From: a virus
Taxonomy: Duplodnaviria; Heunggongvirae; Uroviricota; Caudoviricetes
Strand: one strand, 5' to 3'
Length of the DNA stretch: 64,000 nt
IMG/VR virus record: IMGVR_UViG_3300033076_001232
Location: 142,435 to 206,434 of that record
The translations under genes were made by a program, and so were the position numbers. Under the pieces are notes generated by a model. That model did not search any database and was not told the origin of the DNA. It saw nothing but the letters and a program-made list of their open reading frames with translations. This document shows, piece by piece, positions 1-64,000 of the stretch; position 1 is the stretch's first letter, and the number at the start of each line of letters is the position of its first letter.

Positions 1-1
1 T

Positions 2-1111
2 AGATGGGATGATCTTCTGGTTTTATTTGGAACTCCATTGCAGGAGGATGCTTTCGGTTTAATTAAAACCGCACTAGAATCAGAAAATGGATTATGTGCA
101 AAGTGGATGCCTAGAAAAGGTCCAATTGCGAACGAGTTAAGAAAGTTTATGAACATGACTCCGAAGGAGTATAGAAAATTGCTTGTTTCTCTAACTAATG
201 TGGTTGAGCAAAACATGTGTTTAAATAAATGGGAAGACATTAATTATTCAAATGTTCCATCGGTCGCTGCTGCAAGATACCAAAATGCTTTCTATAGAAA
301 GGATCAGAAAAGATACGCTGAGTACATTCGTCTTTTAAGCATGCCTAGTGAAGAAAGACCAAATGAAATAAAAATCAATGCTCAAGCGGTTTATCCCTAT
401 GATGTTATTAAATCTCTAAACAGAGGTAATAAGGACGTTGCAACCGAACAATGGAAGGCTCTTCCTAATTATATGGAGGGAAATACTGAAATGATTCTAC
501 CTGTAGTTGATGTTTCAGGTTCTATGATGTCCTCAGTATCTGGTGGATCTTCCTTAACTTGTATGGACGTATCAGTGTCTTTAGGACTTTATATCTCGGA
601 AAGAAATAACGGGCCTTTCCAGGATCACTTTATAACATTTAGTGAGAGCCCTAGTCTACAGAAATTATCGGGTAATCTTTATGATAGATATTGTCAATTA
701 TCCGAATCCGATTGGGGAATGTCAACTAATCTAGAATCTGTATTCAATTTGATTCTAAAGCAAGCTACTAAACACAACATCTCTGAATCTGAAATGCCAT
801 CTAAAATATTGATTCTTTCCGATATGGAGTTCGATGAATGTATAATGGACGGTGAAAGTACATCTGCGATGGAGATGATCAGAAAGAAGTACTCTGATGC
901 TGGATATAAGCTTCCTTCGATTATATTCTGGAATATCCAGAGCAGAAGAGGTGGAAATAATATACCTGTTAGATTTGATGAGATGGGAACTGCTTTAGTT
1001 TCTGGATTTTCTCCTTCGATACTTAAATCAATATTAGCTGGTTCTGAAATAAGCCCGATGGAGATAATGAACCAGACGATAAATTCGGAAAGGTATCAAA
1101 AAGTATCATAA
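2..1111 (+). CDS. vWA-domain protein, 5'-truncated at window edge (MIDAS-like VVDVSGSM; possibly Ro60/TROVE-like or DUF2828-like)
   Basis: Reading frame open from nt 2 to stop at 1109-1111; no in-window start (track begins at TTG 38); DxSGS MIDAS-type motif. Confidence 0.6.
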   Translation, partial: RWDDLLVLFGTPLQEDAFGLIKTALESENGLCAKWMPRKGPIANELRKFMNMTPKEYRKLLVSLTNVVEQNMCLNKWEDINYSNVPSVAAARYQNAFYRKDQKRYAEYIRLLSMPSEERPNEIKINAQAVYPYDVIKSLNRGNKDVATEQWKALPNYMEGNTEMILPVVDVSGSMMSSVSGGSSLTCMDVSVSLGLYISERNNGPFQDHFITFSESPSLQKLSGNLYDRYCQLSESDWGMSTNLESVFNLILKQATKHNISESEMPSKILILSDMEFDECIMDGESTSAMEMIRKKYSDAGYKLPSIIFWNIQSRRGGNNIPVRFDEMGTALVSGFSPSILKSILAGSEISPMEIMNQTINSERYQKVS

Positions 1112-1153
1112 ATAATGAAACTTCTTCTGAATAGAAATATATAAATTAAAAAT

Positions 1154-1310
1154 AAGGAATCTTTTCAGCAAAAACAACTTACATTTAACTACGCAATAAG
1201 GATAGGACTCTTCGGAGCCTCCTATCAAAAAAAAGAGATTCCGCTATTATTAAAGGATTGTTACAGCAAATACAACTACAATTGAGATAACAGAAAAAAC
1301 AATCCTGATA
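1154..1310 (+). ncRNA. Candidate structured non-coding RNA / structured 3'UTR (two hairpins incl. UUCG-capped stem) upstream of terminator
   Basis: No ORF; ggaatcttt...aaagagattcc outer stem enclosing gataggac-ttcg-gcctcctatc hairpin; second 9-bp stem aggattgtt/aacaatcct. Confidence 0.2.
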
Positions 1311-1317
1311 CTATTAA

Positions 1318-1348
1318 AGTCCGAGTGAAAGCTCGGACTTTTTTTTTC
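1318..1348 (+). terminator. Rho-independent terminator
   Basis: 8-bp stem agtccgag/ctcggact, loop tgaaag, followed by T9 run. Confidence 0.8.
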
Positions 1349-1399
1349 TTCCGGGATTATTTTTTATCTTTGTTTCATAAACCAATAAAAATCGAGATT

Positions 1400-1747
1400 A
1401 TGTTAACAAATGGAAAATTAGCAAACGAAGGATCGAATCTGGATAAACTCATTTCTAGATTTAGAAAACCAATTCTCCTAGCGGGACGTATCTTACTTGT
1501 TATTATAGCTCTTTCCTCAGGATATGCTATATCGGAGATTCAACATCGATACAAGGAATCCCTGGTAGAGGAGGAATCCCCTATGGTAACTAGACCAGCT
1601 GCTGAAATCTCAGTGGCCATCAACGAAAGAAACGAGTTGATGCTCATAGATCGTAGAAATGGAAAATATGAGATTTACCAAGATTCTACTGGAATGCAGA
1701 TCTTTAATCTTTACGCAAATAAGCTCTATAAGGACAATAATCAATAA
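1400..1747 (+). CDS. Small membrane protein (hypothetical)
   Basis: First ATG after terminator in ORF 1325-1747; one predicted TM helix (ILLAGRILLVIIALSSGYAI). Confidence 0.5.
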   Translation: MLTNGKLANEGSNLDKLISRFRKPILLAGRILLVIIALSSGYAISEIQHRYKESLVEEESPMVTRPAAEISVAINERNELMLIDRRNGKYEIYQDSTGMQIFNLYANKLYKDNNQ

Positions 1748-1750
1748 GCC

Positions 1751-2263
1751 ATGAAGAATACGATGTACATGATCATTATCGGAGTTTTAATGGCTCCTAT
1801 AGCTTTCCTTTTAATCAGTAGTTCAACTGCTAAGGAAGAAACCGTTATGCTTGCTTCTGGTAGTTCAGCTTCTATGAATTTGCCTCCATGTATCGAAATG
1901 CACAACTGCATAGAAAAGTACAGTAAAAAGTACGACATTCCAAAAAGATATGCCTATGGAGTGGCTTTCAAAGAAACCAGATATCAAGGTGCATTTCATT
2001 GGAACTATAACCCAAAACAGACCAGTTGTGTTGGAGCTGTAGGACCGATGCAAATAATGTATCCAACCGCACAGATGATGTGGAAAGACCGGGAATTTAC
2101 CAAGGTGGATCTTAAGGACAATATAGATTTTAATGTTGAGACCAGCATGAAATTACTTAGACATCTCTATGATAGGTATAAAGACTGGAAGATCGTATTT
2201 GGGTGTTATAACACTGGACGTCCGATGGTTAATCAATATGCAATCGACGTGTATAATTTTTAA
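1751..2263 (+). CDS. Lytic transglycosylase (SLT-domain) with N-terminal signal/TM anchor
   Basis: E-T/S catalytic motif (FKETRYQ) and GAVGPMQI (GLMQ-like) SLT signature; hydrophobic N-terminus. Confidence 0.65.
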   Translation: MKNTMYMIIIGVLMAPIAFLLISSSTAKEETVMLASGSSASMNLPPCIEMHNCIEKYSKKYDIPKRYAYGVAFKETRYQGAFHWNYNPKQTSCVGAVGPMQIMYPTAQMMWKDREFTKVDLKDNIDFNVETSMKLLRHLYDRYKDWKIVFGCYNTGRPMVNQYAIDVYNF

Positions 2264-2285
2264 TCCAATTCGGAATAATTTAAAA

Positions 2286-2316
2286 ATGCTCGGCTATAAA
2301 GGTCGAGCATTTTTTT
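2286..2316 (+). terminator. Rho-independent terminator
   Basis: 7-bp stem atgctcg/cgagcat with T-run 2311-2316. Confidence 0.6.
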
Positions 2317-2321
2317 ATGTA

Positions 2322-3242
2322 ATGAGAGCTGTTTATGTTGACTGGCACCTTCCCAGAAAAATGAAGGGTATAGTTTTACCGGTAAAGAAGCACTGGGAAG
2401 TTGCGATGATCATCAGAACAACATTCTTTTCCAGAGAGATAAATGGATTCTCGCCTGTTTTATATTGCGATCAGGAAACATATGATTATTATGAAAGTCT
2501 GGATCTCGTAAAGCACTTCGATGACGTATATCCTATCTTACCTAATGATGAGACAGAGGTAAATTTCGATCCTACTGTTTTCTGGGCAGCTGCTAAGTTT
2601 TTAGCAATACAGAAATGCAACGAGCCATTTATTATGATTGACCTCGATGCAGAAATAAGATTCAAGATTAATCCCGAAGAATATGATGCCTTTTTTGCCC
2701 ATTATGAGCTGGTACTAGATGATGACATTAATTACTATCCGCCACCTCAATACTTAGATCAATCCGATTATCTAGGAAAAAAGTACAATATCGATTGGAG
2801 TGATCTAGCTATGAATACGTCGATCATCTATTTTAAGGATCTCGATTTAGCAAAAGAGTTTGCAGATTCTGCCCTTGATTTTATGGAGAATGTCGATTCG
2901 ATTAATTTAAATTTCGATCCGGTTTCGTACATACTCTTGGTTGAACAGAGATTAGCTTATGAACTGTGTAAGATCAAAGAATCTAATATTGGAACTCTAA
3001 TCTCTGGAATCTACATACCAAGGGAAGCTAGGGATGGAATGGAACCAGAATTTGTCGATTCTGATGTTGATGAGATATCACAAAAGGGCTTTCTTCATAT
3101 TTGGGGATATAAAAAGGCACTAAATGCCAGTCCTGAATTGGAACAGCAGCTTTTAGGAGATCTTATCTCATCGAGAATAAATTTAAAAGATGATATCGTA
3201 GGTTCGATTTCTAAAAATTTCGAACTCTATATGAATAGATAA
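2322..3242 (+). CDS. Hypothetical protein (start set after terminator; in-frame upstream ATG at 2286 and track start 2169 are alternatives)
   Basis: Long ORF, coding-like composition; no recognisable domain. Confidence 0.5.
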   Translation: MRAVYVDWHLPRKMKGIVLPVKKHWEVAMIIRTTFFSREINGFSPVLYCDQETYDYYESLDLVKHFDDVYPILPNDETEVNFDPTVFWAAAKFLAIQKCNEPFIMIDLDAEIRFKINPEEYDAFFAHYELVLDDDINYYPPPQYLDQSDYLGKKYNIDWSDLAMNTSIIYFKDLDLAKEFADSALDFMENVDSINLNFDPVSYILLVEQRLAYELCKIKESNIGTLISGIYIPREARDGMEPEFVDSDVDEISQKGFLHIWGYKKALNASPELEQQLLGDLISSRINLKDDIVGSISKNFELYMNR

Positions 3243-3245
3243 TAG

Positions 3246-3422
3246 ATGAATGAGGGTAAAAGAATAGAAGGTGAATTCTATAACTATCTTAATGATTTTG
3301 CTAAGACTAACGGGATTAGGGTTACCGAGGTTATTAAGATGGATAAATTGGTAGAGGATCTTCGTAATCTTTATCTCTCTAAAAAAGGAAAGGAAAAAGA
3401 TCAGGAAAAAGATCCTGAGTAA
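3246..3422 (+). CDS. Small hypothetical protein (58 aa)
   Basis: Short ORF filling gap between 3242 and tmRNA; below ORF-track cutoff. Confidence 0.3.
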   Translation: MNEGKRIEGEFYNYLNDFAKTNGIRVTEVIKMDKLVEDLRNLYLSKKGKEKDQEKDPE

Positions 3423-3428
3423 TTATAT

Positions 3429-3917
3429 GGGCCCGCTTTGGATTTGACAGGCGGAGGTAGTTCTTTGAGATGCAGGCAGTCTTAGATTGGAAAGACTTTA
3501 ATTACCTATCAAACAATAAACGCAAACGTTTACAATTCTGAGGATATCATGAGTATCCCAACTTCACTTACTCGCTCTGTAGTAGCTGAAGAGGTTGAGC
3601 TAGCTGTTGCAGCCTAACCAATTGGCGGCAACTGCCAATTATAAAAGAAAGTTGCAAGCTGGCAAGAAAAAAGGTTCGTAGTATTGCCTATTTGACATTG
3701 AGTGGAACCTTGAGGATTAGTTCAATACCCATTAAGATCGTCACTATCAATGTCAGTGAAACTTGGTTAGTACCGGGGAGTAAACCAGACCGAGCATTAA
3801 GTCTGAAAGAAAAAAGAAACGCACCAAAAGTTTGTTGATGTCGAAAAATCAACTAAGCCTGTGAATGAGTCCAATGGACATTCGATCTGGACGAGGGTTC
3901 GACTCCCTCCGGGTCCA
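3429..3917 (+). ncRNA. ssrA: tmRNA (transfer-messenger RNA, SsrA)
   Basis: 5' acceptor gggcccg pairs with 3' cgggtcc giving G3:U70; 5' ggatttgacagg matches conserved GGAUUCGACGGG; T-arm gaggg-ttcgact-ccctc; internal tag ORF ending gct gtt gca gcc taa (..LAVAA*) with uagua-GCU resume context; helix after stop codon. Confidence 0.85.
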
Positions 3918-3968
3918 CTTTTTTGAAACATTTTAGATAAATACTAATATAAAAATTAAATTATTATT

Positions 3969-4340
3969 ATGACACTTACTATTACCGCTGTTTTATTAAT
4001 TGCATTAGTTCTAGGATTTTGGTACTTTTACTCAAAGGGAGCTAACAGCAATATGAAGGGATCGATCGATGTTGATCTGGATGTAAATTTGGATATCCCT
4101 TCAGAAGAAGGAGAAGCTGATGCTTCAACCACCGTATCTGTTGGATTCAATGGATCTGTTAACCAGGAGGAAGTAACTGAATCCCCAGAACCTGTTGTTG
4201 AAGAGGAACCAGTTGTAGAAGAAAAAGCACCAGAGGTTAAAAAAGCTAAGGCTGAGAAAAAGAATCAGCCAAAAAAACCAGGAGCTAAACGAGGCAGAAA
4301 ACCTAAAAAAGATAAAGGAAACGATCTACTACTAAGCTAA
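3969..4340 (+). CDS. Small membrane-anchored protein with acidic middle and lysine-rich AT-hook-like tail (KRGRKPKK)
   Basis: N-terminal TM helix; low-complexity E/V-rich and K-rich C-terminus. Confidence 0.5.
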   Translation: MTLTITAVLLIALVLGFWYFYSKGANSNMKGSIDVDLDVNLDIPSEEGEADASTTVSVGFNGSVNQEEVTESPEPVVEEEPVVEEKAPEVKKAKAEKKNQPKKPGAKRGRKPKKDKGNDLLLS

Positions 4341-4347
4341 TAAAAAA

Positions 4348-4369
4348 ATCCCTCTCAGAGGGATTTTTT
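4348..4369 (+). terminator. Rho-independent terminator
   Basis: stem atccctc/gagggat followed by T6. Confidence 0.65.
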
Positions 4370-4435
4370 ATGAGATAAATTTTTTAATCCCGCGACCAAA
4401 ATTTACATTTAGGTCAAATTACTAAAAATAACACT

Positions 4436-4927
4436 ATGCTTTTAAGAACAATTAAAAATTACGCCCTACTCCGAATTTACAAGACCTCTAGGTTTTTCAA
4501 GACTGGAAAATTCAAATCCGTAAAGAGAAGCAAAAAAGAAAGGACTCTTCAGAAGATAATCAAGGGGGTTTTAAATGATCCAAAAAGCCGAGTTTATTAC
4601 TCACCGGAAAGCTACCGAATATTCACTCACAACCAGGATAAGACATACATCATCTCGTTTGATGATCGTGAGATTAGAATCACGAATCACCGTTTCTTTT
4701 CCAGCTTCCAAGTAAATCCAGATTTTGCCCGCTCCATAATAAGAGAAGCATTTGCTCGGATAGAAAGAGATATGCAGGCATTAGAAAGCGAATCTGTTTG
4801 TAACGAGGATTTCTTCCTGAATGAGGTTTATGATAAATTTAGTTCCTCTGGAACTAATGAAGAGATGCCGACGAAGGAAACCGAGAAATACTTCGAGGAT
4901 ATTCTAAATGAGAGCACTCTGTCATAG
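4436..4927 (+). CDS. Hypothetical protein
   Basis: ORF with coding-like composition; abuts mgsA-like gene. Confidence 0.5.
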   Translation: MLLRTIKNYALLRIYKTSRFFKTGKFKSVKRSKKERTLQKIIKGVLNDPKSRVYYSPESYRIFTHNQDKTYIISFDDREIRITNHRFFSSFQVNPDFARSIIREAFARIERDMQALESESVCNEDFFLNEVYDKFSSSGTNEEMPTKETEKYFEDILNESTLS

Positions 4928-4929
4928 TT

Positions 4930-5295
4930 ATGAGAATAGCAGTAATTGCCCATGACAATAAAAAAGCTGACCTTGTAGCTTTTATTCTTAAAAGATTAGA
5001 TTTTTTTAAAGAGCATGAAATCGTAGCTACTGGAACTACAGGAAAACACATCGAGCATGCCGGCATAGAAGTGAACAAGAAGCTATCTGGTCCTAAGGGT
5101 GGAGATGCACAAATAGCAGCAGAGCTTGTAGATGGTAAAATAGATGGTGTTTTATTTTTCATAGATCCTCTAACATCGCATCCTCACGAGGTTGACGTTC
5201 AGATGCTTTTAAGATTATGTAATGTTTGGAACATTCCAATTGCTACAAATTATTCCACAGCAAAACTTTTAGTTGAAGCGATAACAAAAAAATAA
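4930..5295 (+). CDS. mgsA: Methylglyoxal synthase
   Basis: AHDNKK, ATGTTG, SGPKGGD, DPLTSHPHEVDV, LLRLCNVWNIPIATN align with MgsA catalytic/phosphate-binding motifs. Confidence 0.8.
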   Translation: MRIAVIAHDNKKADLVAFILKRLDFFKEHEIVATGTTGKHIEHAGIEVNKKLSGPKGGDAQIAAELVDGKIDGVLFFIDPLTSHPHEVDVQMLLRLCNVWNIPIATNYSTAKLLVEAITKK

Positions 5296-5302
5296 ATATT
5301 CG

Positions 5303-6055
5303 ATGATAGTATGTTTTATATCGGATACTCACTGTCAGCATTCAAGTAGAAAATTAGAATTTTATCTGGACAGAATTCTGGAGAAATATCCAGATTCTAC
5401 TATAGTCCACTGTGGCGATATTTCAAGTCGGGGTAGATTTACAGAAATAGAAGATTTTCTTTCGTGGTATTCAGACCTAGGGTTTAAAAATAAAATAATG
5501 ATCTCAGGTAATCACGATTTCTTCTTCGATTATGATCGTACACCAATAACTGATATGGGTAGATCTAGACACGGAAATCCGATGTATTCGAAGGAAGATG
5601 TTTACGATTTACTTTCAAAATATCCACAGATAATTTATTTGAATGATTCGGGTATCACCTTGGATGGAATAAACTTTTGGGGTAGCCCAGTAACCCCGTG
5701 GTTCCATGACTGGGCTTTTAATAGGACTGAGGAAACGATAATAGATCATTGGAAAATGATTCCTGATAATACGAACATCCTGATAACTCATGGTCCTCCA
5801 AGAGGTATATTAGATCTTACCTACAATGGATACACCAATGTAGGTTGTATAGAACTAGCTGGAAAAACTTTTGATTTAAAAGAACTTATGGTCCATGCTT
5901 TCGGACATATTCACGAGGCATTTGGTATTGAGACTGTCGATGAGGTAACCTATATAAATGCTTCGTTTCTGAATTTCAACTATCAGCCTTTAAATTCACC
6001 GATAATATTTGACACTGAGAGTAAAAAATCTTATATTTTTTCGATTCAGGATTGA
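5303..6055 (+). CDS. Calcineurin-like metallophosphoesterase
   Basis: GD (CGDISS), GNHD, THGPP, GHIHE metallophosphatase motifs in order. Confidence 0.7.
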   Translation: MIVCFISDTHCQHSSRKLEFYLDRILEKYPDSTIVHCGDISSRGRFTEIEDFLSWYSDLGFKNKIMISGNHDFFFDYDRTPITDMGRSRHGNPMYSKEDVYDLLSKYPQIIYLNDSGITLDGINFWGSPVTPWFHDWAFNRTEETIIDHWKMIPDNTNILITHGPPRGILDLTYNGYTNVGCIELAGKTFDLKELMVHAFGHIHEAFGIETVDEVTYINASFLNFNYQPLNSPIIFDTESKKSYIFSIQD

Positions 6056-6100
6056 AATTTTATCGGACATGTTTCATAGAAAGATAAAAGAAAATTATTA

Positions 6101-6877
6101 ATGAGAACATTCCAATACCCTTCCGATGCTATAAAATGGACTAAGGAAAGGTTATCAGATCACGGTTACGTTGTTAAAACAGAGAAATGGCAGGGCATAG
6201 AAGCTCCTGATGACATGTATGAAATAATGAACCATTCTTTTCAAATGGTTATACCGAAATCTATGGAAGAACTTGTTGATGAGGTAAAACCAAATTTACC
6301 TTGGGCTAATGAGCATTTCTTAGAAAGGGTTGGTGGACTTCCGCTCAATCCCCCGCCATCTCATGTTAACTGGCCATTCGCTCAGAAGAATAACGAGCAG
6401 TTTGGTGGCAATGATAGATTTTCCCACACATATCCGGAGAGAATTTGGCCTAAATACGCTTCCGAAGTTCCAAATTCTTCTATGGAAGGTATTAGATTTT
6501 CCTATGGTGATTTTGGTGATGTGCTGGATCTATTAGAGAAGGAGCCTTTTACGAGACAGGCATTCCTCCCGATCTGGTTTCCCGAAGATACCGGGGTAAC
6601 TCACGGAGAAAGAGTACCCTGCACCATTGGTTATCATTTTATGAGAAGAGGTAATTTTTTCCATATCTCCTACTTTATTAGATCTTGTGATTATATAAGA
6701 CACTTTAGAGATGACATATACCTAGCCATCAGAAAGCTAATGTGGATTCTGGATGAGCTTAAAAAAAGAGATCCGGAGAGATGGGGTGATGTTGTTCCGG
6801 GTTATTTTGCAATGCACATAGTTTCGCTTCATTGCTTTAACCGTGAGAAAGGACTTTTAAAACTAAGTAATAAGTAA
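6101..6877 (+). CDS. Divergent thymidylate-synthase-family protein (dCMP/dUMP hydroxymethylase-like)
   Basis: FTRQAFLPIW (cf. DSRRIIxxAWN), catalytic-Cys context VPCTIGYHF, RSCDYIRHFRDDIY (cf. ThyA RSCD / T4 gp42 RSNDVVFGFRNDY) with ThyA-like spacing. Confidence 0.55.
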   Translation: MRTFQYPSDAIKWTKERLSDHGYVVKTEKWQGIEAPDDMYEIMNHSFQMVIPKSMEELVDEVKPNLPWANEHFLERVGGLPLNPPPSHVNWPFAQKNNEQFGGNDRFSHTYPERIWPKYASEVPNSSMEGIRFSYGDFGDVLDLLEKEPFTRQAFLPIWFPEDTGVTHGERVPCTIGYHFMRRGNFFHISYFIRSCDYIRHFRDDIYLAIRKLMWILDELKKRDPERWGDVVPGYFAMHIVSLHCFNREKGLLKLSNK

Positions 6878-6878
6878 T

Positions 6879-7028
6879 ATGGAAAATGAGTTTGTAAAGG
6901 ACGTACTAGATTTAGCTAATCGATATCCAAATGATTCTGAATTGGGAAAAAATGTAAGAATGCTAATCCGAAAATATAAGGAACATTCAGATACTAACAA
7001 AAAAAAGGAGGGTAGTCTCCAGAAATAA
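6879..7028 (+). CDS. Small hypothetical protein (49 aa)
   Basis: ORF exactly filling gap between stops/starts of flanking genes. Confidence 0.3.
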   Translation: MENEFVKDVLDLANRYPNDSELGKNVRMLIRKYKEHSDTNKKKEGSLQK

Positions 7029-7030
7029 TT

Positions 7031-7309
7031 ATGGATCCAAAAGCTAGTTACTTCAAGGAGATCAGAAAACCAACTGACAGTATGATGGTTTTCTACGAGA
7101 AAATGTTTAAAAGAAACCAATCCAAATTTATCAGAAGATCCAGTCTCGAGGTTTCTCATTTGGGATCTGAATTCGATTATGATGATAAAAGGATGAAACT
7201 TTTGGGAGCAATAGATTCTACCCTAATGATATCGGAGGATCTAAATGACGGTAAATGTTATATAGTCCACGGCGACACCGTTACCAATTTAATATTAAAA
7301 AATAATTAA
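7031..7309 (+). CDS. Hypothetical protein
   Basis: ORF track; tight packing. Confidence 0.45.
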   Translation: MDPKASYFKEIRKPTDSMMVFYEKMFKRNQSKFIRRSSLEVSHLGSEFDYDDKRMKLLGAIDSTLMISEDLNDGKCYIVHGDTVTNLILKNN

Positions 7310-7314
7310 TTGCT

Positions 7315-7536
7315 TTGTTAGATTTCTACGTTAAGACATATAGCCCCGAAGTACACATACAAATATGTGAGCTAATATCTTTAACTCTGACCAAGATATT
7401 AGAGGACAAAATGGGTGAAGAATCTGACGATTTTTATGGGATTTTTCTTTTGCGTAGTAGCGACGAAGTTTACGAGCTTTTCTCTGAATTTAGAGAGATA
7501 ACCTTGGAAATGCCTAAGGGGAAAGTTATCAGATAA
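7315..7536 (+). CDS. Hypothetical small protein (TTG start; first in-frame ATG near 7411)
   Basis: ORF track; start uncertain. Confidence 0.3.
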   Translation: MLDFYVKTYSPEVHIQICELISLTLTKILEDKMGEESDDFYGIFLLRSSDEVYELFSEFREITLEMPKGKVIR

Positions 7537-7614
7537 CTCCTTTATCTGATTTCTCGTTGATATATAGTTTGTACTTATGTCTATTTGTAATTGGGCAATA
7601 AAACAAATTGATAT

Positions 7615-7998
7615 ATGGACGAGAATAACATAAACCAAACATTCTTGATGAAGCAAATACTGGATGAGCTAGCTAAGCTTAAATCCAATATGCCTAACGG
7701 TGAACTGAAACACCTCCAGGATAGCATAGAGGATTTAAGGAAGGACCAAAAAGTGCTCAAGGATGACATCTCAGATATCAAAAGAAAATTGCTAGACCCC
7801 GAAACTGGTGTTATAGTTAGGGTTAATGAAAATACAAAATTTAGATTACAGGAGGAAGACCGATATGAAGATTATCTGGAATTCAATGCTGATCTCCGAA
7901 GTCTAAAGAAATGGCAGGGAGGAATAAACAAAGCAATGTGGATAATTTTCACTGCCATTGCAGCCATCGCACTCAAAGTTATTTTTGGAGTGGGGTAG
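7615..7998 (+). CDS. Coiled-coil protein with C-terminal TM helix
   Basis: Heptad-like charged sequence then MWIIFTAIAAIALKVIFGV. Confidence 0.5.
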   Translation: MDENNINQTFLMKQILDELAKLKSNMPNGELKHLQDSIEDLRKDQKVLKDDISDIKRKLLDPETGVIVRVNENTKFRLQEEDRYEDYLEFNADLRSLKKWQGGINKAMWIIFTAIAAIALKVIFGVG

Positions 7999-8021
7999 GC
8001 CACCAAAAAAAATATTGGACC

Positions 8022-8318
8022 ATGGAATCGGGAAGTTTCAAAGAATTCATGGATATGCAGGACAACGAAGGTCCATTTCTGGGGGATTTAATTTACCCGA
8101 AGGTAAAGGAAGCTATCCTAGAAAATTTCGAAGAGGCAAATCTCTTCACTCTAATTCCCACTGACAATGAGGAATATCCAGATGGCATTGTTTTTAGCCT
8201 AGATCGAAATCAATTTTCTATATTTCTTGAGCACTACCTAAAAATGTGTGAAGAGAACGAGCTCTACGAGAGATGTTTAGAAATACTTGATCTCCAGGAA
8301 CTTATTACAGAATGCTAA
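8022..8318 (+). CDS. Small acidic protein, UVR-like C-terminal motif (paralog 1 of 3)
   Basis: Internal ATG after upstream gene; C-terminal ELYERCLEILDL motif. Confidence 0.45.
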   Translation: MESGSFKEFMDMQDNEGPFLGDLIYPKVKEAILENFEEANLFTLIPTDNEEYPDGIVFSLDRNQFSIFLEHYLKMCEENELYERCLEILDLQELITEC

Positions 8319-8505
8319 TGTCATGAATGGGGACGAAAAGAAAATATACGACCGTGCACTCATAAAATATTCTATGATTGTAAGATGCGGTGGAAATTCC
8401 ATAGAGGAAATTAAAGAATGTATCGAGATCTTCGAAGAATTTGAAGATTATGAAAAATGTGCAGATTTACTCGAAATTTTAAAAGCCTATGAGTCTAAAA
8501 AATGA
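8287..8505 (+). CDS. Small acidic protein, UVR-like C-terminal motif (paralog 2; alternative start 8323)
   Basis: FEEFEDYEKCADLLEIL motif. Confidence 0.45.
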   Translation: MISRNLLQNANVMNGDEKKIYDRALIKYSMIVRCGGNSIEEIKECIEIFEEFEDYEKCADLLEILKAYESKK

Positions 8506-8526
8506 GTAGAGAAGAAAGTAAAAATA

Positions 8527-8760
8527 GTGAAGACGATAAATAGGCAAGTTTTTGAGAATGCTTTAAAAAGCATGGAGATATATGGTCTGGATGGAATGAA
8601 ATCCCCTAGAATATTATCTAAAAGAAATCTCATTAGAGAATCACTAATTAAATATTATGAATCCACTGAGGAATTTGAAAAATGCAAATTCATAGTAGGA
8701 TTTTTCGAGGATTTGGAAAAAAATATTTCCGAGACAAAATCCACCAGGAAAAAGCAATAA
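8527..8760 (+). CDS. Small acidic protein, UVR-like motif (paralog 3)
   Basis: TEEFEKCKFIVGFFEDL motif. Confidence 0.45.
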   Translation: MKTINRQVFENALKSMEIYGLDGMKSPRILSKRNLIRESLIKYYESTEEFEKCKFIVGFFEDLEKNISETKSTRKKQ

Positions 8761-8840
8761 TAGGTTCCACGATTTTGGTGTTTTTGAAACCTTTAGTTAC
8801 ATATAAGGTATAATTAACATCAAAAACAAACAAATAATTA

Positions 8841-10415
8841 ATGAAGTTTTCAGAATTATCTCCGGATCAAATTTATGAGATTTCCAGAATATACTGGGAT
8901 CGAAAAATGGGATGGGATGACAGAATGGAAGCTCTCAGTGAATACCTAGGTAAATCAGAAAGAACCGTCCAGAAATGGATATCCAAGTTAGGTATTACCG
9001 AGAAATCTATTCAGGAATCTCCACAGCTAATTAGAGCTAAAGAAAAGAAATTTAATAAAAGAAAAAAGAGATTCATTGTTACATGGGCTCAGAACGATAC
9101 TCCAGTTCACGAGAACTTCATCTGTAACATTGAGGCATATGCGAATCATATCAATGCAGATATTCACGTTATAGCAGGAAGGTACAAGAATCCAACCTCA
9201 GTGTTTACAGACAAGAAATATGAGCAATGGTCAGATCGGATTATAAAGTACTTGGATGCTAACCGTCACGAAATCCACAAGTATATGTGGATAATGTCAG
9301 ACGTAAAAATCCAACCGACGGCAGTTGATCCTATGACAGGATTACAGGGAATGACCGGTATTAATTCCTGTATTTTTGGATCCCCCAAAGTTCAGTTGGA
9401 AACAATCCCAGTACTGGAGGGGAATTTACCGAAAATAATGATGACCACTGGAGCCTGTACGGTCAAGAACTATACAGATTCTAAATCTGGTAAAAAGGGA
9501 GAATTCCATCACACATTAGGTTTTGTCGTAGTAGAAATAAAAGACGATGAAACCTTTTTTGCTAGACAGGTGACCGCAAATGATTCTGGTGATTTTACTG
9601 ATCTTTATTACAAAGTTGAGTATGATCCTGACGAGGATCAAAGTAAAGTAGATAAGATCAACAGAATATCTGCAGCTATCTTAGGAGACGTTCACTATGG
9701 ACAGCATGACGAGGAGGTTTTAAATAAAACCCTAGAGATGTTTAAAAACATCAATCCAGATTATGTTGTTTTACATGATGTTTTCGATGGATTATCTATA
9801 AACCACCACGAGTCCAACGATCCATTTGTTCAATACAAGAGAGAGATGGAGGGAACAAACTCCCTTAGAAATGAGATCGATGCGATGTTAAATGGATTGG
9901 AGGTATTCAAGGATTATAAAACTGTAATAGTTAGAAGTAATCACGATGATTTCTTGGATCGATGGTTAAAGAATACTGATTGGAGAAAAGCTACCACCAT
10001 GAAGAACTCTATTGAATATATGGAGTTCAGTACCCTGCTATTAAAAGGAGAAGCACCGAAAGGGATTATACCTTATCTCATTAATCAGAAATTTCCAGAA
10101 TTTGTTACGCTAGGACGCAGTGATAGCTTTGTAGTTAGAGATTGGGAACTTGGACAACATGGAGATATTGGGTCCAATGGTGCAAGAGGATCTCTGTTAC
10201 AATTTAGAAAGCTTAATAGAAAATTGGTTGTTGGTCATTATCATTCACCGGGTAGGAAAGATGGAGCTTTGGCAGTTGGAACATCAACTAAACTTAGAGT
10301 TAATTATAACCTAGGACCAAGCGGTTGGCTACATTCTCACGTTATTATACATGATGATGGAAAAGCTCAGCATATCAATTTTATAAAAGGTGACTTCACA
10401 ACACTAAAACCATAA
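8841..10415 (+). CDS. HTH-containing protein fused to calcineurin-like metallophosphoesterase domain
   Basis: N-terminal SERTVQKWISKLGI HTH-like; C-terminal GDVHYG, VLHDVFDG, SNHD, GHYH motifs. Confidence 0.55.
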   Translation: MKFSELSPDQIYEISRIYWDRKMGWDDRMEALSEYLGKSERTVQKWISKLGITEKSIQESPQLIRAKEKKFNKRKKRFIVTWAQNDTPVHENFICNIEAYANHINADIHVIAGRYKNPTSVFTDKKYEQWSDRIIKYLDANRHEIHKYMWIMSDVKIQPTAVDPMTGLQGMTGINSCIFGSPKVQLETIPVLEGNLPKIMMTTGACTVKNYTDSKSGKKGEFHHTLGFVVVEIKDDETFFARQVTANDSGDFTDLYYKVEYDPDEDQSKVDKINRISAAILGDVHYGQHDEEVLNKTLEMFKNINPDYVVLHDVFDGLSINHHESNDPFVQYKREMEGTNSLRNEIDAMLNGLEVFKDYKTVIVRSNHDDFLDRWLKNTDWRKATTMKNSIEYMEFSTLLLKGEAPKGIIPYLINQKFPEFVTLGRSDSFVVRDWELGQHGDIGSNGARGSLLQFRKLNRKLVVGHYHSPGRKDGALAVGTSTKLRVNYNLGPSGWLHSHVIIHDDGKAQHINFIKGDFTTLKP

Positions 10416-10421
10416 TCCAAT

Positions 10422-11000
10422 ATGGATCAAAAAATATACAATTTCATTGCAGGTGTAGATGAGGTAGGACGTGGGTGTCTCTCGGGTCCAGTCGTAGCTG
10501 CAGTAGTAATTCTTCCCGAAGGATTCTATGATTCTAGAATAAAAGACAGTAAGTTAATCAAGAGTCAAAAGAAAAGGGAAGAGGCTGAAGCACTTATCAA
10601 ACAGAACGCAATTTCTTGGGGTATAGGAGCAAGTTCCCCACAGGAGATAGATCAGATGAATATTCTGCAAGCAACTTTTTTAGCTATGAGAAGAGCTATT
10701 GATGCTTGTTCAAAAAGACCGGATTTTCTTTATGTTGATGGTGATAAATTCCCTGGCCATAATGGAATACCGTACGAGTGTGTAATAAAAGGAGACTCCA
10801 AAATACACTCTATATCTGCAGCATCTATTTTAGCCAAAGTTCATAGAGACAAGCTAATGAGACAGATTGGACTAGAACACCCATCTTATAAATGGGAGAC
10901 CAATGTTGGTTATGGAACAGCAGATCACATTAACGAGATAAAAAAATCAGGGCTAACCAAGCACCACAGAAAAACTTTTTGTTTAAACTTTATAAAATAA
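10422..11000 (+). CDS. rnhB: Ribonuclease HII
   Basis: GVDEVGRGCLSGPVVAAVV active-site motif and overall RNase HII-like length. Confidence 0.8.
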   Translation: MDQKIYNFIAGVDEVGRGCLSGPVVAAVVILPEGFYDSRIKDSKLIKSQKKREEAEALIKQNAISWGIGASSPQEIDQMNILQATFLAMRRAIDACSKRPDFLYVDGDKFPGHNGIPYECVIKGDSKIHSISAASILAKVHRDKLMRQIGLEHPSYKWETNVGYGTADHINEIKKSGLTKHHRKTFCLNFIK

Positions 11001-11004
11001 TAAA

Positions 11005-11340
11005 ATGGAATCACAAGAATTTGAAAAAGAAAATGTCATGTCTGAAAGCGAAGAATTGAAAATATTAGGTATAGATCAATTCGATAGAGCTGAATGGGTA
11101 TTTCAATTTGATGACGAGGAACCCATAGTTATGGCCTGGAGTACTTCCAAGGATGAAGCTGGCGAACTCTCCTTTATTCTTAAGGCAAACAGTGGAAGTA
11201 ACATAACTTTCAGATCCAAGGACGGTACGAAATCTCTTCAGATATTCGCCAGAAGAATGTCCGACGAGAGAAGAGCTGAATTGGATCAGATCCAAAAAAA
11301 TGAGGAAGAATTAATCGAGAAGATTAATAGTCCCGAATAA
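11005..11340 (+). CDS. Acidic hypothetical protein
   Basis: ORF track. Confidence 0.45.
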   Translation: MESQEFEKENVMSESEELKILGIDQFDRAEWVFQFDDEEPIVMAWSTSKDEAGELSFILKANSGSNITFRSKDGTKSLQIFARRMSDERRAELDQIQKNEEELIEKINSPE

Positions 11341-11353
11341 AAAATAAAACCCC

Positions 11354-12421
11354 ATGCGGAACAACACAAAATTCGACTTTGACGATATTCTAATCCAGCC
11401 TGCTGTAGTTAGTAGCATTTCCTCCAGAAGTGAGATCACTGTTACTTATGAGGATGGACATCTTCCTCTTTTCACAGCTCCTATGGATACTGTTGTTAGC
11501 TCTTCTAATGTTGAGATCTTTCAAAAACACGGGATAAGAGTTGTAAAGCCGAGGACAATGAATAATCAATACGATTACTCTGGATCTAATTTCAATGAAT
11601 TTTTATCGTTGGGATTAGATGATTTCAATACCATATTCTTAGATAAAGACCGATTTGAATCCGAGGATAAGCTATATGTTCTTATAGACATTGCAAATGG
11701 ACATATGCTAAAACTAATCGACTCAGTAAAGAAATCTAAAGAAATATACGGTGACAGATTAATTCTAATGGTTGGTAATGTTGCTAATCCCAAGACTTAT
11801 TCCGATCTATCAGATGCTGGAGCAGATTACGTAAGAGTCGGAATAGGTAATGGAGGTGGATGTCTCACTACGGTACAAACTGGTGTTGGTTATCCGATGG
11901 GATCTTTAATAAAGGAATGTTACATCGAAAGCTGTTTTATCAATAATCCTGCTAAAATAGTAGCTGATGGAGGATTTAAAAGTTACTCTGACATAATAAA
12001 AGCTTTAGCACTTGGAGCTGATTATGTGATGTTGGGTTCGATCCTTAATAAAGCCCTTGAAAGTGCAGGTGGAACTTACATGGAGGAATATACCAGCAGA
12101 TCTGAACCTAGAGAAACGATAGATCAATACTCAGAAAAAGCAAAAGAGCTTTTTGAGAATGGAACTAAGATGATCAAAAGTTTTAGAGGTATGAGTACAA
12201 AAGAGGCTCAGAAAGCTATGGGTAAAACTGTATTCAAAACTAGCGAGGGTGTTAACCGAATGCACCCAGTTGAATACACTCTAGAAGGATGGACTGATAA
12301 TTTCAGAAGTTATCTTTCATCCGCTATGAGTTATTCAAATGCTAGAAATCTAAAGGATTTTATAGGTTTGACTAAGTACAACTTCGTAACAGAGAGTTCA
12401 ATTAACAGGTATAGAAAATGA
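11354..12421 (+). CDS. guaC: GMP reductase / IMP dehydrogenase-family enzyme
   Basis: FTAPMDTV, IDIANGH, GIGNGGGCLTTVQTGVGYP, ADGG, GADYVMLGS align with GuaC motifs incl. catalytic Cys loop. Confidence 0.7.
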   Translation: MRNNTKFDFDDILIQPAVVSSISSRSEITVTYEDGHLPLFTAPMDTVVSSSNVEIFQKHGIRVVKPRTMNNQYDYSGSNFNEFLSLGLDDFNTIFLDKDRFESEDKLYVLIDIANGHMLKLIDSVKKSKEIYGDRLILMVGNVANPKTYSDLSDAGADYVRVGIGNGGGCLTTVQTGVGYPMGSLIKECYIESCFINNPAKIVADGGFKSYSDIIKALALGADYVMLGSILNKALESAGGTYMEEYTSRSEPRETIDQYSEKAKELFENGTKMIKSFRGMSTKEAQKAMGKTVFKTSEGVNRMHPVEYTLEGWTDNFRSYLSSAMSYSNARNLKDFIGLTKYNFVTESSINRYRK

Positions 12422-12726
12422 GAAAGGGTGATTTTTGTTTACTTAATTCTGAAGGGTGTCTTTTATCCTGCACTAGGCATAATGAATACATTAAGGTAAA
12501 TTCAGAAGAGGAAAAATGTAATCACGTTTTTGTTATTTATGATACTGAAGATAGTATTGTCGATATTCTAGAATCAGATAAAATGAAAGAGTTCATACAC
12601 GGGGATCTTGAAATCCACGGTGTTTCCAGAAGCTACCGATATTCAGAATTCCCTGGGAGTATGAAACCCGATCTTAAAACTCTGGATGAATTTATAGGCA
12701 TAGATACTGCTGGAAAAATATACTAG
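12418..12726 (+). CDS. Hypothetical protein
   Basis: ATGA overlap with upstream gene. Confidence 0.45.
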   Translation: MRKGDFCLLNSEGCLLSCTRHNEYIKVNSEEEKCNHVFVIYDTEDSIVDILESDKMKEFIHGDLEIHGVSRSYRYSEFPGSMKPDLKTLDEFIGIDTAGKIY

Positions 12727-12764
12727 ATGTTTTTTGGTATATAGATCAAAAAAGTAGTTTTTAA

Positions 12765-13214
12765 ATGAAGTCCGGTTATTATTTAAGTGCAGATCTAATT
12801 TCTAAGAAGAAATTTACGACCGATGATTTAGAGAGGATAACATCAGAAATGGAAATGAATGAGGATTTCTTTGATCTCTGTTCAGTTCTTTCTGGTTTTA
12901 TATCTATGAATTTTAGCAGTCATGTCGAAATCTATGCAGAGGATATAAAATTTGATTCAGACAAGATAACAGAGGTTGAACAATTTATAGAGATTCTAGA
13001 TTCTTTGATCTCAGGAGGATGGGGAAATGATTCTAAGATAGAGTGGACCTCAGATTATCCAGAGATGACATATCTTTGGTTTAAAAATTCAGACGTTTGG
13101 GAATCTGTAACCAAGGATCACGATAGAGGCATATGGAGAGAAGAGGAGGAGTGGGACAAGGATGATTCAGATTATGACTACCCGGATTATACAGATCCGG
13201 AGGATAATTGGTAA
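12765..13214 (+). CDS. Hypothetical protein with acidic D/Y/E-rich tail
   Basis: ORF track. Confidence 0.45.
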   Translation: MKSGYYLSADLISKKKFTTDDLERITSEMEMNEDFFDLCSVLSGFISMNFSSHVEIYAEDIKFDSDKITEVEQFIEILDSLISGGWGNDSKIEWTSDYPEMTYLWFKNSDVWESVTKDHDRGIWREEEEWDKDDSDYDYPDYTDPEDNW

Positions 13215-13350
13215 TTTTCTGGAACATTTCTATAAAAAGCATATATAAAAAGTAAGGAAGAGCCTTTCAAGCTTATTACTGTCTCGGGTCAAACAGGCCT
13301 TAGAGTTGTTCAAAGAGCATCGAAGAGATATTAAAAAAAGAAAAGGTAAT

Positions 13351-14217
13351 ATGAAAAACAACAAAATCGGTGAAACCAATTCACCAAAGCCACAAGCATG
13401 GATCGCCGTATCCAACAATCGACAAAAACTATACGGCACAAACAATGATCTAGTTTATCTAGATGACGACCAGGAGTTTCAAATTGAACTCTACAATCCA
13501 ACTTCCATTAAATATCTTGCTAAGATCTATGTCAATGGGGAATTAATGTCTTCTGCTGGTTTGGTTCTAAAACCAGGTCAAAGATATTTCCTTGACAGAC
13601 ACATCGATGTCAAGAAAAAATTGGTCTTCTCCACTTATGAGGTTGAAGATACTGAAGAGGTAGCGGAAGCAATCAAAAACAACGGATCGGTGAAGGTTGA
13701 GTTTTATGGGGAGTGCAAAAATTCAAATTGGCTAACTGCCAGTCCCGGAACTAGCACGCTTACAGTTTATCCAACCTGGACTACCAACCACAATCTTACT
13801 GGAAATGGAACTATTACTTTTGGAGGTTCCACCGTTAATACTCTATTCACGAGTACCTCAGGTGTTATTTCAGGATCAATTTCCGGAGGTGTGGATATTT
13901 CAGCCAGTAGGGATTACAGCTCAAGTTTCGTATACGACACCTACTCTAGTGAATACTCTAGTGAAATCAAAATGCAAAATGCTGGTTCTCTAGAAACTGG
14001 ACGTGTTGAAACGGGTAAGGATTCAAATCAGAGTTTCGATCAAGACTATGGGACTTACTCATGGTTTAGCTCATTCAATTCTGAATACAAAATCCTCCCA
14101 AGATCAACTAAACCGGTTGAGGTTAAGGAGATCAGAGAGTACTGCACAGAGTGCGGAACTAGAATAAAGAAAAAAGGCTGGAAATTCTGCCCATCATGTG
14201 GGGAGAAATTAAGCTAA
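13351..14217 (+). CDS. S/T-rich protein with C-terminal zinc-ribbon (CTECG...CPSCG)
   Basis: Start moved to ATG 13351 (MKNNKIG); CxxC-x11-CxxC at C-terminus. Confidence 0.5.
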   Translation: MKNNKIGETNSPKPQAWIAVSNNRQKLYGTNNDLVYLDDDQEFQIELYNPTSIKYLAKIYVNGELMSSAGLVLKPGQRYFLDRHIDVKKKLVFSTYEVEDTEEVAEAIKNNGSVKVEFYGECKNSNWLTASPGTSTLTVYPTWTTNHNLTGNGTITFGGSTVNTLFTSTSGVISGSISGGVDISASRDYSSSFVYDTYSSEYSSEIKMQNAGSLETGRVETGKDSNQSFDQDYGTYSWFSSFNSEYKILPRSTKPVEVKEIREYCTECGTRIKKKGWKFCPSCGEKLS

Positions 14218-14295
14218 ATTAAAAGTTTGGGGCTCTTCCTTTTTTTTAGAGAACTATTTTCTAAATCACCCATATAACTTTAAAATCTTTTATAA

Positions 14296-16233
14296 GTGAA
14301 GGTATTTTTCATAGTCCCGCATTTGTCTACTGGAGGAATGCCGGAATATCTAAAGAATAAGATAGAGAAAATAAAGGACTCCTGTGAAATATGGGTTTTT
14401 GAAAAATCACACGAGAGGACTTATAACACAATCAGGAAAAGAATAGAATCTTTAATAGGACCAGAACGTATAATTACATTGGGTGCTAAGAAAAAGATAC
14501 TATTGGAATCCATAAGATCGATTGGTCCGGATGTTATACATTTCGAAGAACCCTGCGAGCATTTTCTTTCTGACGATATTCTTGAAGAGATATTTTATAG
14601 TGAAAGAAAATATCGTATCCTAGAAACTTTCCATGATTCGTCAATGCAGCCAGAGGAAAAAAAATTCTTGCCTGATAAATTTATAGTGGTTAGTCCATGG
14701 CAGGTTAAGTTGTTGCAGAAGTTAAAAATCCCTATGGAAGTTATTGAACATCAATTAGAGAAAAGGGAATTTAGAAATTCCGATGCAGCCAAGAATAAGC
14801 TAGGGTTAGATACCGGGCATAAACACGTGGTTCAAATTGGAATATTCACGCCAAGAAAAAACCAATCAGAGACAATTAATATAGCCAGATTAACCCCACA
14901 GATACAGTATCACTTCATTGGTACTTTGGCGGATAATTTCAAATGGTACTGGGAACCTTTGCTGAGAGATCTTCCCCCCAACTGTAAAATTTGGGGTGAG
15001 CGTGATGATGTTGATCTTTTTTATGAGGCTGCAGATCTTATCATATTTCCTTCCATAGAAAGATTCAACGATAAGGAAACAAGCCCTCTCGTTTTAAAGG
15101 AAGCTATCTCTTGGAAGACACCTCTTTTGATGAAGAACACCGATGTTTATTCAGACATGTATCAAGAATCAGATACGGTTCATTTCATGGGGGGTTCAAT
15201 AAATTATAATTCTAGAAAAATTTTACAAATATTAGGAGAAATGGAAACAGGAGGACAAAAATTCTCGGCTAGATTTGAAGCCGATGAAAATAAATTAATA
15301 GTGGGTCTTATGGAAAATGAGATAGGCGATGTTACCGTATCTATTAAGGATAGGGATTCTAACACCTGCATATTTTCATTTTCTCTAGATGCACAGTATG
15401 CGGGATCCGAATGGTGGTGTATCCCGATACCTAAGCCATACTTTGATTTTATGGGTGATAGAAACTTTAGTGGTTTCTTAGTCGAGTTTTACAAGTCATT
15501 GAACGAGGATCCAATCGAATCTTTGATTGTAGACCTAGATAAAAAACCCATCATGAAAAAAATGATAAACTCCGGTGGTCCTATTAACTTCGATCCTATT
15601 TTCGTAAATTACACACAGTTCTTTGTTGATGGAATTTATAACCAATTCTTTGCAGGCACCCGAGTGACAACTGCCATCGACATAGGAGCTAATGTTGGTC
15701 TTTTTACCGAATGGGTACTTGATAGATTCGGAAGCGACACGAAAGTAATTTCGGTTGAGCCAAATAGCAAAGCATGCGAATCATTCAGTTACATGCACTC
15801 AGGAAAAGAGAATGTTATTTTAGAAAAGCTTGCAGTCACTTCCACTGATAACGATGTGATCAAACTTTTAGTAAATCCGGAGAATACCCTAATATCTAGT
15901 GTAGAAGGTACTGGAGATGGCTACTCAGATTCAGAGGAGATCGGTACCATATCTCTCCTTAGTTTATTGGAAAAGCATGGTCTCTCTGAGGTTGATCTTC
16001 TTAAGGTTGACGTGGAGGGAGCAGAATATGATATATTTAGCGTTGTTTCACCGGAGGATCTCAGAAGGTTTAAGCACATGCTAATTGAATTTCATAACAA
16101 TAGAGGCAGAGCATCCGATTTGATATCAAAGATAATCTCTGCTGGTTTTGACGTGGATCTTAGAGACGACGATACAAGGTATCAAGTGGATCAGAACAAC
16201 GATAGAGGAACCATATTTGCAACAAGAAAATGA
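14296..16233 (+). CDS. Bifunctional glycosyltransferase (GT-B fold) / FkbM-family methyltransferase
   Basis: GTG start; GT-B C-terminal half motifs (EAADLIIFPS..E..PLVLKEA); C-terminal TAIDIGANVGLFTEWVL FkbM-like SAM motif. Confidence 0.6.
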   Translation: MKVFFIVPHLSTGGMPEYLKNKIEKIKDSCEIWVFEKSHERTYNTIRKRIESLIGPERIITLGAKKKILLESIRSIGPDVIHFEEPCEHFLSDDILEEIFYSERKYRILETFHDSSMQPEEKKFLPDKFIVVSPWQVKLLQKLKIPMEVIEHQLEKREFRNSDAAKNKLGLDTGHKHVVQIGIFTPRKNQSETINIARLTPQIQYHFIGTLADNFKWYWEPLLRDLPPNCKIWGERDDVDLFYEAADLIIFPSIERFNDKETSPLVLKEAISWKTPLLMKNTDVYSDMYQESDTVHFMGGSINYNSRKILQILGEMETGGQKFSARFEADENKLIVGLMENEIGDVTVSIKDRDSNTCIFSFSLDAQYAGSEWWCIPIPKPYFDFMGDRNFSGFLVEFYKSLNEDPIESLIVDLDKKPIMKKMINSGGPINFDPIFVNYTQFFVDGIYNQFFAGTRVTTAIDIGANVGLFTEWVLDRFGSDTKVISVEPNSKACESFSYMHSGKENVILEKLAVTSTDNDVIKLLVNPENTLISSVEGTGDGYSDSEEIGTISLLSLLEKHGLSEVDLLKVDVEGAEYDIFSVVSPEDLRRFKHMLIEFHNNRGRASDLISKIISAGFDVDLRDDDTRYQVDQNNDRGTIFATRK

Positions 16234-18542
16234 GAATAGCACAGATTACCCCTGGTGTAATTCCGATCCCACCAAATGGATGGGGTGCAGTTGAAAAAAT
16301 AATATGGGAATACACTAAAGTACTTAGATCATTAGGACATCATGTAGAGATATTATATTCAAGTGAGGTCAATCCGGACGAATGGGACATAGTACATGTT
16401 CATATGGCAAATCTTGCCCTGGATCTAAAGTCAAGAGGAATACCTTACATCTTCTCACATCATGATCACCATGCCTATCACTTTGGTAAAGAATCTCACA
16501 CTTACAAAGAAAACTTGGAAGCTATCCAGGGATCAATTGTGAGCTTCGTACATGCTAAATATTTAGTTGATTATTTTGGAGGCGGGGATAAATTAAGGTA
16601 CTTGGGTCACGGGGTTAATATCTGGGACTATGAGTTTAATGATAAATCCAGAAGCATTAAAGAGGGAAACATCTCATTGCTAATGTTAGCTAATAACGGC
16701 CTGGGCGGTGATAAGATGTACGATAGAAAGGGATTCAAATACGGAATAGAATCCGCAAGAAGATTGAATCTACCAATAACGATAATATGTCCATCCGATA
16801 ATTCCGATTTGATAGAATCAGTAGATCCCTACGAGAAGCTAACTCTCAAATATAATCTGGGCTATTTGGACACCCTGGAGGAAATAAGAAATCACCACAT
16901 TTTTTTGAATCCTTCGATGTTAGAGGCTGGACACCCAAACCTCACTGTTACTGAGATGTTGTCTCTGGGAATTCCAGTGATCGGTACGTGTGAGTCGGAA
17001 ATCCCAGGATTGGTGAGATTGCCACTAGCATCGGATCTTAGTATAGATTTAGATAATCTATGTGAATCTATAGAGAAAGCAATTAGAACTTATCCGCAGT
17101 TAGTTTTAGAATGTAAGAGAATCAGGGAATCACTTTCATGGGAGGTGGTTGTATCTAAGATGCTAATGGAGTACTCGTCATTCGCTAAGATCGATCAAAA
17201 GGAGCTTATTTTAAGCTCGTATAAGACTCCAATTAGAAAAGACATATTAACAGATGTTCGGGGGTTCGATTGCTCGTTTAATGGCTCTATTTACGCTTAC
17301 AAATCAGCCAATACACCTTCGATAACTTCAGTTTCATTTAAAGATAGAGGAACTAACCAGATAATATATAAATCCAAGTTTTCTAAATCGTCTAAATCCT
17401 GGATTATGTATGGCGATTCACCTAATAGATTCATAGACTGGGAGGTTGTTTTTAAGGTTGGAGACATTGAGGTATTTAAAAAATCGATGGATCTAAGGGA
17501 CAATCATGTTCTTGTTATTGGCGAGATTGGATCTGATAAATCCGAAATGTTATCGGATTTTGAGAAAACTACCGGATGTATACTATCATTAAGAGATTCT
17601 GAAATTAGTGGATTTTTCAAATCCGATGGATCCGATGATCTATACTATAGAAAGCTAAACCCAGAACAAATCTTAGATTTTTTCTCCCCCAAGGATAAGA
17701 TCACTAGCCGAACATTAATTACTCTGGAAACTGGATCTCTGGGTGACAATATAGCTTTCATTCCCTATGCTAATGAATATGGTAAGAAGATAGGTGAAAA
17801 AGTCGATGTTATCATGCCACACAAGGATCTATTTACCGATGTATATGAATGGGTAAACTTTGTAGATTCAGATGGATTGCATCCTTATACTAACTATGTA
17901 GCCATTGATTACATTTTCGAAAAACCCCTACAAGAGGGTGCGGCATACCAGCTAGGATTAGATTATCAAGAGATAAGACCGGAAATAAAACAGAGACAAT
18001 CCTTAGATATACCTTCGGGCAAATATGTGTGTTTCTCCATGCACAGCACAGCACAGGCTAAGCATTGGAATTATGACAAAGGATGGTCAAAACTATGTAA
18101 TGAATTGAAGTTAATGGGTATTACTCCAGTTTGCATAGATCGATACGAATCATTTGGTACAGAGGACAATTGGAATCCTATCCCTAAAAATTGTGTCAAT
18201 ATGACTGGGGGTGACCTAACAAGAATGATAGAAATAATTAGTGGGTGTGAATACTTTATAGGACTTTCTAGCGGTTTATCTTGGTTGGCACATGCACTAG
18301 GAAAGAGAGTGGTGATGATATCGGGGGTCACTTCTCCAGAAAATGAATTCACAATTGATTGCCTAAGAATACACGATTCCAGCGTTTGTAATTCGTGTTT
18401 TAATAAGTGTAAGGATTACGAGTTCGATCCCGGAGATTGGATGTGGTGTCCTGAATTTAGGGGAACCTCTAGACAGTTCGAATGTACTAAAGGTATATCT
18501 GCACATAGAATAATATCAGAAATAAAGAAAATCGGGTGGTAA
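16230..18542 (+). CDS. Multidomain glycosyltransferase: N-terminal GT4-like, C-terminal GT9 (heptosyltransferase-like)
   Basis: GWGAVEKI..HVH N-terminal GT4 features; C-terminal ETGSLGDNIAF and GGDLTRMIEIISGCEYFIGLSSGLSWLAHALG GT9 motifs. Confidence 0.6.
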   Translation: MRIAQITPGVIPIPPNGWGAVEKIIWEYTKVLRSLGHHVEILYSSEVNPDEWDIVHVHMANLALDLKSRGIPYIFSHHDHHAYHFGKESHTYKENLEAIQGSIVSFVHAKYLVDYFGGGDKLRYLGHGVNIWDYEFNDKSRSIKEGNISLLMLANNGLGGDKMYDRKGFKYGIESARRLNLPITIICPSDNSDLIESVDPYEKLTLKYNLGYLDTLEEIRNHHIFLNPSMLEAGHPNLTVTEMLSLGIPVIGTCESEIPGLVRLPLASDLSIDLDNLCESIEKAIRTYPQLVLECKRIRESLSWEVVVSKMLMEYSSFAKIDQKELILSSYKTPIRKDILTDVRGFDCSFNGSIYAYKSANTPSITSVSFKDRGTNQIIYKSKFSKSSKSWIMYGDSPNRFIDWEVVFKVGDIEVFKKSMDLRDNHVLVIGEIGSDKSEMLSDFEKTTGCILSLRDSEISGFFKSDGSDDLYYRKLNPEQILDFFSPKDKITSRTLITLETGSLGDNIAFIPYANEYGKKIGEKVDVIMPHKDLFTDVYEWVNFVDSDGLHPYTNYVAIDYIFEKPLQEGAAYQLGLDYQEIRPEIKQRQSLDIPSGKYVCFSMHSTAQAKHWNYDKGWSKLCNELKLMGITPVCIDRYESFGTEDNWNPIPKNCVNMTGGDLTRMIEIISGCEYFIGLSSGLSWLAHALGKRVVMISGVTSPENEFTIDCLRIHDSSVCNSCFNKCKDYEFDPGDWMWCPEFRGTSRQFECTKGISAHRIISEIKKIGW

Positions 18543-18560
18543 TTGGGGATATATAAAACC

Positions 18561-19157
18561 ATGAGAGGATTTTTATTTTTAGTCACCCTCGTATCTCCCT
18601 TATTCATATTTTCGCAAACTAAATTAAGGGACTCTGTTTTTGTTAAAACCGAGATATATGAGGTTATTTATAGCGAAATTTTGGAACAACCCAGAATGGT
18701 TAAATATACGGTTTTATGTCCGAATGGTAAAGCTTCCAGAAGTGGTATGGATTTTTACGTCAATGACTCCATAAAAACATCAGATAATCTGGATTATGTT
18801 AGTAATGTCTATGACAAAGGGCATTTAGCTCCAGCCGCTGATTTTAATTGCACTAGAGAGATGCTTCTTAAGACTTTTAGTTATCTAAATTGCTCTTTAC
18901 AAAATCAATATCTAAATAGAGGCGTATGGAGAATGTTAGAGGAGCATGAGAGAACTCTTGCATCTAAGGAAAATGTTGTTGTTACCATAGAGATCGTTTT
19001 TAGTAAAGCATCAAAAAAACTTCCCAGTGGAGCTACCGTGCCTGACGGGTATTACAAAACTATTTATTTAGAGAAATCTAAAAAGACTATAAAATATTAT
19101 TTTCCTAACGTTAAACCGGATAAGGCTACATTCTCTAGTTATGAAATAAAGGCATAA
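18561..19157 (+). CDS. Secreted DNA/RNA non-specific endonuclease (NUC / Serratia-nuclease family)
   Basis: Signal peptide MRGFLFLVTLVSPLFIFSQ; DKGHLAPAADF catalytic motif. Confidence 0.65.
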   Translation: MRGFLFLVTLVSPLFIFSQTKLRDSVFVKTEIYEVIYSEILEQPRMVKYTVLCPNGKASRSGMDFYVNDSIKTSDNLDYVSNVYDKGHLAPAADFNCTREMLLKTFSYLNCSLQNQYLNRGVWRMLEEHERTLASKENVVVTIEIVFSKASKKLPSGATVPDGYYKTIYLEKSKKTIKYYFPNVKPDKATFSSYEIKA

Positions 19158-19206
19158 TCCAGGAACAATATTTAAAAATGGATATATAACAAAAAAAAGA
19201 AATAAA

Positions 19207-19767
19207 ATGTCAAGAATAGTTTCATTTGATCAATTCAAAAGTAAGGCTGACAAAATGTCTGAAAAGAATTACAACACTAAAGAATCTCACAACGAAGGGC
19301 ATGAGCATGGCCACGAAGGGAGAGACCACCAACACTACATGTTTTTCCAAAACCTGCTTTCGATTAAACATCATATAGAAGAAATCCTTAATATGGATCC
19401 AAACCAAATTGATGAGTTATTGAAGAATGGTCACGATTGGGCTTGCGATCATATTGCAACCTCTAAGGATGACATTCAGGAAGTAGCTGAATGGGCAAGA
19501 AACGAGATGGAAATGGCAGGAGGTGAATCTCCAGAGCACACCGAAGAAGAGCCAGAAAACGTTATCGTTGATATCGAAGGAGACAACGATGAAGTTGAAG
19601 TAGAAGACGACGAAGAAGGTGAGGAAGACGAGGAAAGCGAAGAAGGTGAGGAAGAGGAAGAAGATAGCGAAGACGAAGAGGAAGAAGAGGAAGAAGAGGA
19701 ACAATATAACGAGGATGATGAGTACAACCTTGGTGAAGATTTCTCTGATGAAAACTACGAAGAATAA
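19207..19767 (+). CDS. His-rich then highly acidic (poly-E/D) protein
   Basis: HNEGHEHGHEGRDHQH then >60-aa E/D-rich low-complexity tail. Confidence 0.5.
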   Translation: MSRIVSFDQFKSKADKMSEKNYNTKESHNEGHEHGHEGRDHQHYMFFQNLLSIKHHIEEILNMDPNQIDELLKNGHDWACDHIATSKDDIQEVAEWARNEMEMAGGESPEHTEEEPENVIVDIEGDNDEVEVEDDEEGEEDEESEEGEEEEEDSEDEEEEEEEEEQYNEDDEYNLGEDFSDENYEE

Positions 19768-19790
19768 TACCTAAAACTAGATAAACTAAA

Positions 19791-19820
19791 AGCTGTCAAT
19801 CTGATTGACAGCTTTTTTTG
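19791..19820 (+). terminator. Rho-independent terminator
   Basis: 10-bp stem agctgtcaat/attgacagct, loop ctg, T7. Confidence 0.8.
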
Positions 19821-19854
19821 TGAAACAAAGTCCAGTAAAGAGTATAGGAGTTAT

Positions 19855-20502
19855 ATGGAAATAAAATTTGCAGATAGCTTCTCAGAAAGTCTAAAAGTAC
19901 TTAGAAGACATAACACGTGGTGGTATAAAACCTATGATTTTTTCCGAAGAGGAATACCCGGGTTTATAAAGAACATAATTAAATATCGTGAAGCATTATG
20001 GAATGATCGATGGTGGGATCACCACTTCTCCCTTAAATTTCTAGAGATTTCTCTTAGGGACATGGCTGACAAGACCGAAAAACACGGACTTGAAGTTGAT
20101 TCCAGCAGACTAAAAAAAGTTTCAGCAATGAGACGAGCAGCTGATCTAATAAGAAACTACAATGAGGATCTATATTTAGAGATGGCTGAAGCAGAGCTTG
20201 GAGAGATTAACTACAAAAAGCCACTGTTTGAAAAGGATGAGAATAATCCAGATTATTATGTAATGGCGGATAACGACACACCTGAAGAGAAGGAGCACAA
20301 AAGGAAAGTCTATGATAGAACCAGAGAGTTAGAGGAATCCGAATGGAATGAACTCTGGACGATCATAAGGGGTCAGGACATGGATGAGTTTAGAACTTTC
20401 TATAAGAAAGTCAAATCCGGAGAAGCAGATGATTTCGAAAAGGAGAATGGTGAATGGGAAAACTGGTTTGATGGATCAGGCATGAGAGGATGGTGGGATT
20501 AA
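19855..20502 (+). CDS. Hypothetical protein (W-rich)
   Basis: ORF track. Confidence 0.45.
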   Translation: MEIKFADSFSESLKVLRRHNTWWYKTYDFFRRGIPGFIKNIIKYREALWNDRWWDHHFSLKFLEISLRDMADKTEKHGLEVDSSRLKKVSAMRRAADLIRNYNEDLYLEMAEAELGEINYKKPLFEKDENNPDYYVMADNDTPEEKEHKRKVYDRTRELEESEWNELWTIIRGQDMDEFRTFYKKVKSGEADDFEKENGEWENWFDGSGMRGWWD

Positions 20503-20589
20503 TCCAATTAGCTATGGGTTTCATTAAAAGAATAAAGAAAGCGATATCCTCATGGATTTCTCGACATATAATAGCAGAACTCTCACCCG

Positions 20590-20943
20590 ATGAGGACGAG
20601 GAGTTTTCTGAAAAATACAGAAATTGATTTTATGGATAAAATTATAATTGTCTACTATCTAAATGTAGATGGACTTTCTCCTGAAGATGTAGCTAGATTT
20701 TGCTCGGAGACTGCCAGATCTTTGGAAAAAAAATTTGGCTCTAATCAGTACACCAATATAATTCTTCCGGTAAGAAATCGGGAAACCAGAGTTGATTGCA
20801 TAAATCCCAAACTTATCTCTGCAGAGGAATATAAAAATGTGGAAGAAATTTTAAAGAGAAACGAGCAAATAGTTAATATGGTTCTAAAGTCTGAATTAGG
20901 AAGACTTGGAGAAGAACTTGAATTTGAACAAATAAACAAATAA
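20590..20943 (+). CDS. Hypothetical protein (alternative start 20632)
   Basis: ORF track. Confidence 0.4.
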   Translation: MRTRSFLKNTEIDFMDKIIIVYYLNVDGLSPEDVARFCSETARSLEKKFGSNQYTNIILPVRNRETRVDCINPKLISAEEYKNVEEILKRNEQIVNMVLKSELGRLGEELEFEQINK

Positions 20944-20945
20944 AA

Positions 20946-21218
20946 ATGAATTACACAAATCCAAACGATCCGGATCACGTAGATGATCCAAAAGACTGGT
21001 TAAACTCGTCTCTTATATTTTCTAATGCACTTTCTCTAATATTAAGAGAGGGAGAAGGTATAGTTGTTGACATTAAGGGAGATATGAATTTCCCAGGAGA
21101 CGAATCTATAGAGAAGGTAATAGTTTTCCATAGAGAGAAAATGGTCAGAGTAATAGAATGTGAGGATGATTTAAAAGAGGGTACATGGGTAATCGTCCAT
21201 GATATAAATCCAAATTAG
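20946..21218 (+). CDS. Hypothetical protein
   Basis: ORF track. Confidence 0.45.
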   Translation: MNYTNPNDPDHVDDPKDWLNSSLIFSNALSLILREGEGIVVDIKGDMNFPGDESIEKVIVFHREKMVRVIECEDDLKEGTWVIVHDINPN

Positions 21219-21252
21219 GATTTTTAATCTCCGTACATCAAGAGTACTTTTG

Positions 21253-21367
21253 TTTCGTTAGAAGTCATTTCTGAATTGCTCTAGTAGATCTACTAGAAAT
21301 TATGGGACAAATCCTAGAAATTCTAGGATTTGTCCTAGAATTCAATCCGATATGAGTTTCTAACGAA
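21253..21367. promoter_or_regulatory. Nested palindromic region upstream of prs-like gene
   Basis: outer tttcgttagaa(21253-63)/ttctaacgaaa(21357-67); perfect 16-bp palindrome ctagtagatctactag (21281-96); 15-bp arms ggacaaatcctagaa / ttctaggatttgtcc (21305-35). Confidence 0.6.
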
Positions 21368-21425
21368 ATTTTTTTTATATCTTTATCTAATACAATGGAA
21401 CTAAAACAATTGTAAAATCAAAAAA

Positions 21426-22391
21426 ATGGCAGAAATACTAAATCTGGTAAATCCGAAAGATAGCTTATCCTTTAAATATGAGATAAGCAGGTTCCCTGAC
21501 GGCCAGCAATCATTAAGACTGATTGAGGATGGTTACAACACATTCAATTCACTAAAGAATGCGGCGATCAAAATAAAGTCAAGACTAAACAATTTCCAGG
21601 ATTTGGAAATTATCATTTGCGCAACACAAGCTCTTAGGGAGGTTGGAGTGAATGATATCAGTCTTTACATTCCTTATTGTGTTGGTGCTAGAAGCGACCG
21701 AAAATTTTCAGAGGGTGGAATCAATTATGTTAAGACGGTGATTGCACCTATTATCAATTCACAGGGCTACTCGAGTGTCACAATACTTGATCCACATTCT
21801 GATGTGCTTGAGGCTTGCATTAACAATTTCAAAAAGATAAACAATTTCAATTTAGTCAATTTTTCTTTGAAAGAAATCCTACTTGAAGATTGGAGAAAAA
21901 CTTCGGACGATATTGGTTTCGAAGGGTGGTACAAATACGACTGGCTAAAGAACCCGGACATTGTCCTAGTTTCACCCGATGCAGGTGCTTATAAGAAAAT
22001 TTTTGATGTTGCAGAAAATTTCAGAATTAAGAGCATAGCAACAGCGGTCAAAGTTCGAGATTTGGAAACTGGAAAGATCCTGAGAACGGAGGTTCCAAAT
22101 TTACCCATTAGCACAACAGGAAAAGAATTTAGGTATGTAATTATCGATGACATTTGTGATGGCGGTAGAACATTCATTGAATTGGCAAAAGCGATCAAAG
22201 CTAGTCGCCCAACTGCTGAGATCTATTTAGTGGTCACTCATGGAATCTTCAGTGCTGGGTATGCTGAATTAGGAAAATATTTTAATGGAATCTATTGTAC
22301 AAACTCGGTAAAGGACATCGTACACGATCCAGAAGACACCGACCTCGAAAGAGAAATGAAGGAAAAAGTAAAACAATTAAACGTATTCTAA
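21426..22391 (+). CDS. Ribose-phosphate pyrophosphokinase-family protein (Prs-like; possibly ADPR-pyrophosphate synthase type)
   Basis: FPDGQ, IPYCVGARSDRK (cf. IPYFGYARQDRR), ILDPHS, VSPDAGA, VIIDDICDGGRTF PRPP-binding loop. Confidence 0.7.
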   Translation: MAEILNLVNPKDSLSFKYEISRFPDGQQSLRLIEDGYNTFNSLKNAAIKIKSRLNNFQDLEIIICATQALREVGVNDISLYIPYCVGARSDRKFSEGGINYVKTVIAPIINSQGYSSVTILDPHSDVLEACINNFKKINNFNLVNFSLKEILLEDWRKTSDDIGFEGWYKYDWLKNPDIVLVSPDAGAYKKIFDVAENFRIKSIATAVKVRDLETGKILRTEVPNLPISTTGKEFRYVIIDDICDGGRTFIELAKAIKASRPTAEIYLVVTHGIFSAGYAELGKYFNGIYCTNSVKDIVHDPEDTDLEREMKEKVKQLNVF

Positions 22392-22747
22392 TGAGTAGCA
22401 TGGAATCGCACGTAGGTAAGCTACGTAAGGTACAAAGAAACGAAGGTCAGTCAGTTGAGGATTGGTGTAGAGAAAAATGTGAAGATAGAGGAGTTCCAAG
22501 TATGTTACCTGAGTTATATGACTCTTGGAAAGAAACCTTGAAGTATCATTTAGATCTATATGAGACTTACTTTTTTATTAACGATGAGATATGGGAGGTT
22601 TTTGATCATAAAGAGTTAGGTGATGATGACATCTATGAGATGACACCAAACCCAGATGGGACCATTTCATTTACGATGAGATTTTACAATGGTGGTACTT
22701 GCTTAAGTGAATGTATTGAGGAAGGTTTAGAACAATTAAATAAATAA
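22391..22747 (+). CDS. Hypothetical protein
   Basis: TAATG overlap with prs-like stop; MSSMESH start. Confidence 0.4.
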   Translation: MSSMESHVGKLRKVQRNEGQSVEDWCREKCEDRGVPSMLPELYDSWKETLKYHLDLYETYFFINDEIWEVFDHKELGDDDIYEMTPNPDGTISFTMRFYNGGTCLSECIEEGLEQLNK

Positions 22748-22753
22748 AAACAT

Positions 22754-23149
22754 ATGACACTTACAGAAATTTTATCGATCATCTTTATCCATTGGGTAGC
22801 TGATTTCATTTTTCAAGCTGAAGTATGGGCAGAGAATAAAAGCAAGAGTCTAAAACCACTTCTAAAACACACCTACACGTACTCTGCAATATGGCTAATC
22901 GTCGGATCACTTGCTAAAGCGACCGGAGCTATCCATTTGGAACCGGGAGTTCTCAGTCTTTTTGTCCTGATAACCTTTGTGCTTCATACAGTCACTGACT
23001 ATTTCACGAGTAAGATCGTTTCCAAAAGATTTGCTAATAAGCACTACGGAAGTCCTATACCAAATTTCGGAGCGTTTACAGTTATTGGATTTGATCAGGT
23101 TCTCCACTACACGCAATTATTTTTAACCTATTATCTTCTAACAAAGTAA
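22754..23149 (+). CDS. Small polytopic membrane protein
   Basis: 3-4 hydrophobic helices. Confidence 0.5.
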   Translation: MTLTEILSIIFIHWVADFIFQAEVWAENKSKSLKPLLKHTYTYSAIWLIVGSLAKATGAIHLEPGVLSLFVLITFVLHTVTDYFTSKIVSKRFANKHYGSPIPNFGAFTVIGFDQVLHYTQLFLTYYLLTK

Positions 23150-23694
23150 TGGAACAAACAGCAATAGAAACAGGATACAACGAGATTGAAGGAGATTTAA
23201 TCGAGTTTGCAAAACAGAGGATGTTTGATGTGATAGCACATGGATGCAATTGCATGAGCACGATGGGAGCTGGTATTGCTCCGCAAATGGCAAAAGCTTT
23301 CGGATGCGACCGATTCGAAATGGAAATGTGGGGGTCAACAATTGAAAAGCTCGGTAACATAGATTACCAGACTTTCGTAATTGGAGAATTTGCAATCTGG
23401 AACCTGGAAGATGCCAAGAATAATCGAAATGAACACGAACTAACTGTGGTTAATGCCTACACCCAATATAATTACGGTAGAAATCACGCAGATGGTCACG
23501 CAGCACCTTTTGATTATGATGCTTTCACTATTTGTGTCAGAAAGATGAACGAGGTGTTTAGAGGAAAGCATATTGGACTTCCGATGATAGGTGCAGGACT
23601 AGGAGGAGGTAATTGGAATAGAATCAAAGAGATCATTCGTTACGGACTCAGAGACTGTAAAATAACAGTTGTAATCTATAAACCTAAACAATAA
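23149..23694 (+). CDS. Macro-domain (ADP-ribose binding/processing) protein
   Basis: VIAHGCNCMSTMGAGIA and IGAGLGGGNW glycine-rich loops typical of macro domains. Confidence 0.55.
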   Translation: MEQTAIETGYNEIEGDLIEFAKQRMFDVIAHGCNCMSTMGAGIAPQMAKAFGCDRFEMEMWGSTIEKLGNIDYQTFVIGEFAIWNLEDAKNNRNEHELTVVNAYTQYNYGRNHADGHAAPFDYDAFTICVRKMNEVFRGKHIGLPMIGAGLGGGNWNRIKEIIRYGLRDCKITVVIYKPKQ

Positions 23695-24209
23695 TGAAAG
23701 TAATCAAACCTACAACCGAAAACCAATCAGTAAGATCCAACGATGTCTCGGTATTTTTAGCTGGCTCGATCGAAATGGGATCTGCTGAGGATTGGCAATC
23801 TAAACTCGAAGCCAAGTTAAAGGAAACTTTAGACCACGAGGATATTGTCCTATTCAACCCTCGGAGGGAATCCTGGGATTCCTCATGGGAGCAAAGAGAA
23901 ACAAATCCTGAATTCAATTACCAGGTTAATTGGGAATTATCAGCATTAGAAATGGCTGATATTATATTCTTGAATTTCTTACCCGACACAAAGTCTCCGA
24001 TATCTCTATTGGAGCTTGGAAAGTTTGCAAATAGCGGAAGAATGATTGTTTGCTGCCCTGATGGATTCTGTAGAAAAGGAAACGTCGAGATTGTCTGCAG
24101 TAGATATAACGTTCCTTTTTACGGATCTCTAGACGAAGCAATAGGATCATTGGTTACACGAATACACAAAACAAGAGTTTCTAAAAATTCTTTTTTTCTT
24201 TTACCCTAA
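23694..24209 (+). CDS. Nucleoside 2-deoxyribosyltransferase / Rcl-family protein
   Basis: VFLAGSIE N-terminal motif and SLLELGKFANSGRMIV catalytic-Glu motif. Confidence 0.55.
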   Translation: MKVIKPTTENQSVRSNDVSVFLAGSIEMGSAEDWQSKLEAKLKETLDHEDIVLFNPRRESWDSSWEQRETNPEFNYQVNWELSALEMADIIFLNFLPDTKSPISLLELGKFANSGRMIVCCPDGFCRKGNVEIVCSRYNVPFYGSLDEAIGSLVTRIHKTRVSKNSFFLLP

Positions 24210-24219
24210 ATACTAAACT

Positions 24220-24771
24220 ATGAAATTAAAATTTAACAGCTTAACAGCACGTTTATACAGATGGTTCTATATGGAATCAGGAATGCCGGAAAATCTATGT
24301 CCATATTTTTGGAAGCTAGTGTTAATGTGGCTATTAATGGTCCCTACCGTTATTCTCACACTCCCTGTTATTGTAACCAAGCAGAAACCAGATCATACTC
24401 TTTCCCGATTAATCTTAGGTTTTGCCTTATGGGTTTTTTTCGGAATTATAATTGTCGCTTTAGCCCCTATTACAATATTCTTTTGGGGATTTCTAGGTGA
24501 AAAATCAGTAATCGGAAACCTTCAATCTTTTGGTATTTTTCTTTGGGTAGTGATTCTGATGATTTCTATAATCTTTGGTGTGGTTCACCTTTTAAAAACG
24601 ATTAAAGATAGAAGAAATCATATAAGGAGAGAGTGGATTTGGGACCATAATGGTGACTATGTTAAAAATCCAGACTATATTCCTTATGAACCACAGACAA
24701 GCATTATAATTGAATTCATCAAGGCAAAGTATAAAAAGTACTGTCCAAAGATAGAATGGTCTAGAGACTAA
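24220..24771 (+). CDS. Polytopic membrane protein
   Basis: Multiple TM helices. Confidence 0.5.
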   Translation: MKLKFNSLTARLYRWFYMESGMPENLCPYFWKLVLMWLLMVPTVILTLPVIVTKQKPDHTLSRLILGFALWVFFGIIIVALAPITIFFWGFLGEKSVIGNLQSFGIFLWVVILMISIIFGVVHLLKTIKDRRNHIRREWIWDHNGDYVKNPDYIPYEPQTSIIIEFIKAKYKKYCPKIEWSRD

Positions 24772-24789
24772 CCTAAAATCAGAATAGAA

Positions 24790-25035
24790 ATGAATACCGA
24801 AAATCAGAAAGTAAACAAGGAATATCAAATGTTAACCGTCCGTGAGCACTTCGCAGCTATGGCAATGCAAGGAATGCTGGCTAATATCGATCAATCATAC
24901 GGTAAACCGAACGTAAATCAATCATCGATGGAGGATTCTTTAAGAAGAGAACAGCAGTTCATTGATGACGTAGCAATTAAAGCAGTTAGATATTCCGATG
25001 CTTTATTAAGAGCATTAGAAACTAAATCAGAATAA
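24790..25035 (+). CDS. Small hypothetical protein
   Basis: ORF track. Confidence 0.4.
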   Translation: MNTENQKVNKEYQMLTVREHFAAMAMQGMLANIDQSYGKPNVNQSSMEDSLRREQQFIDDVAIKAVRYSDALLRALETKSE

Positions 25036-25036
25036 A

Positions 25037-25504
25037 ATGAAAAGGTTAAGTAATAAAATAAAATATTCAGATAAAATTTTAGATAATTTATCTTCATTAA
25101 ATAACAAAGGTGATGGTGAGTTTATGGATGCTGAATGTGTTGACTTGTGTGATGCACTCAACTCAATGAAGGGAGTCACAACAAATGAATCTTGTTGTGG
25201 ACACAATCATCAACCTTATCGTATTTGGTTTAAGTGTGATTCATTAGAACCTTTAACATTTATTCAATCTTGTATTGATAGAAGGTATTGGGAATATGGC
25301 AATGAATGGTACATTGAACCTTCCATTTCAGATACAAAACCATTTCTAAACTTTGCCTTGACTAGCAAGTCTACTGATTTGAAAACCATCGTGTCACAGG
25401 TTGAAAGTATGATTGATATTTTCAATTACTATTTAAACCACGAGAATAGATTTGAAATGCTGGGTCAAAAATATGAGAATTTTATTTTTACCGAAGCTGA
25501 ATAA
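25037..25504 (+). CDS. Cys-rich hypothetical protein
   Basis: ORF preceded by aataaaATGa context. Confidence 0.45.
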   Translation: MKRLSNKIKYSDKILDNLSSLNNKGDGEFMDAECVDLCDALNSMKGVTTNESCCGHNHQPYRIWFKCDSLEPLTFIQSCIDRRYWEYGNEWYIEPSISDTKPFLNFALTSKSTDLKTIVSQVESMIDIFNYYLNHENRFEMLGQKYENFIFTEAE

Positions 25505-25531
25505 AACACTAACTAAATAAATCACAATAAG

Positions 25532-25834
25532 ATGAAAATACCACAGAAGATTAGAGTCAACTATTTTGACCTGGAAGTTCTAATGGCTCAAATGCTGGGA
25601 AAAGCTGAGCAATTCGAAAATGATGATATTGAAAATTTAGAAGAGGAATTCTACGAAAAATTTGATGTTGATTCAGAGCAGTTTCAAAAAATAGTAGAGC
25701 ATCTGATGCCATACACCGTATTATCTAAATCTGATCTTTCTGATGAAATAAGAATAGGATTCGTGAATCACAATGAGGGTGTCTATATAGTAAAAGAAAA
25801 TATCCAGCTAGAGAAGGTCATCAAGGAAGCTTAA
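25532..25834 (+). CDS. Hypothetical protein
   Basis: aataagATGa context. Confidence 0.45.
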   Translation: MKIPQKIRVNYFDLEVLMAQMLGKAEQFENDDIENLEEEFYEKFDVDSEQFQKIVEHLMPYTVLSKSDLSDEIRIGFVNHNEGVYIVKENIQLEKVIKEA

Positions 25835-25877
25835 AAATAGGAACATTGGAAGAAGTTTATAACGAAATCAAAATAAG

Positions 25878-26153
25878 ATGATAAAAACAAGAGAAAAATT
25901 ATTGAATGGAAATAATTGGTGTCATATCTATGTAGATGATGATGGGATAACTAATTATCATAATACTAAAACAAACGAAACCTATAGGGTAATACCTGAT
26001 AAATCGGCTTTTGGTTTTCATTTAGAGTATTTTAAAGATGCTGAATTAAAAGCAAGAAATAGTGTTTCGTTTGATGAGATGAAATGTATTGCTCTGTTAG
26101 CAGGTAGCAACAATCTGCTGAAAAACTTAGTCGGTGGAGAAAAAACTGTTTAA
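25878..26153 (+). CDS. Hypothetical protein
   Basis: aataagATGa context. Confidence 0.45.
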   Translation: MIKTREKLLNGNNWCHIYVDDDGITNYHNTKTNETYRVIPDKSAFGFHLEYFKDAELKARNSVSFDEMKCIALLAGSNNLLKNLVGGEKTV

Positions 26154-26163
26154 TTAGAATAAG

Positions 26164-26337
26164 GTGGAAAAAATACAAGATGTTAAGATTGGTCAAAAAA
26201 TAATCTCTCCGAGAAACGGTAAAGGGATCATAACCTCCAAAACAAAAAGAACAATAACCGTTGTTTTCGAAAATGGAAATACTTCGAAAGTAACTTACAA
26301 ATATAATGATGCGTATTTTTACGCATCAGATTTTTAA
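26164..26337 (+). CDS. Small hypothetical protein (57 aa, GTG start)
   Basis: Gap-filling ORF; contains 8-bp hairpin gatgcgta/tacgcatc near 3' end. Confidence 0.25.
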   Translation: MEKIQDVKIGQKIISPRNGKGIITSKTKRTITVVFENGNTSKVTYKYNDAYFYASDF

Positions 26338-26354
26338 CCTTCGATCGGAATAAA

Positions 26355-26507
26355 ATGGCAGGACTATTTTTATTTACCTTTATTTTTATCATCGCACAAT
26401 TTTTTGAGAAGTCAGATTATGAAAGAATGAAAGATGCTCAAAAGCTAACTTCGTTTACTAAACAAGAAGCAGAAAATTACTACATCAAAACATTTAAATC
26501 AAAATAA
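26355..26507 (+). CDS. Small TM peptide (50 aa)
   Basis: ggaataaaATGg context; hydrophobic N-terminus; stop abuts next start. Confidence 0.35.
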   Translation: MAGLFLFTFIFIIAQFFEKSDYERMKDAQKLTSFTKQEAENYYIKTFKSK

Positions 26508-26508
26508 G

Positions 26509-27180
26509 ATGAAAAATATACACTTATTACCAACAGAAAATTATAAACAAGATTACACTTTACAAAGTGGAGAAGTTGTAGAAGTCGTTAGATTAGGTCA
26601 GTTAATAAAAAATAGTGAAACTAATGAATTATTAATAAATAAAAATTCACATTGGGCAGCTTCATGTGATACTGACGTTCTGGTTCCTCATCATATTTAT
26701 ATTACTTCGGATGAACAAATTAAAGATAGAGATTGGTACATTTATATAAAAGATGGTTTATTAATACAATATAAAAAAGAATTTAATCCGTCTGCCGCAA
26801 GTGCTTCATACAATAAAAAAATTATTCTAACAACAGACCAAGACTTAATTAAAGATGGTGTACAACCTATTGATGATGAGTTTTTGGAATGGTTTGTTAA
26901 AAATCCAAGTTGTGAAAAGGCTGAGATTGAAAATGGCTGGGGTTTAGAAGTCGACATTCAAACTCCTTATTACAAAATAATTGTCCCAAAAGAAGAACAA
27001 TTACCAACAAAGTGGTTCAATACAGAAGAAATTGAAACATGGATTGGTAATTCAGATGAAGGTGGTAGAGGTAAGTTGATTGTACTTCATCAGTGTGGTG
27101 AAAATAAAGAAGAACTTATCAGTCAGTTAACTACAATGATTGATGGTTTAAAAAATGGATTTGAATACTTCGCACAATAA
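26509..27180 (+). CDS. Hypothetical protein
   Basis: ORF track. Confidence 0.5.
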   Translation: MKNIHLLPTENYKQDYTLQSGEVVEVVRLGQLIKNSETNELLINKNSHWAASCDTDVLVPHHIYITSDEQIKDRDWYIYIKDGLLIQYKKEFNPSAASASYNKKIILTTDQDLIKDGVQPIDDEFLEWFVKNPSCEKAEIENGWGLEVDIQTPYYKIIVPKEEQLPTKWFNTEEIETWIGNSDEGGRGKLIVLHQCGENKEELISQLTTMIDGLKNGFEYFAQ

Positions 27181-27191
27181 ATTAAAATAAT

Positions 27192-27638
27192 ATGAAACAA
27201 ATTAGTAAATCAGAATGGTTTGTATTAGACAGACCACTTGCGGAGCCAAATGTAAAATGGAGTGACGAGGATGGTGAATATCACATAGAAAGATACGTTT
27301 ATCAAGATGGTGCTGTCATTTGGTTTGGTTGTGATACTAATTGGAAGAAAGAGACTGGTGGTAATTGGACAGTACTCGCAACAAATACTGATGCTAAACC
27401 ATTAGAAAAATACTTACCCGAAATAGTGTATGGTAATGATAGAACATATTGGAAAGAATGTGAAATGCCGATATACGAGAAACTTTATTTAGGATTAAAA
27501 TCGGAATCTTGTTCTTGTAATAACGGGATAATAGTATGTCCAGGATGCGAGGGTGAGAAAAAATCGGAATTCGGCGTGTGTGCCGGGTGCCTCGGAGAAG
27601 GTAATGTTACGTGCGGTAAGTGCGGCGGAAATAATTAA
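27192..27638 (+). CDS. Protein with DnaJ-type CxxCxGxG zinc-finger repeats at C-terminus
   Basis: CPGCEGEK..CAGCLGEG..CGKCGG. Confidence 0.5.
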   Translation: MKQISKSEWFVLDRPLAEPNVKWSDEDGEYHIERYVYQDGAVIWFGCDTNWKKETGGNWTVLATNTDAKPLEKYLPEIVYGNDRTYWKECEMPIYEKLYLGLKSESCSCNNGIIVCPGCEGEKKSEFGVCAGCLGEGNVTCGKCGGNN

Positions 27639-27649
27639 ATTTGGATAAG

Positions 27650-27769
27650 ATGAGAAAAACATTAATAATAATTTCACTACCATTTAGATGGTTAGCTTAT
27701 CAGTTCCTTCAGTGGCTATTAAGAAGACACGATGACTATAACGAGAACTTTAAAAAGTATAACCTTTAA
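27650..27769 (+). CDS. Micro-ORF (39 aa)
   Basis: ataagATGa context; gap-filling. Confidence 0.25.
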   Translation: MRKTLIIISLPFRWLAYQFLQWLLRRHDDYNENFKKYNL

Positions 27770-27781
27770 AATCGAAATAAT

Positions 27782-27973
27782 ATGAAGATAGTAAGCTTAT
27801 ATCCATATGATGATGTATACCAAGTAGTAAGTGAAGATGAAGAAACAATTTACTATCAAGGTAGCAAAAAGGATTGTGAAAATAGGATTAAAAAAATTGA
27901 GCTAAATGAGCAAATGAGAGATAACTTAAAAGCAAAACTTTTTCTCACATCTATACTACACCGAAACATTTAA
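27782..27973 (+). CDS. Small hypothetical protein
   Basis: aataatATGa context. Confidence 0.4.
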   Translation: MKIVSLYPYDDVYQVVSEDEETIYYQGSKKDCENRIKKIELNEQMRDNLKAKLFLTSILHRNI

Positions 27974-27984
27974 ATCGGAATAAA

Positions 27985-28092
27985 ATGACAATAGATATAA
28001 TTTTGATACCAATATGGTTGTTTTCATCAGGTGTTTTGGTAGGTATATTAATTGCTGAAAGCATTATTAACAAAAAGAAAAACAAATCATAA
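27985..28092 (+). CDS. Micro-ORF TM peptide (35 aa)
   Basis: ggaataaaATGa context; single TM helix. Confidence 0.3.
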   Translation: MTIDIILIPIWLFSSGVLVGILIAESIINKKKNKS

Positions 28093-28096
28093 TAAG

Positions 28097-28225
28097 ATGA
28101 CGGCAATACTTATTAAAGCTGAAATGACCGATGAACAGCTAGAGGCTCTCGTTTCGGAGATCACGAGAATAGCAGAAGGAATAGGAATTAACTTAACAAT
28201 ACAATCGAAGGAAGATGAGCTTTAA
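28097..28225 (+). CDS. Micro-ORF (42 aa)
   Basis: aataagATGa context. Confidence 0.25.
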   Translation: MTAILIKAEMTDEQLEALVSEITRIAEGIGINLTIQSKEDEL

Positions 28226-28373
28226 AGCAATTAAAACCATATTTTGGTTCCGATTTTTTTCAGTATTTGACGTGCTGTTCTCGGAAAGATTCGAACTAAC
28301 TACTTGGGATAAAGAAGGTAGACAAACTTCTAAAACAAAATTCTCCAGAAGGGAGATAAAAGAAAAACTTTAA
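28215..28373 (+). CDS. Micro-ORF (52 aa)
   Basis: Gap-filling ORF overlapping previous by 11 nt. Confidence 0.25.
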   Translation: MSFKAIKTIFWFRFFSVFDVLFSERFELTTWDKEGRQTSKTKFSRREIKEKL

Positions 28374-28387
28374 TTAAAATACAGAAA

Positions 28388-28570
28388 ATGGGATTTTTAT
28401 CAAACTTAGTAAGCGCAACAGTAAAGACAGCACTAACCCCAGTGGCAGTCGTTAAGGATGTTGTTAATGTAGTAAAAGGGGAAGAAGCTGATTCAACTAA
28501 GAATCTTTTAAATAGTGCAGGAGAAGATCTTAAGGATGCAGGAGACGATTTAGTTGACGGCAACGTCTAG
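28388..28570 (+). CDS. Small hypothetical protein (60 aa)
   Basis: ORF track. Confidence 0.35.
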   Translation: MGFLSNLVSATVKTALTPVAVVKDVVNVVKGEEADSTKNLLNSAGEDLKDAGDDLVDGNV

Positions 28571-28641
28571 ATCAATTTTTTTCCCCCGTAAAGCAGTTTT
28601 AATTTTGGGTTCTAAATTAGGAATCCGCTAAAAAATAAAGA

Positions 28642-29046
28642 ATGAAATCTTTCAGTAAATTAGATGTAGATAAAGTCATCAGGATCGAATTAATCGAGCC
28701 GAAGTTATCTAGTTATAAATGGCTACCAAAGAAACAAAAAACATTTCTCTTTGGTCTCATCAAAAGAAACCGATGGAACTCCGAAGGCTTTTATCGTCAT
28801 GGATGCTATCAAGAATGTTACGAAAGCGGTTGCTTTGACGCAACCCCGGACAGCGAGAGGTGGCTTACAGAAAGAGGATACTATGTCTACCCAGATAAGA
28901 GTGTTTGGCATCCTGCTACCGTCCACGTAGATCTTGATCACGGGGTAAGATCTACAATAGCCTTTGGTAATACGGATGAAGCAAAGGAGTGGATTTCAAA
29001 ATTGGAGGAAATGTGTGGCAAAAAGTTTATCAACTACGGAAAATAA
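28642..29046 (+). CDS. Hypothetical protein
   Basis: ORF track. Confidence 0.45.
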   Translation: MKSFSKLDVDKVIRIELIEPKLSSYKWLPKKQKTFLFGLIKRNRWNSEGFYRHGCYQECYESGCFDATPDSERWLTERGYYVYPDKSVWHPATVHVDLDHGVRSTIAFGNTDEAKEWISKLEEMCGKKFINYGK

Positions 29047-29050
29047 AAAA

Positions 29051-29422
29051 ATGGAGATATTATTTAATCACGCCTTTATAAGAGTATTAGTTTACCCTAA
29101 AAAGAGATACAATGGCTCATGTCTCTATATCAAAAAAGGTTATAAAAATCTAGTCGGCCGCAAGTTTTGGATTTTTCCGGAATATGAAAAAATAGACTAT
29201 GCAGTTTTAACAACTTGGCCGGAGAGATTTGTATGTAGTGTTGAAGACTATGAGAGCGATGAAAAATACATTGAGAACAACGTAATCTATTACAAGCCTC
29301 ACTGCACAATAATCATGAATGACAAATCTGCCAGATCTGTAATTTTTGATACCCCCGAGGAACTGGAAAACTATGTGTCCGAACTTAAAGGAGGAATTCC
29401 ACACCTAGTGATAGAAGAATAA
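29051..29422 (+). CDS. Hypothetical protein (start trimmed to ATG 29051)
   Basis: In-frame ATG immediately after upstream stop. Confidence 0.4.
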   Translation: MEILFNHAFIRVLVYPKKRYNGSCLYIKKGYKNLVGRKFWIFPEYEKIDYAVLTTWPERFVCSVEDYESDEKYIENNVIYYKPHCTIIMNDKSARSVIFDTPEELENYVSELKGGIPHLVIEE

Positions 29423-29448
29423 AAAGTAAAATCGTAAATTCAAGTTAT

Positions 29449-31020
29449 ATGAAAGGAATAAACCCAGCCCTTCTAACCGACGGTTATAAAACAGGGCACC
29501 ATCAGCAATACCCGGAGGGAACAACTCTAGTGTATTCTAACTTTACCCCAAGAAGTAACAAGTATGCACCTAAGGGATGCGATCATGTTGTTTCTTTTGG
29601 TCAGCAACTTATCATGAAGCAGATTCACGAGAGCTTCCAAAAAGATTTCTTCGATCAGCCTAAAGATGAGGTGTGCTCGGAAATTAAGAGAGAGCTTTCT
29701 CTTTATCTAGGAGTCGATTACGATGTTAGTCACTTCGAAGCCCTTCACGATCTTGGATATTTACCTATTAAGGTTAAAGCAATCAAAGAGGGAACTTTAG
29801 TGCCAATCAAGGTTCCTGTCTTGACTATCTATAATACGGATCCCAACTTTTACTGGGTAACCAACTATTTGGAAACACTAATCTCAAATCTTCTTTGGAA
29901 GCCAATGACTTCCGCAACAATTGCTTACCAATACAAGAGAGTTCTTACCGATTGGGCTCTTAAAACCGACAAGGAAAACAAAACATTTGTTCAGTGGCAA
30001 GGTCACGATTTCTCTATGAGAGGTATGGATTCAGTGGATGCTGTAATTTCTTCCGGTCTTGGACACCTAACATCTTTTACTGGAACAGATTCCCTTCCTG
30101 CAATTTACGGAGCTCGTAAGTATTACGGAGCGGAAGGATTTGTCGCAGCGTCAGTGCCAGCAACAGAACACTCGGTAATGTGTGCTGGCGGGAAAGAGGA
30201 TGAGATTGAGACATTCCGAAGACTGATTAAGACTTACCCTGCTGGTATCTTGTCAGTAGTATCTGATACTTGGGATTTGTGGAAAGTGTGTACGGAGCAT
30301 GTGGTTACTTTGAAAGAAGAGATTTTGGCTCGTGATGGTAAGTTGGTTATTCGTCCTGATAGTGGTGACCCGGTTGATATCCTTTGCGGTACAGAAGATT
30401 ATACAAAATCTAAATTACCTTATGATGAGGTTAAAGATGTAGAAGTTATGCACCCTAGCCAAAAAGGTGTAATTGAACTTCTTTGGGATGTATTTGGAGG
30501 AACTGTTAACGAACAAGGTTACAAAGTACTTGATCCACATATCGGAGCAATCTATGGCGATAGCATTACTATCGATCGTGCTGAGCAAATCTGCAGCAGA
30601 TTAGCTTCAAAGGGATTTGCATCAACAAACGTAGTGCTTGGGGTAGGATCTTTCACTTACCAGTACAACACCCGCGATACATTTGGTTTTGCAATGAAGG
30701 CAACTTATGTTGAGGTTAAGGTTCCTAAATATGGTGATTTTGCGGACCAAGGGTTGAATACCGAAATTGAAGGTAGAGAAATCTTCAAAGATCCAATCAC
30801 CGATGATGGAACGAAGAAATCTGCAACTGGCTTACTAAGCGTAGTTAGCCGTCCAGGTGAAGGTTTAACCCTAGTTGATAAGTGCGACTGGAAACATGAA
30901 AATGTCGGAGCATTGGAAACAATCTACCACGACGGAAAATCTAGCTCCGAGATCACTCTTTCTGAAATTAGAAACAATCTTGAATTTTCTTTGATTAAAG
31001 AGAGAGAAATTATTTTTTAA
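29449..31020 (+). CDS. Nicotinamide phosphoribosyltransferase-family protein (NAMPT/NadV-like; possibly Namat-type)
   Basis: VPATEHSVM, SFTGTDS, IRPDSGDPV motifs conserved with NAMPT. Confidence 0.7.
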   Translation: MKGINPALLTDGYKTGHHQQYPEGTTLVYSNFTPRSNKYAPKGCDHVVSFGQQLIMKQIHESFQKDFFDQPKDEVCSEIKRELSLYLGVDYDVSHFEALHDLGYLPIKVKAIKEGTLVPIKVPVLTIYNTDPNFYWVTNYLETLISNLLWKPMTSATIAYQYKRVLTDWALKTDKENKTFVQWQGHDFSMRGMDSVDAVISSGLGHLTSFTGTDSLPAIYGARKYYGAEGFVAASVPATEHSVMCAGGKEDEIETFRRLIKTYPAGILSVVSDTWDLWKVCTEHVVTLKEEILARDGKLVIRPDSGDPVDILCGTEDYTKSKLPYDEVKDVEVMHPSQKGVIELLWDVFGGTVNEQGYKVLDPHIGAIYGDSITIDRAEQICSRLASKGFASTNVVLGVGSFTYQYNTRDTFGFAMKATYVEVKVPKYGDFADQGLNTEIEGREIFKDPITDDGTKKSATGLLSVVSRPGEGLTLVDKCDWKHENVGALETIYHDGKSSSEITLSEIRNNLEFSLIKEREIIF

Positions 31021-31067
31021 TTCCGTAAACGGGTTATTAATTTGCATAAATTTTTAAAATATAATAC

Positions 31068-32939
31068 ATGAACACAGCTTTAATTTTTGACTACTGGTGG
31101 ACAATCATACCAGTTTTAGCGTTGATCTTCTATAAGTTCACGCTTCGATTCTTCTTCGGTATGGTAATAGTACCAGAGGACAAAATTGGTTTAGTTACCA
31201 AGAAATTCGTACTCTTCGGAGCTAACAGATCACTTCCCGATGGTAAGATCGTAGCTCTAAATGGTGAACCTGGTTACCAGGCAGACACATTAGCTCCTGG
31301 TCTATATTGGGCTTTCTGGGTTTGGCAATACTCTATAGAGATGCAGAATCTGGTAGTTATCGAGAAGGGAAAACTTGGTTTAGTAACAGCGAAGGACGGT
31401 GTTCCATTACCTACTGGATCAATTTTAGCTAGACACGTAGAGTGTGATAATTTCCAAGATACTCGTGCATTCTTAACCAATGGAGGTCAAAGAGGTAAGC
31501 AGGTTGGATATCTTAACAACGGGGTATATCGTATCAACACTCAACTCTTTGATGTATACCACGCTGATATTACATACATCGAAGATGGTATGGTCGGTGT
31601 TATTACAACTCTAGACGGACGTCCATTAGATCAAGGTAACATCGCAGGTTCTCTGGTAGAAGGACACAATAACTTCCAGGATTTTGATTCATTCTTAGAG
31701 AATGGAGGACAAAGAGGTCTACAGATTCAGGTGATCCAGGCCGGTAGCTATTCATTAAACCCTTGGGCTATTGAGGTAGAGAAAAAAGAAATGACCTCAA
31801 TTCCTATCGGTCACGTTGGTGTTGTTATCTCCTACGTTGGCGATGAAGGTATTGATCAAACCGGTGACACTTTTAAACATGGTAACATTGTTAAGAAAGG
31901 ACAAAAAGGAGTTTGGATCTCTCCGCTAGATCCTGGTAAATATGCAATCAACCCCTACACACAAAAGATCGAAGTTGTCCCAACAACTAACCTTGTTTTG
32001 AACTGGGCAAATGCAAGAACAGAGTCTCACGCATTAGATAAGAACCTAAGCACAATCACGGTTCGTTCTAAAGACGGTTTCCCATTCAATTTGGATGTAT
32101 CCCAGATTATCCACATTCCTTCTACTGAAGCACCTAAGGTAATTGCTCGATTTGGTTCTATGTCAAACCTTGTCTCTCAGGTACTTGAGCCAACTATCGG
32201 TAACTACTTCCGTAACTCTGCACAGGATTCAGATGTTATTGCTTTCTTAAGCACACGTCAAGCCAGACAAAATGCTGCTAAAGATGCAATCAGCAAAGTT
32301 CTTGACGAGTACAACGTACACGCTGTAGATACTCTAATTGGAGACATCACACCTCCTGCAGAACTTATGAAAACTCTAACCGATCGTAAGATCGCTCAGG
32401 AGGAAGAGGTTACATTTGAAACTCAGAAGAAAGCTCAGGATCAACGTAAAACTCTAGAGTCAGCTAAAGCTCTTGCAGATATGCAGGGACAAATGGTACA
32501 AGCTCAACAATCGGTAGAGATCTCACAGAGACAAGCCGAGGCAGAGGTTAAGAAATCAGAAGGTGAAGCCAAAGCGATGGAGCTTAAGGCTGGAGCTCAG
32601 GCAAAAGCTAAAAAGCTGATGGCTGAAGCCGATGCTTCTCAGATTAAACTTACCGGTGAGGCTGAAGCAAGCAAGATCGAGAAAATCGGTAGAGCAACAG
32701 CAGAAGCTTATCAATTACAGGTACAAGCAATGGGCAACGACAACTTTGCTAAGCTTAAAGTTACTGAGGAGATAGGTAAAAATGGAATCAAGATTATTCC
32801 AGAAATCCTAATCTCAGGAAGCGAAGGTGGCAATGGCCCAATAAGCGGATTGCTTGGAATGGAGCTTCTTAATCAAATAAGAAACAGAGAGGCTGACACT
32901 TCCTCCGGACAAGACAAAATCCAAGAGGATAAAAAATAA
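31068..32939 (+). CDS. SPFH/flotillin-like membrane protein with internal repeats and A/E/K-rich coiled-coil tail
   Basis: N-terminal TM helix; repeated NFQD..FL.NGGQRG.Q units; flotillin-like AEAE/KAK-rich C-terminus. Confidence 0.5.
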   Translation: MNTALIFDYWWTIIPVLALIFYKFTLRFFFGMVIVPEDKIGLVTKKFVLFGANRSLPDGKIVALNGEPGYQADTLAPGLYWAFWVWQYSIEMQNLVVIEKGKLGLVTAKDGVPLPTGSILARHVECDNFQDTRAFLTNGGQRGKQVGYLNNGVYRINTQLFDVYHADITYIEDGMVGVITTLDGRPLDQGNIAGSLVEGHNNFQDFDSFLENGGQRGLQIQVIQAGSYSLNPWAIEVEKKEMTSIPIGHVGVVISYVGDEGIDQTGDTFKHGNIVKKGQKGVWISPLDPGKYAINPYTQKIEVVPTTNLVLNWANARTESHALDKNLSTITVRSKDGFPFNLDVSQIIHIPSTEAPKVIARFGSMSNLVSQVLEPTIGNYFRNSAQDSDVIAFLSTRQARQNAAKDAISKVLDEYNVHAVDTLIGDITPPAELMKTLTDRKIAQEEEVTFETQKKAQDQRKTLESAKALADMQGQMVQAQQSVEISQRQAEAEVKKSEGEAKAMELKAGAQAKAKKLMAEADASQIKLTGEAEASKIEKIGRATAEAYQLQVQAMGNDNFAKLKVTEEIGKNGIKIIPEILISGSEGGNGPISGLLGMELLNQIRNREADTSSGQDKIQEDKK

Positions 32940-32954
32940 AAAACACAATTTAAA

Positions 32955-32982
32955 AGATAGGTCTTCGGACCTATCTTTTTTT
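32955..32982 (+). terminator. Rho-independent terminator (UUCG tetraloop)
   Basis: 9-bp stem agataggtc/gacctatct, loop ttcg, T-run. Confidence 0.85.
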
Positions 32983-32995
32983 AATTTAATTCGAT

Positions 32996-33154
32996 ATGGA
33001 GAAGCAGAAAAAAATTGATGCAGCAATCAAGGACACAAAGTTAAGATTGAATCATACAGAGCAAGAGATTATGCTCTTACTTCGTGAGAAGGAAACTCTA
33101 AAGAAACAATTAGATGCTTTAGAGTGTATAAGAGACGACAAAAATCTTGAATAA
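32996..33154 (+). CDS. Small coiled-coil protein (52 aa)
   Basis: Gap-filling ORF; stop abuts next ATG. Confidence 0.3.
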   Translation: MEKQKKIDAAIKDTKLRLNHTEQEIMLLLREKETLKKQLDALECIRDDKNLE

Positions 33155-33538
33155 ATGAACAAGCTTGAAAAGAAAGATATCCAAGCTATGCACGGATTAA
33201 CAGTAGGAGAACTTAGAAGATTTCTGATGGATCATCCCGAAATAGAGGATGATCAACCTGTTTTAATTGAGAGAGTCGAGGATGTCTACTTTGAAAAAAA
33301 TGGTTGGGGTGTTTATCTCAAAGAGGGTGAAGCCTATCATAATGCTCTCTCATTCAGCAGTAAAATGAGGGAGGAAATCGAAAGACGAAAAAGAGGTGAA
33401 GAACCTGAATATGGTATGGAGGATCCATCTCTTTATATCAAGGATCCGACCGAGGAAGACATGAATCAATATGTACGTGCTTGGTGCTGTGTTAAGTATA
33501 AAGACGACAACGCTTTATTTATAGATTTACATTATTAG
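33155..33538 (+). CDS. Hypothetical protein
   Basis: ORF track. Confidence 0.45.
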   Translation: MNKLEKKDIQAMHGLTVGELRRFLMDHPEIEDDQPVLIERVEDVYFEKNGWGVYLKEGEAYHNALSFSSKMREEIERRKRGEEPEYGMEDPSLYIKDPTEEDMNQYVRAWCCVKYKDDNALFIDLHY

Positions 33539-33539
33539 G

Positions 33540-33713
33540 ATGTCTGTCAAAGAAAAAGAAATACCTTGTCATTTCGACCACAACGGTGAATGCCTTATTT
33601 GTGACTGTTGGCCTGACAACTGTGCCTATGATAGATTTCTAAATGAAGACTATAAATGGGAAACGAAAGAGGAACTGGAAGAGATGTTTAAAGATTACAA
33701 AAAAGAAAAATAA
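33540..33713 (+). CDS. Small Cys-rich (zinc-binding-like) protein, 57 aa
   Basis: CHFDHNGECLICDCWPDNC; gap-filling. Confidence 0.35.
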   Translation: MSVKEKEIPCHFDHNGECLICDCWPDNCAYDRFLNEDYKWETKEELEEMFKDYKKEK

Positions 33714-33714
33714 A

Positions 33715-34065
33715 ATGAGCGGAGCAATTACAGAAACACCAGAAAGATGGTCGATTGTTAAAATCACTTCGGAGGGAAAAACATACTACAAGGTTTTCGG
33801 AAGCTGGAGAGGTGGATATCTCAGCGGCGATAGCTGGAGAATGAACAGTGGAATCGTTAAAGTTGAAGAAGACGAAGAGGCATTCTATTTTCTAGGTGAA
33901 TCTGGCTCCAAGTATAAGTGTGGCAAGGATCTCTATGGAACAGCTAGTTCTTACACCGAGGGGATTCTTTACACCATCAAGGATAAAGCACCAAAAGCAA
34001 ATGCTATTCTTGAAATCATGTCAGAGGAAACCGATTGGATCAACCTTCTAAGTGAATCCCAGTGA
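33715..34065 (+). CDS. Hypothetical protein
   Basis: Start trimmed to MSGAIT. Confidence 0.45.
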   Translation: MSGAITETPERWSIVKITSEGKTYYKVFGSWRGGYLSGDSWRMNSGIVKVEEDEEAFYFLGESGSKYKCGKDLYGTASSYTEGILYTIKDKAPKANAILEIMSEETDWINLLSESQ

Positions 34066-34412
34066 AAATAAAAATAGACCAGGAATACATTCTTTGTGCT
34101 GCTATCTGGTACAAGGATCTGCCGTTGAAAAATACGGAGATTCTGGATAGGAGAGGATTTCGACCTGTTAATACTGATCGTGGGGTTGTTATCTCCGGAT
34201 GGAGACACGGTAATTGCATTTATCAGGTGGTGGCAATCACCGGATTAAGAAGTGTACCTGCAGAAGTTGGTGAGTCGGTGCAGGGATTCCTAACCAATAA
34301 GAACCGATTCGTTGATAGGGAGGAGGGTTACGAGATTGCTGAAGCTGCTGAACAACTAAATAGCAGAAGTAGAGGGGGAAGCCGCATACTTTATAGCGAA
34401 GATTTATATTAG
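34062..34412 (+). CDS. Hypothetical protein
   Basis: ORF track; GTGA overlap. Confidence 0.4.
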   Translation: MKIKIDQEYILCAAIWYKDLPLKNTEILDRRGFRPVNTDRGVVISGWRHGNCIYQVVAITGLRSVPAEVGESVQGFLTNKNRFVDREEGYEIAEAAEQLNSRSRGGSRILYSEDLY

Positions 34413-34415
34413 AAG

Positions 34416-34733
34416 ATGGAAGAGGTAAACAAAGAAACGCTAAACATATTAATTGATGCCCTATCTGATTCGGATTGGGAACAATTGAGATTAAAAGCAG
34501 ATGTTAGAAGAGCATTTCAAAAAGCAGAAGTACTCAGAGCTAAACAGCAATCTGCGGAATCTTTTGCTGAGTGGATTCTCGAACATGAGGTGAGACCAGG
34601 ATTTGACGATAATATGAATCCAAGATGGTACACACAATTTGGAGACGACTACACGTATTATACCTCGACAGAACTTTATAGAATCTACATTACAGGAGAA
34701 TGGGAGATCTCAGAAGACGAAGAAGAAATTTAA
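34416..34733 (+). CDS. Hypothetical protein
   Basis: ORF track. Confidence 0.45.
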   Translation: MEEVNKETLNILIDALSDSDWEQLRLKADVRRAFQKAEVLRAKQQSAESFAEWILEHEVRPGFDDNMNPRWYTQFGDDYTYYTSTELYRIYITGEWEISEDEEEI

Positions 34734-34744
34734 ATTTAGAAATC

Positions 34745-35041
34745 ATGATAGAAATTAATTCATCCAATAGCCTTACCGTAAACGCCAAGCCCATCGTCAA
34801 GACAATTACAAGCATTGAAATTGCAGGCACCGGAACAGAATTACCCGTTGAGGTAGTAGCGGATTTTTCAAACGTTCCTACGGATCTCCATGGGGCTTAC
34901 CTGGAGGCTTTTAAGTACAAGTATCTTCCGACCACAAAAGTTTTTGATTGCACACAAGAATCCGAAGAGGAAGTTACTTCTAGGAGCGGGAGATTAAACA
35001 GATTAGCAGACATTTTCCTTTCCGCAATCAAAAAGAGATGA
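34745..35041 (+). CDS. Hypothetical protein
   Basis: Start trimmed to MIEINSS. Confidence 0.4.
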   Translation: MIEINSSNSLTVNAKPIVKTITSIEIAGTGTELPVEVVADFSNVPTDLHGAYLEAFKYKYLPTTKVFDCTQESEEEVTSRSGRLNRLADIFLSAIKKR

Positions 35042-35295
35042 TCTACCAATTTACAAAACTATCAATCAGCGATAAGAAGTTAAGCAATTTTCTGTACGCT
35101 ATCTTCATGACTAAAGCTGAACTTCATTCTTACCACCATTTAAATCTTGAAAGATTTAACAGAAAGCAAAATTCCGGTCACATGGTAAATGTTATCATCA
35201 AGATCAGTGAGGATAAGGTAGAGGAATTTGAGCAGTTGTCTGGTGTTAAACTTCAGACAAGCAAAGATTTTCAAGGTGAAATGAGATTAAATTAG
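35038..35295 (+). CDS. Hypothetical protein
   Basis: ATGA overlap. Confidence 0.4.
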   Translation: MIYQFTKLSISDKKLSNFLYAIFMTKAELHSYHHLNLERFNRKQNSGHMVNVIIKISEDKVEEFEQLSGVKLQTSKDFQGEMRLN

Positions 35296-35301
35296 TAAAC
35301 G

Positions 35302-35745
35302 ATGGCGACGAACCCGAAAATAAAAAGGCTATGGACCAAACAGGAGAAAAGAATAGTCAGACTCTTATATCGAAAAGGACTCTTAAAAGATTTTAAGATT
35401 AAGGATTTATATTGGGCCGAGTATAATTGGCTAGGTAAAAAGAAATATAAATCTAAACGAAGCAAATACTCATATCCCGTTTATATGCCGGAAGTTCATT
35501 ACTTTACTACCGATTATTGGGGTGAATCTGATGAGCACAGTGTTGTTGGAACAATAAAAGAACATTTATGGTGGGATCATGCTGATACTGAAAATTGGGA
35601 CGATACTTCAGGGGAATGGCCAAAATCAAAATTTCCAAGGATGAACAGAGAGCAGTTCATTAAATATCTCGAGAAATTACCAACAAAGATAAGCGACAAT
35701 AAAATCAATCGGGTACTTAAAACTCAAAAAATAGATGAAGAGTAA
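35302..35745 (+). CDS. Hypothetical protein
   Basis: ORF track. Confidence 0.45.
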   Translation: MATNPKIKRLWTKQEKRIVRLLYRKGLLKDFKIKDLYWAEYNWLGKKKYKSKRSKYSYPVYMPEVHYFTTDYWGESDEHSVVGTIKEHLWWDHADTENWDDTSGEWPKSKFPRMNREQFIKYLEKLPTKISDNKINRVLKTQKIDEE

Positions 35746-35850
35746 AAAGAAAAAAACCTACCCCGCCACCCCCAATTCAAATAGGTCCTTTTAGCCCTAG
35801 AATAGCAAAAATCTTTCAAGAAGAACTTAACAAAGAAAAAACTAAAAACA

Positions 35851-36216
35851 ATGAATAAAGAAAAATACAACCAGATTATTGATGAGGCGTATGAGAATTA
35901 TGTTCAAAAATGTAATGAGGATAAGTGGATGAAAGAAATTGTGTTAGATTTACCGTTACCAAATAAAAGTTATGGTTTATTCACACAAGAAGAATTCATC
36001 AACAAAATCAAAACAGATGATGGGTTTTCTAATACATGGGGGTTAAAGATTGAAGAAAGAGATATGACCTGGGAGGAGAGGGTTCAGTGGGTTATGAAGT
36101 ATACCGACGTTGAACTTGAGAATCTATACATTGTAGAGGAAGCACACAAGGAAACATCTCCTACGAGAATCTCTACAATAATTACAGACAAGGAAAGAAT
36201 TTCTATTTACCTATAA
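35851..36216 (+). CDS. Hypothetical protein
   Basis: ORF track. Confidence 0.45.
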   Translation: MNKEKYNQIIDEAYENYVQKCNEDKWMKEIVLDLPLPNKSYGLFTQEEFINKIKTDDGFSNTWGLKIEERDMTWEERVQWVMKYTDVELENLYIVEEAHKETSPTRISTIITDKERISIYL

Positions 36217-36217
36217 C

Positions 36218-36829
36218 ATGGAAGATAAAGAAAAATCGAATTTGAATATTCTAGAACTAACAGACGAGCAACTTTGGATTGTTCAGAGGGCTTTAGATTT
36301 CTATTCCAGAGTTGGAATAGGCCAATTTGATGAGATTAAAAATCATCCAACATTTGAAGAACATTTAGAGGATGTATGTAGACCTAAGAGAGATCCACAG
36401 GTCGGAGATAGAACACCGCAGGGAGAAATCCTTGAGATCAAAGGCAAAAAAGCTTTAATCGATGGCAGTGTAGGAAAGGATGGTCACTGGGTTAAGACTC
36501 AAGCATGGAAACCACTTAAGGATGTGAAGCTAAGCACTGACTATTCGAGATATCATGAAATAAGAGATGCGGTGGATATGATGTTGGTTCAGCCAAGAAA
36601 TATGCTATGTAATGAACCAACACTTACCAGAAACGGTAGCTGGGGAATTTATAACAGCTCAGTCCACGATTCATGTCGGATTGCTTTTGATATTATCCAG
36701 GTGATAAGACACGAAAAATGGAAAAGAGATCATAAGAGATCCTCAGTAACCGTTGATTCGCATATCCATTTTAGCCACACCAAAGATGGATCTTCTTCTA
36801 AGATAAAATGTAAACTAAGAGAAAAATGA
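36218..36829 (+). CDS. Hypothetical protein
   Basis: ORF track. Confidence 0.45.
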   Translation: MEDKEKSNLNILELTDEQLWIVQRALDFYSRVGIGQFDEIKNHPTFEEHLEDVCRPKRDPQVGDRTPQGEILEIKGKKALIDGSVGKDGHWVKTQAWKPLKDVKLSTDYSRYHEIRDAVDMMLVQPRNMLCNEPTLTRNGSWGIYNSSVHDSCRIAFDIIQVIRHEKWKRDHKRSSVTVDSHIHFSHTKDGSSSKIKCKLREK

Positions 36830-37062
36830 GGACTATTAAAATAAGATTTATCGAGACAAAGGGCACCTATTACATTCAGAGAAAAACTTGGTTTGGATGG
36901 AAGGATATAGGATACAGCATCGACATGGGATATGGCGGATTTTGGGAAAGATACTCTGCAAAAAATAAGGAGGATCTTCTGAAAGATGTTTTAGAAAATT
37001 ACTATAGAGTGGATAAGAGATTCGTTCAGATTATCGAGCACTCTACTGTTAAAATCTATTAA
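36826..37062 (+). CDS. Hypothetical protein
   Basis: ATGA overlap. Confidence 0.4.
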   Translation: MRTIKIRFIETKGTYYIQRKTWFGWKDIGYSIDMGYGGFWERYSAKNKEDLLKDVLENYYRVDKRFVQIIEHSTVKIY

Positions 37063-37065
37063 AGC

Positions 37066-37371
37066 ATGGACAAAGAAAGTCGCAGAATAAAAATTAAAGG
37101 CTCCGAGGGAACACCAGTGGATATGTCTAACTGGTACGAGAATCAAAAAAAGAGAGAGAATGCAGAGAGGGAGAGGAAAATAAGGGAAAGAGAAGACGAG
37201 AAGAAAAGAATTGAATCTATAGAGTGTCCGTTCTGCAAATCAACAGACAAGATACATCACATCAAAAGACAAAGCAATGGAATCTATGGTCCAGGTCACA
37301 GTAGCAGGGTAACCGAAGATTATTTGATTTGCAAGGGATGTGGGATTCACTATAGCGATATAAACAAATAA
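37066..37371 (+). CDS. Zinc-ribbon protein (CPFCKS...CKGCG)
   Basis: Two CxxC pairs. Confidence 0.45.
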   Translation: MDKESRRIKIKGSEGTPVDMSNWYENQKKRENAERERKIREREDEKKRIESIECPFCKSTDKIHHIKRQSNGIYGPGHSSRVTEDYLICKGCGIHYSDINK

Positions 37372-37383
37372 AAACAGAATAAC

Positions 37384-37932
37384 ATGGAAACAAAAATTGA
37401 TCCTAGAGAGATTGAAAAAATCGAAAAATTAACAGGGGGTAAAATCGGAACTCATACCTTTGGTCCAAACCAAGAACACACTTTGGAGAATTCCTTTCTA
37501 TCTCAGGATGGAACATATATTGGAGACTTCGAAAGAGCTCAATGGTACGTTGAACAAAAATTGATGGTCGACGAGGAATACCCACATGGAGTTGCTGCCG
37601 TTATTAAGGACGAAACCTACGGAACAGAAATTCCGGAAATAGAAGGCATGTATGGTTACACTCACAGAGGGGGTCAAATGTTTAAAATCGGTGATCGATT
37701 ATTTGACGAAAGTTACAAACCACAGAAGGAGGACTATCCCGAGGATGAATGGTCGAAGTATGAGGAGAGCTTTAAAAAATCTTACGATGAGGCAGACGAC
37801 CTAAATAAAAAATGGATGGATAACGACGGAATCTCTTATGTTATCCCATTTAAAATGAGAGGGAGAAAGAATATCGAAACTATGAGGGAGGCTTTCGAAG
37901 CAGCTAGAAACATGTCAAAGTATTTAAGTTAA
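37384..37932 (+). CDS. Hypothetical protein
   Basis: ORF track. Confidence 0.45.
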   Translation: METKIDPREIEKIEKLTGGKIGTHTFGPNQEHTLENSFLSQDGTYIGDFERAQWYVEQKLMVDEEYPHGVAAVIKDETYGTEIPEIEGMYGYTHRGGQMFKIGDRLFDESYKPQKEDYPEDEWSKYEESFKKSYDEADDLNKKWMDNDGISYVIPFKMRGRKNIETMREAFEAARNMSKYLS

Positions 37933-38108
37933 TGAGGAATCTTCTAGAAAAACTATATTGCTTCTTTGGATGGCATAAATTCACTTCGTCAATCCAAGAT
38001 TACATAGATGAATTCGGCTACGTTCCGCTGGACAATAGGATTGCTAAAAATGCAAGATGCTCCAGATGTAATTCTAAATATGGAGCCGAATAATTTAAAA
38101 CACAAAGA

Positions 38109-39044
38109 ATGAAAAAAAATTTATTATCGACCTCATACAATATGAAGTCTGACCTTGTTTCTATCACCATACCTTATTTAGATTTAGATCTGACTGATCT
38201 AACCCCGGAGATTTTGAATGAGCCTGAAATTTTCTCACAACCTAGAAATTTATCGGCTTATAGTAAATTTGTTCAGCTAGAGAGGTACCAGATTTCAACC
38301 AAATTTTCGAATGACCTAGTTTCGGATCTCCAGCATTTCCACGGGGTCGATGCGGGATCGATGATTAATAATGTCATCTCAGAGGAATTCTTAGTCAAGA
38401 AAGAATCTTTGCTTTATTCTCTCTATCTTGAAAATGCAAAGATAAAATTAGAACCTCGTGAATCTAAATTTGGAGGATGGATTAGGAAAAAACTATTTTC
38501 AGGAAGGGATTTCCCACATTATATTAATATTGAAACCCAAACGGGATCTTCTAAGGTGGTTGATTTGATTTATGAAGCATCCTTCAGGATCAATGACTCC
38601 TGTGTGTTTGGTCCTGGTAATTTTGTTGTCTGCTCACCTCGAATATGTTCTCTAATTAGTAACGATAGAAGATTTGTTTCGGACAATGATCACTCTTTCT
38701 CTCCAATAAATACTGAACTGCTGGGACATTTAAATTCGAATAACAGAATAGATGTGTACGTCAATCCAAAATTAACTTGGGAAGACACTACAATAATAGT
38801 TGGCAGATCCAATTGGGAATCATTAGAAAATGGAACCTATATTGTTGAGAAGAATGATTCACCAACGATCGAGACAATGGAATCGTTACATCAAGGTTTA
38901 GAGAAAGTCACAAGGGGTGTTCATTATATGACAGTGGGTAACCTTTCAAGAGAATCTACATATTCGAGATTTGTAAGGATAGACATAGCGACTGGAAAAA
39001 AACCTTTCTGGAGGAAACTATTGTACTTGTTTGGAGTTGAATAA
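38109..39044 (+). CDS. Hypothetical protein
   Basis: ORF track. Confidence 0.45.
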   Translation: MKKNLLSTSYNMKSDLVSITIPYLDLDLTDLTPEILNEPEIFSQPRNLSAYSKFVQLERYQISTKFSNDLVSDLQHFHGVDAGSMINNVISEEFLVKKESLLYSLYLENAKIKLEPRESKFGGWIRKKLFSGRDFPHYINIETQTGSSKVVDLIYEASFRINDSCVFGPGNFVVCSPRICSLISNDRRFVSDNDHSFSPINTELLGHLNSNNRIDVYVNPKLTWEDTTIIVGRSNWESLENGTYIVEKNDSPTIETMESLHQGLEKVTRGVHYMTVGNLSRESTYSRFVRIDIATGKKPFWRKLLYLFGVE

Positions 39045-39055
39045 GAAAAAATAAG

Positions 39056-39316
39056 ATGAAAAACATAGAGGGAAAAAAGGAACTTATTATCAAATGTGTA
39101 GATAACTGCTGTTGTCTTTCAGTCGACAAATATGATGACTGTGGAGACCACTACATAACCCTATATAAAAGCTACGGGAGAAAGAGCTTTTGGTTTAGAC
39201 TAAAAGATATCTGGAAGATATTGACAGGAGATCAGATCTCCTCATTTGATATAGTCTTATCCGAGGAGGATTTCAATAAAATAAAAAGATTCAACAGTGA
39301 GAAGGAGAATTTATAA
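39056..39316 (+). CDS. Small Cys-rich protein
   Basis: CVDNCCCLSVDKYDDCGDH. Confidence 0.4.
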   Translation: MKNIEGKKELIIKCVDNCCCLSVDKYDDCGDHYITLYKSYGRKSFWFRLKDIWKILTGDQISSFDIVLSEEDFNKIKRFNSEKENL

Positions 39317-39393
39317 GATTCTCTTCTTACTATCTGAACTTTTTAAACGTAGGAGGAAAAGAAAAACAATTTGGGAACTGGAAGATTAGGTTT

Positions 39394-39939
39394 ATGACTT
39401 GTATAGTTGGATATTTAGATAAGAAAAACAAGAAAGCATTTGTTGGCGGGGATTCTGCGGGAGTCGCAGGATTAGATATCACCATTCGTAAGGATGTAAA
39501 GGTCTTTAAGGTTGATGATTTTGTCATAGGATGCACTTCTTCCTTCCGCATGATACAACTATTGAGATTTTCATTTAGTCCTCCTAAACTTAAAAAAAAG
39601 GATGTCTACGAGTATATGTGCACCGACTTTATAGATGCTGTAAGAGAATGCTTTAAAAAGGGTGGATTTTTACAGAAGTATACCGAAGGTGACGAGAAGG
39701 GTGGAACATTTATAGTAGCTTACAAGGACCGATTGTTTGAAATAGACGATGATTTTCAGGTTGGTGAAAATCTGAACGGCGTTTCTGCAGTTGGCTGCGG
39801 TAAGAACTATGCTCTTGGCGCTCTTCATGCTCTTCGGGAAAAGGAGGGGGATCCAGAAAAGATAGTATTAGCTGCATTGTCAGCAGCAGAGTTTTATTCA
39901 GGAGGTGTCTCATCTCCTTTTATAATAGAAAAAACATGA
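39394..39939 (+). CDS. HslV/proteasome-beta-like Ntn-hydrolase peptidase
   Basis: N-terminal M-TCIVG (Thr nucleophile after Met removal), GGDSAG, KDVKVFKVDDFVIG, AVGCGKNYALGALHAL align with HslV TTIVS..GDGQAT..KKVRRLYNDKVIAG..IGSGG. Confidence 0.55.
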   Translation: MTCIVGYLDKKNKKAFVGGDSAGVAGLDITIRKDVKVFKVDDFVIGCTSSFRMIQLLRFSFSPPKLKKKDVYEYMCTDFIDAVRECFKKGGFLQKYTEGDEKGGTFIVAYKDRLFEIDDDFQVGENLNGVSAVGCGKNYALGALHALREKEGDPEKIVLAALSAAEFYSGGVSSPFIIEKT

Positions 39940-40280
39940 GTAAATTAGTTTACATAGCATCTCCATATTCTAGTCCGGATGATAGAGTAAGACATGAGAA
40001 TTATTTGATTGTTACCAAGATAGCAGCGGATCTTGTTTCGCGTGGTCAGGTTGCAATCTCACCGATCACTTATGGTCACATGTTATTAGAGCATGCGTCG
40101 ATGCCAACCGACTGGGAATTCTGGGAGAACTTTTGTATCACACTCCTACGGAAGTGCGAGAAAATGATAGTCTGCAACAATATGGTCGGTTGGGATAAAT
40201 CCCGAGGTGTTGCCGCAGAGATTGAGTTCGCAAAACAGAACGGGATCGAAATAGAATATCTGATTAAACCAAAAGAATAA
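39936..40280 (+). CDS. Nucleoside 2-deoxyribosyltransferase-like (DUF1937-type) protein
   Basis: VYIASPYS and SRGVAAEIEFAKQNGIEI catalytic-Glu motif. Confidence 0.5.
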   Translation: MSKLVYIASPYSSPDDRVRHENYLIVTKIAADLVSRGQVAISPITYGHMLLEHASMPTDWEFWENFCITLLRKCEKMIVCNNMVGWDKSRGVAAEIEFAKQNGIEIEYLIKPKE

Positions 40281-40283
40281 AAA

Positions 40284-40991
40284 ATGGACGGTAGATTTTC
40301 TTGGTGTGGACATGAATGGATAACTTCAGAGAGATGGGGTTTAATCCACCAGAATAAACCCTACTGCTGGTATGACAACTCAGCTGTTCATATGAACTCC
40401 GATAAGTCAATAACTTTAAAGACTCATAAGAACCCAAGATACTTTGAGAATTTGAAAATCTCATCTCCTGTTGGTGTGGGTCTAATTTCATGTACAACAA
40501 AATTTGGGCACGGTAGATTTTCTTTAGAAGCTAAACTTCCATCTGGTCCTAATCTATGGCCAGCATTTTGGATGTGGAGCTGGGATTCTTGGCCTCCGGA
40601 AATAGATGTGTTTGAGGGGTATACCAATTCTAAGGGAAGTTATTTTAAAATGAGATTTCCGGAGATATTGGGATTTTGGAATCTACAGAGCAATGTGCAT
40701 TACATCGAAGACGGGAAGGGAAAAATGGCAGGTCCTAAGAATCATTGGATAGGATTAAAGAGTCCGCACAAAGATTTTATTAAATATGAGGTTGAATGGA
40801 GACCCGATCGGATAGATTTTTTCTGGAACGGTAAAAAGGTAAGATCTATCAAGGATAAGATGATACTGGACCAAATGAATTCAACCACTATGAATGTTGT
40901 TATAAACAACAGTATCACAGCGGAAACCGACACTGATAATCCTCCGGTATCTGAGTTTGTTGTTAGAAATTTCGAGTATTATAAATTATAG
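40284..40991 (+). CDS. Glycoside hydrolase family 16-like (beta-glucanase/laminarinase fold)
   Basis: WPAFWMW and EIDVFEG (ExDxxE catalytic motif); no signal peptide. Confidence 0.55.
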   Translation: MDGRFSWCGHEWITSERWGLIHQNKPYCWYDNSAVHMNSDKSITLKTHKNPRYFENLKISSPVGVGLISCTTKFGHGRFSLEAKLPSGPNLWPAFWMWSWDSWPPEIDVFEGYTNSKGSYFKMRFPEILGFWNLQSNVHYIEDGKGKMAGPKNHWIGLKSPHKDFIKYEVEWRPDRIDFFWNGKKVRSIKDKMILDQMNSTTMNVVINNSITAETDTDNPPVSEFVVRNFEYYKL

Positions 40992-40996
40992 CATAT

Positions 40997-41584
40997 ATGT
41001 CATTCGCTAACGATACAAAATTACAAGAATATCTTTCCCCTGTATTTTTCGAAACTGGTACATTTTTAGGTGAAGGCACAAAAAAAGCTTTAAGTAGCGG
41101 ATTCGAGAAAGTTATAACAATCGAACTCCAGGAATATCTATATAACCAATGCGTAAACGGGGATCTTTCCGGAGAAAATAAGGATTTAGTCGAAGAGATA
41201 AAAAGTGGGAGGGTTGATATTCACTTAGGAGATTCTAAGGATCTTATGTGGAGACTAATTGAAAATATAGATGAGAGGATAACATTCTGGTTAGATGCAC
41301 ATATAGATGGTGGGAATTATATCCAGGAGGTAACCCCCGACATTCCAATGTGTCCACTTTATGAGGAACTTAGAATAATCAAGAAGCATAAGAGAAATGA
41401 TCATATCATATTGATTGACGACATAAGAATAATGGGAAATTTCGAGAAGAGTGGTCACGGTTGGGGAACTTATGTCAGTCTGGATATGATTAAAGATCTG
41501 ATAATAGATATTAATCCGAATTATGTGTTTAAATTTGAGGATGGGGTTGAGCCTGATGATATATTAGTCGCTTACCTGCCTTAA
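40997..41584 (+). CDS. Hypothetical protein, possible SAM-dependent methyltransferase-like N-terminus
   Basis: FETGTFLGEGT glycine-rich motif. Confidence 0.35.
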   Translation: MSFANDTKLQEYLSPVFFETGTFLGEGTKKALSSGFEKVITIELQEYLYNQCVNGDLSGENKDLVEEIKSGRVDIHLGDSKDLMWRLIENIDERITFWLDAHIDGGNYIQEVTPDIPMCPLYEELRIIKKHKRNDHIILIDDIRIMGNFEKSGHGWGTYVSLDMIKDLIIDINPNYVFKFEDGVEPDDILVAYLP

Positions 41585-41600
41585 AATATATTAATAAAAT

Positions 41601-41921
41601 ATGGCGAGAAAAGTAACGTGGAAATGTGATATTTGTGAATCTGTACAGGAATCATACTCAAATAAAAGATGGGATATGGATGTTTGCGAATGTGGCAAAT
41701 CTGGATATGACCTGGAAGAATGGTATTCCCGAACTATGGGTAAAATATCGATAATATCGGAGGAAGTAATTCCCGCGGAGGGTGAGATTAAATTATCTGA
41801 GGATGATTCTAAAATTTTTATAGATTCGATTTTAAATCCGGCGGAGCCGAATGAAAAATTGAAAAAAGCTTTCGAAGATTACAAAAATAATTCAAATGAG
41901 ACAGACGGGGAGAACATCTAG
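41601..41921 (+). CDS. Zinc-ribbon protein
   Basis: CDICES...CECGKSG. Confidence 0.45.
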   Translation: MARKVTWKCDICESVQESYSNKRWDMDVCECGKSGYDLEEWYSRTMGKISIISEEVIPAEGEIKLSEDDSKIFIDSILNPAEPNEKLKKAFEDYKNNSNETDGENI

Positions 41922-42186
41922 AATAGTTGATTTTGTAATAGATCAGCTGCATCAGAACCTAGAATGCGTTGCCACAGATCATACTGCTTATGAATTCGGG
42001 GCTAGAGCTGACGGGACACTTAGAAATTTCATAGATAGAGTTAAGAGGAGGTTGCATGAAACTTCGAATGGAAGAATGACATGTGAGGGTGAAATAATTT
42101 CTCTCGGAAGAGGGTCTAGACTTTCAGTAGTTCACTTTACAGCTAAGATGAAAGAAAAAGAAGTTGAATTTTTTCAAATTAAATAA
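41896..42186 (+). CDS. Hypothetical protein
   Basis: ORF track; overlaps previous by 26 nt. Confidence 0.35.
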   Translation: MRQTGRTSRIVDFVIDQLHQNLECVATDHTAYEFGARADGTLRNFIDRVKRRLHETSNGRMTCEGEIISLGRGSRLSVVHFTAKMKEKEVEFFQIK

Positions 42187-42355
42187 AAATAGATTATGAA
42201 AAGAAGTACAATAGAAGATGAGATCAGATGGAGATCTTTCCTACATGGTAGCATAGTTGGCATTCTGGCAGGAATAGGAATATGCGGGATTCTCTTTATC
42301 TTAGGATTGGTCTAATTTTTAGGTTATATACCATAAAATTAGAAGATAGAGGAGA

Positions 42356-42688
42356 ATGAAAGCTCAAATGTTTAATCACTCGGAATGGGTGTCGGAGACA
42401 GATCCGTTTAAATTAAGAACCACGTATAATGAACTTCTGAAAGACAGTGGATTTGGAATCCTAAGTTTTATGGAATATTCTTTCGAACCGCAGGGTTACA
42501 CTGCAATATGGTTGCTATCAGAAAGTCATTTTGCTATACACACCTTTCCAGAGGAGGGTAAATCATACATAGAATTATCTTCCTGTATTGAGGATCAATA
42601 TAGAAAGTTTATGCAGATTTCGGATCAATCTCTGAATGCTGAAATAGCTGTCATTAAATCTGATCTAGAGTCAAGCATCGATATATAG
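42356..42688 (+). CDS. speH: S-adenosylmethionine decarboxylase proenzyme (small pyruvoyl-dependent class)
   Basis: GYTAIWLLSESHFAIHTFPEEG contains the E-S self-cleavage site and HTFPE motif. Confidence 0.65.
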   Translation: MKAQMFNHSEWVSETDPFKLRTTYNELLKDSGFGILSFMEYSFEPQGYTAIWLLSESHFAIHTFPEEGKSYIELSSCIEDQYRKFMQISDQSLNAEIAVIKSDLESSIDI

Positions 42689-42691
42689 GGT

Positions 42692-43597
42692 ATGAAAAAT
42701 CTTATAAATTTCGAATCCTGGATTTCTTTGAATGAAGCTATAGTGATGCCTCCGGAAATATACGGAGTAGATCCAGACAAATATGGGGAAACTATAGGAA
42801 TTATTGACAAGACAGCCAAAAATTATAAGATAAATGATCTGAATTTACCACCAGAGAAACCAATTGGTGATATAGCTAAGTCTGCATGGGCTAATTTAAA
42901 TGTACCAACTCGAGCAATTTCAAATACGGAAGGGGGAAATTTAGGTTGCGCTGCAGCAACTTCCATTATGTTCTATAGAGCAACTGGTCTTCCGATCGTT
43001 AAGGAGTACTCAAAAAATCCAATAGTTCTTGGAACCTCTGCACTTTGGAGCGCATTTACAGGGAAGGATAAGGATAGATGGGAAATTATTAAAAATTGGA
43101 GAACTGACTATAAGCCGGGTGACATAATATTAACAAGTAGAGGTCCAGGTGGAGCCGGACACGTTGGTGTGGTTGTTGAAGACGGGAAGATAATATCAAA
43201 TTCGTCAGGAGGATTTAACGGAGATAAGAAGGGCCAAATTGAGCTAAATTATGATATAAAATCCTGGGAAAGTATTGCCAAGAAAAATCCAACACAAACA
43301 GCTTGTTTCAGATACAAAGGGGACTATTTGGACAAATGGGGAGGATCTCCTATTATGACCCCAATAGGGACCAATGATTCCGATGCTAATAAGAAATCAG
43401 AGGAACTTCCTAATTCTGTAATTAAATACAATGAAATTCTATATCTAAAACCACTGGATGCAAAAGAAATGTATTCAGTTCTAGGCGATCAGAGAACCAT
43501 GGATAAGTTAATTATCAAATCCGTTGAGAATGAGGAACCTGCTAAAAAGAAAAGAATTCTAGGATTAATCAAATCCAAAAAATATAGCGATAAATAA
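42692..43597 (+). CDS. CHAP/NlpC-P60-like cysteine peptidase domain protein (cell-wall hydrolase candidate)
   Basis: Cys in GNLGCAAATS and His in GAGHVGVVVEDG with CHAP-like spacing. Confidence 0.5.
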   Translation: MKNLINFESWISLNEAIVMPPEIYGVDPDKYGETIGIIDKTAKNYKINDLNLPPEKPIGDIAKSAWANLNVPTRAISNTEGGNLGCAAATSIMFYRATGLPIVKEYSKNPIVLGTSALWSAFTGKDKDRWEIIKNWRTDYKPGDIILTSRGPGGAGHVGVVVEDGKIISNSSGGFNGDKKGQIELNYDIKSWESIAKKNPTQTACFRYKGDYLDKWGGSPIMTPIGTNDSDANKKSEELPNSVIKYNEILYLKPLDAKEMYSVLGDQRTMDKLIIKSVENEEPAKKKRILGLIKSKKYSDK

Positions 43598-43653
43598 TTT
43601 TAAGATCGGAGAGAACATTCCATATCTAATGGAATAGAATCATAAAAGTCCGA

Positions 43654-44016
43654 ATGAGAAAAATTAAGATTCTTTACGATTTTCTTAGATTGTGGATTAT
43701 GTGGGGAGATAGGAAGGAAGCATGGCAAGACGCAAATTCTATAAACGATCCTAATTTCCAGAAAGAACTGGAAGAGATATCCAATAAGTTAGATCAGGTT
43801 CTCTTAGAAAAGAATCCAAATTTTAAAGAAGTCTGTCTTGAGATATCTCAAAGACTTTCCAATTTACCTTACGATAATGGAGACATATCAGACATCGGTA
43901 ACGAGATAGGTATTGTTCTGGGTAAACATATCCAGGATGGGTCTTTCGGATGGGAAAGAGGAGATTTAAATTCTGGACTAAATCATGGTATATCAATAGC
44001 TAATGGAACACACTAA
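43654..44016 (+). CDS. Hypothetical protein
   Basis: ORF track. Confidence 0.4.
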   Translation: MRKIKILYDFLRLWIMWGDRKEAWQDANSINDPNFQKELEEISNKLDQVLLEKNPNFKEVCLEISQRLSNLPYDNGDISDIGNEIGIVLGKHIQDGSFGWERGDLNSGLNHGISIANGTH

Positions 44017-45163
44017 GAATATGAATAACATAGACAAGCAGTACTTAGATCTACTCCAGGATATATTGGACAATGGAGTAGAAAAAAGAGATAGAACCGG
44101 AACGGGGACTATCTCAGTTTTTGGTAGACAGATAAGACATAAGATGTCGGAAGGATTTCCTTTGCTTACGACGAAGAAGATGTACTGGAAAGGAATCGTA
44201 ACCGAGCTACTTTGGTTTTTAAGAGGTGATACCAATATTAAATTCTTGGTCGATAACAACTGCCACATCTGGGACGGCGACGCATACAAGAACTATCAGA
44301 GCAAACAAAAGAAACCTAAGGTCGGAGACTGGGAAAATTACATAGATTGCTACTGTGGACATACCGATACATGTTCTTGCGGAATTATGTCAAAGACAGA
44401 ATTTATAGAAAAAATTAAATCAAGCAAAGTGTTCTCAGATAAATGGGGAGAGCTCGGTCCTATTTATGGAAAGCAGTGGAGATCATTCGGTCCATCTGAC
44501 GAATACTATAATGGAACAGAGTGGGTTTATATAAGCCCAATAGATCAGATAGCTAAAGCTATAGAAATGATAAAGGAGGATCCAGATTCTAGAAGAATTA
44601 TGGTTACCGCATGGAATCCCTCAGATTTGCCTAAATCTGTACTCCCACCTTGCCATTATGGATTTCAATTTTATACAAGAGAGTTGAGCGATGAAGAAAG
44701 AGTAAAGTTATATGAACAAAAAACAAACACAGATACTTCATTCTTTCCAGTACTTACAGAAACCTTAGCTTTCCATAATATACCAACCAGAGCAATCTCT
44801 TTAATGTATAATGCCAGAAGTCAAGATGTTCCTCTAGGAACACCGTTTAATATAGCTTCATATGCTCTTCTTCTTTCGATAATTGCAGAAATAACTAACA
44901 CTGTACCGGAAGAAGTTATAGCTAACATGGGGGATTGTCACATCTATCTAAATCAGATAGATGGCATAAAGGAACAGATAAGCAGGTCTCCAAAAGAGTT
45001 GCCTCAATTGCAGATCAACAAGGAACCATTTGACAATTATCTTTTCGCCTCACATTCAGAAAAAACGTCAATCAATCATTTAATTAACGATTTGAAGCCG
45101 GAACACTTTAATATTTCGGGATATGATCCACATCCAACGATAAAGATTCCATTGAGTAATTAA
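44003..45163 (+). CDS. thyA: Thymidylate synthase (ThyA) with two internal insertions
   Basis: DRTGTGT, LLWFLRGDTN, DLGPIYGKQWR, DPDSRRIMVTAWN, PPCHYGFQFY, PFNIASYALL, GDCHIYLNQ, YDPHP all in ThyA order; ~45-aa Cys-rich insert and ~30-aa insert. Confidence 0.85.
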   Translation: MEHTKNMNNIDKQYLDLLQDILDNGVEKRDRTGTGTISVFGRQIRHKMSEGFPLLTTKKMYWKGIVTELLWFLRGDTNIKFLVDNNCHIWDGDAYKNYQSKQKKPKVGDWENYIDCYCGHTDTCSCGIMSKTEFIEKIKSSKVFSDKWGELGPIYGKQWRSFGPSDEYYNGTEWVYISPIDQIAKAIEMIKEDPDSRRIMVTAWNPSDLPKSVLPPCHYGFQFYTRELSDEERVKLYEQKTNTDTSFFPVLTETLAFHNIPTRAISLMYNARSQDVPLGTPFNIASYALLLSIIAEITNTVPEEVIANMGDCHIYLNQIDGIKEQISRSPKELPQLQINKEPFDNYLFASHSEKTSINHLINDLKPEHFNISGYDPHPTIKIPLSN

Positions 45164-45180
45164 TTTTTAAACTTAAGAAA

Positions 45181-45669
45181 ATGCCAGTAATGATAAAGGA
45201 TTCACGTTTCTATAATAACGGATCATCAAATAGAGCCTTTGGAACTTCCGGAATGGCTGGAATACCAGGAATTCCCGGGGTTTCTGGATTTGTCTCAATC
45301 ACGGAAGGTCTCCCAGTTTCATATGAAGAAATTCCCAGAACTGCCAAATTAGAAAGCAGATTTGTAGATTTGTACGACGATTACGATTTCTCACTATATT
45401 CCGCCGAATTAAAGAATCAATCCAGTATAATTGATGTGGTAAGCAGGGTGTCTTCTGAAGTAAGCGATTCAAATCCAGTAGGGAGCAAAGGAAATGTCGG
45501 AAAGGTAAAAAATGAAGTTGTCGGTATTAACACACAGATCTCTAAGAAATCTAAAAATCTTAAAGGAAGTAGTATTAAGAAAGAAAAAAATCAAATTTTA
45601 AAAACTGTTCTGCAGAACTTTTTCCCAGTAAGCGCATTTACTTCTATTTACGAAAAAATTAGAAGATGA
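45181..45669 (+). CDS. Hypothetical protein
   Basis: ORF track. Confidence 0.45.
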   Translation: MPVMIKDSRFYNNGSSNRAFGTSGMAGIPGIPGVSGFVSITEGLPVSYEEIPRTAKLESRFVDLYDDYDFSLYSAELKNQSSIIDVVSRVSSEVSDSNPVGSKGNVGKVKNEVVGINTQISKKSKNLKGSSIKKEKNQILKTVLQNFFPVSAFTSIYEKIRR

Positions 45670-46091
45670 AGACCGGTATAATAGCAGGTAATTTTGATGT
45701 AATCCATCCAGGCTACATTGAGATGTTTAATGAGTGTAAGGAGCATTGTGAATCCCTAGTAGTTTTATTGCATGAAGATCCTAGTCTGGAACGTCCGGAA
45801 AAAATGAAGCCAATTCTATCTTTGGATGATCGTATTAAGATTTTGAATTCTCTAAAACAAGTGGATGGTGTTATGACATATAAAACGGAGAGAGATCTTT
45901 ATAAGATAATAAGCTCCGGGATAAGATTAGAATTCTTTACTGTCAGGTTTCTTGGAGATGATTATAAGGGGAAATCATTTACCGGCGATGATCTTAATAT
46001 CCCGATCCACTATCTGAATAGGGATCATGGCTGGTCTACAACAAAATATAAAAAATTGATAGCGGAATCGATAACTGCTAAATATAATTAA
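45666..46091 (+). CDS. Cytidylyltransferase-like nucleotidyltransferase (HxGH-superfamily; NMNAT- or RfaE-domain-II-like)
   Basis: GNFDVIHPGY motif near N-terminus; ~140 aa. Confidence 0.45.
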   Translation: MKTGIIAGNFDVIHPGYIEMFNECKEHCESLVVLLHEDPSLERPEKMKPILSLDDRIKILNSLKQVDGVMTYKTERDLYKIISSGIRLEFFTVRFLGDDYKGKSFTGDDLNIPIHYLNRDHGWSTTKYKKLIAESITAKYN

Positions 46092-46303
46092 TAGTTCCTA
46101 TCCGGAAAAAGAGGATCCGGTTCTATGACTGTTTCTTTCTTATTCTTCAAATAATGTAAAGCTGTTTGCCCCATCTGATCCATGATTGAGGGCATCTGAA
46201 AAGGCTCGTTACATTCCACACCTCTCGATCCAGTTAAATGTGGATTCATTGCTTCTAATCTTTTGGAAATCTGATCTAGATATTCTTTACTAGGCATTGA
46301 CAT
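46088..46303 (-). CDS. Hypothetical protein, lone minus-strand gene
   Basis: Only ORF in a ~280-nt stretch lacking + strand ORFs; divergent from 46371 gene. Confidence 0.35.
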   Translation of the reverse strand: MSMPSKEYLDQISKRLEAMNPHLTGSRGVECNEPFQMPSIMDQMGQTALHYLKNKKETVIEPDPLFPDRNY

Positions 46304-46370
46304 ATTTTATATATCGCAGATTTTTTTTTGTCGATTCTTTTGATTATCTTTAGGTTCAAACCAAGCTAAA

Positions 46371-46856
46371 ATGACATTTGATAAATTTTCTAAAATCATA
46401 GAGAGATTGAAGAACCACTCTGAAAGGGTTCATACCGCTTACTCTCTTAAGATTGACCTTATAGATTTCGACGACGATCTAAATAGAATTATAGACGACC
46501 TCATTAAGGAGATATACGGAGAAACTGGGTATGATTGGTTTTCCTGGTTCTGCTTTGAAAATGATTACGGAAATAAAGATTGGAAATCCCTTCCTATATT
46601 AGGGACATCTAGGAAAATAGACGGTAAGGTAGCAAACATCGGCAGAATCAAAAACGGAAAGATCGGTATAGGAGCATGGGACGAGAACGGTAATCCCATT
46701 TGCTATGATGTAAGATCAACCTGGGAGTTCTTGGAAAAAAACTACTCCAGGGTACAAAAAAATGAAGGAGTAGATCCTCAGATTTGGGAAACAATCAAGG
46801 AAAGCGGGGATAAGATAAATCAGAAAACAAATAAAAACAATAAAAAAGAGGAATGA
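46371..46856 (+). CDS. Hypothetical protein
   Basis: ORF track. Confidence 0.45.
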   Translation: MTFDKFSKIIERLKNHSERVHTAYSLKIDLIDFDDDLNRIIDDLIKEIYGETGYDWFSWFCFENDYGNKDWKSLPILGTSRKIDGKVANIGRIKNGKIGIGAWDENGNPICYDVRSTWEFLEKNYSRVQKNEGVDPQIWETIKESGDKINQKTNKNNKKEE

Positions 46857-47155
46857 AAAAGTTTTACTTAACCGTCGGAATTGCTTTTTTGACAACAAGT
46901 CTTTTTTCTCAGAAATCAAAAAATCCAGAGGAAAGAAAAGTAGTTTATGCCGACTTCGCTTATGCAACCCCGAGCAGAGACACGCTATTTTTATCCAAGG
47001 ATGACACCATCTCTATGAATACCTATCGAACATGGGAGATGGATCCCACATGGAAGGGAGTCAATCCAGTTATCCTTTTTGTACCTCAAGAATTTATCAA
47101 TTCTAGAAAATCACAGGGAGTAATAACTTCGGGTGATACCGGATCTAGAAATTAA
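46853..47155 (+). CDS. Small secreted/lipoprotein-like protein
   Basis: MKKFYLTVGIAFLTTSLFSQ signal peptide. Confidence 0.45.
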   Translation: MKKFYLTVGIAFLTTSLFSQKSKNPEERKVVYADFAYATPSRDTLFLSKDDTISMNTYRTWEMDPTWKGVNPVILFVPQEFINSRKSQGVITSGDTGSRN

Positions 47156-47158
47156 AGG

Positions 47159-48115
47159 ATGAGAAAGATAAGAAAGATAATTATAATGAGGAACGAGAGA
47201 ATTTTAGAAAGAACAGAAGAACCTATGGAAGAGGATAAGAACAATTGTGACTTCGTACAGTGGACGATTATAGGAGACGGCAGTTTTGCACCATCCAACA
47301 AAACACTAGAAATTTTAGATCCAGGTTTATATGAACCCGCCTACAATAATAGGATGGGTGAATGGACACTTATGAAGATGAAGGTTAATACCGATGAATT
47401 GTTCGAGTTACCAACTCCAGAGATTGCTGAGATCCTAAATGATCTTAAGAAATTCTGGGAAAGAAAGGATGAGTATAAGAAATTTAAGATTCTTCATAAG
47501 AGAGGCATTCTTCTATACGGAGATCCTGGATGTGGTAAATCTGGAATTCTCCAGCTTTGTATGAAGCACATCATAAAAGATCTTAATGGTCTGGTTATAA
47601 ACCTTAAGGACGAGGAAACAGTAAGAGGTTACATAGGTATGGTTGATCGTCTAAGACAGATAGAGCCAAACAGACCAATTATAGTTATCCTTGAGGATAT
47701 AGATTCTATAGCATCGGAGGGCAATTTCGTAACTTCTCAACTTCTAAATATGCTGGATGGTATAAAGCAAACTGAAAATGTTGCTTATATAGCCACAACC
47801 AACTATCCAGAAAAATTGGAAGAGCGTATTACAAATAGACCTTCCCGTTTCGATAGAAGATATTACGTTTCACCTCCATGTGATCAGGTTAGAAGATCTT
47901 ACCTTGAGAGAAAAACTAATGGAGAAATGGGAGAAGAAGAAATTGAAATGTGGATCAAAGACACTGAAGGTATGTCTCTATCGCATCTGAAGGAGCTTCT
48001 TATTTCAGTGAAGGTTTTAGAAAATCCTTATGATCAGGCGATAGATCATCTAAAAGGTATGAAATCAAAGCCAAGAGGTAAAGGACAAAAACAAGTAGGA
48101 TTTGGTAGCAATTAA
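47159..48115 (+). CDS. AAA+ ATPase (classic AAA clade)
   Basis: Walker A GDPGCGKS, Walker B IVILEDID, second region of homology NRPSRFDRR. Confidence 0.75.
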   Translation: MRKIRKIIIMRNERILERTEEPMEEDKNNCDFVQWTIIGDGSFAPSNKTLEILDPGLYEPAYNNRMGEWTLMKMKVNTDELFELPTPEIAEILNDLKKFWERKDEYKKFKILHKRGILLYGDPGCGKSGILQLCMKHIIKDLNGLVINLKDEETVRGYIGMVDRLRQIEPNRPIIVILEDIDSIASEGNFVTSQLLNMLDGIKQTENVAYIATTNYPEKLEERITNRPSRFDRRYYVSPPCDQVRRSYLERKTNGEMGEEEIEMWIKDTEGMSLSHLKELLISVKVLENPYDQAIDHLKGMKSKPRGKGQKQVGFGSN

Positions 48116-48118
48116 TTT

Positions 48119-48334
48119 ATGGAACTCACAAAGGATCAAATAAAGCACATAGACGAAGCTTTAGACTTCTACCCAGATCTAACCATGGATACCATTGACG
48201 AAATCCACGAGGAGATACTAGACAACATGATAGACGATTTTATAATCGATCTATCAGACGACGAGGAAGGGGATTTGCACATGACATACTCTAATTTGGT
48301 TTACGAAAACCTGGAGTCAAGAATATCTCAATGA
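48119..48334 (+). CDS. Small acidic protein
   Basis: ORF track. Confidence 0.4.
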   Translation: MELTKDQIKHIDEALDFYPDLTMDTIDEIHEEILDNMIDDFIIDLSDDEEGDLHMTYSNLVYENLESRISQ

Positions 48335-48355
48335 TACCGGATCTAAACTTTTAAA

Positions 48356-48565
48356 GTGGGAACAAGAGACCATTTAATTGGATGTAAGGTAACTACTGAT
48401 TATTACGAGAACGAGGTTTTTAAAATAGTCGATGTCCGAGTAGGAGAATTCCTGCTAAGAGGAGATTGGAGCGGAGGTACTCACAGTGTTTGCCAGGAGA
48501 GCTGGTATCCAGAAGAAAAATGTAAATTTCTATTAGTAGAGGTTGAATGGCTAAAAATAAAATAA
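48356..48565 (+). CDS. Small hypothetical protein
   Basis: ORF track. Confidence 0.4.
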   Translation: MGTRDHLIGCKVTTDYYENEVFKIVDVRVGEFLLRGDWSGGTHSVCQESWYPEEKCKFLLVEVEWLKIK

Positions 48566-48575
48566 AAAGTATAAA

Positions 48576-49445
48576 ATGAAAGATGCACTAGGCGACAGAA
48601 TGAAGGACTTTTACGAAGACCGAACACGTTACAAGTTGGCACGTCGCACCAACACGATTATCCGCATTGACGGAAAAGCTTTCCACACTTACACAAAGGG
48701 TTTAAAGAGACCTTTTGATGAAGGTTTAATGGAGGACATGAATAAGACAACTGAGTTTCTATGTCAGAATATTCAAGGAGCAAAATTTGGATACGTTCAA
48801 TCAGATGAGATTTCTATTCTCATCACTGATTACGATGATATGAGTACACACGCTTGGTTTGATGGTAACCTACAAAAGATGTCATCCATTGCTGCATCAT
48901 TGACAACTGCAAAGTTTAACCAATTAAGAATGGCAAGATTCTGTAGGAATGAAGGAATCGAGCCAAAGTATAGAGAAGATTCTTACATCAGTAACTCTCA
49001 AATCGGGGATTTCAAACTTGCAATGTTTGATGCACGTGTTTTTCAGATTCCTTACCAAGAAGAAGTGATTAACTACTTTATCTGGAGACAGCAAGATGCT
49101 ACAAGGAATTCTATCTCTTCTGTTGCCCAATCTTACTTCTCACCAAAAGAACTCCATGGTAAGAAAACAAGTGAAATGCAGGACCTGTTAATGTTACAAA
49201 AGAATATTAACTGGAACGATTTTACCCCAAGGGAGAAGAGAGGATCATTGATTAGAAAAGTTGAGAAAAAATTTGTTAGAACTAATCCTATCGACGACGG
49301 TAAGACCTATCCAATTGACACGAACCAAACTTATACAAGAAATGTTTGGGAAGCTGATGTAGAGACTCCAATCTTTTCCCAAGAAAAGGGATATCTTCGT
49401 TGGCTAATGCCACAAACACAGGACGACAAAACTCCAATCTTGTAA
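48576..49445 (+). CDS. Thg1-like protein (tRNA-His guanylyltransferase family, 3'-5' nucleotidyl transferase)
   Basis: IIRIDGKAFHTY, GYVQSDEISILI, WRQQDA align with Thg1 VVRLDGRNFHRF / GQSDEYS / WRQAD. Confidence 0.7.
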   Translation: MKDALGDRMKDFYEDRTRYKLARRTNTIIRIDGKAFHTYTKGLKRPFDEGLMEDMNKTTEFLCQNIQGAKFGYVQSDEISILITDYDDMSTHAWFDGNLQKMSSIAASLTTAKFNQLRMARFCRNEGIEPKYREDSYISNSQIGDFKLAMFDARVFQIPYQEEVINYFIWRQQDATRNSISSVAQSYFSPKELHGKKTSEMQDLLMLQKNINWNDFTPREKRGSLIRKVEKKFVRTNPIDDGKTYPIDTNQTYTRNVWEADVETPIFSQEKGYLRWLMPQTQDDKTPIL

Positions 49446-49447
49446 TT

Positions 49448-50083
49448 GTGAAAGTTATATTTTTAGATATCGATGGAGTAATGAACTCCCAAGTTTTCTA
49501 TAAAGAAAGATACGATCGAAGATGGAGGAAACCAATAACTTATTGGTTCGAGTTGAGAAGATTGTTTAGAAAGGCTTTTGGAATAAAACCGAAAGCCACT
49601 TCTATGGCCGATTATGTTATCCCCGATTCACACTTTGAATTTGATTATCAATTTGAAAGATTGAAAGAGGAAACCTGCAAAGAAAAATGGGGATGGCTTA
49701 GTGAATGGTGTAACGAAACTGGAACTAAGATATGTGTTTCATCAACATGGAAAAATCACTTCGGAACTAAAGAATATGTTTCGACCCCTGAAAAATGGGA
49801 AGATGCTCTTCAACTTTTAGGATTTCTACCAGGAACATTTGTCGGAGTTACTGGAAATAGAAGGAACATAAGGGGCGAAGAAATTGCCGAATGGTTAGAA
49901 CAAAATCCCAACGTGGAAGATTATGCAATTTTAGATGATGACTCAGATATGTTACCCGAGCAATTTAAGAAATTCCACCATTGCGACAGCTGGTTTGGAC
50001 TATCTCCAAATCATCTCTACCGAATAGATAGACAGTTTGAAGGTAAGTCTAACTACGAAAAACTAACAAAAACAATAATATGA
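49448..50083 (+). CDS. HAD-superfamily phosphatase (RNA-repair-associated HAD type), paralog A; GTG start
   Basis: MKVIFLDIDGV motif I; start chosen by identity with paralog B 5' end. Confidence 0.55.
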   Translation: MKVIFLDIDGVMNSQVFYKERYDRRWRKPITYWFELRRLFRKAFGIKPKATSMADYVIPDSHFEFDYQFERLKEETCKEKWGWLSEWCNETGTKICVSSTWKNHFGTKEYVSTPEKWEDALQLLGFLPGTFVGVTGNRRNIRGEEIAEWLEQNPNVEDYAILDDDSDMLPEQFKKFHHCDSWFGLSPNHLYRIDRQFEGKSNYEKLTKTII

Positions 50084-50301
50084 GAGCGGAAGAAGCAAGA
50101 AAAATAGCGGAACAATTCACACCAGATGTAAAGGAAGTTCTTGAAATAGTAAAGAAAGAAGCAACGAATGGTGGATTATCCACTTCAGGAGCCTCAAGGT
50201 TTCTTTTTAACGAGAGGGTAAGAAAATATCTCGAAAAATTAGGTTACCGGATAAAATTTGTGGAGGCTCAGAGAGACGGATACTGGGAAATTAGCTGGTA
50301 A
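50080..50301 (+). CDS. Small hypothetical protein
   Basis: ATGA overlap. Confidence 0.4.
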   Translation: MRAEEARKIAEQFTPDVKEVLEIVKKEATNGGLSTSGASRFLFNERVRKYLEKLGYRIKFVEAQRDGYWEISW

Positions 50302-50302
50302 G

Positions 50303-50848
50303 ATGAAAGTTATATTTTTAGATCACGATGGCGTGATATGTCTTGCCGACCAATGGGGAGGAAGATACAAGAAGAAGGGATACGATAGTAATCCAGAAAC
50401 ACCCATGGATATCAGAATGGATAGCTTTGATAAAAAAGCTGTTAATGTACTAAACAAGATCATAGATAAAAGTGGGTGCGAGATAGTTATCTCGTCGGAC
50501 TGGAAAAGATGGGGAACTTTGGAGCAGATTCAGGAAATGTATCGAACCAGGGGAATAAAAGAACCCATTGGACTAACCCCATTTTTCTCGGATCTTCTAA
50601 AAGAAAGAAAGGTTCCTATGGCAGCAGAGTTTACCATGAGGGATTCTTTAGAAATTGAGAGGCACTATGAAATATTAGATTGGCTGAAGAATCACCCTGA
50701 GGTAACCCATTGGGTCTCGGTAGATGATCTTGATATGTCTAAGAGAGATTGGTGGGGGTTAGAAAATTTTGTTCTGTGTAAAAGACCACATAGAGAAGGG
50801 ATAAAACAGTGTGGACTTAAGGATAAAATACTAGAGTATCTACTCTGA
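50303..50848 (+). CDS. HAD-superfamily phosphatase, paralog B
   Basis: MKVIFLDHDGV motif I, ISSDWK motif II-like. Confidence 0.55.
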   Translation: MKVIFLDHDGVICLADQWGGRYKKKGYDSNPETPMDIRMDSFDKKAVNVLNKIIDKSGCEIVISSDWKRWGTLEQIQEMYRTRGIKEPIGLTPFFSDLLKERKVPMAAEFTMRDSLEIERHYEILDWLKNHPEVTHWVSVDDLDMSKRDWWGLENFVLCKRPHREGIKQCGLKDKILEYLL

Positions 50849-50887
50849 TATCATATATGAATAGTATCAGGGGAGATATATAATAGT

Positions 50888-52408
50888 ATGGAAAATATCA
50901 TACCTTTTAGCACATACTCATCTTTAAACGAGTCAGTAGATCCAAATGCTACTAATATCATTATAGGTGATTCTCAATCACCTCTGATGGCTTTAAATAT
51001 CAAGAACGCAAGTCTTATTTCTAAACAACAGGGGGAATCTTCTCTATGGAAAGGAGGAATGGGCGTAAAATGGTTAAAGGATGCGGTTTCAAAGTATCCA
51101 GTTTCACCAAGAATACAAAACGTTGTGATCAACATTGGTACAAATGGAGGATTTAACAAGAGAGATGATATTAAAGGTCTATACGATCAACTAAAAAGAG
51201 CATTTCCTAACGCTAGATTTTTACAATTACAAGGAACATGGGGATGGGGTGGTAATAAAAACGTAACCGAATCCCAGGTTAAAGATTATTACAAGGAGTT
51301 CGAAAAACAGGGAGCAATAATAGTTTATCCTGCTAAGGGATACGTAGCAACAGATAGAGAAGCACATACAAATAGACCGATTCTAGCCAAACTTGGTGCT
51401 GAGGTTGATAGATTGATAAATACCCCAGGCAAATCTGTATCTTCTGCGGTTTCATATTCATCAACATCGAGCAGTCAATCAACAAACACACAGCAATATT
51501 CAGCTGGGTCATCTAATGTTATTGGAGGTATAATTTCTAGACCCGGTGATCCCTACAAATACAAGGTAGAGAATGATCACTGGATGGCTAAAAGGGACGA
51601 TCACACCCGATGGTACGAAATTACAGGTAAGGACTTCAAACCTGGATACCAGGTGTCTATAGATATTTTAGATACCGAGAACCCAAATGCAAGGACAGAA
51701 AAAGCTCCAAAAAGAACCGTTAAGAATAACGGAGGTAATGTTAACAATGGTGGTAATGTTAACAATGGTGGTAATATTAATAATGGAGGTGGTAGCGAAG
51801 AGGATAACATAGATCAGGTTCTTCTTCCTTTTGGAAAGGGTGCGGATCCAGAAAAATTAGATCCTAAAATATCTAAAGAATTTAATTTTCATCTTATCCC
51901 GGATGGGAAAGATACCAACTATAGAAGTGCTCAGCTCCCTATGAAACACCTGAAAGACATGTACATCAAATACGGAGTTAAGAGAGTAATTAGATTAAAC
52001 GGGGACGGGAAAGATGCTAAGCATCATCTACTTAATAAGCCAGTAACTATCCAACAAGAAAGAGATCTATGTAAAGAGATCGGATGTGAATTTCATAAGT
52101 TATCAGCAACTAAGGATCAGGAAAAAATAAATCAGTTACTTGCACAGGGAAATACTCTCATCCACTGTGCTCACGGAGCAGACAGAACAGGAGGAACAGT
52201 TGGTGGGTATTTCTATGATACGAAGGTTAATCCGAGTCTAACTACAACTGATGCAATATGGAAGTACACTACCCAATATAATAACTGGAACTCTATGGCT
52301 AAGAATAGACCAAAGAAATTTGCAGATGGTGGTTACTTAACATTGGCTCAAAAATTTGGAGTGGCCGATCTAGAAACAGCAAACAAATTAGCAAAAAAAT
52401 ACAAATAA
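50888..52408 (+). CDS. Fusion protein: N-terminal SGNH/GDSL-like hydrolase, G/N-rich repeat linker, C-terminal cysteine phosphatase (HCxxGxxR; RNA 5'-phosphatase/PTP-like)
   Basis: IIIGDSQS block I; NNGGNVNNGGNVNNGGNINNGGG linker; LIHCAHGADRTGG P-loop. Confidence 0.55.
   Translation: MENIIPFSTYSSLNESVDPNATNIIIGDSQSPLMALNIKNASLISKQQGESSLWKGGMGVKWLKDAVSKYPVSPRIQNVVINIGTNGGFNKRDDIKGLYDQLKRAFPNARFLQLQGTWGWGGNKNVTESQVKDYYKEFEKQGAIIVYPAKGYVATDREAHTNRPILAKLGAEVDRLINTPGKSVSSAVSYSSTSSSQSTNTQQYSAGSSNVIGGIISRPGDPYKYKVENDHWMAKRDDHTRWYEITGKDFKPGYQVSIDILDTENPNARTEKAPKRTVKNNGGNVNNGGNVNNGGNINNGGGSEEDNIDQVLLPFGKGADPEKLDPKISKEFNFHLIPDGKDTNYRSAQLPMKHLKDMYIKYGVKRVIRLNGDGKDAKHHLLNKPVTIQQERDLCKEIGCEFHKLSATKDQEKINQLLAQGNTLIHCAHGADRTGGTVGGYFYDTKVNPSLTTTDAIWKYTTQYNNWNSMAKNRPKKFADGGYLTLAQKFGVADLETANKLAKKYK
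51731..51793 (+). repeat. 18-nt tandem repeat (ggtggtaatgttaacaat x ~3.5) encoding GGNVNN units
   Basis: Direct reading of sequence. Confidence 0.9.
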
Positions 52409-52409
52409 A

Positions 52410-52697
52410 ATGAAAGTAGAAGTTATCGATTTTTACGCCGATTGGTGTAATCCTTGCAAGGCTATGAGTCCTGCAATTCAAGCACTCCAAGAAGAGTTTC
52501 CGGAAGGAAATGAATCGGGTGTTACAATCACAAAAATTAATGTGGATTCAAATCCAGAAGAAGCAAAGAAATACAATATTAGATCTATCCCAACACTAGT
52601 TTTTTTAAAGGAGGGAATAGAGAGCGAGAGAGCATCTGGTGCTAAAACTAAAGATTTTATCAAGGAAAGAATCAATGAGATTATTTTAAACAACTAA
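52410..52697 (+). CDS. Thioredoxin
   Basis: YADWCNPCK (CxxC) active site; ~95 aa. Confidence 0.8.
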   Translation: MKVEVIDFYADWCNPCKAMSPAIQALQEEFPEGNESGVTITKINVDSNPEEAKKYNIRSIPTLVFLKEGIESERASGAKTKDFIKERINEIILNN

Positions 52698-52717
52698 GAG
52701 ATATTTCACAATATTAT

Positions 52718-52756
52718 AATCCCGGAGTTATTAACAACTTCGGGATTTTTTTTTGG
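52718..52756 (+). terminator. Rho-independent terminator
   Basis: 10-bp stem aatcccggag/cttcgggatt (one G-U), T9. Confidence 0.7.
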
Positions 52757-52838
52757 TTTTTTTCTTAAATTCTTAAACTTTTCCAAAACCTTTGCATATA
52801 AACTAGTATAAAATAAAAACAAAAAAAAAACAAAAATT

Positions 52839-53312
52839 ATGGAAAACTTAAAAGCTATTGCAGAACTGGCTAACGCCTTAAAAAATGACATTCGTGTAAA
52901 ATCGTGGATTGCTCCAAACCAGCCTCTTTTCGTGAATAGCGAGGAGAACAGCGATATGTTCTTAACAACTTATCGAATAAGAAACTCATATGAGATACTT
53001 TTAAATAAGCTGGATCTATATGAGGAGATTACTGATGAGAAAGATATGGTTCTTATAAATCGATTATTCGAAATGGATTTTTATCCTCCTAGAAAAATGA
53101 GTCTTAGCGATTGGAAGAACGGAAGAGATCCAATCGTCAGAGTTACAAAGGCATATAAGGATTTAAGATGGAAGGGAAACCGAAGAAGGAGATATGAAAT
53201 TACTTTAGAATTAGATAACGGAAAAAAACATCAGATAAATCCAAATAATGTTTTAAATAAGTTCTTATCCATTAGAAAATCGTTACCTGCATTAGCAGAT
53301 TCAAACCTATAA
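52839..53312 (+). CDS. Hypothetical protein
   Basis: ORF track. Confidence 0.45.
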   Translation: MENLKAIAELANALKNDIRVKSWIAPNQPLFVNSEENSDMFLTTYRIRNSYEILLNKLDLYEEITDEKDMVLINRLFEMDFYPPRKMSLSDWKNGRDPIVRVTKAYKDLRWKGNRRRRYEITLELDNGKKHQINPNNVLNKFLSIRKSLPALADSNL

Positions 53313-53316
53313 AAAA

Positions 53317-53342
53317 GGAGACCTTTGGGTCTCCTTTTTTTT
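53317..53342. terminator. Bidirectional rho-independent terminator between convergent genes
   Basis: stem ggagacc/ggtctcc, loop tttg, A-run before and T-run after. Confidence 0.8.
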
Positions 53343-53481
53343 ATTTACCTTGTCCTCTATATCCTTTTACATACTTCTTAGACCTCTTATTGCTAGAGGT
53401 CTTACTTTTAGCGTGACGATCACATGAATTTCTGTTTTTCTTAACGAAATTGTTAGATGCTTGTACTTTTGCCTTTGCCAT
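53341..53481 (-). CDS. Very basic 46-aa protein (MAKAKVQASNNFVKKNRNS...)
   Basis: Gap-filling minus-strand ORF downstream of 53498 gene; K/R-rich. Confidence 0.3.
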   Translation of the reverse strand: MAKAKVQASNNFVKKNRNSCDRHAKSKTSSNKRSKKYVKGYRGQGK

Positions 53482-53497
53482 TGTTATTAAGGTTATT

Positions 53498-54106
53498 TTA
53501 GATTATATCTGTTGACTCCAACAGAGTGTACGAGAAAGCATTCCCGTGTATTTTAGCAGCCTTCTTACAGATAGCCATAAATTGATCGAAATCTTTGACT
53601 CTTTTAAAGACCTGACATCCTTCGCTCCAATTTTCTACCCATGCTGAATCGGTTCCAGCCTTATGAATATTAATACCAAACATTCCTGTGTCTGTTACCT
53701 TTTCTTCGAAAAGTAGGTCTCTGTTCTTGTCTCTCCATACCGTTACGTTTCCGTTTCTTTGACATAGAGCTTCATACTTACCCTGGTGTTTGTCAATCTT
53801 CCAAACTCCTCTATATTGTCCTGGCACCAATCTAGCTACACCTTTATTGTTATGGAACTCCATAACACCTTTTTTACCCGGATCGCAAGTACCAGCCCAA
53901 CAAAAGAATTGCCAGTTACCAGATTCATCTTTGTATGATATAGTTAAGTGATCGTCGAAAACGTTTGTAACTTTGTCTGCGACACTAGGAGCATTATTTC
54001 TTACCCCAACAATGTTTACATCATAGGTTTTATTAGAAGAATCGTCAAACCATTTGTAACCTTTACTTGTAACAGCCTTTTCAATCTGTTCTCTTGTGTA
54101 ACTCAT
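53498..54106 (-). CDS. YkuD-like (L,D-transpeptidase fold) protein; cell-wall peptidase candidate
   Basis: H(x16)SEGCQV resembling YkuD H..S.GC.R catalytic arrangement. Confidence 0.35.
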   Translation of the reverse strand: MSYTREQIEKAVTSKGYKWFDDSSNKTYDVNIVGVRNNAPSVADKVTNVFDDHLTISYKDESGNWQFFCWAGTCDPGKKGVMEFHNNKGVARLVPGQYRGVWKIDKHQGKYEALCQRNGNVTVWRDKNRDLLFEEKVTDTGMFGINIHKAGTDSAWVENWSEGCQVFKRVKDFDQFMAICKKAAKIHGNAFSYTLLESTDII

Positions 54107-54155
54107 AATTTATTTATTTTTTTTCCTGCTAGGGTTTTTCAAACCCCCGTTTTAT

Positions 54156-54632
54156 TTATCGTTTTTCGTCCCTGATTTTTGCTCTATAATAGAGAAGTTT
54201 ATTGACAGTGCTCATGAACAACCAGTCTTCAACATAAGGCAATTTGCATATAAAATTATATTCTCTAAGATAACACATATACTCTTCCTTATTTGGATCT
54301 TTAATGTAATACATGTTATTGCTTAAATATAAGTGATATGATTCATGAACTAATACGCAAGCTATATTGTTGATTGATCCAATCTTCATATCACTCACGT
54401 TAATAGCTATAGTGTGTGGTAATTTGGTGGACGAGTGATCAGATACTATAAATTCTATCTCCTTGCAATTCTCCATAAGAATCCTGTATGATAATGTATC
54501 AGTATCTTTTATTAACCTGATTGCGGAGTCTACTGAATATTTCCATCCATCTCCAACATCAGGTATTTTTATTTGAGCTCTTAAATGAAATATGGATAAG
54601 ATGAATATGATCAGGGTAGCTGCAATACGCAT
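54156..54632 (-). CDS. Secreted small protein with HExxH motif
   Basis: Signal peptide MRIAATLIIFILSIFHLRAQ; VHESYH. Confidence 0.4.
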   Translation of the reverse strand: MRIAATLIIFILSIFHLRAQIKIPDVGDGWKYSVDSAIRLIKDTDTLSYRILMENCKEIEFIVSDHSSTKLPHTIAINVSDMKIGSINNIACVLVHESYHLYLSNNMYYIKDPNKEEYMCYLREYNFICKLPYVEDWLFMSTVNKLLYYRAKIRDEKR

Positions 54633-55060
54633 TGTTCAATTGCTTTTTTTAATGCTGACGATACAGTCATTTTTTGGAAAGGTATTGATCCCTCGACAAC
54701 TTCTAGCATGATGGTTTTTATCTCAGTATCAGATTCACCATAAGCTTCGTACTTATTTCCTTTATAATATAGTCTAACCCCTACCTGTGTTATTTGATTT
54801 GTCTTTTCTATACCTACCACTCTTATAGTGGTTTTAGGTAACCCAAAGAAAAATATCTCAACATCTATTTTTTCGCCGGATTCTGATATACAATATTTTT
54901 CAGAAAGCATATCTTCGGTCATTTGTTTAACGCCAAATCTTATATCTCTCTTTCCTAAATCCTTAAATTTAGCTGTAGAATAAACTGAATCCACAGTCAA
55001 ACATGTTTGACCAAGAGAGATGGCCGGAATAATCAGTAGGAAAAATAATAATCTTTTCAT
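54611..55060 (-). CDS. Secreted hypothetical protein
   Basis: Signal peptide MKRLLFFLLIIPAISLGQ. Confidence 0.45.
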   Translation of the reverse strand: MKRLLFFLLIIPAISLGQTCLTVDSVYSTAKFKDLGKRDIRFGVKQMTEDMLSEKYCISESGEKIDVEIFFFGLPKTTIRVVGIEKTNQITQVGVRLYYKGNKYEAYGESDTEIKTIMLEVVEGSIPFQKMTVSSALKKAIEQCVLQLP

Positions 55061-55065
55061 GTCTA

Positions 55066-56745
55066 TTAATAATTTACTTGTCCAGCATATCCAGGAGCTA
55101 TTAAATATAAGTTTAATGAACCCCCACTTACTGGTGAATTTATTGTATATGAACTTAAACCTGGGTACGTGGACTTGAGATTCGTTGTACCGTTATTTAA
55201 TGCAGTATACTGGGATGACGTATAAAAAGCAGAAGGAGGAGTAGATACCCAGGAGTTAAATCTTCCTTGCTTTTTAGCACTTACATAATATTTGTCAGTA
55301 ACAGTAAGTCGTCCGTCATTATTTACATCATACATATTCCAGTGTAAACTCTTACGAGGAGTAAGCCCAAGAACTACACTTCCTATCGAAGTTAGATCAG
55401 ACTGCTGGATGGAAGTTATTGGGGTAGGCGCATCAAATTGGATATACCATTCGGTTGCCGGATTGGTAGATTGTGAGACACTCCAATAACCAGATGAATT
55501 AGTATAAACTGTTTGTTGTAAAACCCAAGGGGTAAATCCCATGATATAATCAAACTCTATCACATATGGTAGCGAAGTGTTAGGTAAATCGTTCCATTTA
55601 CCACCTCCTACAAATTGTGTATAATCCTCTCCTCCTGCATCGTTTGGTTCTCCACCGTTCCAATTGGTGTATTGATTTAATTTATATCTGTACGCATATA
55701 GATTATATGTTCTATCTATTTCATCCGCAGTTAGAGCTCTATTGAAAACCTGAAAGTCACCCAATCTAAATGAGCCATATCCTCCATGACCCATATTAGT
55801 AAGATCAGATAAACCTAAAGCAAAATATTCACCGTTTCCTGCGTATAAATGAGCAGCTTCTCTCTGAAAGTTAGCGGATCCAAAGTTAACATTATTTAGA
55901 TATCCCCTCATGGTAGTACCATCGTAGGTAATTGCAACTAAGTGCCATGAATTCAAAGTAATTAATGTACTTAATTGAGCAATTCCAGACCCGGTCCAAA
56001 AACCTATCCGTAGAGTGTTATTTCCAGTAATTTCCATAACCGATTCATGCCATCCTGAGGAAGGCGAGGGTGCACCTAGTTCGCTAGCAATAACCCCATT
56101 GCCCGTCGGGTAAACCCACGCAAGAAGAGTAATAACATTTGTGCTTCCAATCTTGGTGGCTAAGTTTCCAGTGATTGCATATGTGCTGGATCCATTGAAT
56201 GTTAAGTATTTACCTCCGGTGCTTGTATATGTAGGGGAGTTATATAAAGTAGCGTTAGTAGGAGAAGCTGTGATGTCAGGTAGAGTTGTTCCTCCAACGT
56301 AAGAAGAAACATCATAATCAGCTTGGAGGTTCGTTGTTACTTTACTTTCAGTCCATCTATAACCTCCTGATGGTTCCGAATATGTGTAACCTGCAATTCT
56401 GTCCTGATAATAACCAATCCATCCGGAAGGCCAAGTATTAAAAAGGAAGTTATTTTCAGCTAGATTGGAAACAGTAGCAAGGTGACCTCCCATGTTTTCA
56501 CAAGCAGCTTTTGCTGCAGTCCATGTCATAGATCCGGTTGATCTATAATAAGAATGACCATTGTAATTAGTTTGTGATGTGAATCCTGTTAGTGTTGGTG
56601 TTGTTCTCTTATAAAGTTTAACCGGAACGTTTACAGCACCAGTTCCATTTGCATTGTAAACGTAACCTGAATATGTAAAAGTCTGACCCAAGACTACGTC
56701 AGCAAAAAAAATCAATAAAGTCCATATAACCGATCTTAATCTCAT
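55066..56745 (-). CDS. Secreted C-type-lectin-like protein with LamG/concanavalin-like domain inserted
   Basis: Signal peptide; WTAAKAACENMGGHLATVSNLAENNFL ... GGEPNDAGGEDYTQFVGGGKWND (EPN/WND CTLD motifs) flanking LamG-like LNSWHLVAITYDG segment. Confidence 0.5.
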   Translation of the reverse strand: MRLRSVIWTLLIFFADVVLGQTFTYSGYVYNANGTGAVNVPVKLYKRTTPTLTGFTSQTNYNGHSYYRSTGSMTWTAAKAACENMGGHLATVSNLAENNFLFNTWPSGWIGYYQDRIAGYTYSEPSGGYRWTESKVTTNLQADYDVSSYVGGTTLPDITASPTNATLYNSPTYTSTGGKYLTFNGSSTYAITGNLATKIGSTNVITLLAWVYPTGNGVIASELGAPSPSSGWHESVMEITGNNTLRIGFWTGSGIAQLSTLITLNSWHLVAITYDGTTMRGYLNNVNFGSANFQREAAHLYAGNGEYFALGLSDLTNMGHGGYGSFRLGDFQVFNRALTADEIDRTYNLYAYRYKLNQYTNWNGGEPNDAGGEDYTQFVGGGKWNDLPNTSLPYVIEFDYIMGFTPWVLQQTVYTNSSGYWSVSQSTNPATEWYIQFDAPTPITSIQQSDLTSIGSVVLGLTPRKSLHWNMYDVNNDGRLTVTDKYYVSAKKQGRFNSWVSTPPSAFYTSSQYTALNNGTTNLKSTYPGLSSYTINSPVSGGSLNLYLIAPGYAGQVNY

Positions 56746-58427
56746 AATAAAAATCTTGTTCCCATCATAACGGTGTAGTTCAAAGCATTTTCTTTAATTG
56801 CCCATGCCCCACCTCCGTTGATGTTTAGTTTAAATTTTTTAGTGATCCCAATGTTGGTACCTAAGATAGGTAAAACAACATGTGGGGATTTTAGAAGTAT
56901 ATCGTTATAGTAGCTCACGTAAGGAGCATAAACATAAAGCCCCATAAGTTTAACTTCTATTCTTTTACCGATCTTCATATCATACATAGTACCAGCAATA
57001 GCTGCAGTCCCTATGAATGGAGCACCATAAACAGAACCAGCTGAAGCGGTTAACATATAAAGAGCTTTAGCTTTTTTATCTTTACCTAAGTTCCACATTT
57101 GTCCAGCTGTGAATGTTCCATATATGGACATCCTCTGATCGAATCCGATAGTTACTGCGGTAGATATTAGATCTATTCTTCTCTTGTGTATGAAGGCATA
57201 AAATCCACTAATATTGGGTCCTTTAATTGCCGTTGTGTAATCAATAAGAAACCCATAAGATCTTGCGCCATCCCATCTCAAAGCTGTATATCCTCCTGTG
57301 AATTTTCCACCATATGAAACATCAGAGTTTTTAAAATTGAACCCTACAAAATCGCTACTCGCTATAACTGAAGGTCTGTTTCCATTCTTATTTGTGGAAT
57401 TTTGAGCTGATGTAACCGATGATCCAACTATATTTGTTTTCCCGCCTCCTTCTGTTTTATCTGGATCTGTCTGTTCGTTGGCATTAGTAGTCTCATTTCC
57501 CTGAGATCCATTAGAAGATCCTCCCTGATTGTTTCCTTGTGAACCTGATGCAGAGGTCTCGTTTGTTTGAGTACTTCCTGTTGTTCCAGATTCGGTAGGC
57601 TGACCTGCGGTTTGTGAACCTTCAGATCCAGTAGATCCAGTAGTTGCTCCTACTGTTTGGTTGTTACTCTGTTCGTTTGATGATCCAGTGGATTGGTTAC
57701 CGCTAGAAGAGCCAGATTCACCGGATTGTCCTGCAGTTTGAGAAGTCGATGAAGATGATTTGATCTCTGATGTGGTTGTTTGACTATTACCCCCCGATGT
57801 AGACTGACCTGTGGTTTGTGAACTCTGACCCCCCGATTCAGTACTTGATCCAGTGTTTGTGGATGTTTGGTTCTGAGAATTCCCTGATCCGCCGGTCTGA
57901 GAAGTTGAATTGTTCTGCTGACTATTATTAGGTGAAGAACCGGAAGAATTGTTCTGTGCAGGATCATTATTGTTCGTATTAGAAGCATTAGAATTTTTCC
58001 CCTTACTGTTACCCTTCTTTTCGCTATTACTTGCATTAGAAGCGCTATTTACGCCCGATAACATATTAGTTGATCCACCTCCGAAGCTTTGTATTGCATC
58101 CAATGAGTTTATGATGCTCACGAAATTTAGAGATGCACTTTGAGCTATATTTATACTGGTCGGAAGACCTACTATAGATGCACATGGATTATTTCCTCCG
58201 AATGACCCGTAAACCCCCTGTGCCCACGTTTCAAAATTTCCATTATAAAAGTCAGTTGATTGGAAAGTATTGACTTGACCGTAATAGGTTACTGTAATAC
58301 CGTTAGAAGGGACGTTTATTGTCTTTAAATCCCCGGTACAAGGATCGGTATAAGAATATGCAATCTGCCCATACACGGAAGAAGAAAATAAAAGTGATAT
58401 GAGTATGAGCAGATGCTTAACATTCAT
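56742..58427 (-). CDS. Secreted protein: N-domain, ~250-aa S/T/G/N/Q mucin-like low-complexity region, C-terminal beta-barrel-like domain
   Basis: Signal peptide; extreme low complexity; alternating hydrophobic C-terminus ending ..GTRFLL. Confidence 0.5.
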   Translation of the reverse strand: MNVKHLLILISLLFSSSVYGQIAYSYTDPCTGDLKTINVPSNGITVTYYGQVNTFQSTDFYNGNFETWAQGVYGSFGGNNPCASIVGLPTSINIAQSASLNFVSIINSLDAIQSFGGGSTNMLSGVNSASNASNSEKKGNSKGKNSNASNTNNNDPAQNNSSGSSPNNSQQNNSTSQTGGSGNSQNQTSTNTGSSTESGGQSSQTTGQSTSGGNSQTTTSEIKSSSSTSQTAGQSGESGSSSGNQSTGSSNEQSNNQTVGATTGSTGSEGSQTAGQPTESGTTGSTQTNETSASGSQGNNQGGSSNGSQGNETTNANEQTDPDKTEGGGKTNIVGSSVTSAQNSTNKNGNRPSVIASSDFVGFNFKNSDVSYGGKFTGGYTALRWDGARSYGFLIDYTTAIKGPNISGFYAFIHKRRIDLISTAVTIGFDQRMSIYGTFTAGQMWNLGKDKKAKALYMLTASAGSVYGAPFIGTAAIAGTMYDMKIGKRIEVKLMGLYVYAPYVSYYNDILLKSPHVVLPILGTNIGITKKFKLNINGGGAWAIKENALNYTVMMGTRFLL

Positions 58428-58428
58428 T

Positions 58429-59151
58429 TTAGTTTTTAAATATTCCTTTTTTAATCATTCTTTGAACTATCCTAGCAGATGCTGTTTCTAATGATTTTTT
58501 AGTTGTTATTCCTATATGGGATTGATTGAATTTAATCTCAGATTCATCTATACCATCTAAGATGGAAACTGTTTTAACTGTATTAGCTTCGCCGAGACCA
58601 GATCCCATTATAATTTCTCCGGTTTCAGCATCTACAAATTTTATCTGTAGACCAAGACGGGTAATCTGGGTTGTCTGGGATTTACCGTCTATCTTTACAA
58701 CTTCGTCATCTGAAACTGAGAAATCATAAACCTCAATATAGACAAAATATTTAGCTAGCATAACCTTGCCTCTCCCGTCCATCGTATTAGCTGTGAATCC
58801 CTTATCCGAAGCTTTAAATTGTTGAACCATTCTTTCTTTGATCTCCAACTTATCCTCAGTAAATACAAAACGGTTAGTGTATTCCAGATACTCTAGAACG
58901 ATGTTTGTTACCCCGAGTCCAACTCTCTTATCTTTTAACTCCGGATACATCTCATATAAATCCTCATTGATTCCTATTTTAAGAATCTGTATAGGGATCT
59001 TGATAGTATCCATATACTCGGGTACTGAATCAAGAGACATTTTCTTTTCGAATCCAGCCTGATATTGCTCAGTCTTAATTGATCCGACAGGCTGAGCAAT
59101 AGATTTAGCTGATATTAGGATAAAAATAATTATTGATAAAAACCTTTTCAT
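58429..59151 (-). CDS. Secreted hypothetical protein (start MKRFLS)
   Basis: Start set at ATG in taagATGa context immediately after upstream stop; signal peptide. Confidence 0.45.
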   Translation of the reverse strand: MKRFLSIIIFILISAKSIAQPVGSIKTEQYQAGFEKKMSLDSVPEYMDTIKIPIQILKIGINEDLYEMYPELKDKRVGLGVTNIVLEYLEYTNRFVFTEDKLEIKERMVQQFKASDKGFTANTMDGRGKVMLAKYFVYIEVYDFSVSDDEVVKIDGKSQTTQITRLGLQIKFVDAETGEIIMGSGLGEANTVKTVSILDGIDESEIKFNQSHIGITTKKSLETASARIVQRMIKKGIFKN

Positions 59152-59152
59152 C

Positions 59153-59551
59153 TTATTCTTCATTAGGTTCTTGAGGAGTTGCTGTGTAGTCGTTATTAGC
59201 AACATTAGATAAAGAAACACCATCTTCCTCGTCTACCTTTTGGATAAGCATCTTATCTCTATCCTCAGAGTTAAACCAATAGTCAACAACTTTATTAAGG
59301 TTACCAACAAATGCTCCTAATAGAATCAATAGCATTTCTTTCCAATCTTCTTTAATTTCTACACCAAAGAAAACTGCGGAGTTTATTCCTGCGATGATGA
59401 AGAAAAATAATCCCAATACGATCGCTGTAATTCTCCATCTGTTTGCCTGCATTTGTTGAAGCATATAGTAGAAACGATTTTTGCTTTCTACCTTTACGAA
59501 ATCTTCTTTACCGAATCCCATAAATTTTTTAAAAGTATTTTTTACTGACAT
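59153..59551 (-). CDS. Small membrane protein
   Basis: Two TM helices. Confidence 0.45.
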   Translation of the reverse strand: MSVKNTFKKFMGFGKEDFVKVESKNRFYYMLQQMQANRWRITAIVLGLFFFIIAGINSAVFFGVEIKEDWKEMLLILLGAFVGNLNKVVDYWFNSEDRDKMLIQKVDEEDGVSLSNVANNDYTATPQEPNEE

Positions 59552-59571
59552 TTTATTTTAATTTATTTTGT

Positions 59572-59916
59572 TTACCATGGAGCATCTGTGCTCTCACTTT
59601 TTTCTTCTTTTTTCTTCTCATCTTTAGCTGGTTTTTCAACAACTCTTTCTTTAATTACAGTTGTACTTCCACCATTAGCATTAGATGAATTGCTCTCAGA
59701 TGAATTATCTACATTAAGATTGATAACCGGTTGTTGAGCTGGTGCAGCTTGTTCGGTTTTCGTTTCTTCCTCGTGTTCACCTCCTCCATTAAATAGAGCA
59801 ACACCTAGCCAAGTTCCACCACCAGCGATAAGTGTGGTTATTGTGCCGATAATGGTCTTTCTTAATCCTGACCAAGTTCCGTCGTTGTGATCTGTGCTTG
59901 TTGTTTCTTCAGACAT
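59572..59916 (-). CDS. Small membrane protein
   Basis: TM helix; K/E-rich tail. Confidence 0.45.
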   Translation of the reverse strand: MSEETTSTDHNDGTWSGLRKTIIGTITTLIAGGGTWLGVALFNGGGEHEEETKTEQAAPAQQPVINLNVDNSSESNSSNANGGSTTVIKERVVEKPAKDEKKKEEKSESTDAPW

Positions 59917-59926
59917 AATTATTAAT

Positions 59927-61849
59927 TTATTTTTGTTTTATTATTCTCAATCCCTCCGATTGATTCTGTGATTGAAGCGTTGCAATATAAATTCCCGATG
60001 CAAGATTTTGTATGTTAGAATAGTAAGTGTAATTTCCAGCTGGCATATTCTTTTCTAATATGATATGTTCAATAGAACCTTGAGAGTTCATAACGTATAT
60101 TTTTACGTTACCTGATTCTTTAACCGTAAAGTTGATGTAAAATTCTCCGGTTGTTGGGTTAGGATAAACTAAAGCCTTATCTGTACCATTCTCTATGGTT
60201 GCCATCTTGGCTACTATAAGTATACCATTCGTTGGAGTTATTGACATATCCTTGGATGCTAAATCCCCCGAGAATTTCCTCGTAGTGTATAGAGGAGAAG
60301 TTTCCCATTCTCCCTGTGGTTTCTTGGCAACGAATTTTAGAGTAAATACGTTATAGTTATCGGGTATCATATATTTCTTATCTGCAGATGGATCATATCC
60401 TGTCCATTCCACTATCCCATCCATTGGATTGATTGAAGAAATCCAAAACATAGATTTATCTGAATTCTGTAATTCCTTGAATTCAAGAAGATCTTCATCG
60501 TAAATCATACCCAGTTGGAGGGATGAGAGCATCTCACCGTTTGTTTTAACTGTAATAGGAAGTTCAACTAGATTGCCCTCGTTTACTTTTATAGTTGGCA
60601 TATTAACCTCCATAGTTTTTGTAGGAAAGTCGTATTCGACGTTCATATCGATTACATTTTCCATTGCTGATGGATAATTGGGATCAGGGTTAGGTAATAT
60701 GGTGATTGGTGTCATACGTGCCATATGATAACCAGTTGCGTTAGCGTCACCAGGAACAAGTACATAGAAAGTAACCGAATCTGGTTGGCCAGGTAGGATG
60801 TTATAGTAGAAGTTTGTTGTTCCTGCTATGGTAGAAGTGTAGTTAGTAGATGGAGATCCTGTAATTGTGTTATATTCTGATACGGTAAAGAATTTAACAT
60901 CTTTAACGTTGTTTGGCCAGAATGAGAATCTCCCCGATATTCTACCGAAAACTCCATAAGCGTCAGTGATAGTTAGATTGTTTGATCCATTAACGTCACC
61001 AGTATAAAAGTCCCATCCAGTAGGAGTAGCACCTCCTAGAATCCATTGATTTATTAATTGAGCATCTGCTGACGAAATAACGTTACCCACTCCCATTGTA
61101 TCACCTTTAATAGCTAAGCGTACATCATAGTATGTGGTATCAATTATTTCACTGAATGAGAAATCTCCATTTATGTCAGTAAGATAAGTTGCATGTTGAG
61201 ACCAAACTGAACCAGTTTTAACTTTTTTCTCTAAAGCGAGAGGTAAGTTTTTTGCTGGTGATCCTGTTACGTTGGTAAACGTACCATGGAAATCTAAATT
61301 AGGCTGATCCCATGCACCGCCGTAGCTGTATAGTGTTAAAGTGGTATCTGTTCCTGGTTGTGATGCAGCGTACTGATTATAAACCTGTGCACCCGTCCAT
61401 TTTAAAGAATCGATTGATGGTAGGGCGTAGAAAGATGCAGCTTGAACGTGGTTAAATGTTACCAAGAATCTTTCGCCGTCTGGTATAGTATATGTTGCGC
61501 TACTCCCGGTATAAACAAGAGTAATTGTTACATTTCCATTCACGTTGTTGTCTAAGAATTGTAAATCCAAATTGGAAGGAGATCCAATTAGAGAGACAGA
61601 TGCCGAAGAGAAAGCGTTTTTATCATAGAAAACTCTAAATTGGACACCAGTATACTTAGTAGCAGTGGTGTTCTTTAAAGTTATTCTAGCCTGAGATTGG
61701 TTTTGGGTAAAAGTACCTAATTGATAAGTGGTATCAATTAGGGCATAAATTCCATTTCCTGGTGCAGGCGGACCTGACTGCGCGAAGATGGTATTCACCG
61801 AAATTGAAAGCAAGCTTAGTAGCAATGCTAAGATAAAATTGTTTTTCAT
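59927..61849 (-). CDS. Secreted protein with type IX secretion system (T9SS) type-A C-terminal sorting domain
   Basis: Signal peptide; C-terminal LVYPNPTTGEFYINF..VKIYVMNSQG..GNYTYYSNIQNLASGIYIATLQS..RIIKQK matches Por_Secre_tail pattern. Confidence 0.7.
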   Translation of the reverse strand: MKNNFILALLLSLLSISVNTIFAQSGPPAPGNGIYALIDTTYQLGTFTQNQSQARITLKNTTATKYTGVQFRVFYDKNAFSSASVSLIGSPSNLDLQFLDNNVNGNVTITLVYTGSSATYTIPDGERFLVTFNHVQAASFYALPSIDSLKWTGAQVYNQYAASQPGTDTTLTLYSYGGAWDQPNLDFHGTFTNVTGSPAKNLPLALEKKVKTGSVWSQHATYLTDINGDFSFSEIIDTTYYDVRLAIKGDTMGVGNVISSADAQLINQWILGGATPTGWDFYTGDVNGSNNLTITDAYGVFGRISGRFSFWPNNVKDVKFFTVSEYNTITGSPSTNYTSTIAGTTNFYYNILPGQPDSVTFYVLVPGDANATGYHMARMTPITILPNPDPNYPSAMENVIDMNVEYDFPTKTMEVNMPTIKVNEGNLVELPITVKTNGEMLSSLQLGMIYDEDLLEFKELQNSDKSMFWISSINPMDGIVEWTGYDPSADKKYMIPDNYNVFTLKFVAKKPQGEWETSPLYTTRKFSGDLASKDMSITPTNGILIVAKMATIENGTDKALVYPNPTTGEFYINFTVKESGNVKIYVMNSQGSIEHIILEKNMPAGNYTYYSNIQNLASGIYIATLQSQNQSEGLRIIKQK

Positions 61850-61896
61850 GATGTAAGATGTTTGTTTTGGTTTTGGTTCTGGTTCTTTTTTAAGTC

Positions 61897-62727
61897 CTAC
61901 ACGGAGGTAAGAGCTTTATAGTATTCTTTGAAGTGTTTGATTCTATCAGCTAGACCTATAGTTCCTCCATTTACTCTTTTAGTAACTGCGGTAACAGTAG
62001 CATCATCTGCACCTCTATCGCATATTGACCACAATTTGTTTGAATCGAAGAAAAATGCTGCAGAAGCCAGAGGATATTTCGTTGCAACTAAATCCGGATT
62101 TGCCACACAATCTTCTCCAATGAACTTAGTAAAGTTAGTGTAGTTTGATTTTCCAGTTAATTGAATATAACCTCTACCTCTAAATTTGAAACCTTCTTTA
62201 GAAGCTTCGTCTCCATTACCCATTCTTGATGCGTAAACCCTGGATGCAATCTTCTCAGGTTGACGAGCATAAGATTCATTTAGATTTCCAGGAAAGTACT
62301 TACCGAATATCTTTTTCAAACCATCAGCAGAATAATTTAGGTTTTCTGTAACTGCCTTAAATCCTCCTGATTCGTGACCGCACTGCGCTAAAAAGTGGGC
62401 TAGTCTTAGGTTATTAGTGATGTTGAATTTTTTTGCAGTGTCTGGGATTTGTGCTAAAACTGCATCAGGAACGTGTCCTCTCAGACCTTCTAAATTTAAA
62501 TTTTCCATCTTAGGTACTGCTACCGGAGCTGATGCAGGCGCAGATTCACCAAACATTTTACTCCAGGTTCCAGGTCCTACAACACCGTCGGCTGTTAAAC
62601 CATTAGCTGCCTGCCACTCTTTTACCTTAGCCTCCGTTCCCGCTCCAAATACTCCGTCTGCACTTAATCCTAGTTTTTGTTGAAGCTTTTTCACTTCTTC
62701 TCCATTGGATCCTTTCTTTAGTAACAT
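61897..62727 (-). CDS. Endolysin: two PG_binding_1 repeats + GH19 (chitinase-like lysozyme) catalytic domain
   Basis: LQQKLGLSADGVFGAGT / LTADGVVGPGT repeats; HFLAQCGHESGG and FRGRGYIQLTGKSNY GH19 motifs. Confidence 0.75.
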   Translation of the reverse strand: MLLKKGSNGEEVKKLQQKLGLSADGVFGAGTEAKVKEWQAANGLTADGVVGPGTWSKMFGESAPASAPVAVPKMENLNLEGLRGHVPDAVLAQIPDTAKKFNITNNLRLAHFLAQCGHESGGFKAVTENLNYSADGLKKIFGKYFPGNLNESYARQPEKIASRVYASRMGNGDEASKEGFKFRGRGYIQLTGKSNYTNFTKFIGEDCVANPDLVATKYPLASAAFFFDSNKLWSICDRGADDATVTAVTKRVNGGTIGLADRIKHFKEYYKALTSV

Positions 62728-62832
62728 ATTTTTGATTTTTTTATTTATATATCCCCCCTTAAATTAAAAATCTCCCCTTAATTTTTTAATAACCGAATCT
62801 TTTTGATAACTTTAGGTATATAAAAATAAAGT

Positions 62833-63114
62833 ATGCACGAAAAACCACTTCTCCAAGATTTTAAAGCAGAGGCTGAAGGAGAAAATTGCATAAAGGTAAC
62901 AGTAGATCCGGACCTCAATCTCGAAGGAGCACATCTTAGAATACTAGGTCCATCCAGGAATTTACTCGTCACAATAAAACCCGTCAATATCGTCAACGAG
63001 ATCTGTCTTTCGACAGATAATCCGATGTTTGTTGAGCTTATAACTCCAAGCGGGGTTTCGGTCCATTATGTTTTTGGATCGGGTAAGGATTTTTACATTA
63101 AAAACTTAAACTAA
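62833..63114 (+). CDS. Hypothetical protein
   Basis: ORF track. Confidence 0.45.
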   Translation: MHEKPLLQDFKAEAEGENCIKVTVDPDLNLEGAHLRILGPSRNLLVTIKPVNIVNEICLSTDNPMFVELITPSGVSVHYVFGSGKDFYIKNLN

Positions 63115-63488
63115 TGGCAGGATACGATTTATTCCCTGATGAATTCGTTGCTCGATACAATGGATTCAAAGAGGGACAGTCCGGATTTTTCTATGATCCA
63201 TATTTGAAAACTCTTATCATCGGAAAAATAGTCGATCATAAATTGAAAGGCCGTGTTATACACAACGGGGTAACTCAAAAAGACATTGACCAGGGAAGAT
63301 ACCTCGCTGCTTGGAGAAACGGATATACCTACGGTGACTGGGATAAGCACGGTATGTTCTATGTGGGAAGACTCAGAAATTACACTAGTTTATCCGGGTA
63401 CATGGAGATACTAGAAACATTCGACGTAGAATCCGCAAAAAATTACTTTAAGACCAAGGAACTACTTCTTGATAATAAGCTCATTTAA
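63114..63488 (+). CDS. Hypothetical protein
   Basis: ORF track. Confidence 0.45.
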   Translation: MAGYDLFPDEFVARYNGFKEGQSGFFYDPYLKTLIIGKIVDHKLKGRVIHNGVTQKDIDQGRYLAAWRNGYTYGDWDKHGMFYVGRLRNYTSLSGYMEILETFDVESAKNYFKTKELLLDNKLI

Positions 63489-63540
63489 TTTTTTTATCCC
63501 GTAGTCAATAGTTATCTTTGTAATTATAAAATCAAAGAGA

Positions 63541-64000
63541 TGGGAAACAGAGAAAAAATAGATTGGGTCATAGCTCAGCACAGAGATACCAATCACATGT
63601 ACGATCAGTATCTTCCGTATGAATTTCATTTAAGAATGGTCGTAAATGCTGCTGGTCAATTCGAGCGTCTGCTATCCTCACAGGAACCAGAATTCATAGA
63701 GAGTATTAAACTTGCATGTTGGGGTCACGATCTAATTGAGGATACGAGAGTTTCCTACAACGACGTTAAGAATATTCTCGGATACAAGGCGGCGGATATG
63801 ATCTATGCTGTTACCAACGAGAAGGGAAGAAATCGAGAGCAGAGGGCAAACCCAAAATACTATGAGGGTATCAGAAATACCAAAGGAGCGGTTTTTGTTA
63901 AACTCTGCGACCGTATAGCAAACGTTCAGTACTCAAAGATGACAGGATCTAGAATGTTTGAAATGTACAAGAAGGAGAACGAGTCCTTCGGGAAATCCCT
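63541..64000 (+). CDS. HD-domain phosphohydrolase-like protein, 3'-truncated at window edge
   Basis: ACWGHDLIEDT HD motif; ORF runs off end of window. Confidence 0.5.

Follow-up and report, generated by a model that had tools for sequence, protein, structure and literature searches.

A fused SGNH hydrolase and cysteine phosphatase in a large phage of marine Flavobacteriia, and a possible role at the cell envelope

Architecture and setting of the ORF

The window (the whole 64,000-nucleotide stretch of DNA analyzed here) comes from a large, uncultured phage of marine Flavobacteriia. It contains an ORF of 506 residues whose parts run in the order leader, SGNH domain (N module), Ser/Thr-rich spacer, middle domain (M module), Gly/Asn repeat linker and dual-specificity phosphatase (DSP; C module), as mapped by BLASTP and phmmer against 120 homologs (Table 1). 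A sequence-only reading of this DNA had placed a GDS-type SGNH domain, a Gly/Asn repeat and a C-terminal HCxxGxxRTG phosphatase in one ORF, right downstream of Thg1-like and HAD genes, and all of these parts were found, with gene coordinates that agree. Two parts absent from that reading were the folded middle domain and the N-terminal leader (residues 1–~20).

Table 1. Coordinates of the ORF, its parts and neighboring genes (positions in the window).
Feature	Position (nt)	Strand	Basis or remark
Whole ORF, 506 aa	50888..52408	+	ATG start; ORF list
N-terminal leader MENIIPFSTYSSLNESVDPN, aa 1-20	50888..50947	+	outside SGNH core
N module, compact SGNH/GDSL-fold hydrolase, aa ~21-182	50948..51433	+	AF2, Foldseek, conservation
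G27-D28-S29 of the GDS block	50966-50974
Ser/Thr/Gln-rich spacer, aa 183-211, predicted disordered	51434..51520	+	pLDDT <50
M module, aa ~212-280, small beta-hairpin + helix domain	51521..51727	+	pLDDT 87-96
Disordered linker, aa ~281-318	51728-51841		pLDDT <50
18-nt tandem repeat, 3.2 copies, GGNVNN units	51734..51790	+	Tandem Repeats Finder, 92% matches, score 93
C module, atypical dual-specificity Cys-based phosphatase + aromatic-rich C-terminal helical extension	51842..52405	+
P-loop HCAHGADRTGG, aa 426-436, catalytic Cys427 + Arg433	52163..52195	+	sequence
Thg1-like gene	48576-49445		directly upstream of the ORF with HAD_SAK_2 genes
Two HAD_SAK_2 genes	49400-50083 and 50258-50848		directly upstream of the ORF
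Endolysin-like gene (phrog_3000 / phrog_33083)	53498..54106	-	PHROGs match
CHAP-like (peptidoglycan amidase/peptidase) ORF, leader MKNLINFESWISLNEA	42692..43597	+	regex scan of window

The fusion of an esterase and a cysteine phosphatase in this ORF is real. The N-M-C architecture recurs in many independent metagenomic contigs at 44–93% identity, which ruled out an assembly or frameshift artifact, and both folds were confirmed by structure prediction and fold searches. Both catalytic centers are intact and strictly conserved; a pseudo-enzyme was ruled out as all catalytic residues are invariant. The protein itself has no peptidoglycan (PG)-binding domain, signal peptide or transmembrane (TM) segment. 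There was no match to the 506-residue query in PHROGs or, by single-sequence phmmer, in the PDB, and neither tblastn of the protein nor megablast of positions 50000–53500 identified anything in 50,697 GenBank phage records. The NCBIfam search of the query and eight relatives or neighbors gave matches to PG-binding/SleB-like families only, all on homolog P0113.

The M module (…GDPYKYKVENDHWMAKR…WYEITG…SIDILDTENP…APKR) was modeled with strands at residues 223–228 and 231–236 and a helix at 252–264. Its D, Y, W, W, LD, P, R and P residues are invariant, and it occurs independently after N or before C modules. It belongs to no known family, and its profile identified nothing in the PDB. The tandem repeat that follows is in frame and codes for GGNVNN GGNVNN GGNINN GG (residues 283–302) inside the disordered linker. 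The sequence-only reading had placed the repeat at 51731–51793; it had also described the linker as likely flexible and the tract as slippage-prone, and this is supported by the low pLDDT and by a linker sequence so variable that it differs among homologs of 83–93% identity. Variation in repeat number, sought among homologs, was seen between P0002 and P0012, whose linkers differ by one DNQN unit.

The minus-strand block adjacent to the ORF codes for lectin/LamG and Por_Secre_tail/cohesin proteins, and GH19+PG_binding endolysins are nearby in the window as well as at loci L004 and L009. A redox link between the phosphatase and the thioredoxin encoded immediately downstream was considered and dropped; the thioredoxin also follows the N+M protein of L009, where another domain replaces the phosphatase, and its position therefore reflects lineage synteny rather than anything specific to the phosphatase.

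The SGNH and phosphatase modules

The N module is a divergent, unannotated family of the SGNH/GDSL superfamily. It was modeled by AF2 at pLDDT 91–98 over residues 21–180 as a three-layer alpha/beta/alpha, flavodoxin-like fold, and the top 13 Foldseek matches in the PDB were all SGNH/GDSL enzymes (best E 2.4e-4). Block I (GDS(L)) lies in IIIGDSQSP at residues 24–32, and blocks II (Gly) and III (GxN(D)) are also present, giving the candidate catalytic residues S29 (GDS), G57, N86 (GTNG) and H160, the last preceded by an acidic residue at His-2. Among 228 relatives, G57, G84 and N86 (IGTNG) are found in all, while GDS is found in 225 (the other three having gaps) and H160 in 225. Block V reads E-A-H in the query and D-P-H or E-P-H in most relatives, as opposed to the canonical D-x-x-H. 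The SGNH assignment of the sequence-only reading was thus upheld by fold and by the invariant Ser, Gly, Asn and His residues, but the Pfam check proposed with it did not deliver a family: residues 1–200 had no Pfam match even at E<=10, the module had no curated PHROG or NCBIfam match either, and the best profile-versus-PDB match (CE2, E 0.036) covered block III only.

The leading Foldseek matches comprised PAF-AH, GDSL lipases, CE2/CE3/Axe2, the OatA C-domain and Ape1, with PAF-AH and the lipases outranking the peptidoglycan O-acetyl enzymes. The SGNH domains of Ape1 and OatA/PatB share the fold and a Ser-His(-acid) center with the N module, and the OatA C-domain equals it in compact size and gave the highest target-normalized TM-scores (0.58–0.60). 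However, these enzymes are not top by E-value, and the N module has its acid at His-2 rather than in D-x-x-H and has no inserted carbohydrate-binding module (CBM) of the Ape1 type. Ape1 kinship was not borne out, the two structures being at Foldseek ranks 40 (8gld) and 50 (4k3u) with TM-scores of 0.2–0.27, and no patA/patB genes were present among the called neighbors. A functional analogy to Ape1 is possible, and we do not claim membership in that type. The MurNAc 6-O-acetyl group, on which Ape1, OatA and PatB act, is a block to muramidases as well as to lytic transglycosylases (PMC6174289). Among phages, SGNH domains are known from virion-associated lysins and from tailspikes, examples being the phi11 Gp44 Tal and the LPS deacetylases of Vi-phage and c341 (PMC5380687). 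In these phage proteins the SGNH/deacetylase modules act on the host envelope, often fused to a second lytic domain, but the proteins are structural components of the tail or baseplate and none has a phosphatase, a word that does not occur in the review (PMC5380687).

The C module is a generic atypical DSP. It has the HCX5R(S/T) P-loop, located between the central strand and a helix of a DSP-type alpha/beta fold, and it is thus a Cys-based phosphatase, as in the sequence-only reading. The P-loop stretch IHCAHGADRTGG covers residues 425–436, with H426 beginning at nt 52163; H426, C427, G430, R433, T434 and G435 are present in 197 of the 197 family members, and HC[AHT]HGADRTG is near-invariant. 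Also present are an NYRSAQ motif (residues 344–349), invariant D376 (Cys-51), E391 (Cys-36), W458 and W467, and invariant W, Y and F residues in the C-terminal extension. As regards the general acid, in this superfamily an Asp on a loop some 25–35 residues before the Cys, D410 (Cys-17, in TKDQ) is variable among relatives (D, N, H, S), as is the adjoining K409 column, and the invariant acids are D376 and E391. In the Pfam check on this half, the query scored below the gathering cutoffs, with 16.9 bits for Y_phosphatase3 against a cutoff of 22.2 and 12.7 bits for DSPc against 33.5; homologs P0042 (25.1) and P0044 (22.5) were above the Y_phosphatase3 cutoff, and precomputed PF00782 or PF13350 matches are listed for several members.

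The nearest relatives of the C module are Siw14, VHZ, periplasmic TpbA, PTPMT1 and the glucan phosphatases laforin, LSF2 and SEX4. TpbA (PA3885 of Pseudomonas aeruginosa; PDB 4r0s/2m3v) was both the best profile-versus-PDB match (E 0.0057) and the top Foldseek match. The DSP fold, the YRSAxP motif and HC-x-H-G-x-x-R-T-G are common to TpbA and the C module, and TpbA works outside the cytoplasm, but it is a single domain with a Sec signal and a protein substrate, and identity is 15–18%. The phage module differs from TpbA in a ~50-residue aromatic-rich C-terminal extension, in the additional invariant N344, R346, R369, D376, E391 and D432, and in being fused to SGNH, M or PG-binding modules. Outside the P-loop, Siw14 and other plant-fungal atypical DSPs (PFA-DSP), PTPMT1, laforin, SEX4 and LSF2 have no significant sequence similarity to the C module; all are enzymes of the eukaryotic cytosol or organelles, and peptidoglycan-binding or SGNH domains are linked to none of them.

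Relatives of the modules and their bearing on function

At E<=1e-3 there were 646 cluster representatives with an N module and 383 with a C module, all in uncultured phage-like contigs; neither module is in Pfam, PHROGs, NCBIfam or any of the 50,697 GenBank phage records. The families are abundant yet absent from curated databases, so that many "hypothetical" genes of aquatic viromes would gain an annotation if these families were named.

The two modules are fused in both orders, N-M-C in P0001–P0034 and C-N in P0035–P0045 and P0067, which links them functionally. N is also fused to Amidase_2 with PG_binding_1 (P0112-4), to PG_binding_1 (P0115, P0256) and to SleB-type Hydrolase_2 (P0116), N+M to Beta-lactamase2 (P0065, P0081) and M+C to GDPD (P0083); P0044 combines a weak M15_4 match with PG_binding, C and N. 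PG_binding_1 lies directly upstream of C in seven of ten tested homologs, with P0296 above the curated cutoff. N-terminal TM anchors were found in 83 of 117 stand-alone N proteins and 30 of 92 stand-alone C proteins, and P0297 and P0337 have signal-peptide-like N-termini. The alternative 190-residue tail of P0046 and the 280-residue alpha/beta-like tail of P0085 identified nothing in the PDB.

The endolysin-like phrog_3000 gene, for which phmmer identified nothing in the PDB, is near homologs of the ORF at L001-L004 and L008, is immediately upstream of the Amidase_2-PG_binding-N fusion at L007, and so co-occurs with N-module proteins in divergent phages. At L012/L013 a TM-anchored N gene lies between an SLT-type lytic transglycosylase, small TM (holin-like) ORFs, a TM-DUF2272 gene and a GH19 muramidase. 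The TM-anchored C module of L010 is away from lysis genes.

Based on these fusion partners and gene neighborhoods, the N and C modules would work at the wall or envelope alongside muralytic enzymes, and we consider it on balance probable that the protein is a modular, cell-envelope-directed pair of enzymes of a large phage of marine Flavobacteriia. The peptidoglycan-type partners, the anchored or exported stand-alone modules, the lysis-cassette neighbors and the C-module relatives with non-protein substrates all suggest this; for the query, the envelope role would be one that it shares with homologs that have the PG-binding domain it lacks. Where MurNAc is O-acetylated, lysozyme-type enzymes and lytic transglycosylases are blocked. 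The SGNH module may take O-acyl or O-acetyl groups off peptidoglycan or some other glycan of the envelope. The phosphatase may act on an envelope glycan or lipid that is phosphorylated, cleaving phosphomonoester (or terminal pyrophosphate) groups from it; reach or binding could be provided by the M domain and linker, and the stripping of acyl and phosphate decorations would help muralytic enzymes. The promiscuity of SGNH and DSP folds counts against this reading, as does the ranking of PAF-AH and lipases above the peptidoglycan O-acetyl enzymes. No phosphorylated target in the peptidoglycan or envelope of Flavobacteriia is known to us, and searches of the phage literature found no cell-wall phosphatase of this kind and no paper on jumbo phages and dual-specificity phosphatases. 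Weighing against an envelope role are the upstream HAD_SAK_2 genes, the position of the anchored C module of L010 away from lysis genes, and the TM anchors of stand-alone homologs, which have more K/R on their C-terminal flank (+3.6) than on their N-flank (+2.0), so that the catalytic domain could lie on the cytoplasmic side.

The sequence-only reading had likened the C-terminus to RNA 5'-triphosphatases of the PIR1/BVP type, and such a C module would be a metal-independent RNA 5'-tri- or diphosphatase (BVP/PIR1/capping type) in cytoplasmic RNA or tRNA 5'-end repair with Thg1 and HAD_SAK_2, with the SGNH module acting, perhaps as a deacylase, on an ester linked to RNA. The phage P-loop does share H-C-x-H-G-x-x-R-T-G with the HCTHGxNRTG of BVP, PIR1/DUSP11 and the metazoan capping triphosphatase, which also have the Cys-phosphatase fold, and BVP (1yn9, E 0.0098) was among the best profile-versus-PDB matches. 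However, that match spans just the 26-residue P-loop, with no family-specific similarity beyond it, and in structural comparison BVP, the capping enzyme and PIR1 were at ranks 25–36. In favor of the RNA reading, no Asp is conserved where the D-loop would normally place one relative to the Cys (K409 column), which would be in keeping with RNA triphosphatases that cleave phosphoanhydrides. Homologs match PTP-SAK (PF22784) weakly at E 0.01–0.09, but at 13–16 bits these scores are far under the 27-bit gathering score and always under the same proteins' Y_phosphatase3 and DSPc scores, and the query has no match. As to the neighbors, HAD_SAK_2 (a Pfam name that refers to RNA repair) is kept adjacent at L001-3, L008 and L009, a conserved upstream neighbor within the phage lineage, whereas Thg1 was found in the window and at L008 only and is missing from the syntenic, 85%-identical loci L001-3; a functional operon with Thg1 was dropped accordingly. 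A literature search on Swiss army knife RNA repair with Thg1 and HAD found no paper. No RNA-binding, ligase, kinase, guanylyltransferase or capping domain occurs among the >350 listed architectures, and the partners that do occur are envelope-directed: PG_binding_1, TM anchors, signal-peptide-like leaders and GDPD for C, repeatedly in the first three cases, and peptidoglycan hydrolases for N. A cytoplasmic RNA target is, in our estimation, decidedly improbable.

Three other roles have to be weighed against an envelope function exerted with muralytic enzymes. The flank charges of the TM anchors, read by the positive-inside rule, would put the enzymes in the cytoplasm, where, close to the membrane, they could attack lipid-linked precursors in the manner of a single-gene lysis protein or in host takeover, the phosphatase dephosphorylating a lipid phosphate or pyrophosphate (such as undecaprenyl-(P)P, phosphatidylglycerophosphate or a lipid A precursor), the SGNH module deacylating a lipid or lipid-linked glycan and wall or envelope synthesis being starved. 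The top SGNH matches being lipid acylhydrolases (PAF-AH, GDSL lipases) and the query having no export signal are in keeping with this, but the N-flanks are positive too, which leaves the topology ambiguous, and the PG_binding_1, Amidase_2, SleB and beta-lactamase-like fusions and signal-peptide-like homologs speak for a location in the periplasm or at the wall; we regard the cytoplasmic attack as unlikely. Hardly different in standing, if a little less likely, is remodeling of a receptor or surface, in which O-acetyl and phosphate groups would be stripped from LPS, capsule or a T9SS-linked anionic polysaccharide to expose a receptor during adsorption or, after entry, to block superinfection. 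Some phage tailspikes are known to deacetylate O-antigen or capsule with SGNH-type domains (PMC5380687), glucan phosphatases are structurally close to C, whose extension has the invariant aromatic residues, and the lectin/LamG and Por_Secre_tail/cohesin block is typical of host-recognition modules. Yet the protein has no tail-fiber or tailspike architecture (beta-helix, trimerization domain), its fusion partners act on peptidoglycan rather than surface polysaccharide, and an anchored N module is part of a lysis cassette. The DUSP TpbA is periplasmic (PMC4409338), and its place as best sequence and structure match, with common motifs, would fit a periplasmic protein phosphatase that rewires host signaling (acting on pTyr/pSer in the periplasmic domain of a diguanylate cyclase or polysaccharide co-polymerase), the SGNH module being an unrelated passenger. 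We find this very unlikely given the low identity and weak E-value (0.006) of the match, of which about 125 of 207 residues align, and the absence from TpbA of the invariant aromatic extension; the coupling to SGNH in both orders and the PG-binding and GDPD fusions fit a polymer substrate better.

The N-terminal leader and possible delivery in the virion

If the protein does act at the envelope, its route there would be through holin lesions at lysis or by packaging in the virion and ejection at infection, since it has no signal peptide or membrane anchor. The leader bears on this choice. It is 15–20 residues long with the motif aromatic-xx-aromatic...[LI]-x-E-[SAG], was modeled as a short, low-confidence helix (pLDDT about 60) before the first core strand at residue 22, and is kept across family members regardless of which catalytic domain comes first. 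In the window it also occurs on a second, unrelated ORF, compared with 0.013 expected from shuffles. This CHAP-like ORF (Pfam CHAP, E 6.8e-5, 23.7 bits, under the cutoff of 26) is kin to the fusion protein through the leader alone: the fusion protein begins with MENIIPFSTYSSLNE followed by S, and the CHAP-like protein with MKNLINFESWISLNE followed by A. Homologs of the CHAP-like ORF have similar leaders, or have the domain at the C-terminus of giant proteins; by BLASTP, the ORF was not homologous to the CHAP/NlpC-like lead of P0078.

In T4, capsid-targeting propeptides have 10–20 residues, and ejection-protein paralogs of giant phages have conserved N-termini ending in A/S-x-E at positions 12–15 (PMC9958956, PMC5694885). 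The leader follows the pattern of the T4 capsid-targeting sequence (CTS) of internal proteins and Alt and of the cleaved propeptides of phiKZ and SPN3US ejection proteins, namely a short conserved N-terminus common to unrelated proteins with [LIAS]-x-E at ~10–20; here it ends in L-N-E-15, and the likeness is one of pattern without sequence identity. There are no head genes in the 64-kb window. Because the leader resembles capsid-targeting propeptides cleaved by prohead proteases, we favor delivery through the virion, with low confidence.

We speculate, as a tentative and in our judgment rather doubtful extension, that a previously unrecognized toolkit of small envelope-modifying modules (SGNH, DSP, CHAP-like and others), shuffled into many architectures, exists in large phages of Flavobacteriia and related bacteria of aquatic habitats, and that the soluble modules would be loaded into the virion via a common leader (aromatic-xx-aromatic...L-x-E followed by S/A) and ejected into the envelope at infection. 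If this speculation is correct, no cysteine phosphatase before this one would have been associated with peptidoglycan, and phage entry or lysis would be affected by removal of phosphate from an unknown component of the wall or envelope, or from a lipid carrier. The enzymes that phages direct at the cell wall are mostly grouped as glycosidases, amidases or peptidases and more rarely as esterases. A strictly conserved Cys phosphatase hard-wired to PG-binding and muralytic partners suggests that envelope phosphate (on glycan, lipid carrier or protein) is a barrier or signal for phages, which would be new cell-wall biology and a new activity for engineered lysins. If the leader is a packaging signal, it would offer a practical means of getting cargo into the capsids of large phages beyond the T4 system. 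Two other N-terminal leaders, MNLQENIxRIKxxMG and MKIKITESQLKRxV, were also recurrent.

Architecture of the target protein

The 506-aa target is a single ORF in which a sequence-only reading had placed an SGNH-type block, a repeat and an HC-type P-loop, all three of which were found there. The fusion is real: the same architecture recurs on many independent metagenomic contigs at 44–93% identity. Mapping of 120 homologs by BLASTP and phmmer resolved the protein into three independently mobile modules, an SGNH esterase-like module (N), a small middle domain (M) that the earlier reading had missed and a Cys-phosphatase module (C), which are parted by two disordered spacers.

Positions of the target, its parts and other features (window coordinates unless stated)
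Feature	Position	Strand	Detail
Target ORF	50888..52408	+	
N module	aa ~1-185 of target		homolog mapping
GDS block IIIGDSQSP	aa 24-32 of target		
M module	aa ~212-280 of target		homolog mapping
18-nt tandem repeat	51734-51790		TRF: 3.2 copies, 92% matches, score 93
C module	aa ~319-506 of target		homolog mapping
P-loop segment IHCAHGADRTGG	aa 425-436 of target		
tmRNA gene	3429-3918	+	ARAGORN; tag peptide EEVELAVAA*
Ribose-phosphate pyrophosphokinase-like gene	21426-22391	+	NAD salvage
Nicotinamide phosphoribosyltransferase gene	29449-31020	+	NAD salvage
Second leader-bearing ORF	42692-43597	+	CHAP-like body
Thymidylate synthase	44003-45163	+	386 aa
Thg1-like gene	48576-49445	+	
HAD_SAK_2, first	49400-50083	+	listed start TTG
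HAD_SAK_2, second	50258-50848	+	
Thioredoxin gene	52410-52697	+	
Por_Secre_tail protein	59927-61849	-	640 aa
IS605 OrfB/TnpB element	L012 8259-9431	+	Cas12f1-like_TNB
ART-PolyVal + NUDIX protein	L010 1241-4810	-	1,189 aa

AlphaFold2 models built with family alignments gave the N module a pLDDT of 91–98, and its top Foldseek matches in the PDB were all SGNH/GDSL proteins (PAF-AH, GDSL lipases, CE2/CE3/Axe2, the OatA C-domain and Ape1). The signature residues of an intact active site, S29 (GDS), G57, N86 (GTNG) and H160, were essentially invariant across 228 relatives, in agreement with the SGNH fold proposed earlier for this end of the protein. The acid partner of the catalytic His lies at His-2, and the canonical D-x-x-H spacing is not kept. 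Curated models of Pfam, PHROGs and NCBIfam did not match the N module. The M module was predicted as a beta-hairpin and helix (pLDDT 87–96) and had no match to known families in Pfam or in a profile search against the PDB.

The C module has a DSP/PTP fold (pLDDT 91.4), with TpbA, LSF2, Siw14, VHZ, Cdc14 and PTPMT1 as top Foldseek matches. TpbA also ranked first in the profile search against the PDB (E 0.0057), in an alignment spanning the YRSAxP motif and the P-loop. The active site of the C module is likewise intact: C427, R433, N344, R346, R369, E391, D432, W458 and W467 were present in 197/197 relatives and D376 in 196/197. The Cys-phosphatase assignment was borne out by model, structural match and profile.

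The 18-nt repeat is in frame with the target, encoding GGNVNN/GGNVNN/GGNINN, and sits within a linker of pLDDT <50. In homologs of 83–93% identity this linker is swapped for GGS, DNQN or TN/TS low-complexity runs, and exactly one DNQN unit separates those of homologs P0002 and P0012. The linker is, as had been suggested, a slippage-prone flexible spacer.

Relatives and fusion partners of the modules

Profile searches at E<=1e-3 recovered 646 cluster representatives for the N module and 383 for the C module, almost all of them unannotated. The order N-M-C was found in homologs P0001-P0034 and the order C-N in P0035-P0045 and P0067; fusion in both orders is strong evidence that N and C would act together. 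Other unannotated modules swap for C or precede it (P0043-P0063, P0085/P0091/P0111/P0069, P0038/P0104/P0105). One is a tail of ~190 aa (…LPIKLSGSYKVP…RQYFFKYSD); another is alpha/beta-like, carries an LFS[AG]G motif and may be a further serine hydrolase. Neither had a Pfam or PDB match.

Many fusion partners were wall-active domains. The combinations were Amidase_2 + PG_binding_1 + N (P0112-4), PG_binding_1 + N (P0115, P0256), SleB-type Hydrolase_2 + N (P0116), N + M + Beta-lactamase2 (P0065, P0081), M + C + GDPD (P0083) and, with a weak M15-like match, M15-like + PG_binding + C + N (P0044). A PG_binding_1-like segment lay directly upstream of C in 7/10 tested homologs, of which P0296 clears the curated cutoff. 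A single transmembrane (TM) helix was found at the N-terminus of 83/117 stand-alone N proteins and 30/92 stand-alone C proteins, and two C proteins have N-termini resembling classic signal peptides. At L012/L013, two of the loci from relatives, a TM-anchored N gene lies in a lysis cassette with small TM ORFs, an SLT-type lytic transglycosylase, a two-TM 78-aa ORF, a TM-DUF2272 protein and a GH19 enzyme. An endolysin-like phrog_3000 gene is downstream of the target; in L007, an unrelated locus, such a gene lies directly upstream of an amidase-PGB-N fusion. The window (61897-62727), L004 and L009 also have GH19+PG_binding endolysins close by. Judged by these fusion partners, anchors and gene neighbourhoods, N and C would both work at the cell wall or envelope. 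At L012 the IS605 element directly follows the lysis cassette, and at L010 the ART-PolyVal + NUDIX polyvalent protein is beside a TM-anchored stand-alone phosphatase module.

The folds are already known, so the target is not categorically new. Both modules as families, their fusion and their shared leader appear undescribed, as does the repeated association, in phages, of peptidoglycan-binding and muralytic domains with a Cys-phosphatase. The modules were absent from Pfam, PHROGs, NCBIfam and cultured phages, and the literature searched held no precedent for such a phage protein.

Proposed activities and alternative explanations

On balance, we lean towards reading the target as two enzymes aimed at the envelope, each of which removes a decoration. 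The SGNH module would most plausibly remove O-acyl groups from peptidoglycan or another envelope glycan; an O-acetyl group on MurNAc C6 stops muramidases and lytic transglycosylases, and SGNH esterases such as Ape1 take it off (PMC6174289), and SGNH modules are already known in virion-associated lysins and tailspikes (PMC5380687). Based on its nearest structural relatives and the GDPD fusion, the DSP module would most plausibly act on a glycan or lipid, taking off a phosphomonoester or a terminal pyrophosphate. These specific substrates are tentative, and we infer them, together with the compartment of the target as a soluble protein and its delivery route.

An attack on lipid-linked precursors, made from the cytoplasmic side, would suit the similarity to PTPMT1, Siw14 and PAF-AH and the TM anchors of homologs, whose C-flank is the more basic one; we consider it improbable. 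Remodelling of surface receptors or superinfection exclusion, for which there is a phage deacetylase precedent and a similarity to glucan phosphatases, seems a shade less probable still. The rank of TpbA, first among both the sequence and the Foldseek matches, would favour a TpbA-like periplasmic signalling phosphatase, the least credible of the alternatives and very unlikely in our judgement.

The sequence-only reading had instead proposed RNA 5'-end processing with Thg1/HAD, and this we regard as unlikely, slightly more so than surface remodelling. The evidence did not single out the RNA 5'-triphosphatase family: the BVP match (E 0.0098) covered only 26 residues around the P-loop, and PTP-SAK, the Pfam model for the phosphatase of 'Swiss Army Knife' RNA repair, stayed at or below 16 bits in the C-module homologs searched, where the cutoff is 27. 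The C module lacks a conserved Asp where a D-loop would normally put it relative to the catalytic Cys, which is compatible with phosphoanhydride substrates generally and does not discriminate between models. A Thg1-like gene and two HAD_SAK_2 genes, of the 'Swiss Army Knife RNA repair' HAD type, are directly upstream of the target and a thioredoxin gene directly downstream. Thg1 is confined to the window and L008 and absent from L001-3, which are syntenic and 85% identical. No RNA-related partner was seen among the fusions and neighbourhoods of the module relatives. The HAD_SAK_2 adjacency is kept within this phage lineage, and for this reason we still give the RNA model a low probability.

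With the Thg1-like gene polymorphic for presence, L001-3 keep only one HAD_SAK_2 gene. The two HAD_SAK_2 paralogs in the window flank a 73-aa ORF, and the listed start of the first overlaps the Thg1 end by 46 nt, the true start being probably further downstream. Thioredoxin directly follows the target in every locus of the lineage (L001-L004, L008, L009), and is present at L009 though the phosphatase there is replaced by another domain.

The N-terminal leader and the host phage

A leader of 15–20 residues is common to family members whose first domain is N, M or an added enzyme, and lies outside the SGNH core in the predicted model; examples are MENIIPFSTYSSLNES (target), MGYLLNYSNWKNLSEG (amidase fusion), and MKKIKNFSEFLNEG and MFNLLDFQSFSVLES (C-only). 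A regex scan of the window found the leader on one other ORF, as MKNLINFESWISLNEA, against a shuffling expectation of 0.013 per ORF set. The body of that ORF is CHAP-like (Pfam CHAP E 6.8e-5, below cutoff). An exhaustive search showed that homologs with its domain N-terminal carry similar leaders, and the same domain is also C-terminal in proteins of 1,200-6,670 aa of virion or polyvalent type. The leader recalls two kinds of segment that are cleaved after [LIAS]-x-E, the capsid-targeting propeptides of T4 and the conserved N-termini of giant-phage ejection proteins (PMC9958956, PMC5694885). It too is short and conserved, and its [LI]-x-E end, L-N-E at residue 15 in the target, has a small residue next to it. 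Delivery of the target in the virion is a possibility that we raise with reserve. Two more leaders recur on family members, 'MNLQENIxRIKxxMG' and 'MKIKITESQLKRxV', sometimes followed by a TM helix (P0086-P0110, P0202, P0208, P0234, P0242, P0282, P0346 and others).

The window corresponds to the auxiliary-gene part of a large phage. Phages of Maribacter, Cellulophaga and Flavobacterium have the nearest relatives of its A1-like 'DNA transfer' protein, and an 83%-identical target copy is on the 289,651-bp IMG/VR contig IMGVR_UViG_3300042558_003926. Megablast of the region and tblastn of the protein found no homolog of the target in cultured GenBank phages. Por_Secre_tail/cohesin and lectin/LamG proteins neighbour the target. 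The former has cohesin and dockerin-like segments with a T9SS C-terminal sorting domain and adjoins a 559-aa protein with C-type lectin and LamG domains; the two are probably a host-recognition module aimed at Bacteroidota. The phage also carries its own tmRNA and NAD-salvage genes, and the alignment of its thymidylate synthase to a 266-position profile runs over the full length and points to an insertion of ~120 aa.

What the first reader, a model, noticed from the sequence alone, without database searches (positions are those of the whole stretch)
53341..62727. Minus-strand secretory island inside the phage genome, led by the endolysin
Eleven co-oriented minus-strand genes sit between a bidirectional terminator (53317) and a divergent promoter region (62728-62832). 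The first gene is a GH19/PG-binding endolysin. It is followed by a 640-aa signal-peptide protein with a type IX secretion C-terminal domain. Three small membrane or secreted proteins, a mucin-like beta-barrel protein, a C-type lectin/LamG protein, HExxH and YkuD-like proteins, and a 46-aa highly basic peptide complete the run. Virion proteins are not Sec/T9SS substrates. These therefore look like phage-encoded factors exported by the host machinery late in infection, candidates for a lysis-associated surface-remodelling, exclusion or adhesion module.
Basis: partly seen in the sequence, partly recalled or inferred. Interest (0 to 1): 0.65.

Follow-up and report, generated by a model that had tools for sequence, protein, structure and literature searches.

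The report
Phage cassette that remodels host surface
A large phage of Flavobacterium-type bacteria carries a conserved block of genes for exported proteins (a curli-channel-like outer-membrane protein, a small barrel protein, a sugar-binding lectin and a surface-anchored scaffold), which most likely rebuilds the surface of the infected cell. Its purpose has never been tested.

Summary
In detail: eleven co-oriented minus-strand genes lie between a strong bidirectional terminator hairpin (53311-53340) and a divergent intergenic region. Most domain calls check out: the GH19/PG-binding endolysin, the T9SS type A sorting domain, the beta-barrel, the C-type lectin/LamG protein and the HExxH motif.

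- The 240-aa protein g05 is a divergent CsgG, the curli (type VIII secretion) outer-membrane channel protein.
- The 149-aa protein g08 is a truncated paralogue of it.
- g02 also carries a cohesin. It shares a dockerin-like module with the lectin g07, which keeps the canonical EPN...WND sugar-binding motif.

In about 85 related viral contigs and in cultured Flavobacterium phage immuto, the conserved unit is g02-g09. The endolysin, g10 and g11 are only loose neighbours.

Best reading: a phage-borne secretion-and-display cassette that coats the infected Bacteroidota cell with a lectin-bearing scaffold, for adhesion or for receptor masking. Export signals and folds rest on computation; oligomeric state, substrates, timing and biological role are inferred.

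CsgG genes are already known in pelagiphages. This Bacteroidota version, wired to the T9SS, cohesin-dockerin modules and a lectin, appears undescribed, so I rate it a new variant of a known kind.

The parts
62728..62832 (.). AT-rich divergent intergenic region between the endolysin (minus) and a plus-strand gene. It contains a direct repeat, TTAAGGGGRGAT x2, at 62751-62762 and 62770-62781 on the minus strand.
   Evidence: The sigma-70 scan is not above chance. Promoter function is inferred only.
61897..62727 (-). g01: endolysin with a PG_binding_1 domain and a GH19-type catalytic domain, and no signal peptide. It is a neighbour of the cassette, not a stable part of it.
   Evidence: Pfam PG_binding_1 4.7e-14, Glyco_hydro_19 1.5e-09. 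phrog_181 endolysin 1.5e-69. Its position is variable in relatives.
59927..61849 (-). g02: 640-aa exported scaffold protein. It has a signal peptide ending FA-Q, an N-terminal beta-rich region, a dockerin-like module (aa 247-316, nt 60902-61111), a cohesin (aa 413-536, nt 60242-60613) and a T9SS type A C-terminal sorting domain (aa 561-640, nt 59930-60169).
   Evidence: Pfam Por_Secre_tail 43.3 bits (cut-off 27), Cohesin 40.1 bits (cut-off 24.1), Dockerin_1 16.6 bits (below cut-off). TIGR04183 37.5 bits (cut-off 23). PDB dockerin 4uyp_B E=0.017. Homologues in 86 of 88 loci.
59572..59916 (-). g03: 114-aa bitopic membrane protein. It has a conserved cytoplasmic N-terminus, a Gly/Thr-rich transmembrane helix, a charged low-complexity periplasmic tail and an invariant C-terminal Trp.
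   Evidence: Alignment A7. Homologues in 82 loci, always between the g02 and g05 homologues.
59153..59551 (-). g04: 132-aa protein with two transmembrane helices and a strongly conserved DYWFNSEDRDKMLIQKVDEED segment after TM2. It is an inner-membrane component or a candidate holin.
   Evidence: Hydropathy, alignment. A homologue or another hydrophobic small ORF sits at the same place, or just after g05, in relatives.
58429..59163 (-). g05: divergent CsgG-family outer-membrane protein (240-244 aa). It is the most conserved gene of the cassette. The signal peptide ends IA-Q, with no lipobox Cys in this copy.
   Evidence: 5414 homologue clusters, some named CsgG by JGI. Family profile vs PDB CsgG E=2.3e-4, with the Tyr-Pro of the constriction loop aligned. 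17 of 35 family members hit Pfam CsgG. AF2 pLDDT 82. Foldseek top hits are CsgG 4uv2/4uv3, E about 1e-8. The BFVD top hit is a phage CsgG.
56742..58427 (-). g06: 561-aa protein. It has a signal peptide, a conserved N-terminal domain with two invariant Cys (aa 21-130), a variable S/T/G/N/Q-rich spacer (aa ~131-340) and a C-terminal 12-stranded beta-barrel (aa ~353-561, nt 56745-57371).
   Evidence: Alignment A4, coverage profile, AF2 pLDDT 80 with 12 strands. Foldseek hits: autotransporter beta-domains, KdgM/NanC porins and FapF.
55066..56745 (-). g07: 559-aa exported lectin. Its C-type lectin domain is split into two halves (aa 59-137 and 341-398) by an inserted LamG/ConA-like domain (aa 185-343). 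The EPN...WND Ca2+/sugar motif is intact. The C-terminal ~170-aa dockerin-like module (aa ~388-559) is shared with g02.
   Evidence: Pfam Laminin_G_3 2.4e-15, Lectin_C 9.2e-08. PDB C-type lectin hits to both halves. EPN..WND present in 44 of 68 homologues. BLASTP g02 vs g07 E=4e-8. Head domains vary between loci while the C-terminal module is constant.
54611..55060 (-). g08: 149-aa exported protein, a truncated paralogue of the CsgG-like g05, with an invariant Cys two to four residues after the predicted cleavage site.
   Evidence: hhalign A2 vs A1: probability 97.4%, E=1.1e-11. Alignment A2. Homologues in 76 loci.
54156..54632 (-). g09: 158-aa exported small zinc-metallopeptidase-like protein. 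H96-E97-x-x-H100, E116-E117, Y121 and E124 are invariant.
   Evidence: Alignment A3. 1104 homologue clusters, one carrying a SprT-like Pfam hit. Homologues in 69 loci.
53498..54106 (-). g10: 202-aa cytoplasmic protein of phage family phrog_3000, with conserved H148 and S161-E-G-C164. It is a loose neighbour of the cassette.
   Evidence: phrog_3000 1.3e-34, phrog_33083 ('endolysin') 1.2e-13. No Pfam or PDB match. Variable position in relatives.
53341..53481 (-). g11: 46-aa highly basic peptide (15 K+R, 1 D+E), found only in the closest relatives.
   Evidence: No significant family match.
53311..53340 (.). Bidirectional intrinsic-terminator-like hairpin: a 13-bp perfect stem flanked by an A-run and a T-run, closing the convergent plus-strand and minus-strand units.

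Best explanation
The functional unit is g02-g09, not all eleven genes. It is a phage-encoded, envelope-spanning secretion-and-display cassette of Bacteroidota phages.

Proposed sequence of events.
1. During infection, six products are sent through Sec and cleaved by signal peptidase I before a Gln.
2. g05, a divergent CsgG, oligomerises in or under the outer membrane as a channel or ring. Its truncated paralogue g08 assists it.
3. g06 inserts next to it as a 12-stranded barrel that carries a long flexible spacer and a small disulfide-bonded domain.
4. g02 is handed to the host's type IX secretion system through its type A C-terminal domain and is attached to the cell surface.
5. The cohesin of g02 captures the dockerin-like module of the lectin g07, and possibly that of other g02 copies. 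g07 has no T9SS signal and is therefore the most likely cargo of the phage's own channel.
6. The result is a coat of Ca2+-dependent, mannose-type (EPN) lectins on a scaffold.
7. The coat makes the infected cell stick to glycans on neighbouring cells or particles, keeping future hosts close (a 'sibling capture'-type benefit).
8. The two small inner-membrane proteins (g03, g04) and the small HExxH peptidase (g09) are assembly or processing factors.

What is supported by computation here: the genes, the export signals (by sequence pattern), the family and fold assignments, the conserved sugar-binding motif and the conserved synteny.

What is inferred: the oligomeric state and channel activity of g05, which proteins pass through which route, cohesin-dockerin binding, timing, and the adhesive role.
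For: - Conserved synteny of g02-g03-(g04)-g05-g06-g07-like-g08-g09 in about 85 IMG/VR and metagenome loci, in cultured Flavobacterium phage immuto, and in marine Tara contigs at 37-47% g05 identity.
- Tight packing: gaps of -22 to +20 nt from g02 to g09, but 47-49 nt at the g01/g02 and g09/g10 borders (coordinates).
- Signal peptides with the Q-rule in six proteins, conserved in homologues (PMC5837995).
- g05 is CsgG-like by profile, by family members and by fold.
- g08 is a paralogue of g05.
- g06 has a 12-stranded barrel.
- The T9SS type A domain and the cohesin score above curated cut-offs.
- A dockerin-like module is shared by g02 and g07.
- The lectin keeps EPN...WND in 44 of 68 homologues, and its head domains are swapped between phages while the docking module is kept.
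- g02, g05 and g07 are Cys-poor (0.09-0.44% against 1.31% background), as expected for outer-membrane and extracellular proteins.
- Hosts are Bacteroidota: immuto infects Flavobacterium, and related contigs were binned with Flavobacterium, Sediminibacterium and Bacteroidetes MAGs.
- Precedents: pelagiphage CsgG/T8SS modules with a proposed aggregation role (PMC7029224, PMC9599517), and Q-rule exported proteins in P. gingivalis phages (PMC10367356).
Against: - No experiment of any kind bears on this cassette.
- The window's g05 does not itself reach Pfam CsgG, and it lacks the lipid-anchor Cys.
- Only the Tyr-Pro of the CsgG constriction loop is kept. Its first membrane hairpin is shorter and more polar than in E. 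coli CsgG.
- The same fold occurs in proteins that are not channels, such as PelC, LptE, LpoB and FlgT. g05 could therefore be a ring or plug for the g06 barrel rather than a pore.
- No CsgA/B/E/F homologue was detected.
- The dockerin assignment is below threshold.
- The C-type lectin domain has only one Cys, whereas canonical domains are disulfide-stabilised.
- How g07 crosses the outer membrane is unknown.
- Melnitz-infected OM43 cultures showed no clumping (PMC9004378). This weakens the aggregation idea for the pelagic analogues.
Confidence: 0.45

Rival explanations
1. Same cassette and same export routes, but the purpose is receptor masking or superinfection exclusion. The lectin/scaffold coat and the extra outer-membrane proteins cover or jam surface structures that phages use as receptors, including T9SS and gliding-motility components. 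This blocks secondary infection and stops progeny from being wasted on infected cells and debris.
For: - A lectin that binds host-type glycans on a surface scaffold would cover the cell's own polysaccharide.
- Resistance to Flavobacterium phages maps to gliding/T9SS genes, so these surface systems are receptor-relevant (10.1101/2020.10.02.323337; PMC9804748).
- The variable head domains on a constant docking module look like arms-race diversification.
- Phage outer-membrane proteins that block receptors are well known, for example T5 Llp (own knowledge).
Against: - No match to any PADLOC defence or exclusion model.
- Eight genes is a heavy investment compared with known single-protein exclusion factors.
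- Nothing identifies the receptor.
Confidence: 0.25
2. The block is an extended lysis module. In this reading g01 is the endolysin, g04 the holin and g03 an inner-membrane spanin-like partner. The outer-membrane proteins (g05, g06, g08) and the peptidase g09 breach or depolarise the outer membrane, or set lysis timing, as was proposed for CsgG of phage Melnitz.
For: - The endolysin is adjacent here and within 10 kb in 47 of 85 relatives.
- g04 has holin-like features: small, two transmembrane helices, charged C-terminus.
- g03 is a type II membrane protein.
- The marine relative L101 has a GH108 lysin and a holin-like gene just upstream.
- A lysis-timing role has been proposed for phage CsgG (PMC9004378).
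Against: - The endolysin is often on the opposite strand or absent, and it is 8 kb away in immuto, whereas g03 stays inside the cassette.
- A T9SS-sorted cohesin protein and a lectin with an intact sugar site have no role in lysis.
- g04 is 75-80% conserved, unlike typical holins.
- There is no outer-membrane lipoprotein spanin signature.
Confidence: 0.12
3. The CsgG-like protein and the 12-stranded barrel are uptake pores. Together with surface glycan-binding proteins they increase nutrient or oligosaccharide import to fuel the large phage's replication (an auxiliary metabolic function).
For: - The g06 barrel superposes best, for its size, on the oligosaccharide porins KdgM and NanC (TM 0.66-0.72 normalised to the target).
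- An uptake role was suggested for pelagiphage CsgG (PMC7029224).
- The window is rich in auxiliary metabolic genes.
Against: - No periplasmic or inner-membrane transporter partner, and no glycoside hydrolase, is present in the cassette.
- This reading does not explain the cohesin/dockerin modules, the T9SS anchoring or the spacer-borne N-terminal domain of g06.
Confidence: 0.05
4. There is no functional unit: the genes are unrelated morons that happen to be co-oriented, or they are virion (fibre or decoration) proteins whose hydrophobic N-termini are not signal peptides.
For: - g07 gives a hit to phrog_8510, annotated 'virion structural protein' (E 4e-09).
- Lectin, Ig and cohesin-like domains do occur on phage fibres (own knowledge).
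Against: - Order and orientation are conserved over about 85 loci down to 37% identity of the core gene.
- Q-rule signal peptides are conserved in six families.
- Outer-membrane barrel and CsgG folds are incompatible with a virion role.
- In this phage, the genes mapped around the block are auxiliary and nucleotide-metabolism genes; none of those scanned matched a structural family.
Confidence: 0.03

Closest known systems
Phage-encoded type VIII (curli) secretion modules of pelagiphages: HTVC008M-type pelagimyophages, HTVC023P-type podophages and OM43 phage Melnitz (PMC7029224, PMC9599517, PMC9004378)
   Same: - A tailed phage of an aquatic heterotroph carries a CsgG-family outer-membrane protein inside a conserved multi-gene block of exported proteins.
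- The function is untested; proposals include aggregation ('sibling capture'), uptake and lysis timing.
- The best BFVD fold match of g05 is a phage CsgG.
   Different: - tblastn at E<=0.01 against 50,697 phage records, which finds only the immuto phages, detects no similarity to phage CsgG genes outside that group.
- No CsgF, CsgA/B, FecR, adenylate cyclase or histidine kinase was found here.
- Instead the cassette has a truncated CsgG paralogue, a 12-stranded barrel protein, a T9SS-sorted cohesin protein, a C-type lectin and a small HExxH peptidase.
- The hosts are Bacteroidota, not Proteobacteria.
Bacterial curli channel CsgG (E. coli; PDB 4uv3, 4q79, 6l7a)
   Same: The fold (Foldseek E about 1e-8, TM about 0.55), remote sequence homology over residues 3-195, the Tyr-Pro of the constriction loop, and a long beta-hairpin where CsgG has its first membrane hairpin.
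   Different: - No lipobox Cys in this copy.
- Asn55 and Phe56 of the constriction are not conserved.
- The hairpin is about six residues shorter and more polar.
- No curli partners are present.
- The nonameric pore is not shown.
Ring-plus-barrel outer-membrane pairs in which a protein of the CsgG-like fold serves a separate barrel: PelC-PelB and LptE-LptD
   Same: g05 also matches PelC and LptE by fold. It is translationally coupled (1-nt gap) to a gene for an outer-membrane barrel, g06.
   Different: - The matches are weaker than those to CsgG.
- The g06 barrel has 12 strands, while those partner barrels are larger (own knowledge).
- No polysaccharide or LPS synthesis genes are in the cassette.
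T9SS type A cargo proteins of Bacteroidota, for example gingipains and F. johnsoniae secreted and surface proteins (PMC4804311, PMC8545088, PMC12618676)
   Same: A Sec signal peptide plus a C-terminal type A sorting domain that scores above curated thresholds. The expected fate is secretion and covalent surface attachment.
   Different: The protein is encoded by a virulent-type large phage, and it carries cohesin and dockerin-like modules rather than an enzyme.
Cohesin-dockerin assemblies (cellulosomes and the non-cellulosomal cohesin/dockerin modules found widely in bacteria)
   Same: A cohesin domain above the Pfam threshold in g02. A Ca-loop/helix dockerin-like motif (DVNxxxxLTxTD) in g02 and g07, with weak matches to Pfam Dockerin_1 and to the ScaB dockerin 4uyp_B.
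   Different: - The dockerin evidence is below threshold, and the first Ca loop is degenerate.
- There are no glycoside hydrolases.
- The anchor is T9SS rather than a sortase or SLH domain.
- Binding is untested.
Type Va autotransporters and 12-stranded porins (EstA, NalP, BrkA; KdgM, NanC; FapF)
   Same: g06 has the autotransporter order of parts (signal peptide, N-terminal domain, long spacer, C-terminal 12-stranded barrel), and its barrel matches these structures.
   Different: - No Pfam autotransporter match.
- No helix predicted inside or before the barrel.
- The N-terminal domain has an invariant Cys pair 52 residues apart, which is unusual for a passenger that must cross unfolded.
Exported Q-rule proteins of Porphyromonas gingivalis phages (PMC10367356)
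   Same: Phage genes of unknown function whose signal peptides obey the Bacteroidetes Q-rule, taken there as a sign that phages modify the host outer membrane.
   Different: Those are single genes in temperate phages. Here there is an eight-gene cassette with assignable folds, in large lytic-type phages.

Membership tests
CsgG family (curli / type VIII secretion channel) | Sequence match to the family model (Pfam PF03783) | tested here: inconclusive
   The window protein itself gives no Pfam hit at E<0.1. However, 17 of 35 aligned family members hit PF03783 (best 1.9e-17), and the family profile hits E. coli CsgG in PDB at E=2.3e-4.
CsgG family (curli / type VIII secretion channel) | CsgG fold | tested here: met
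   AF2 model pLDDT 82, pTM 0.73. The 17 best Foldseek PDB hits are all CsgG, E 1e-8 to 3e-7, TM 0.50-0.58.
CsgG family (curli / type VIII secretion channel) | N-terminal lipoprotein signal (lipobox Cys) | tested here: not met
   The window copy has ...SIA-QPVG with no Cys. More distant homologues, and 12 of 70 phage copies, do have L-x-G-C.
CsgG family (curli / type VIII secretion channel) | Constriction loop Tyr51 / Asn55 / Phe56 | tested here: inconclusive
   Y69-P70 (nearly invariant and invariant in A1) align with Tyr51-Pro52. The Asn and Phe positions are not conserved.
CsgG family (curli / type VIII secretion channel) | Nonameric 36-stranded membrane pore | not testable with these tools
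   Only a monomer could be modelled. It has 18-residue strands at 135-152 and 157-174, where CsgG has its first membrane hairpin.
CsgG family (curli / type VIII secretion channel) | Curli partners CsgA/B/E/F in the same locus | tested here: not met
   No Pfam or NCBIfam match to any of them in the ten larger island proteins at E<0.1, nor in the 46-aa g11 against Pfam at E<1.
T9SS type A cargo | C-terminal type A sorting domain | tested here: met
   g02 aa 561-640: PF18962 43.3 bits (cut-off 27), TIGR04183 37.5 bits (cut-off 23). It is present in the g02 homologues of about 81 loci.
T9SS type A cargo | N-terminal Sec signal peptide | tested here: met
   Hydrophobic core at aa 3-25, then FA-Q. 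The same pattern occurs in 81 of 81 homologues. This is a heuristic; SignalP was not available.
T9SS type A cargo | The host possesses a T9SS | not testable with these tools
   The host is not in the window. It is inferred to be Flavobacterium/Bacteroidota from phage immuto and from MAG binning of related contigs.
Cohesin-dockerin pair | Cohesin domain | tested here: met
   g02 aa 413-536, PF00963 40.1 bits (cut-off 24.1).
Cohesin-dockerin pair | Dockerin domain (duplicated Ca-binding loop-helix) | tested here: inconclusive
   g02 aa 257-298 scores 16.6 bits on PF00404 (cut-off 22.9). PDB dockerin 4uyp_B matches at E=0.017 over 3-73 of 75 residues. The module is homologous to the g07 C-terminus (E=4e-8). 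The loop motif is present in 47 of 68 g07-type and 45 of 95 g02-type ORFs.
Cohesin-dockerin pair | Specific cohesin-dockerin binding | not testable with these tools
   This needs complex modelling or biochemistry.
C-type lectin-like domain (carbohydrate-recognition type) | Family model match | tested here: met
   g07 PF00059 33.2 bits (cut-off 22.6). PDB matches to CD23, mannose-binding proteins and DC-SIGN for both halves.
C-type lectin-like domain (carbohydrate-recognition type) | Ca2+ site 2 sugar-binding motif EPN/QPD ... WND | tested here: met
   The window copy reads GGEPNDAGGEDYTQFVGGGKWND. EPN..WND is present in 44 of 68 homologues.
C-type lectin-like domain (carbohydrate-recognition type) | Conserved disulfide pairs | tested here: not met
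   g07 has a single Cys in 559 residues. The family median is 2.
Type Va autotransporter (for g06) | C-terminal 12-stranded barrel | tested here: met
   AF2 predicts 12 strands. EstA, NalP, BrkA, EspP and Hbp are among the Foldseek hits.
Type Va autotransporter (for g06) | Alpha-helical linker through the barrel, and a family model match | tested here: not met
   No helix is predicted before the first strand (residues 1-13 disordered). No Pfam match in 30 family members.
GH19-type phage endolysin (g01) | Catalytic and cell-wall-binding domains | tested here: met
   PF00182 38.4 bits (cut-off 25.5), PF01471 52.8 bits (cut-off 23). phrog_181 1.5e-69.
   No Pfam YkuD hit at E<1 and no PDB hit with a profile. 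An invariant H148 ... S161-E-G-C164 resembles the motif.
Holin (g04) | Small membrane protein with at least one transmembrane helix and a charged C-terminus, genetically linked to the endolysin | tested here: inconclusive
   Two transmembrane helices and an acidic C-terminus are present. There is no holin family match, and linkage to the endolysin is not conserved.

The most novel reading that the evidence does not exclude
The cassette builds a virus-encoded extracellular matrix.
- The phage's own CsgG-like channel exports unfolded, Cys-poor proteins.
- g02 carries both a cohesin and a dockerin-like module, so it polymerises head-to-tail on the T9SS-anchored layer.
- The swappable lectin heads cap these chains.
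- Infected cells therefore become sticky and tether uninfected hosts or particles before lysis.

This would be a testable, Bacteroidota-specific form of the 'sibling capture' idea, available in a cultured phage-host pair (immuto / Flavobacterium sp. LMO8).
Probability: 0.15. Interest if true: 0.85.

Novelty: new variant of a known kind. Interest (0 to 1): 0.6.

Why it matters
- Scale. The core gene has more than 5,400 distinct (90%-identity) versions in public metagenomes, on phage contigs of 80-300 kb from fresh and marine water. It is one of the better-conserved non-structural blocks of these phages, yet every gene is annotated as hypothetical in the one cultured representative.
- A new combination. 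If the reading is right, phages of Bacteroidota do more than reprogramme metabolism. They install their own outer-membrane export device and exploit the host's T9SS to redecorate the virocell surface with lectins.
- Open questions it touches. These are why phages carry CsgG, how aquatic phages find the next host, and how superinfection is controlled in Flavobacteria.
- It is testable, because phage immuto and its host are in culture.
- Possible tools. The parts (a minimal CsgG relative, a compact cohesin/dockerin pair, a disulfide-poor C-type lectin) may also be useful.

Tried and rejected
- Megablast of the block against 50,697 phage records: no match. Only protein-level searches found the immuto phages.
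- Direct Pfam, NCBIfam and PHROG scans of g03, g05, g06 and g08 found nothing significant. A single-sequence PDB search with g05 also found nothing. The CsgG link appeared only with a family profile and a structure model.
- PDB profile searches with g08, g09 and g10 gave nothing credible. The bS1 hit of g08 is a short chance-level match.
- PADLOC: no match for any cassette protein.
The scan with A6 found only MAG contigs, most likely binned phage contigs, and no isolate genome. No bacterial source operon was therefore identified.
- Contexts of distant homologues P0177 and P0140 were on contigs too short to be informative.
The N-terminal domains of g06 and g02, and all of g03, g04, g08, g09 and g10, remain unmodelled.
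- The idea that the N-terminal region of g02 is a second cohesin is not supported by BLASTP.
- The sigma-70 promoter scan is at chance level. The TTAAGGGGRGAT repeat is local only.
- I considered and rejected a horizontally inserted foreign island. GC content matches the rest of the window, and in relatives such as L004 the same genes are co-oriented with their flanks.

Full report
**1. The observation**

One search lists eleven minus-strand ORFs that fill 53341-62727. I label them g01-g11 in the direction of transcription:
- g01, 61897-62727
- g02, 59927-61849
- g03, 59572-59916
- g04, 59153-59551
- g05, 58429-59163 (the 264-aa ORF in the list is an upstream extension)
- g06, 56742-58427
- g07, 55066-56745
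- g08, 54611-55060
- g09, 54156-54632
- g10, 53498-54106
- g11, 53341-53481

An identical contig from a JGI metagenome carries the same eleven gene calls. Almost every other long ORF in the 64-kb window is on the plus strand, and GC skew flips sign over the block.

The block ends at a perfect 13-bp hairpin, AAAAAAGGAGACC-TTTG-GGTCTCCTTTTTT (53311-53340). This is the best terminator-like site in the region and is usable from both strands. The upstream limit is an AT-rich divergent intergenic region. The sigma-70 scan there is no better than chance, so 'promoter' remains an inference.

The plus-strand genes encode NAMPT, thymidylate synthase, glycosyl- and methyltransferases, thioredoxin and a tmRNA. 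Identical or near-identical copies of g05 lie on contigs of 220-300 kb that IMG/VR classes as viral. The window is therefore the non-structural part of a large phage.

**2. What the proteins are**

*g01.* It is a PG_binding_1 + GH19 endolysin without a signal peptide.

*g02.* It has:
- a Sec-type N-terminus;
- a cohesin domain, 40.1 bits against a cut-off of 24.1;
- a T9SS type A C-terminal sorting domain, recognised above the curated cut-offs by both Pfam and TIGRFAM;
- a weak dockerin-like segment at aa 247-316, with Pfam E=0.009 and the ScaB dockerin 4uyp_B at E=0.017.

*g07.* It is a C-type lectin, and the PDB search shows that the domain is split. Its first half is at aa 59-137 and its second half at aa 341-398, with a LamG/ConA-like domain (aa 185-343) inserted between them.
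- The second half keeps the canonical Ca2+/sugar site, GGEPNDAGGEDYTQFVGGGKWND. EPN...WND is present in 44 of 68 homologues. In animal lectins EPN goes with mannose/GlcNAc/glucose-type ligands (own knowledge).
- The last ~170 residues are homologous to the dockerin-like region of g02 (BLASTP E=4e-8). They contain the loop DVNNDGRLTVTD.

*g05.* This was the key surprise.
- It has 5,414 homologue clusters, a few of which JGI named CsgG.
- The protein itself misses Pfam CsgG. However, a profile of 35 diverse relatives hits E. coli CsgG in the PDB (E=2.3e-4, residues 3-195, with Y69-P70 aligned on Tyr51-Pro52 of the constriction loop).
- 17 of the 35 relatives hit Pfam CsgG (best 1.9e-17).
- An AlphaFold model (pLDDT 82) has CsgG structures as its 17 best PDB matches (E about 1e-8). 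A phage CsgG is its best BFVD match.

*g08.* It is a truncated paralogue of g05 (hhalign probability 97.4%, E=1.1e-11).

*g06.* It has three parts:
- a conserved ~110-aa N-terminal domain with two invariant Cys;
- an S/T/G/N/Q-rich spacer whose length and sequence vary between relatives;
- a conserved C-terminal domain that AlphaFold folds (pLDDT 80) into twelve antiparallel strands.

The barrel matches autotransporter beta-domains, the KdgM/NanC porins and FapF.

*g09.* It is a small exported protein with invariant H-E-x-x-H, E116-E117, Y121 and E124. Among 1,104 homologue clusters, one carries a SprT-like Pfam hit.

*g03 and g04.*
- g03 is a bitopic membrane protein with an invariant C-terminal Trp.
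- g04 is a two-helix membrane protein with a very conserved acidic segment.

*g10 and g11.*
- g10 belongs to phrog_3000. It has a conserved H...SEGC motif but no Pfam or PDB match, so 'YkuD-like' stays unverified.
- g11 is a 46-aa basic peptide with no family.

**3. Export signals**

g02, g05, g06, g07, g08 and g09 each begin with a hydrophobic core followed by a small residue and then Gln: FA-Q, IA-Q, YG-Q, LG-Q, LG-Q and RA-Q.

The pattern is kept in 81/81, 57/70, 19/19, 20/21, 74/76 and 65/69 homologues respectively. A further 12 g05 homologues show a lipobox instead.

Exposing an N-terminal Gln after signal peptidase I cleavage is the Bacteroidetes 'Q-rule' (PMC5837995, PMC10653852). The same pattern was noted for unknown proteins of P. 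gingivalis phages (PMC10367356).

g02, g05 and g07 are also strongly Cys-depleted (0.09-0.44% against 1.31% in the other window proteins). SignalP was not available, so these calls rest on heuristics.

**4. The real unit**

I fetched 80 IMG/VR loci around g05 homologues, plus metagenome contigs, and mapped all eleven proteins onto them.

| Gene | Found in (of 88 loci) |
|---|---|
| g02 | 86 |
| g03 | 82 |
| g05 | 88 |
| g06 | 79-87 |
| g07-type protein | 86-87 |
| g08 | 76 |
| g09 | 69 |

- A g04 homologue, or another small hydrophobic ORF, sits before or just after g05.
- Of the 66 loci with all five of g02/g05/g06/g08/g09, 39 have the window's order and orientation, and 7 are co-oriented in a different order. 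In the remaining 20, core-gene orientation is mixed. These are mostly the more distant g05 group, in which g09 lies divergently upstream of g02.
- The endolysin behaves differently. It is absent within 10 kb in 38 of 85 loci, on the opposite strand in 22, co-oriented upstream in 18 and downstream in 7.
- g10 is found in 37 loci at varying places, and g11 in 3-4.
- Intergenic distances agree with this picture: -22 to +20 nt from g02 to g09, but 47 and 49 nt at the g01/g02 and g09/g10 junctions.

The only cultured phages with the cassette among 50,697 GenBank records are the Flavobacterium phages vB_FspM_immuto.
- There gp013 (lectin), gp014+gp015, gp016, gp017 (66% identical to g05), gp018 and gp019 correspond to g07, g02, g03, g05, g06 and g08.
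- These genes directly follow DNA polymerase, helicase, RNR and nuclease genes on the same strand. The endolysin is 8 kb away.
- All except two are annotated as hypothetical.

Contigs whose g05 homologue is only 37-47% identical still show the order cohesin protein, small ORFs, CsgG-like, ~330-470-aa protein, further ORFs. These are 81-103 kb long and include a marine Tara Oceans contig. Here the block sits next to capsid or portal genes.

The head domains of the g07-type protein differ between phages: C-type lectin, lectin + LamG, Ig_7 or none. The C-terminal docking module is constant.

No isolate bacterial genome carries a close g05. The nine hits in the genome collection are MAG contigs (Flavobacterium, Sediminibacterium, Bacteroidetes), several of them about 250 kb and probably phage.

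**5. How it most likely works**

The parts map onto every layer of a Gram-negative Bacteroidota envelope:
- two inner-membrane proteins (g03, g04);
- periplasmic or outer-membrane-associated proteins (g08, g09);
- outer-membrane proteins (g05, g06);
- surface proteins (g02, g07).

I propose a secretion-and-display cassette.
- g02 leaves through the host T9SS and is attached to the surface. That is the established fate of type A cargo (PMC4804311, PMC8545088).
- Its cohesin binds the dockerin-like module of g07, and possibly that of other g02 molecules. This builds a scaffold tipped with Ca2+-dependent lectins.
- g07 has no T9SS signal. The phage's own CsgG-like protein is therefore its most plausible route across the outer membrane. 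CsgG passes unfolded chains, which fits the near absence of Cys in g07.
- g06 provides a second outer-membrane element carrying a long flexible stalk.

The biological pay-off I favour is adhesion. The infected cell sticks to glycans of neighbouring cells or particles, so progeny are released next to new hosts. This is the idea proposed for pelagiphage curli genes (PMC7029224).

Every step after 'the proteins have these signals and folds' is inference.

**6. Uncertainties and rivals**

Uncertainties about g05:
- It lacks the lipid anchor in this copy.
- It keeps only part of the constriction loop.
- Its first hairpin is shorter and more polar than in E. coli CsgG.
- The same fold is used by PelC, LptE, LpoB and FlgT, which are not pores. 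g05 may therefore be a ring or plug serving the g06 barrel.

Other weak points:
- The dockerin call is below threshold.
- No curli subunit, CsgE or CsgF was found.

Rivals:
- Receptor masking or superinfection exclusion fits the same anatomy. It also fits the fact that resistance to Flavobacterium phages maps to gliding/T9SS genes (10.1101/2020.10.02.323337; PMC9804748). There is no PADLOC match, however.
- A lysis role is suggested by the neighbouring endolysin, by holin-like g04 and by the Melnitz proposal (PMC9004378). It does not explain the lectin, the cohesin or the T9SS signal, and the endolysin linkage is not conserved.
- An uptake-pore role is suggested by the KdgM/NanC-like size of the barrel. 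It lacks any transporter or hydrolase partner.
- Virion proteins, or unrelated morons, are excluded by the conserved synteny, the signal peptides and the outer-membrane folds.

**7. Comparison with what is known, and novelty**

Phage-borne CsgG is not new. It has been described, with CsgF and later CsgA/B, FecR and adenylate cyclase, in pelagimyophages, pelagipodophages and the OM43 phage Melnitz. No experimental function is known (PMC7029224, PMC9599517, PMC9004378).

The present cassette shares with those only the CsgG-family core and the 'exported block of unknown purpose' character. The rest is different:
- a truncated CsgG paralogue;
- a 12-stranded barrel with a mucin-like spacer;
- a T9SS-sorted cohesin protein;
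- a dockerin-like module shared with a sugar-site-intact C-type lectin;
- a mini-metallopeptidase.

tblastn at E<=0.01 against the phage collection recovered only the immuto phages for g05, so no sequence link to other phage CsgG genes was detected. Full-text searches found no paper describing it.

I therefore rate it a new variant of a known kind. It is of moderate-to-high interest because it is very widespread and is testable in a cultured system.

**8.

It is wrong or silent on four points:
- the unit (the endolysin, g10 and g11 are neighbours, not members);
- the machinery (the phage brings its own outer-membrane components);
- the timing (no evidence for 'late');
- the YkuD call.

Noticed in passing
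window 3429-3920 (+): A phage-encoded tmRNA gene of about 490 nt. ARAGORN predicts the tag peptide EEVELAVAA*, and Rfam RF00023 scores 87.3 bits against a gathering score of 47.
   Followed up: no
window 62751-62762 and 62770-62781 (minus strand): The direct repeat TTAAGGGGRGAT occurs twice, 19 nt apart, just upstream of the endolysin start in the divergent intergenic region, and nowhere else in the window. It could be a regulator-binding site.
   Followed up: partly
window 55552-56571 (g07): The C-type lectin domain is interrupted by a complete LamG/ConA-like domain. The two halves match the N- and C-terminal halves of animal C-type lectin structures. The immuto homologue gp013 lacks the insert.
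   Followed up: partly
L001 (NC_055915) 11598-13422: In phage immuto the g02 homologue is annotated as two genes: gp014, and gp015 'cohesin domain-containing protein'. They split between the dockerin-like and cohesin parts. The cohesin + T9SS-domain half would then lack a signal peptide. This could be a real split, a frameshift or a sequencing error.
   Followed up: no
window 53341-53481 (g11): A 46-aa peptide with 15 Lys/Arg and one acidic residue, conserved at 50-71% identity in the few homologues found, and always after the g10 homologue in the nearest relatives. No family match. It resembles small ribosomal or nucleic-acid-binding peptides only in composition.
   Followed up: partly
window 29449-31020, 44003-45163, 14296-18542, 8841-10415 (+): Auxiliary genes: nicotinamide phosphoribosyltransferase; a thymidylate synthase about 50 aa longer than its PHROG profile; two large glycosyltransferase/methyltransferase fusion proteins whose best match is in 735-kb 'uncultured phage' records; and a phrog_1745 'DNA transfer protein' with a metallophosphoesterase region.
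   Followed up: no
window 50888-52408 (+): A 506-aa protein just outside the block, with a G/N-rich repeat (NNGGNVNNGGNVNNGGNINNGG) and a weak C-terminal tyrosine/dual-specificity phosphatase-like signal. A gene of the same length (506 aa) occupies the same position on the identical contig L002.
   Followed up: no
L101 / L102 (Tara Oceans contigs), L103: More distant, lipobox-bearing versions of the CsgG-like gene sit in the same kind of cassette on 81-103-kb contigs (L101/L102 marine Tara Oceans, L103 a JGI metagenome). There the cassette lies next to capsid (L101/L102) or portal (L103) genes and, in L101, a GH108 lysin plus a holin-like gene.
   Followed up: partly

Follow-up and report, generated by a model that had tools for sequence, protein, structure and literature searches.

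A gene on the minus strand of the window, the whole 64-kb stretch of DNA analyzed here, encodes a 640-aa protein (hereafter the cargo) that is, by a modest measure, probably a non-catalytic scaffold or adhesin of a ~220-250 kb T4-like phage, routed outside a Flavobacterium-type cell by host machinery; the operon to which it belongs would remodel the envelope and surface of that cell. The cargo is laid out as follows.

59927..61849, minus strand: cargo gene, 640 aa; signal peptide, N-terminal beta-sandwich, shared beta-sandwich plus dockerin-like module, cohesin, linker, and type-A T9SS sorting domain at the C-terminus (CTD)
61781..61849, minus strand: predicted signal peptide, residues 1-23; signal peptidase I cleavage at FA↓Q, exposing Gln24
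61304..61777, minus strand: N-terminal beta-sandwich, residues 25-182; AF2 strands at pLDDT 64-83
60725..61294, minus strand: shared module, residues 186-375; transthyretin/CarboxypepD_reg-like sandwich, Ca-loop dockerin-like segment and tail
60905-61102, minus strand: dockerin-like segment, residues 250-315; Dockerin_1 score subthreshold
60242..60613, minus strand: cohesin, residues 413-536; PF00963, PDB profile match and Foldseek
Residues 547-560, minus strand: hypervariable linker before the CTD
59930..60169, minus strand: T9SS type-A CTD, residues 561-640; TIGR04183, PF18962 and PDB profile matches

A preliminary description, made from the sequence alone, had placed a type-A T9SS sorting domain at the end of an open reading frame with exactly these coordinates, and both the frame and the domain were recovered. 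All four strings quoted in its favor (YPNPTTGEFYINF, VKIYVMNSQG, GNYTYYSNIQNLASGIYIATLQ and RIIKQK) fall within the last 80 residues. The TIGR04183 search that it had called for left the assignment standing: at 37.5 bits (E 1.7e-9), the domain clears the curated NCBIfam cutoff of 23. The alignment pairs residues 561-639 of 640 with model positions 1-72 of 72, at the extreme C-terminus. The second sorting-domain model, PF18962, also matches above its cutoff (43.3 versus 27 bits; Pfam), and the type-B model has no match in the cargo. When the cargo family profile was compared with the PDB, the CTD chain 5jvk_A was retrieved at an E value of 1.2e-5, followed by 8glj_D and 8glk_D. As judged by these profile matches, the resemblance to a CTD lies far beyond chance. 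AF2 places six strands between residues 569 and 638, at a low pLDDT of ~44-67. The cargo is the only CTD-bearing open reading frame in the window.

The signal peptide that had been proposed for the N-terminus is likewise predicted here: its sequence, hydrophobic character and conservation agree, and cleavage would leave Gln at +1. The N-terminus, MKNNFILALLLSLLSISVNTIFA↓QSGPP, combines a basic n-region and a hydrophobic core with a small residue preceding Gln. The site [AGSC]↓Q-x-GP occurs in 104 of 120 representatives of the cargo family and in every one of the 17 distinct orthologues from the loci compared; four control proteins (endolysin, p202, tm114 and tm132) lack the pattern. Gln24 fits the Q-rule of Bacteroidota signal peptides (PMC5837995). 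The in-silico criteria for a Sec- and T9SS-dependent cargo all point the same way, and such export is supported at the level of sequence.

Between these two signals, the protein looks like a binding module. The cohesin domain (residues 413-536) scores 40.1 bits against PF00963, for which the Pfam gathering score is 24.1, and the family profile retrieves the PDB cohesin 6kg8 at an E value of 5e-4. In Foldseek, the modeled domain, which has an AF2 pLDDT of 55-76, aligns with the type I cohesins 4dh2, 3ul4 and 6kgc at a TM score to target of 0.63-0.73. Profile score and predicted jelly-roll fold thus agree in indicating a genuine cohesin.

The dockerin-like segment is a weaker case. Dockerin_1 (PF00404) scores 16.6 bits in the cargo and 12.6 bits in lectin559, a C-type lectin encoded in the same block of genes, both below the gathering score of 22.9, and the PDB dockerin 4uyp_B is matched at E values of only 0.07-0.5 with the family and combined profiles. 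The second loop keeps a D-x-N-x-[SD]...D pattern in which D285, N287 and D296 are invariant, and the first loop is degenerate. A firm dockerin call was rejected because the combined cargo and lectin profile also matches generic EF-hand loops, with dockerins at an E value of 0.5-0.6. The homology between this shared module and the C-terminus of lectin559 is clear (BLASTP E 4e-8; profile E 1e-12), and at 14 of the 15 lectin-bearing loci the lectin ends in this module, regardless of lectin length, the exception being locus L012.

For the N-terminal beta-sandwich (residues 25-182), the NCBIfam HMM search gave no family match beyond a weak one to TIGR02059 (E 0.04). No catalytic domain was detected in the cargo in NCBIfam, Pfam and PHROG searches, and no recognized carbohydrate-binding domain was found with NCBIfam and Pfam. 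With a beta-sandwich, a subthreshold dockerin-like segment and a genuine cohesin, the passenger is, on its predicted domains, a scaffold rather than an enzyme. The AF2 model of the whole protein has a pLDDT of 60 and a pTM of 0.39, with the dockerin-like region below 50. Conservation peaks in the dockerin-like segment (75%) and is lowest in the linker before the CTD (20%); among the folded domains, the CTD has the lowest value (46%).

Many Flavobacterium proteins with a type-A CTD are released from the cell rather than anchored, and the cargo has both a CTD and a linker. It could therefore be a soluble factor that, once the CTD is cleaved, acts at a distance in the medium, for instance as a binder of polysaccharide or particles. 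This is very unlikely, however, given the absence of an enzymatic or recognized carbohydrate-binding domain and the co-conservation of the gene with those for membrane and outer membrane proteins, which suggests a cell-associated assembly. The cargo gene lies in the following block of minus-strand genes.

62728..62832, not strand specific: AT-rich divergent intergenic region upstream of the block, the presumed promoter location
61897..62727, minus strand: endolysin, first gene of the block; PG_binding_1 plus GH19, no signal peptide
59572..59916, minus strand: tm114, small; one Gly-rich, weakly hydrophobic segment (under the KD>1.6 window threshold); the tail is of low complexity, and the C-terminal D[AS]PW is conserved
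59153..59551, minus strand: tm132, small and highly conserved; strongly hydrophobic segment at residues 38-67
58429..59151, minus strand: sp264, 240 aa counted from MKRFL; predicted Sec-exported, putative divergent member of the CsgG/LpoB superfamily
56742..58427, minus strand: omp561; signal peptide, two-Cys N-domain, variable S/T/G/N/Q low-complexity stalk and orphan beta-rich C-terminal domain ending ...RFLL
55066..56745, minus strand: lectin559; signal peptide, C-type lectin (EPN...WND) interrupted by LamG_3, shared dockerin-like module, no CTD
55069-55584, minus strand: shared module of lectin559, residues 388-559
54611..55060, minus strand: sp149, small Cys-containing protein, predicted Sec-exported
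54156..54632, minus strand: sp158, small, predicted Sec-exported; invariant HExxH
53498..54106, minus strand: p202, last gene of the block; PHROG 3000 and endolysin-like PHROG matches, no signal peptide
53311..53340, bidirectional: intrinsic-terminator-like hairpin with a 13-bp stem that closes the block

Among the 80 open reading frames of the window, seven encode proteins with a signal peptide plus Gln, and six of these lie in the block. We infer that the block is an operon of six Sec-exported proteins (cargo, lectin, putative CsgG-superfamily, stalk, HExxH and Cys-containing) and two membrane proteins, with the cargo gene at the head of these envelope-targeted genes. Its gene order is kept across IMG/VR contigs and one 591-kb contig. 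A sigma-70 promoter scan showed no enrichment (32 found versus 36.5 expected), with a consensus unsuited to Bacteroidota.

In PHROGs, 7 of the 10 genes are without a match; the endolysin and p202 have matches, and lectin559 matches a virion-structural PHROG. Within the module, conservation is highest for the gene encoding sp264. The sp264 protein itself has no Pfam match, narrow and broad PDB profile searches returned nothing meaningful, and its AF2 model reaches a pLDDT of only 39; however, 14 of 30 diverse phmmer relatives match the Pfam CsgG family PF03783 (best E 1.9e-17). Neither CsgF nor CsgE was matched by any module protein at E values up to 10. The invariant HExxH makes sp158 a putative metallopeptidase; PDB profile searches found nothing for sp158 or for the C-terminal domain of omp561, and Pfam searches found nothing credible for omp561, sp149, tm114 and tm132. 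A homology search with the omp561 C-terminal domain retrieved only members of its own family, none annotated, and a crude beta-barrel test of its amphipathicity gave no clear signal either way. The candidacy of omp561 as a PorP/SprF-like anchor was rejected: there is no PorP_SprF signal, its cysteines are in the N-domain, and it ends in ...RFLL. The disulfide cysteines of SprF, by contrast, are reported to be in a C-tail (PMC12635249).

That the protein is phage encoded, as the preliminary description held, is supported by the distribution of the module, which was found at 15 IMG/VR loci and in a cultured T4-like Flavobacterium myophage. The exact cargo protein is present on 222-kb and ~250-kb contigs, and identity within the cargo family is 58-91%. 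In UniProt/BFVD, a 56%-identical member is already labeled "Secretion system C-terminal sorting domain." A near-identity DNA search of positions 56000-64000 against 50,697 phage records gave no match, and neither did tblastn with the CTD alone. It is extremely improbable that the window is bacterial and the cargo an ordinary cellular T9SS substrate. The 64-kb window does lack an unambiguous capsid, portal or terminase gene, a single weak gp23-like match being its only virion or packaging hallmark, but when 185,579 bacterial species genomes were scanned by pattern, only one 2.6-kb contig, in a Flavobacterium MAG, was recovered, and the gene content is of phage type. Phage identity rests on IMG/VR membership, on this overall gene content and on synteny with the cultured relative.

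That relative, vB_FspM_immuto (NC_055915), is a T4-like myophage cultured on Flavobacterium sp. LMO8; its synteny with the window is clear and comprises 14 shared genes. Its host and the Gln+1 signal peptides reinforce the assignment of the window to a Bacteroidota host, which had been proposed from the sorting domain. The immuto module also includes lectin, tm114, CsgG-like, omp561 and sp149 genes; no tm132 or sp158 homologue was detected in immuto. The products of gp014 and gp015 (annotated as "hypothetical" and "cohesin domain-containing protein") are true homologues of the cargo, with 32-35% identity. In contrast to the window, the cargo is divided in immuto between these two genes, each half with its own predicted signal peptide: gp014 consists of a signal peptide, the N-domain and the dockerin-like module, and gp015 consists of its own signal peptide, the cohesin and the CTD. 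This pattern of fusion or fission suggests a joint extracytoplasmic function for the two halves. Also unlike the window, where the module adjoins an endolysin, the immuto module is surrounded by genes for replication and nucleotide metabolism; it is separate from the virion genes and ~30 kb from the holin/endolysin pair gp190/gp191.

These observations bear on whether the "CTD" might instead be an Ig-like beta-sandwich that decorates the capsid or a fiber and is unrelated to secretion. Ig-like domains are common on phage virions, and Foldseek also returns Ig-rich adhesins and pilins. Nevertheless, a virion role is highly improbable: the sorting-domain HMM matches in full at the extreme C-terminus, the predicted cleavable signal peptide is conserved in the family and re-created on the cohesin-CTD half in immuto, the products of neighboring genes are predicted to be Sec-exported as well, and the immuto gene lies outside the structural module.

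A more substantial challenge to the scaffold reading, although still unlikely, is that the operon is an extended lysis cassette whose outer membrane-directed proteins, the cargo included, stand in for spanins by making the outer membrane weak or porous or by setting the time of lysis. In the clade of the window, the endolysin and the endolysin-like p202 are always on the strand of the module, at one or the other of its ends; the presence of the endolysin within the operon may mean late expression, with only a narrow interval for export, and speaks for a role in lysis. Furthermore, tm132 and tm114 have hydrophobic segments and the size of holins or spanins, and Buchholz et al. proposed that a phage CsgG(F) pore is a gated secretin or pinholin (PMC9004378). 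Conversely, the immuto module is remote from that phage's own holin/endolysin pair, tm132 is restricted to some module variants and missing from many, and the cargo, lectin and cohesin are binding modules without an obvious membrane-disrupting feature.

Quite unlikely, too, is a role in superinfection exclusion, with the scaffold and lectin covering T9SS-dependent receptor structures and so blocking adsorption to infected cells or debris. The evidence for export is identical under this reading, lectin559 has a canonical EPN...WND sugar-binding motif, and resistance of Flavobacterium to phages is reported to map commonly to gliding and T9SS genes (PMC9804748). However, an arms race usually leaves exclusion genes variable, like the hypervariable cargo of Cryophage, whereas the cargo family is strongly conserved.

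Under the favored reading, that of an exported scaffold or adhesin, the cargo would be exported by Sec and cut by signal peptidase I before Gln24, a step suggested by the conserved signal peptide that obeys the Bacteroidota Q-rule. It would then fold in the periplasm. The host T9SS translocon would recognize the type-A CTD, and the cargo would cross the outer membrane, lose the CTD and be anchored at the surface or released; this step is suggested by the full-length, above-threshold CTD behind a hypervariable linker. More tentatively, the cohesin and the Ca-loop dockerin-like module may mediate protein-protein assembly outside the cell. The most likely partner would be the co-encoded C-type lectin, which carries the same module at its end, although self-association is possible. 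The cargo, the other Sec-exported products of the operon and the two small membrane proteins would jointly remodel the infected cell's envelope and surface. The phage might gain by capturing new hosts through adhesion or aggregation, by masking surface receptors, or by easing lysis. It counts against the scaffold model that lectin559 and immuto gp014 have no CTD, which leaves their route across the outer membrane unaccounted for. A bolder and quite doubtful version is a phage-designed surface apparatus in which a T9SS-exported cohesin scaffold would be joined by a CsgG-like channel and an autotransporter-like stalk as a second route or anchor, by dockerin-like assembly, possibly into head-to-tail chains, and by a lectin cap; the sticky infected cell would then capture the next hosts before lysis.

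The preliminary description had called a phage-encoded T9SS cargo an unusual phage function. The cargo itself stands, but "unusual" was an overstatement, since there are precedents in Cryophage (PMC7468147) and crAss-like contigs (PMC6949934): as a concept, phage-encoded T9SS cargo has been known since 2019-2020, while this cargo family and operon are undescribed. The more informative parts are the cohesin domain and the conserved operon, both absent from that description. The metagenomic Cryophage proteins likewise carry a type-A sorting domain, and hijacking of the host system to place proteins on or outside the cell was proposed for them (Bellas et al. 2020, PMC7468147). Those proteins are an endoglucanase, a GH39 protein and a PA14 protein in hypervariable metagenomic islands, whereas the cargo described here is a conserved nonenzymatic cohesin scaffold in a fixed multigene operon. 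The crAss-like open reading frames (de Jonge et al. 2019, PMC6949934) also combine a sorting domain with phages that infect Bacteroidota; however, these are gut phages, the genes lie beside head genes, one has crAss-BACON repeats, and no cohesin or envelope operon was described.

The T4-like aquatic myophages known as pelagimyophages and the OM43 phage Melnitz also have a CsgG-family gene in a small operon of exported proteins that lack an assigned function, the "curli" operon, and both Melnitz and the window encode a tmRNA. Roles in aggregation ("sibling capture") and in lysis timing were proposed for these CsgG/CsgF operons (PMC7029224, PMC9004378). In contrast, the operon described here yielded no CsgF match, and its putative CsgG relative has diverged strongly and carries a signal peptidase I site in place of a lipobox. 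It further includes a T9SS cargo, a lectin and a stalk protein, and the hosts are Bacteroidota rather than Proteobacteria.

Cellular counterparts can be named as well. The cellulosome scaffoldins OlpA and OlpC of C. thermocellum (3ul4 and 4dh2) similarly pair a single type-I-like cohesin with a surface-anchoring module and are among the best structural matches to the cargo cohesin (TM about 0.7). However, they are Gram-positive proteins with SLH anchors and dockerin enzymes as partners, as opposed to a T9SS CTD, a subthreshold dockerin and a putative lectin partner. RemA of Flavobacterium johnsoniae is a T9SS-exported surface gliding adhesin, the lectin activity of which promotes cell-cell and cell-surface adhesion. 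It is cellular and has the lectin in the same polypeptide, and the comparison with the cargo is one of export route and proposed role, not of sequence.

Rather than behaving as a variable accessory gene, the cargo gene is retained within a fixed operon in the relatives sampled. Should export follow the predicted route, large Flavobacterium phages of fresh and brackish water, a widespread clade, would be putting their own binding proteins on the infected cell via the phylum-specific secretion system of the host. This can be examined experimentally in a cultured phage-host pair, since most of the module is present in immuto, which grows on Flavobacterium sp. LMO8. If true, the combination of a CTD with Gln+1 signal peptides would offer a sequence-level host marker for uncultured phages, the unexplained CsgG operons of marine T4-like phages would be tied to a testable function, and there would be direct evidence for a virus-specified "virocell" surface.

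The gene at 59927-61849 on the minus strand (the cargo gene) encodes a protein of 640 aa, as placed in the preliminary description, and all of the sorting-domain strings quoted there fall within its last 80 residues. The T9SS type A C-terminal sorting domain (CTD) claimed from these strings was borne out by TIGR04183, which scored 37.5 bits (curated cutoff, 23) and aligned cargo residues 561-639 with model positions 1-72 of 72; Pfam PF18962 likewise scored 43.3 bits (threshold 27). Among solved sorting domains, the cargo-family profile matched 5jvk_A (E 1.2e-5), followed by 8glj_D and 8glk_D. No other ORF of the window bears a CTD. The N-terminal signal peptide that had also been proposed is predicted at MKNNFILALLLSLLSISVNTIFA/QSGPP (slash, cleavage site) and has features of the cleavable type; the site [AGSC]/Q-x-GP recurs in 104 of 120 cargo-family representatives and in each of the 17 distinct orthologues from the loci that were retrieved. 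Signal-peptidase I cleavage that exposes Gln has been documented as a trait specific to Bacteroidota (PMC5837995, PMC10653852).

Domain layout of the cargo protein
N-terminus, residues 1-23: signal peptide, predicted cleavage before QSGPP
Residues 25-182: beta-sandwich without family assignment
Residues ~186-249: transthyretin-like sandwich
Residues 250-315: EF-hand-type loop segment (dockerin-like); D285, N287 and D296 invariant
After residue 315: short tail, then cohesin domain
C-terminal part: hypervariable linker, then the CTD

No catalytic domain was found in the cargo. The cohesin domain scored 40.1 bits against PF00963 (threshold 24.1), and Foldseek aligned it with type I cohesins at a TM of ~0.7; the AF2 model of the whole protein was mediocre (pLDDT 60). 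The dockerin-like segment scored 16.6 bits against Dockerin_1, below the 22.9 threshold, with a weak match to PDB chain 4uyp_B (E 0.07), so that it resembles a dockerin at a sub-threshold level and a firm dockerin assignment was rejected. Family-wide mean pairwise identity is highest in this same segment (75%), followed by the cohesin domain (60%), the CTD (46%, with motif positions retained), and the linker preceding the CTD (20%).

Several lines of evidence bear on the origin of the cargo. The window (G+C, ~36%) consists of 53 kb in which nearly all genes are on the plus strand, followed by a single inverted block, and its PHROG matches include endolysin, nicotinamide phosphoribosyltransferase, PRPP synthetase, thymidylate synthases, tRNA-His guanylyltransferase, and a "DNA transfer protein." The cargo family comprises >120 clusters at ≥58% identity, all of ~640 aa, and was located on 15 contigs in IMG/VR, the longest of 254 kb, as well as on a contig of 591 kb; a 221,881-bp contig holds the exact cargo protein, and one of 250,353 bp holds a gene identical to a cargo neighbor. 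Among 50,697 phage records, homologs were found only in the cultured Flavobacterium phage vB_FspM_immuto (immuto), whose annotation, including gp23, gp20, sheath, and tube genes, is that of a T4-like myovirus and which has 14 genes in common with the window. Scanning 185,579 species genomes by pattern gave a single match, a 2.6-kb contig of a Flavobacterium MAG. Judging from this gene content, the contigs, the sharing with immuto, and the genome scan, the cargo family is carried by phages, with a Flavobacterium-like bacterium (Bacteroidota) as the very likely host. A 311-aa ORF (38109-39044, plus strand) is weakly similar to gp23, the major capsid protein of T4-type phages (24% over 221 aa versus the immuto protein; PHROG 138, E 7e-9) and may encode a truncated or paralogous capsid-fold protein.

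The cargo gene is the second of ten closely packed minus-strand genes that run from 62727 down to 53498, opened by a divergent intergenic region, in the order endolysin, cargo, tm114, tm132, sp264, omp561, lectin559, sp149, sp158, and p202.

Features of the block and a further predicted exported protein
53311-53340: bidirectional terminator with a 13-bp stem, closing the block
54156-54632, minus strand: sp158, a small, predicted exported protein
56742-58427, minus strand: omp561, with a conserved two-Cys head, low-complexity S/T/G/N/Q stalk, and orphan beta-rich C-terminal domain
58429-59223, minus strand: longest ORF of sp264, 264 aa, overlapping tm132
18561-19157, plus strand: NUC1/endonuclease-G-like nuclease; signal peptide with Gln at +1, MRGFLFLVTLVSPLFIFS/QTKL

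The core order (cargo, tm114, [tm132], sp264, omp561, lectin, sp149, sp158) is kept in all loci with sufficient flank, and endolysin and p202 switch between the two ends of this run. Six of the eight core genes have immuto homologs (cargo, tm114, sp264, omp561, lectin, and sp149); there, the lectin gene lies upstream of the cargo gene. A predicted signal peptide with Gln at +1 is present in essentially all orthologs of cargo, sp264, omp561, lectin559, sp149, and sp158. Seven of the 80 window ORFs with a length of 100 aa or more show this pattern; six are block genes, and the seventh encodes the nuclease, the sole predicted Sec-exported protein of the window outside the operon. Its immuto homolog (gp012, 61% identity) directly adjoins the module. 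Because signal peptides are conserved in the cargo family, the block neighbors are also predicted to be exported, and the immuto module is placed outside the structural genes, a role of the cargo as a virion protein is unlikely. A thioredoxin gene (52410-52697, plus strand) lies just past the operon end and also borders the module in another locus (L002) and in immuto (gp022); it may matter for the numerous predicted exported proteins that contain Cys.

Among the neighbors, lectin559 is a C-type lectin (EPN...WND motifs) with an inserted LamG_3 domain. All 11 sp158 orthologs have an invariant HExxH (VHESYHL) and conserved downstream Glu residues, suggesting a putative secreted metallopeptidase; no relative was found in Pfam or PDB. 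The omp561 layout resembles that of an autotransporter, but a family match was sought and none was found; its stalk varies in length among orthologs (whole proteins, 474 to 736 aa), and its C-terminal domain, like sp149, has no detectable relatives outside the present phage group. Related phages carry p202 (53498-54106, minus strand) together with the endolysin; this protein has matches to PHROG 3000 and to an endolysin-like PHROG, and by eye it shows an S-x-G-C motif that recalls active sites of the L,D-transpeptidase type.

The most conserved module gene is sp264, whose window and immuto versions are 63 to 64% identical. An internal start, MKRFL at 59151, which would give 240 aa, is favored by public gene calls and by where the signal peptide lies. 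The window protein has no match in Pfam or PDB; of 30 diverse relatives, 14 match Pfam CsgG (best E 1.9e-17) and 7 match LpoB, and JGI labels some family members CsgG, so that the candidate CsgG assignment is transitive, via relatives. Phage CsgG pores have been proposed to act in lysis timing (PMC9004378), and the endolysin gene shares the operon in the window's clade. A lysis-accessory role of the cargo or operon is thus possible; against it, ~30 kb separate the immuto module from the holin and endolysin genes of immuto itself.

The cargo and the lectin share a module: cargo residues 198-374 are homologous to lectin559 residues 388-559 (BLASTP, 30% identity, E 4e-8; profile match, E 1e-12). 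In 14 of 15 lectin-bearing loci (the exception is L012), the lectin ends in this module, and this applies to 330-aa and 559-aa lectins alike. The immuto cargo is divided between two neighboring genes that lie in different frames (L001, the immuto locus, 7956-9780): gp014 (signal peptide, N-domain, shared module) and gp015 (its own signal peptide, cohesin, CTD). Sequencing error is an unlikely cause, because the three immuto isolates give the same tblastn coordinates. Fission or fusion of this kind, in which a second signal peptide has arisen on the cohesin-CTD half, points to the halves working together outside the cytoplasm and to the cohesin-CTD unit as the exported anchor. It is reasonable to suppose that the shared module may bind the cohesin domain; its combined profile matches generic EF-hand loops besides dockerins.

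From sequence, we infer the functions of the cargo and its operon as follows. In the best-supported reading, the cargo would be exported by Sec, directed through T9SS by its CTD, and then enter a protein-protein assembly on the cell surface, within a phage-specified envelope module. It is also possible that the cargo masks receptors or is released as a soluble factor.

Other genes of the window
3429-3920, plus strand: full-length tmRNA (ARAGORN), tag peptide EEVELAVAA (stop)
21426-22391 and 29449-31020, plus strand: PRPP synthetase and nicotinamide phosphoribosyltransferase
48576-49445, plus strand: Thg1-like tRNA-His guanylyltransferase (PHROG 4717, E 2e-88)
50888-52408, plus strand: 506-aa protein with NGGN repeats and, by eye, a C-terminal HCAHGADRT motif

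The tmRNA (Rfam RF00023, 87.3 bits; gathering score, 47; model positions 1-374 of 374) follows a PHROG-850 "RNA-binding protein" gene (38-1111) at a distance of ~2.3 kb. tmRNAs are known from huge phages. The signature HCxxGxxR(S/T) is that of Cys-dependent phosphatases, and the motif of the 506-aa protein, for which no PHROG match was found, appears to fit it. The PRPP synthetase and nicotinamide phosphoribosyltransferase probably form an NAD+ salvage set of a type reported for jumbo phages (PMC11662467).

Comparable systems have been described. Cryophage encodes type A T9SS cargos (an endoglucanase, a GH39, and a PA14 protein) in hypervariable islands, termed a "unique occurrence" by its authors (PMC7468147), and sorting-domain ORFs occur on some crAss-like contigs (PMC6949934). 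Signal peptides with Gln at +1 were noted on proteins of P. gingivalis phages (PMC10367356). In BFVD and UniProt, a 56%-identical cargo-family member is already labeled "Secretion system C-terminal sorting domain." T4-like pelagimyophages and Melnitz have CsgG-containing operons of unknown function (PMC7029224, PMC9004378); the Melnitz genome includes a tmRNA (PMC9004378, PMC7029224), a feature that the window shares. With these prior cargo reports, the general idea of a phage-encoded T9SS cargo is established; no description of the cohesin-CTD family or its operon was found in the literature. What appears to be new is the non-enzymatic, probable scaffold passenger on such a cargo, the strong conservation of the cohesin-CTD protein, and its fixed partnership with a lectin, a putative CsgG relative, and other predicted exported proteins.
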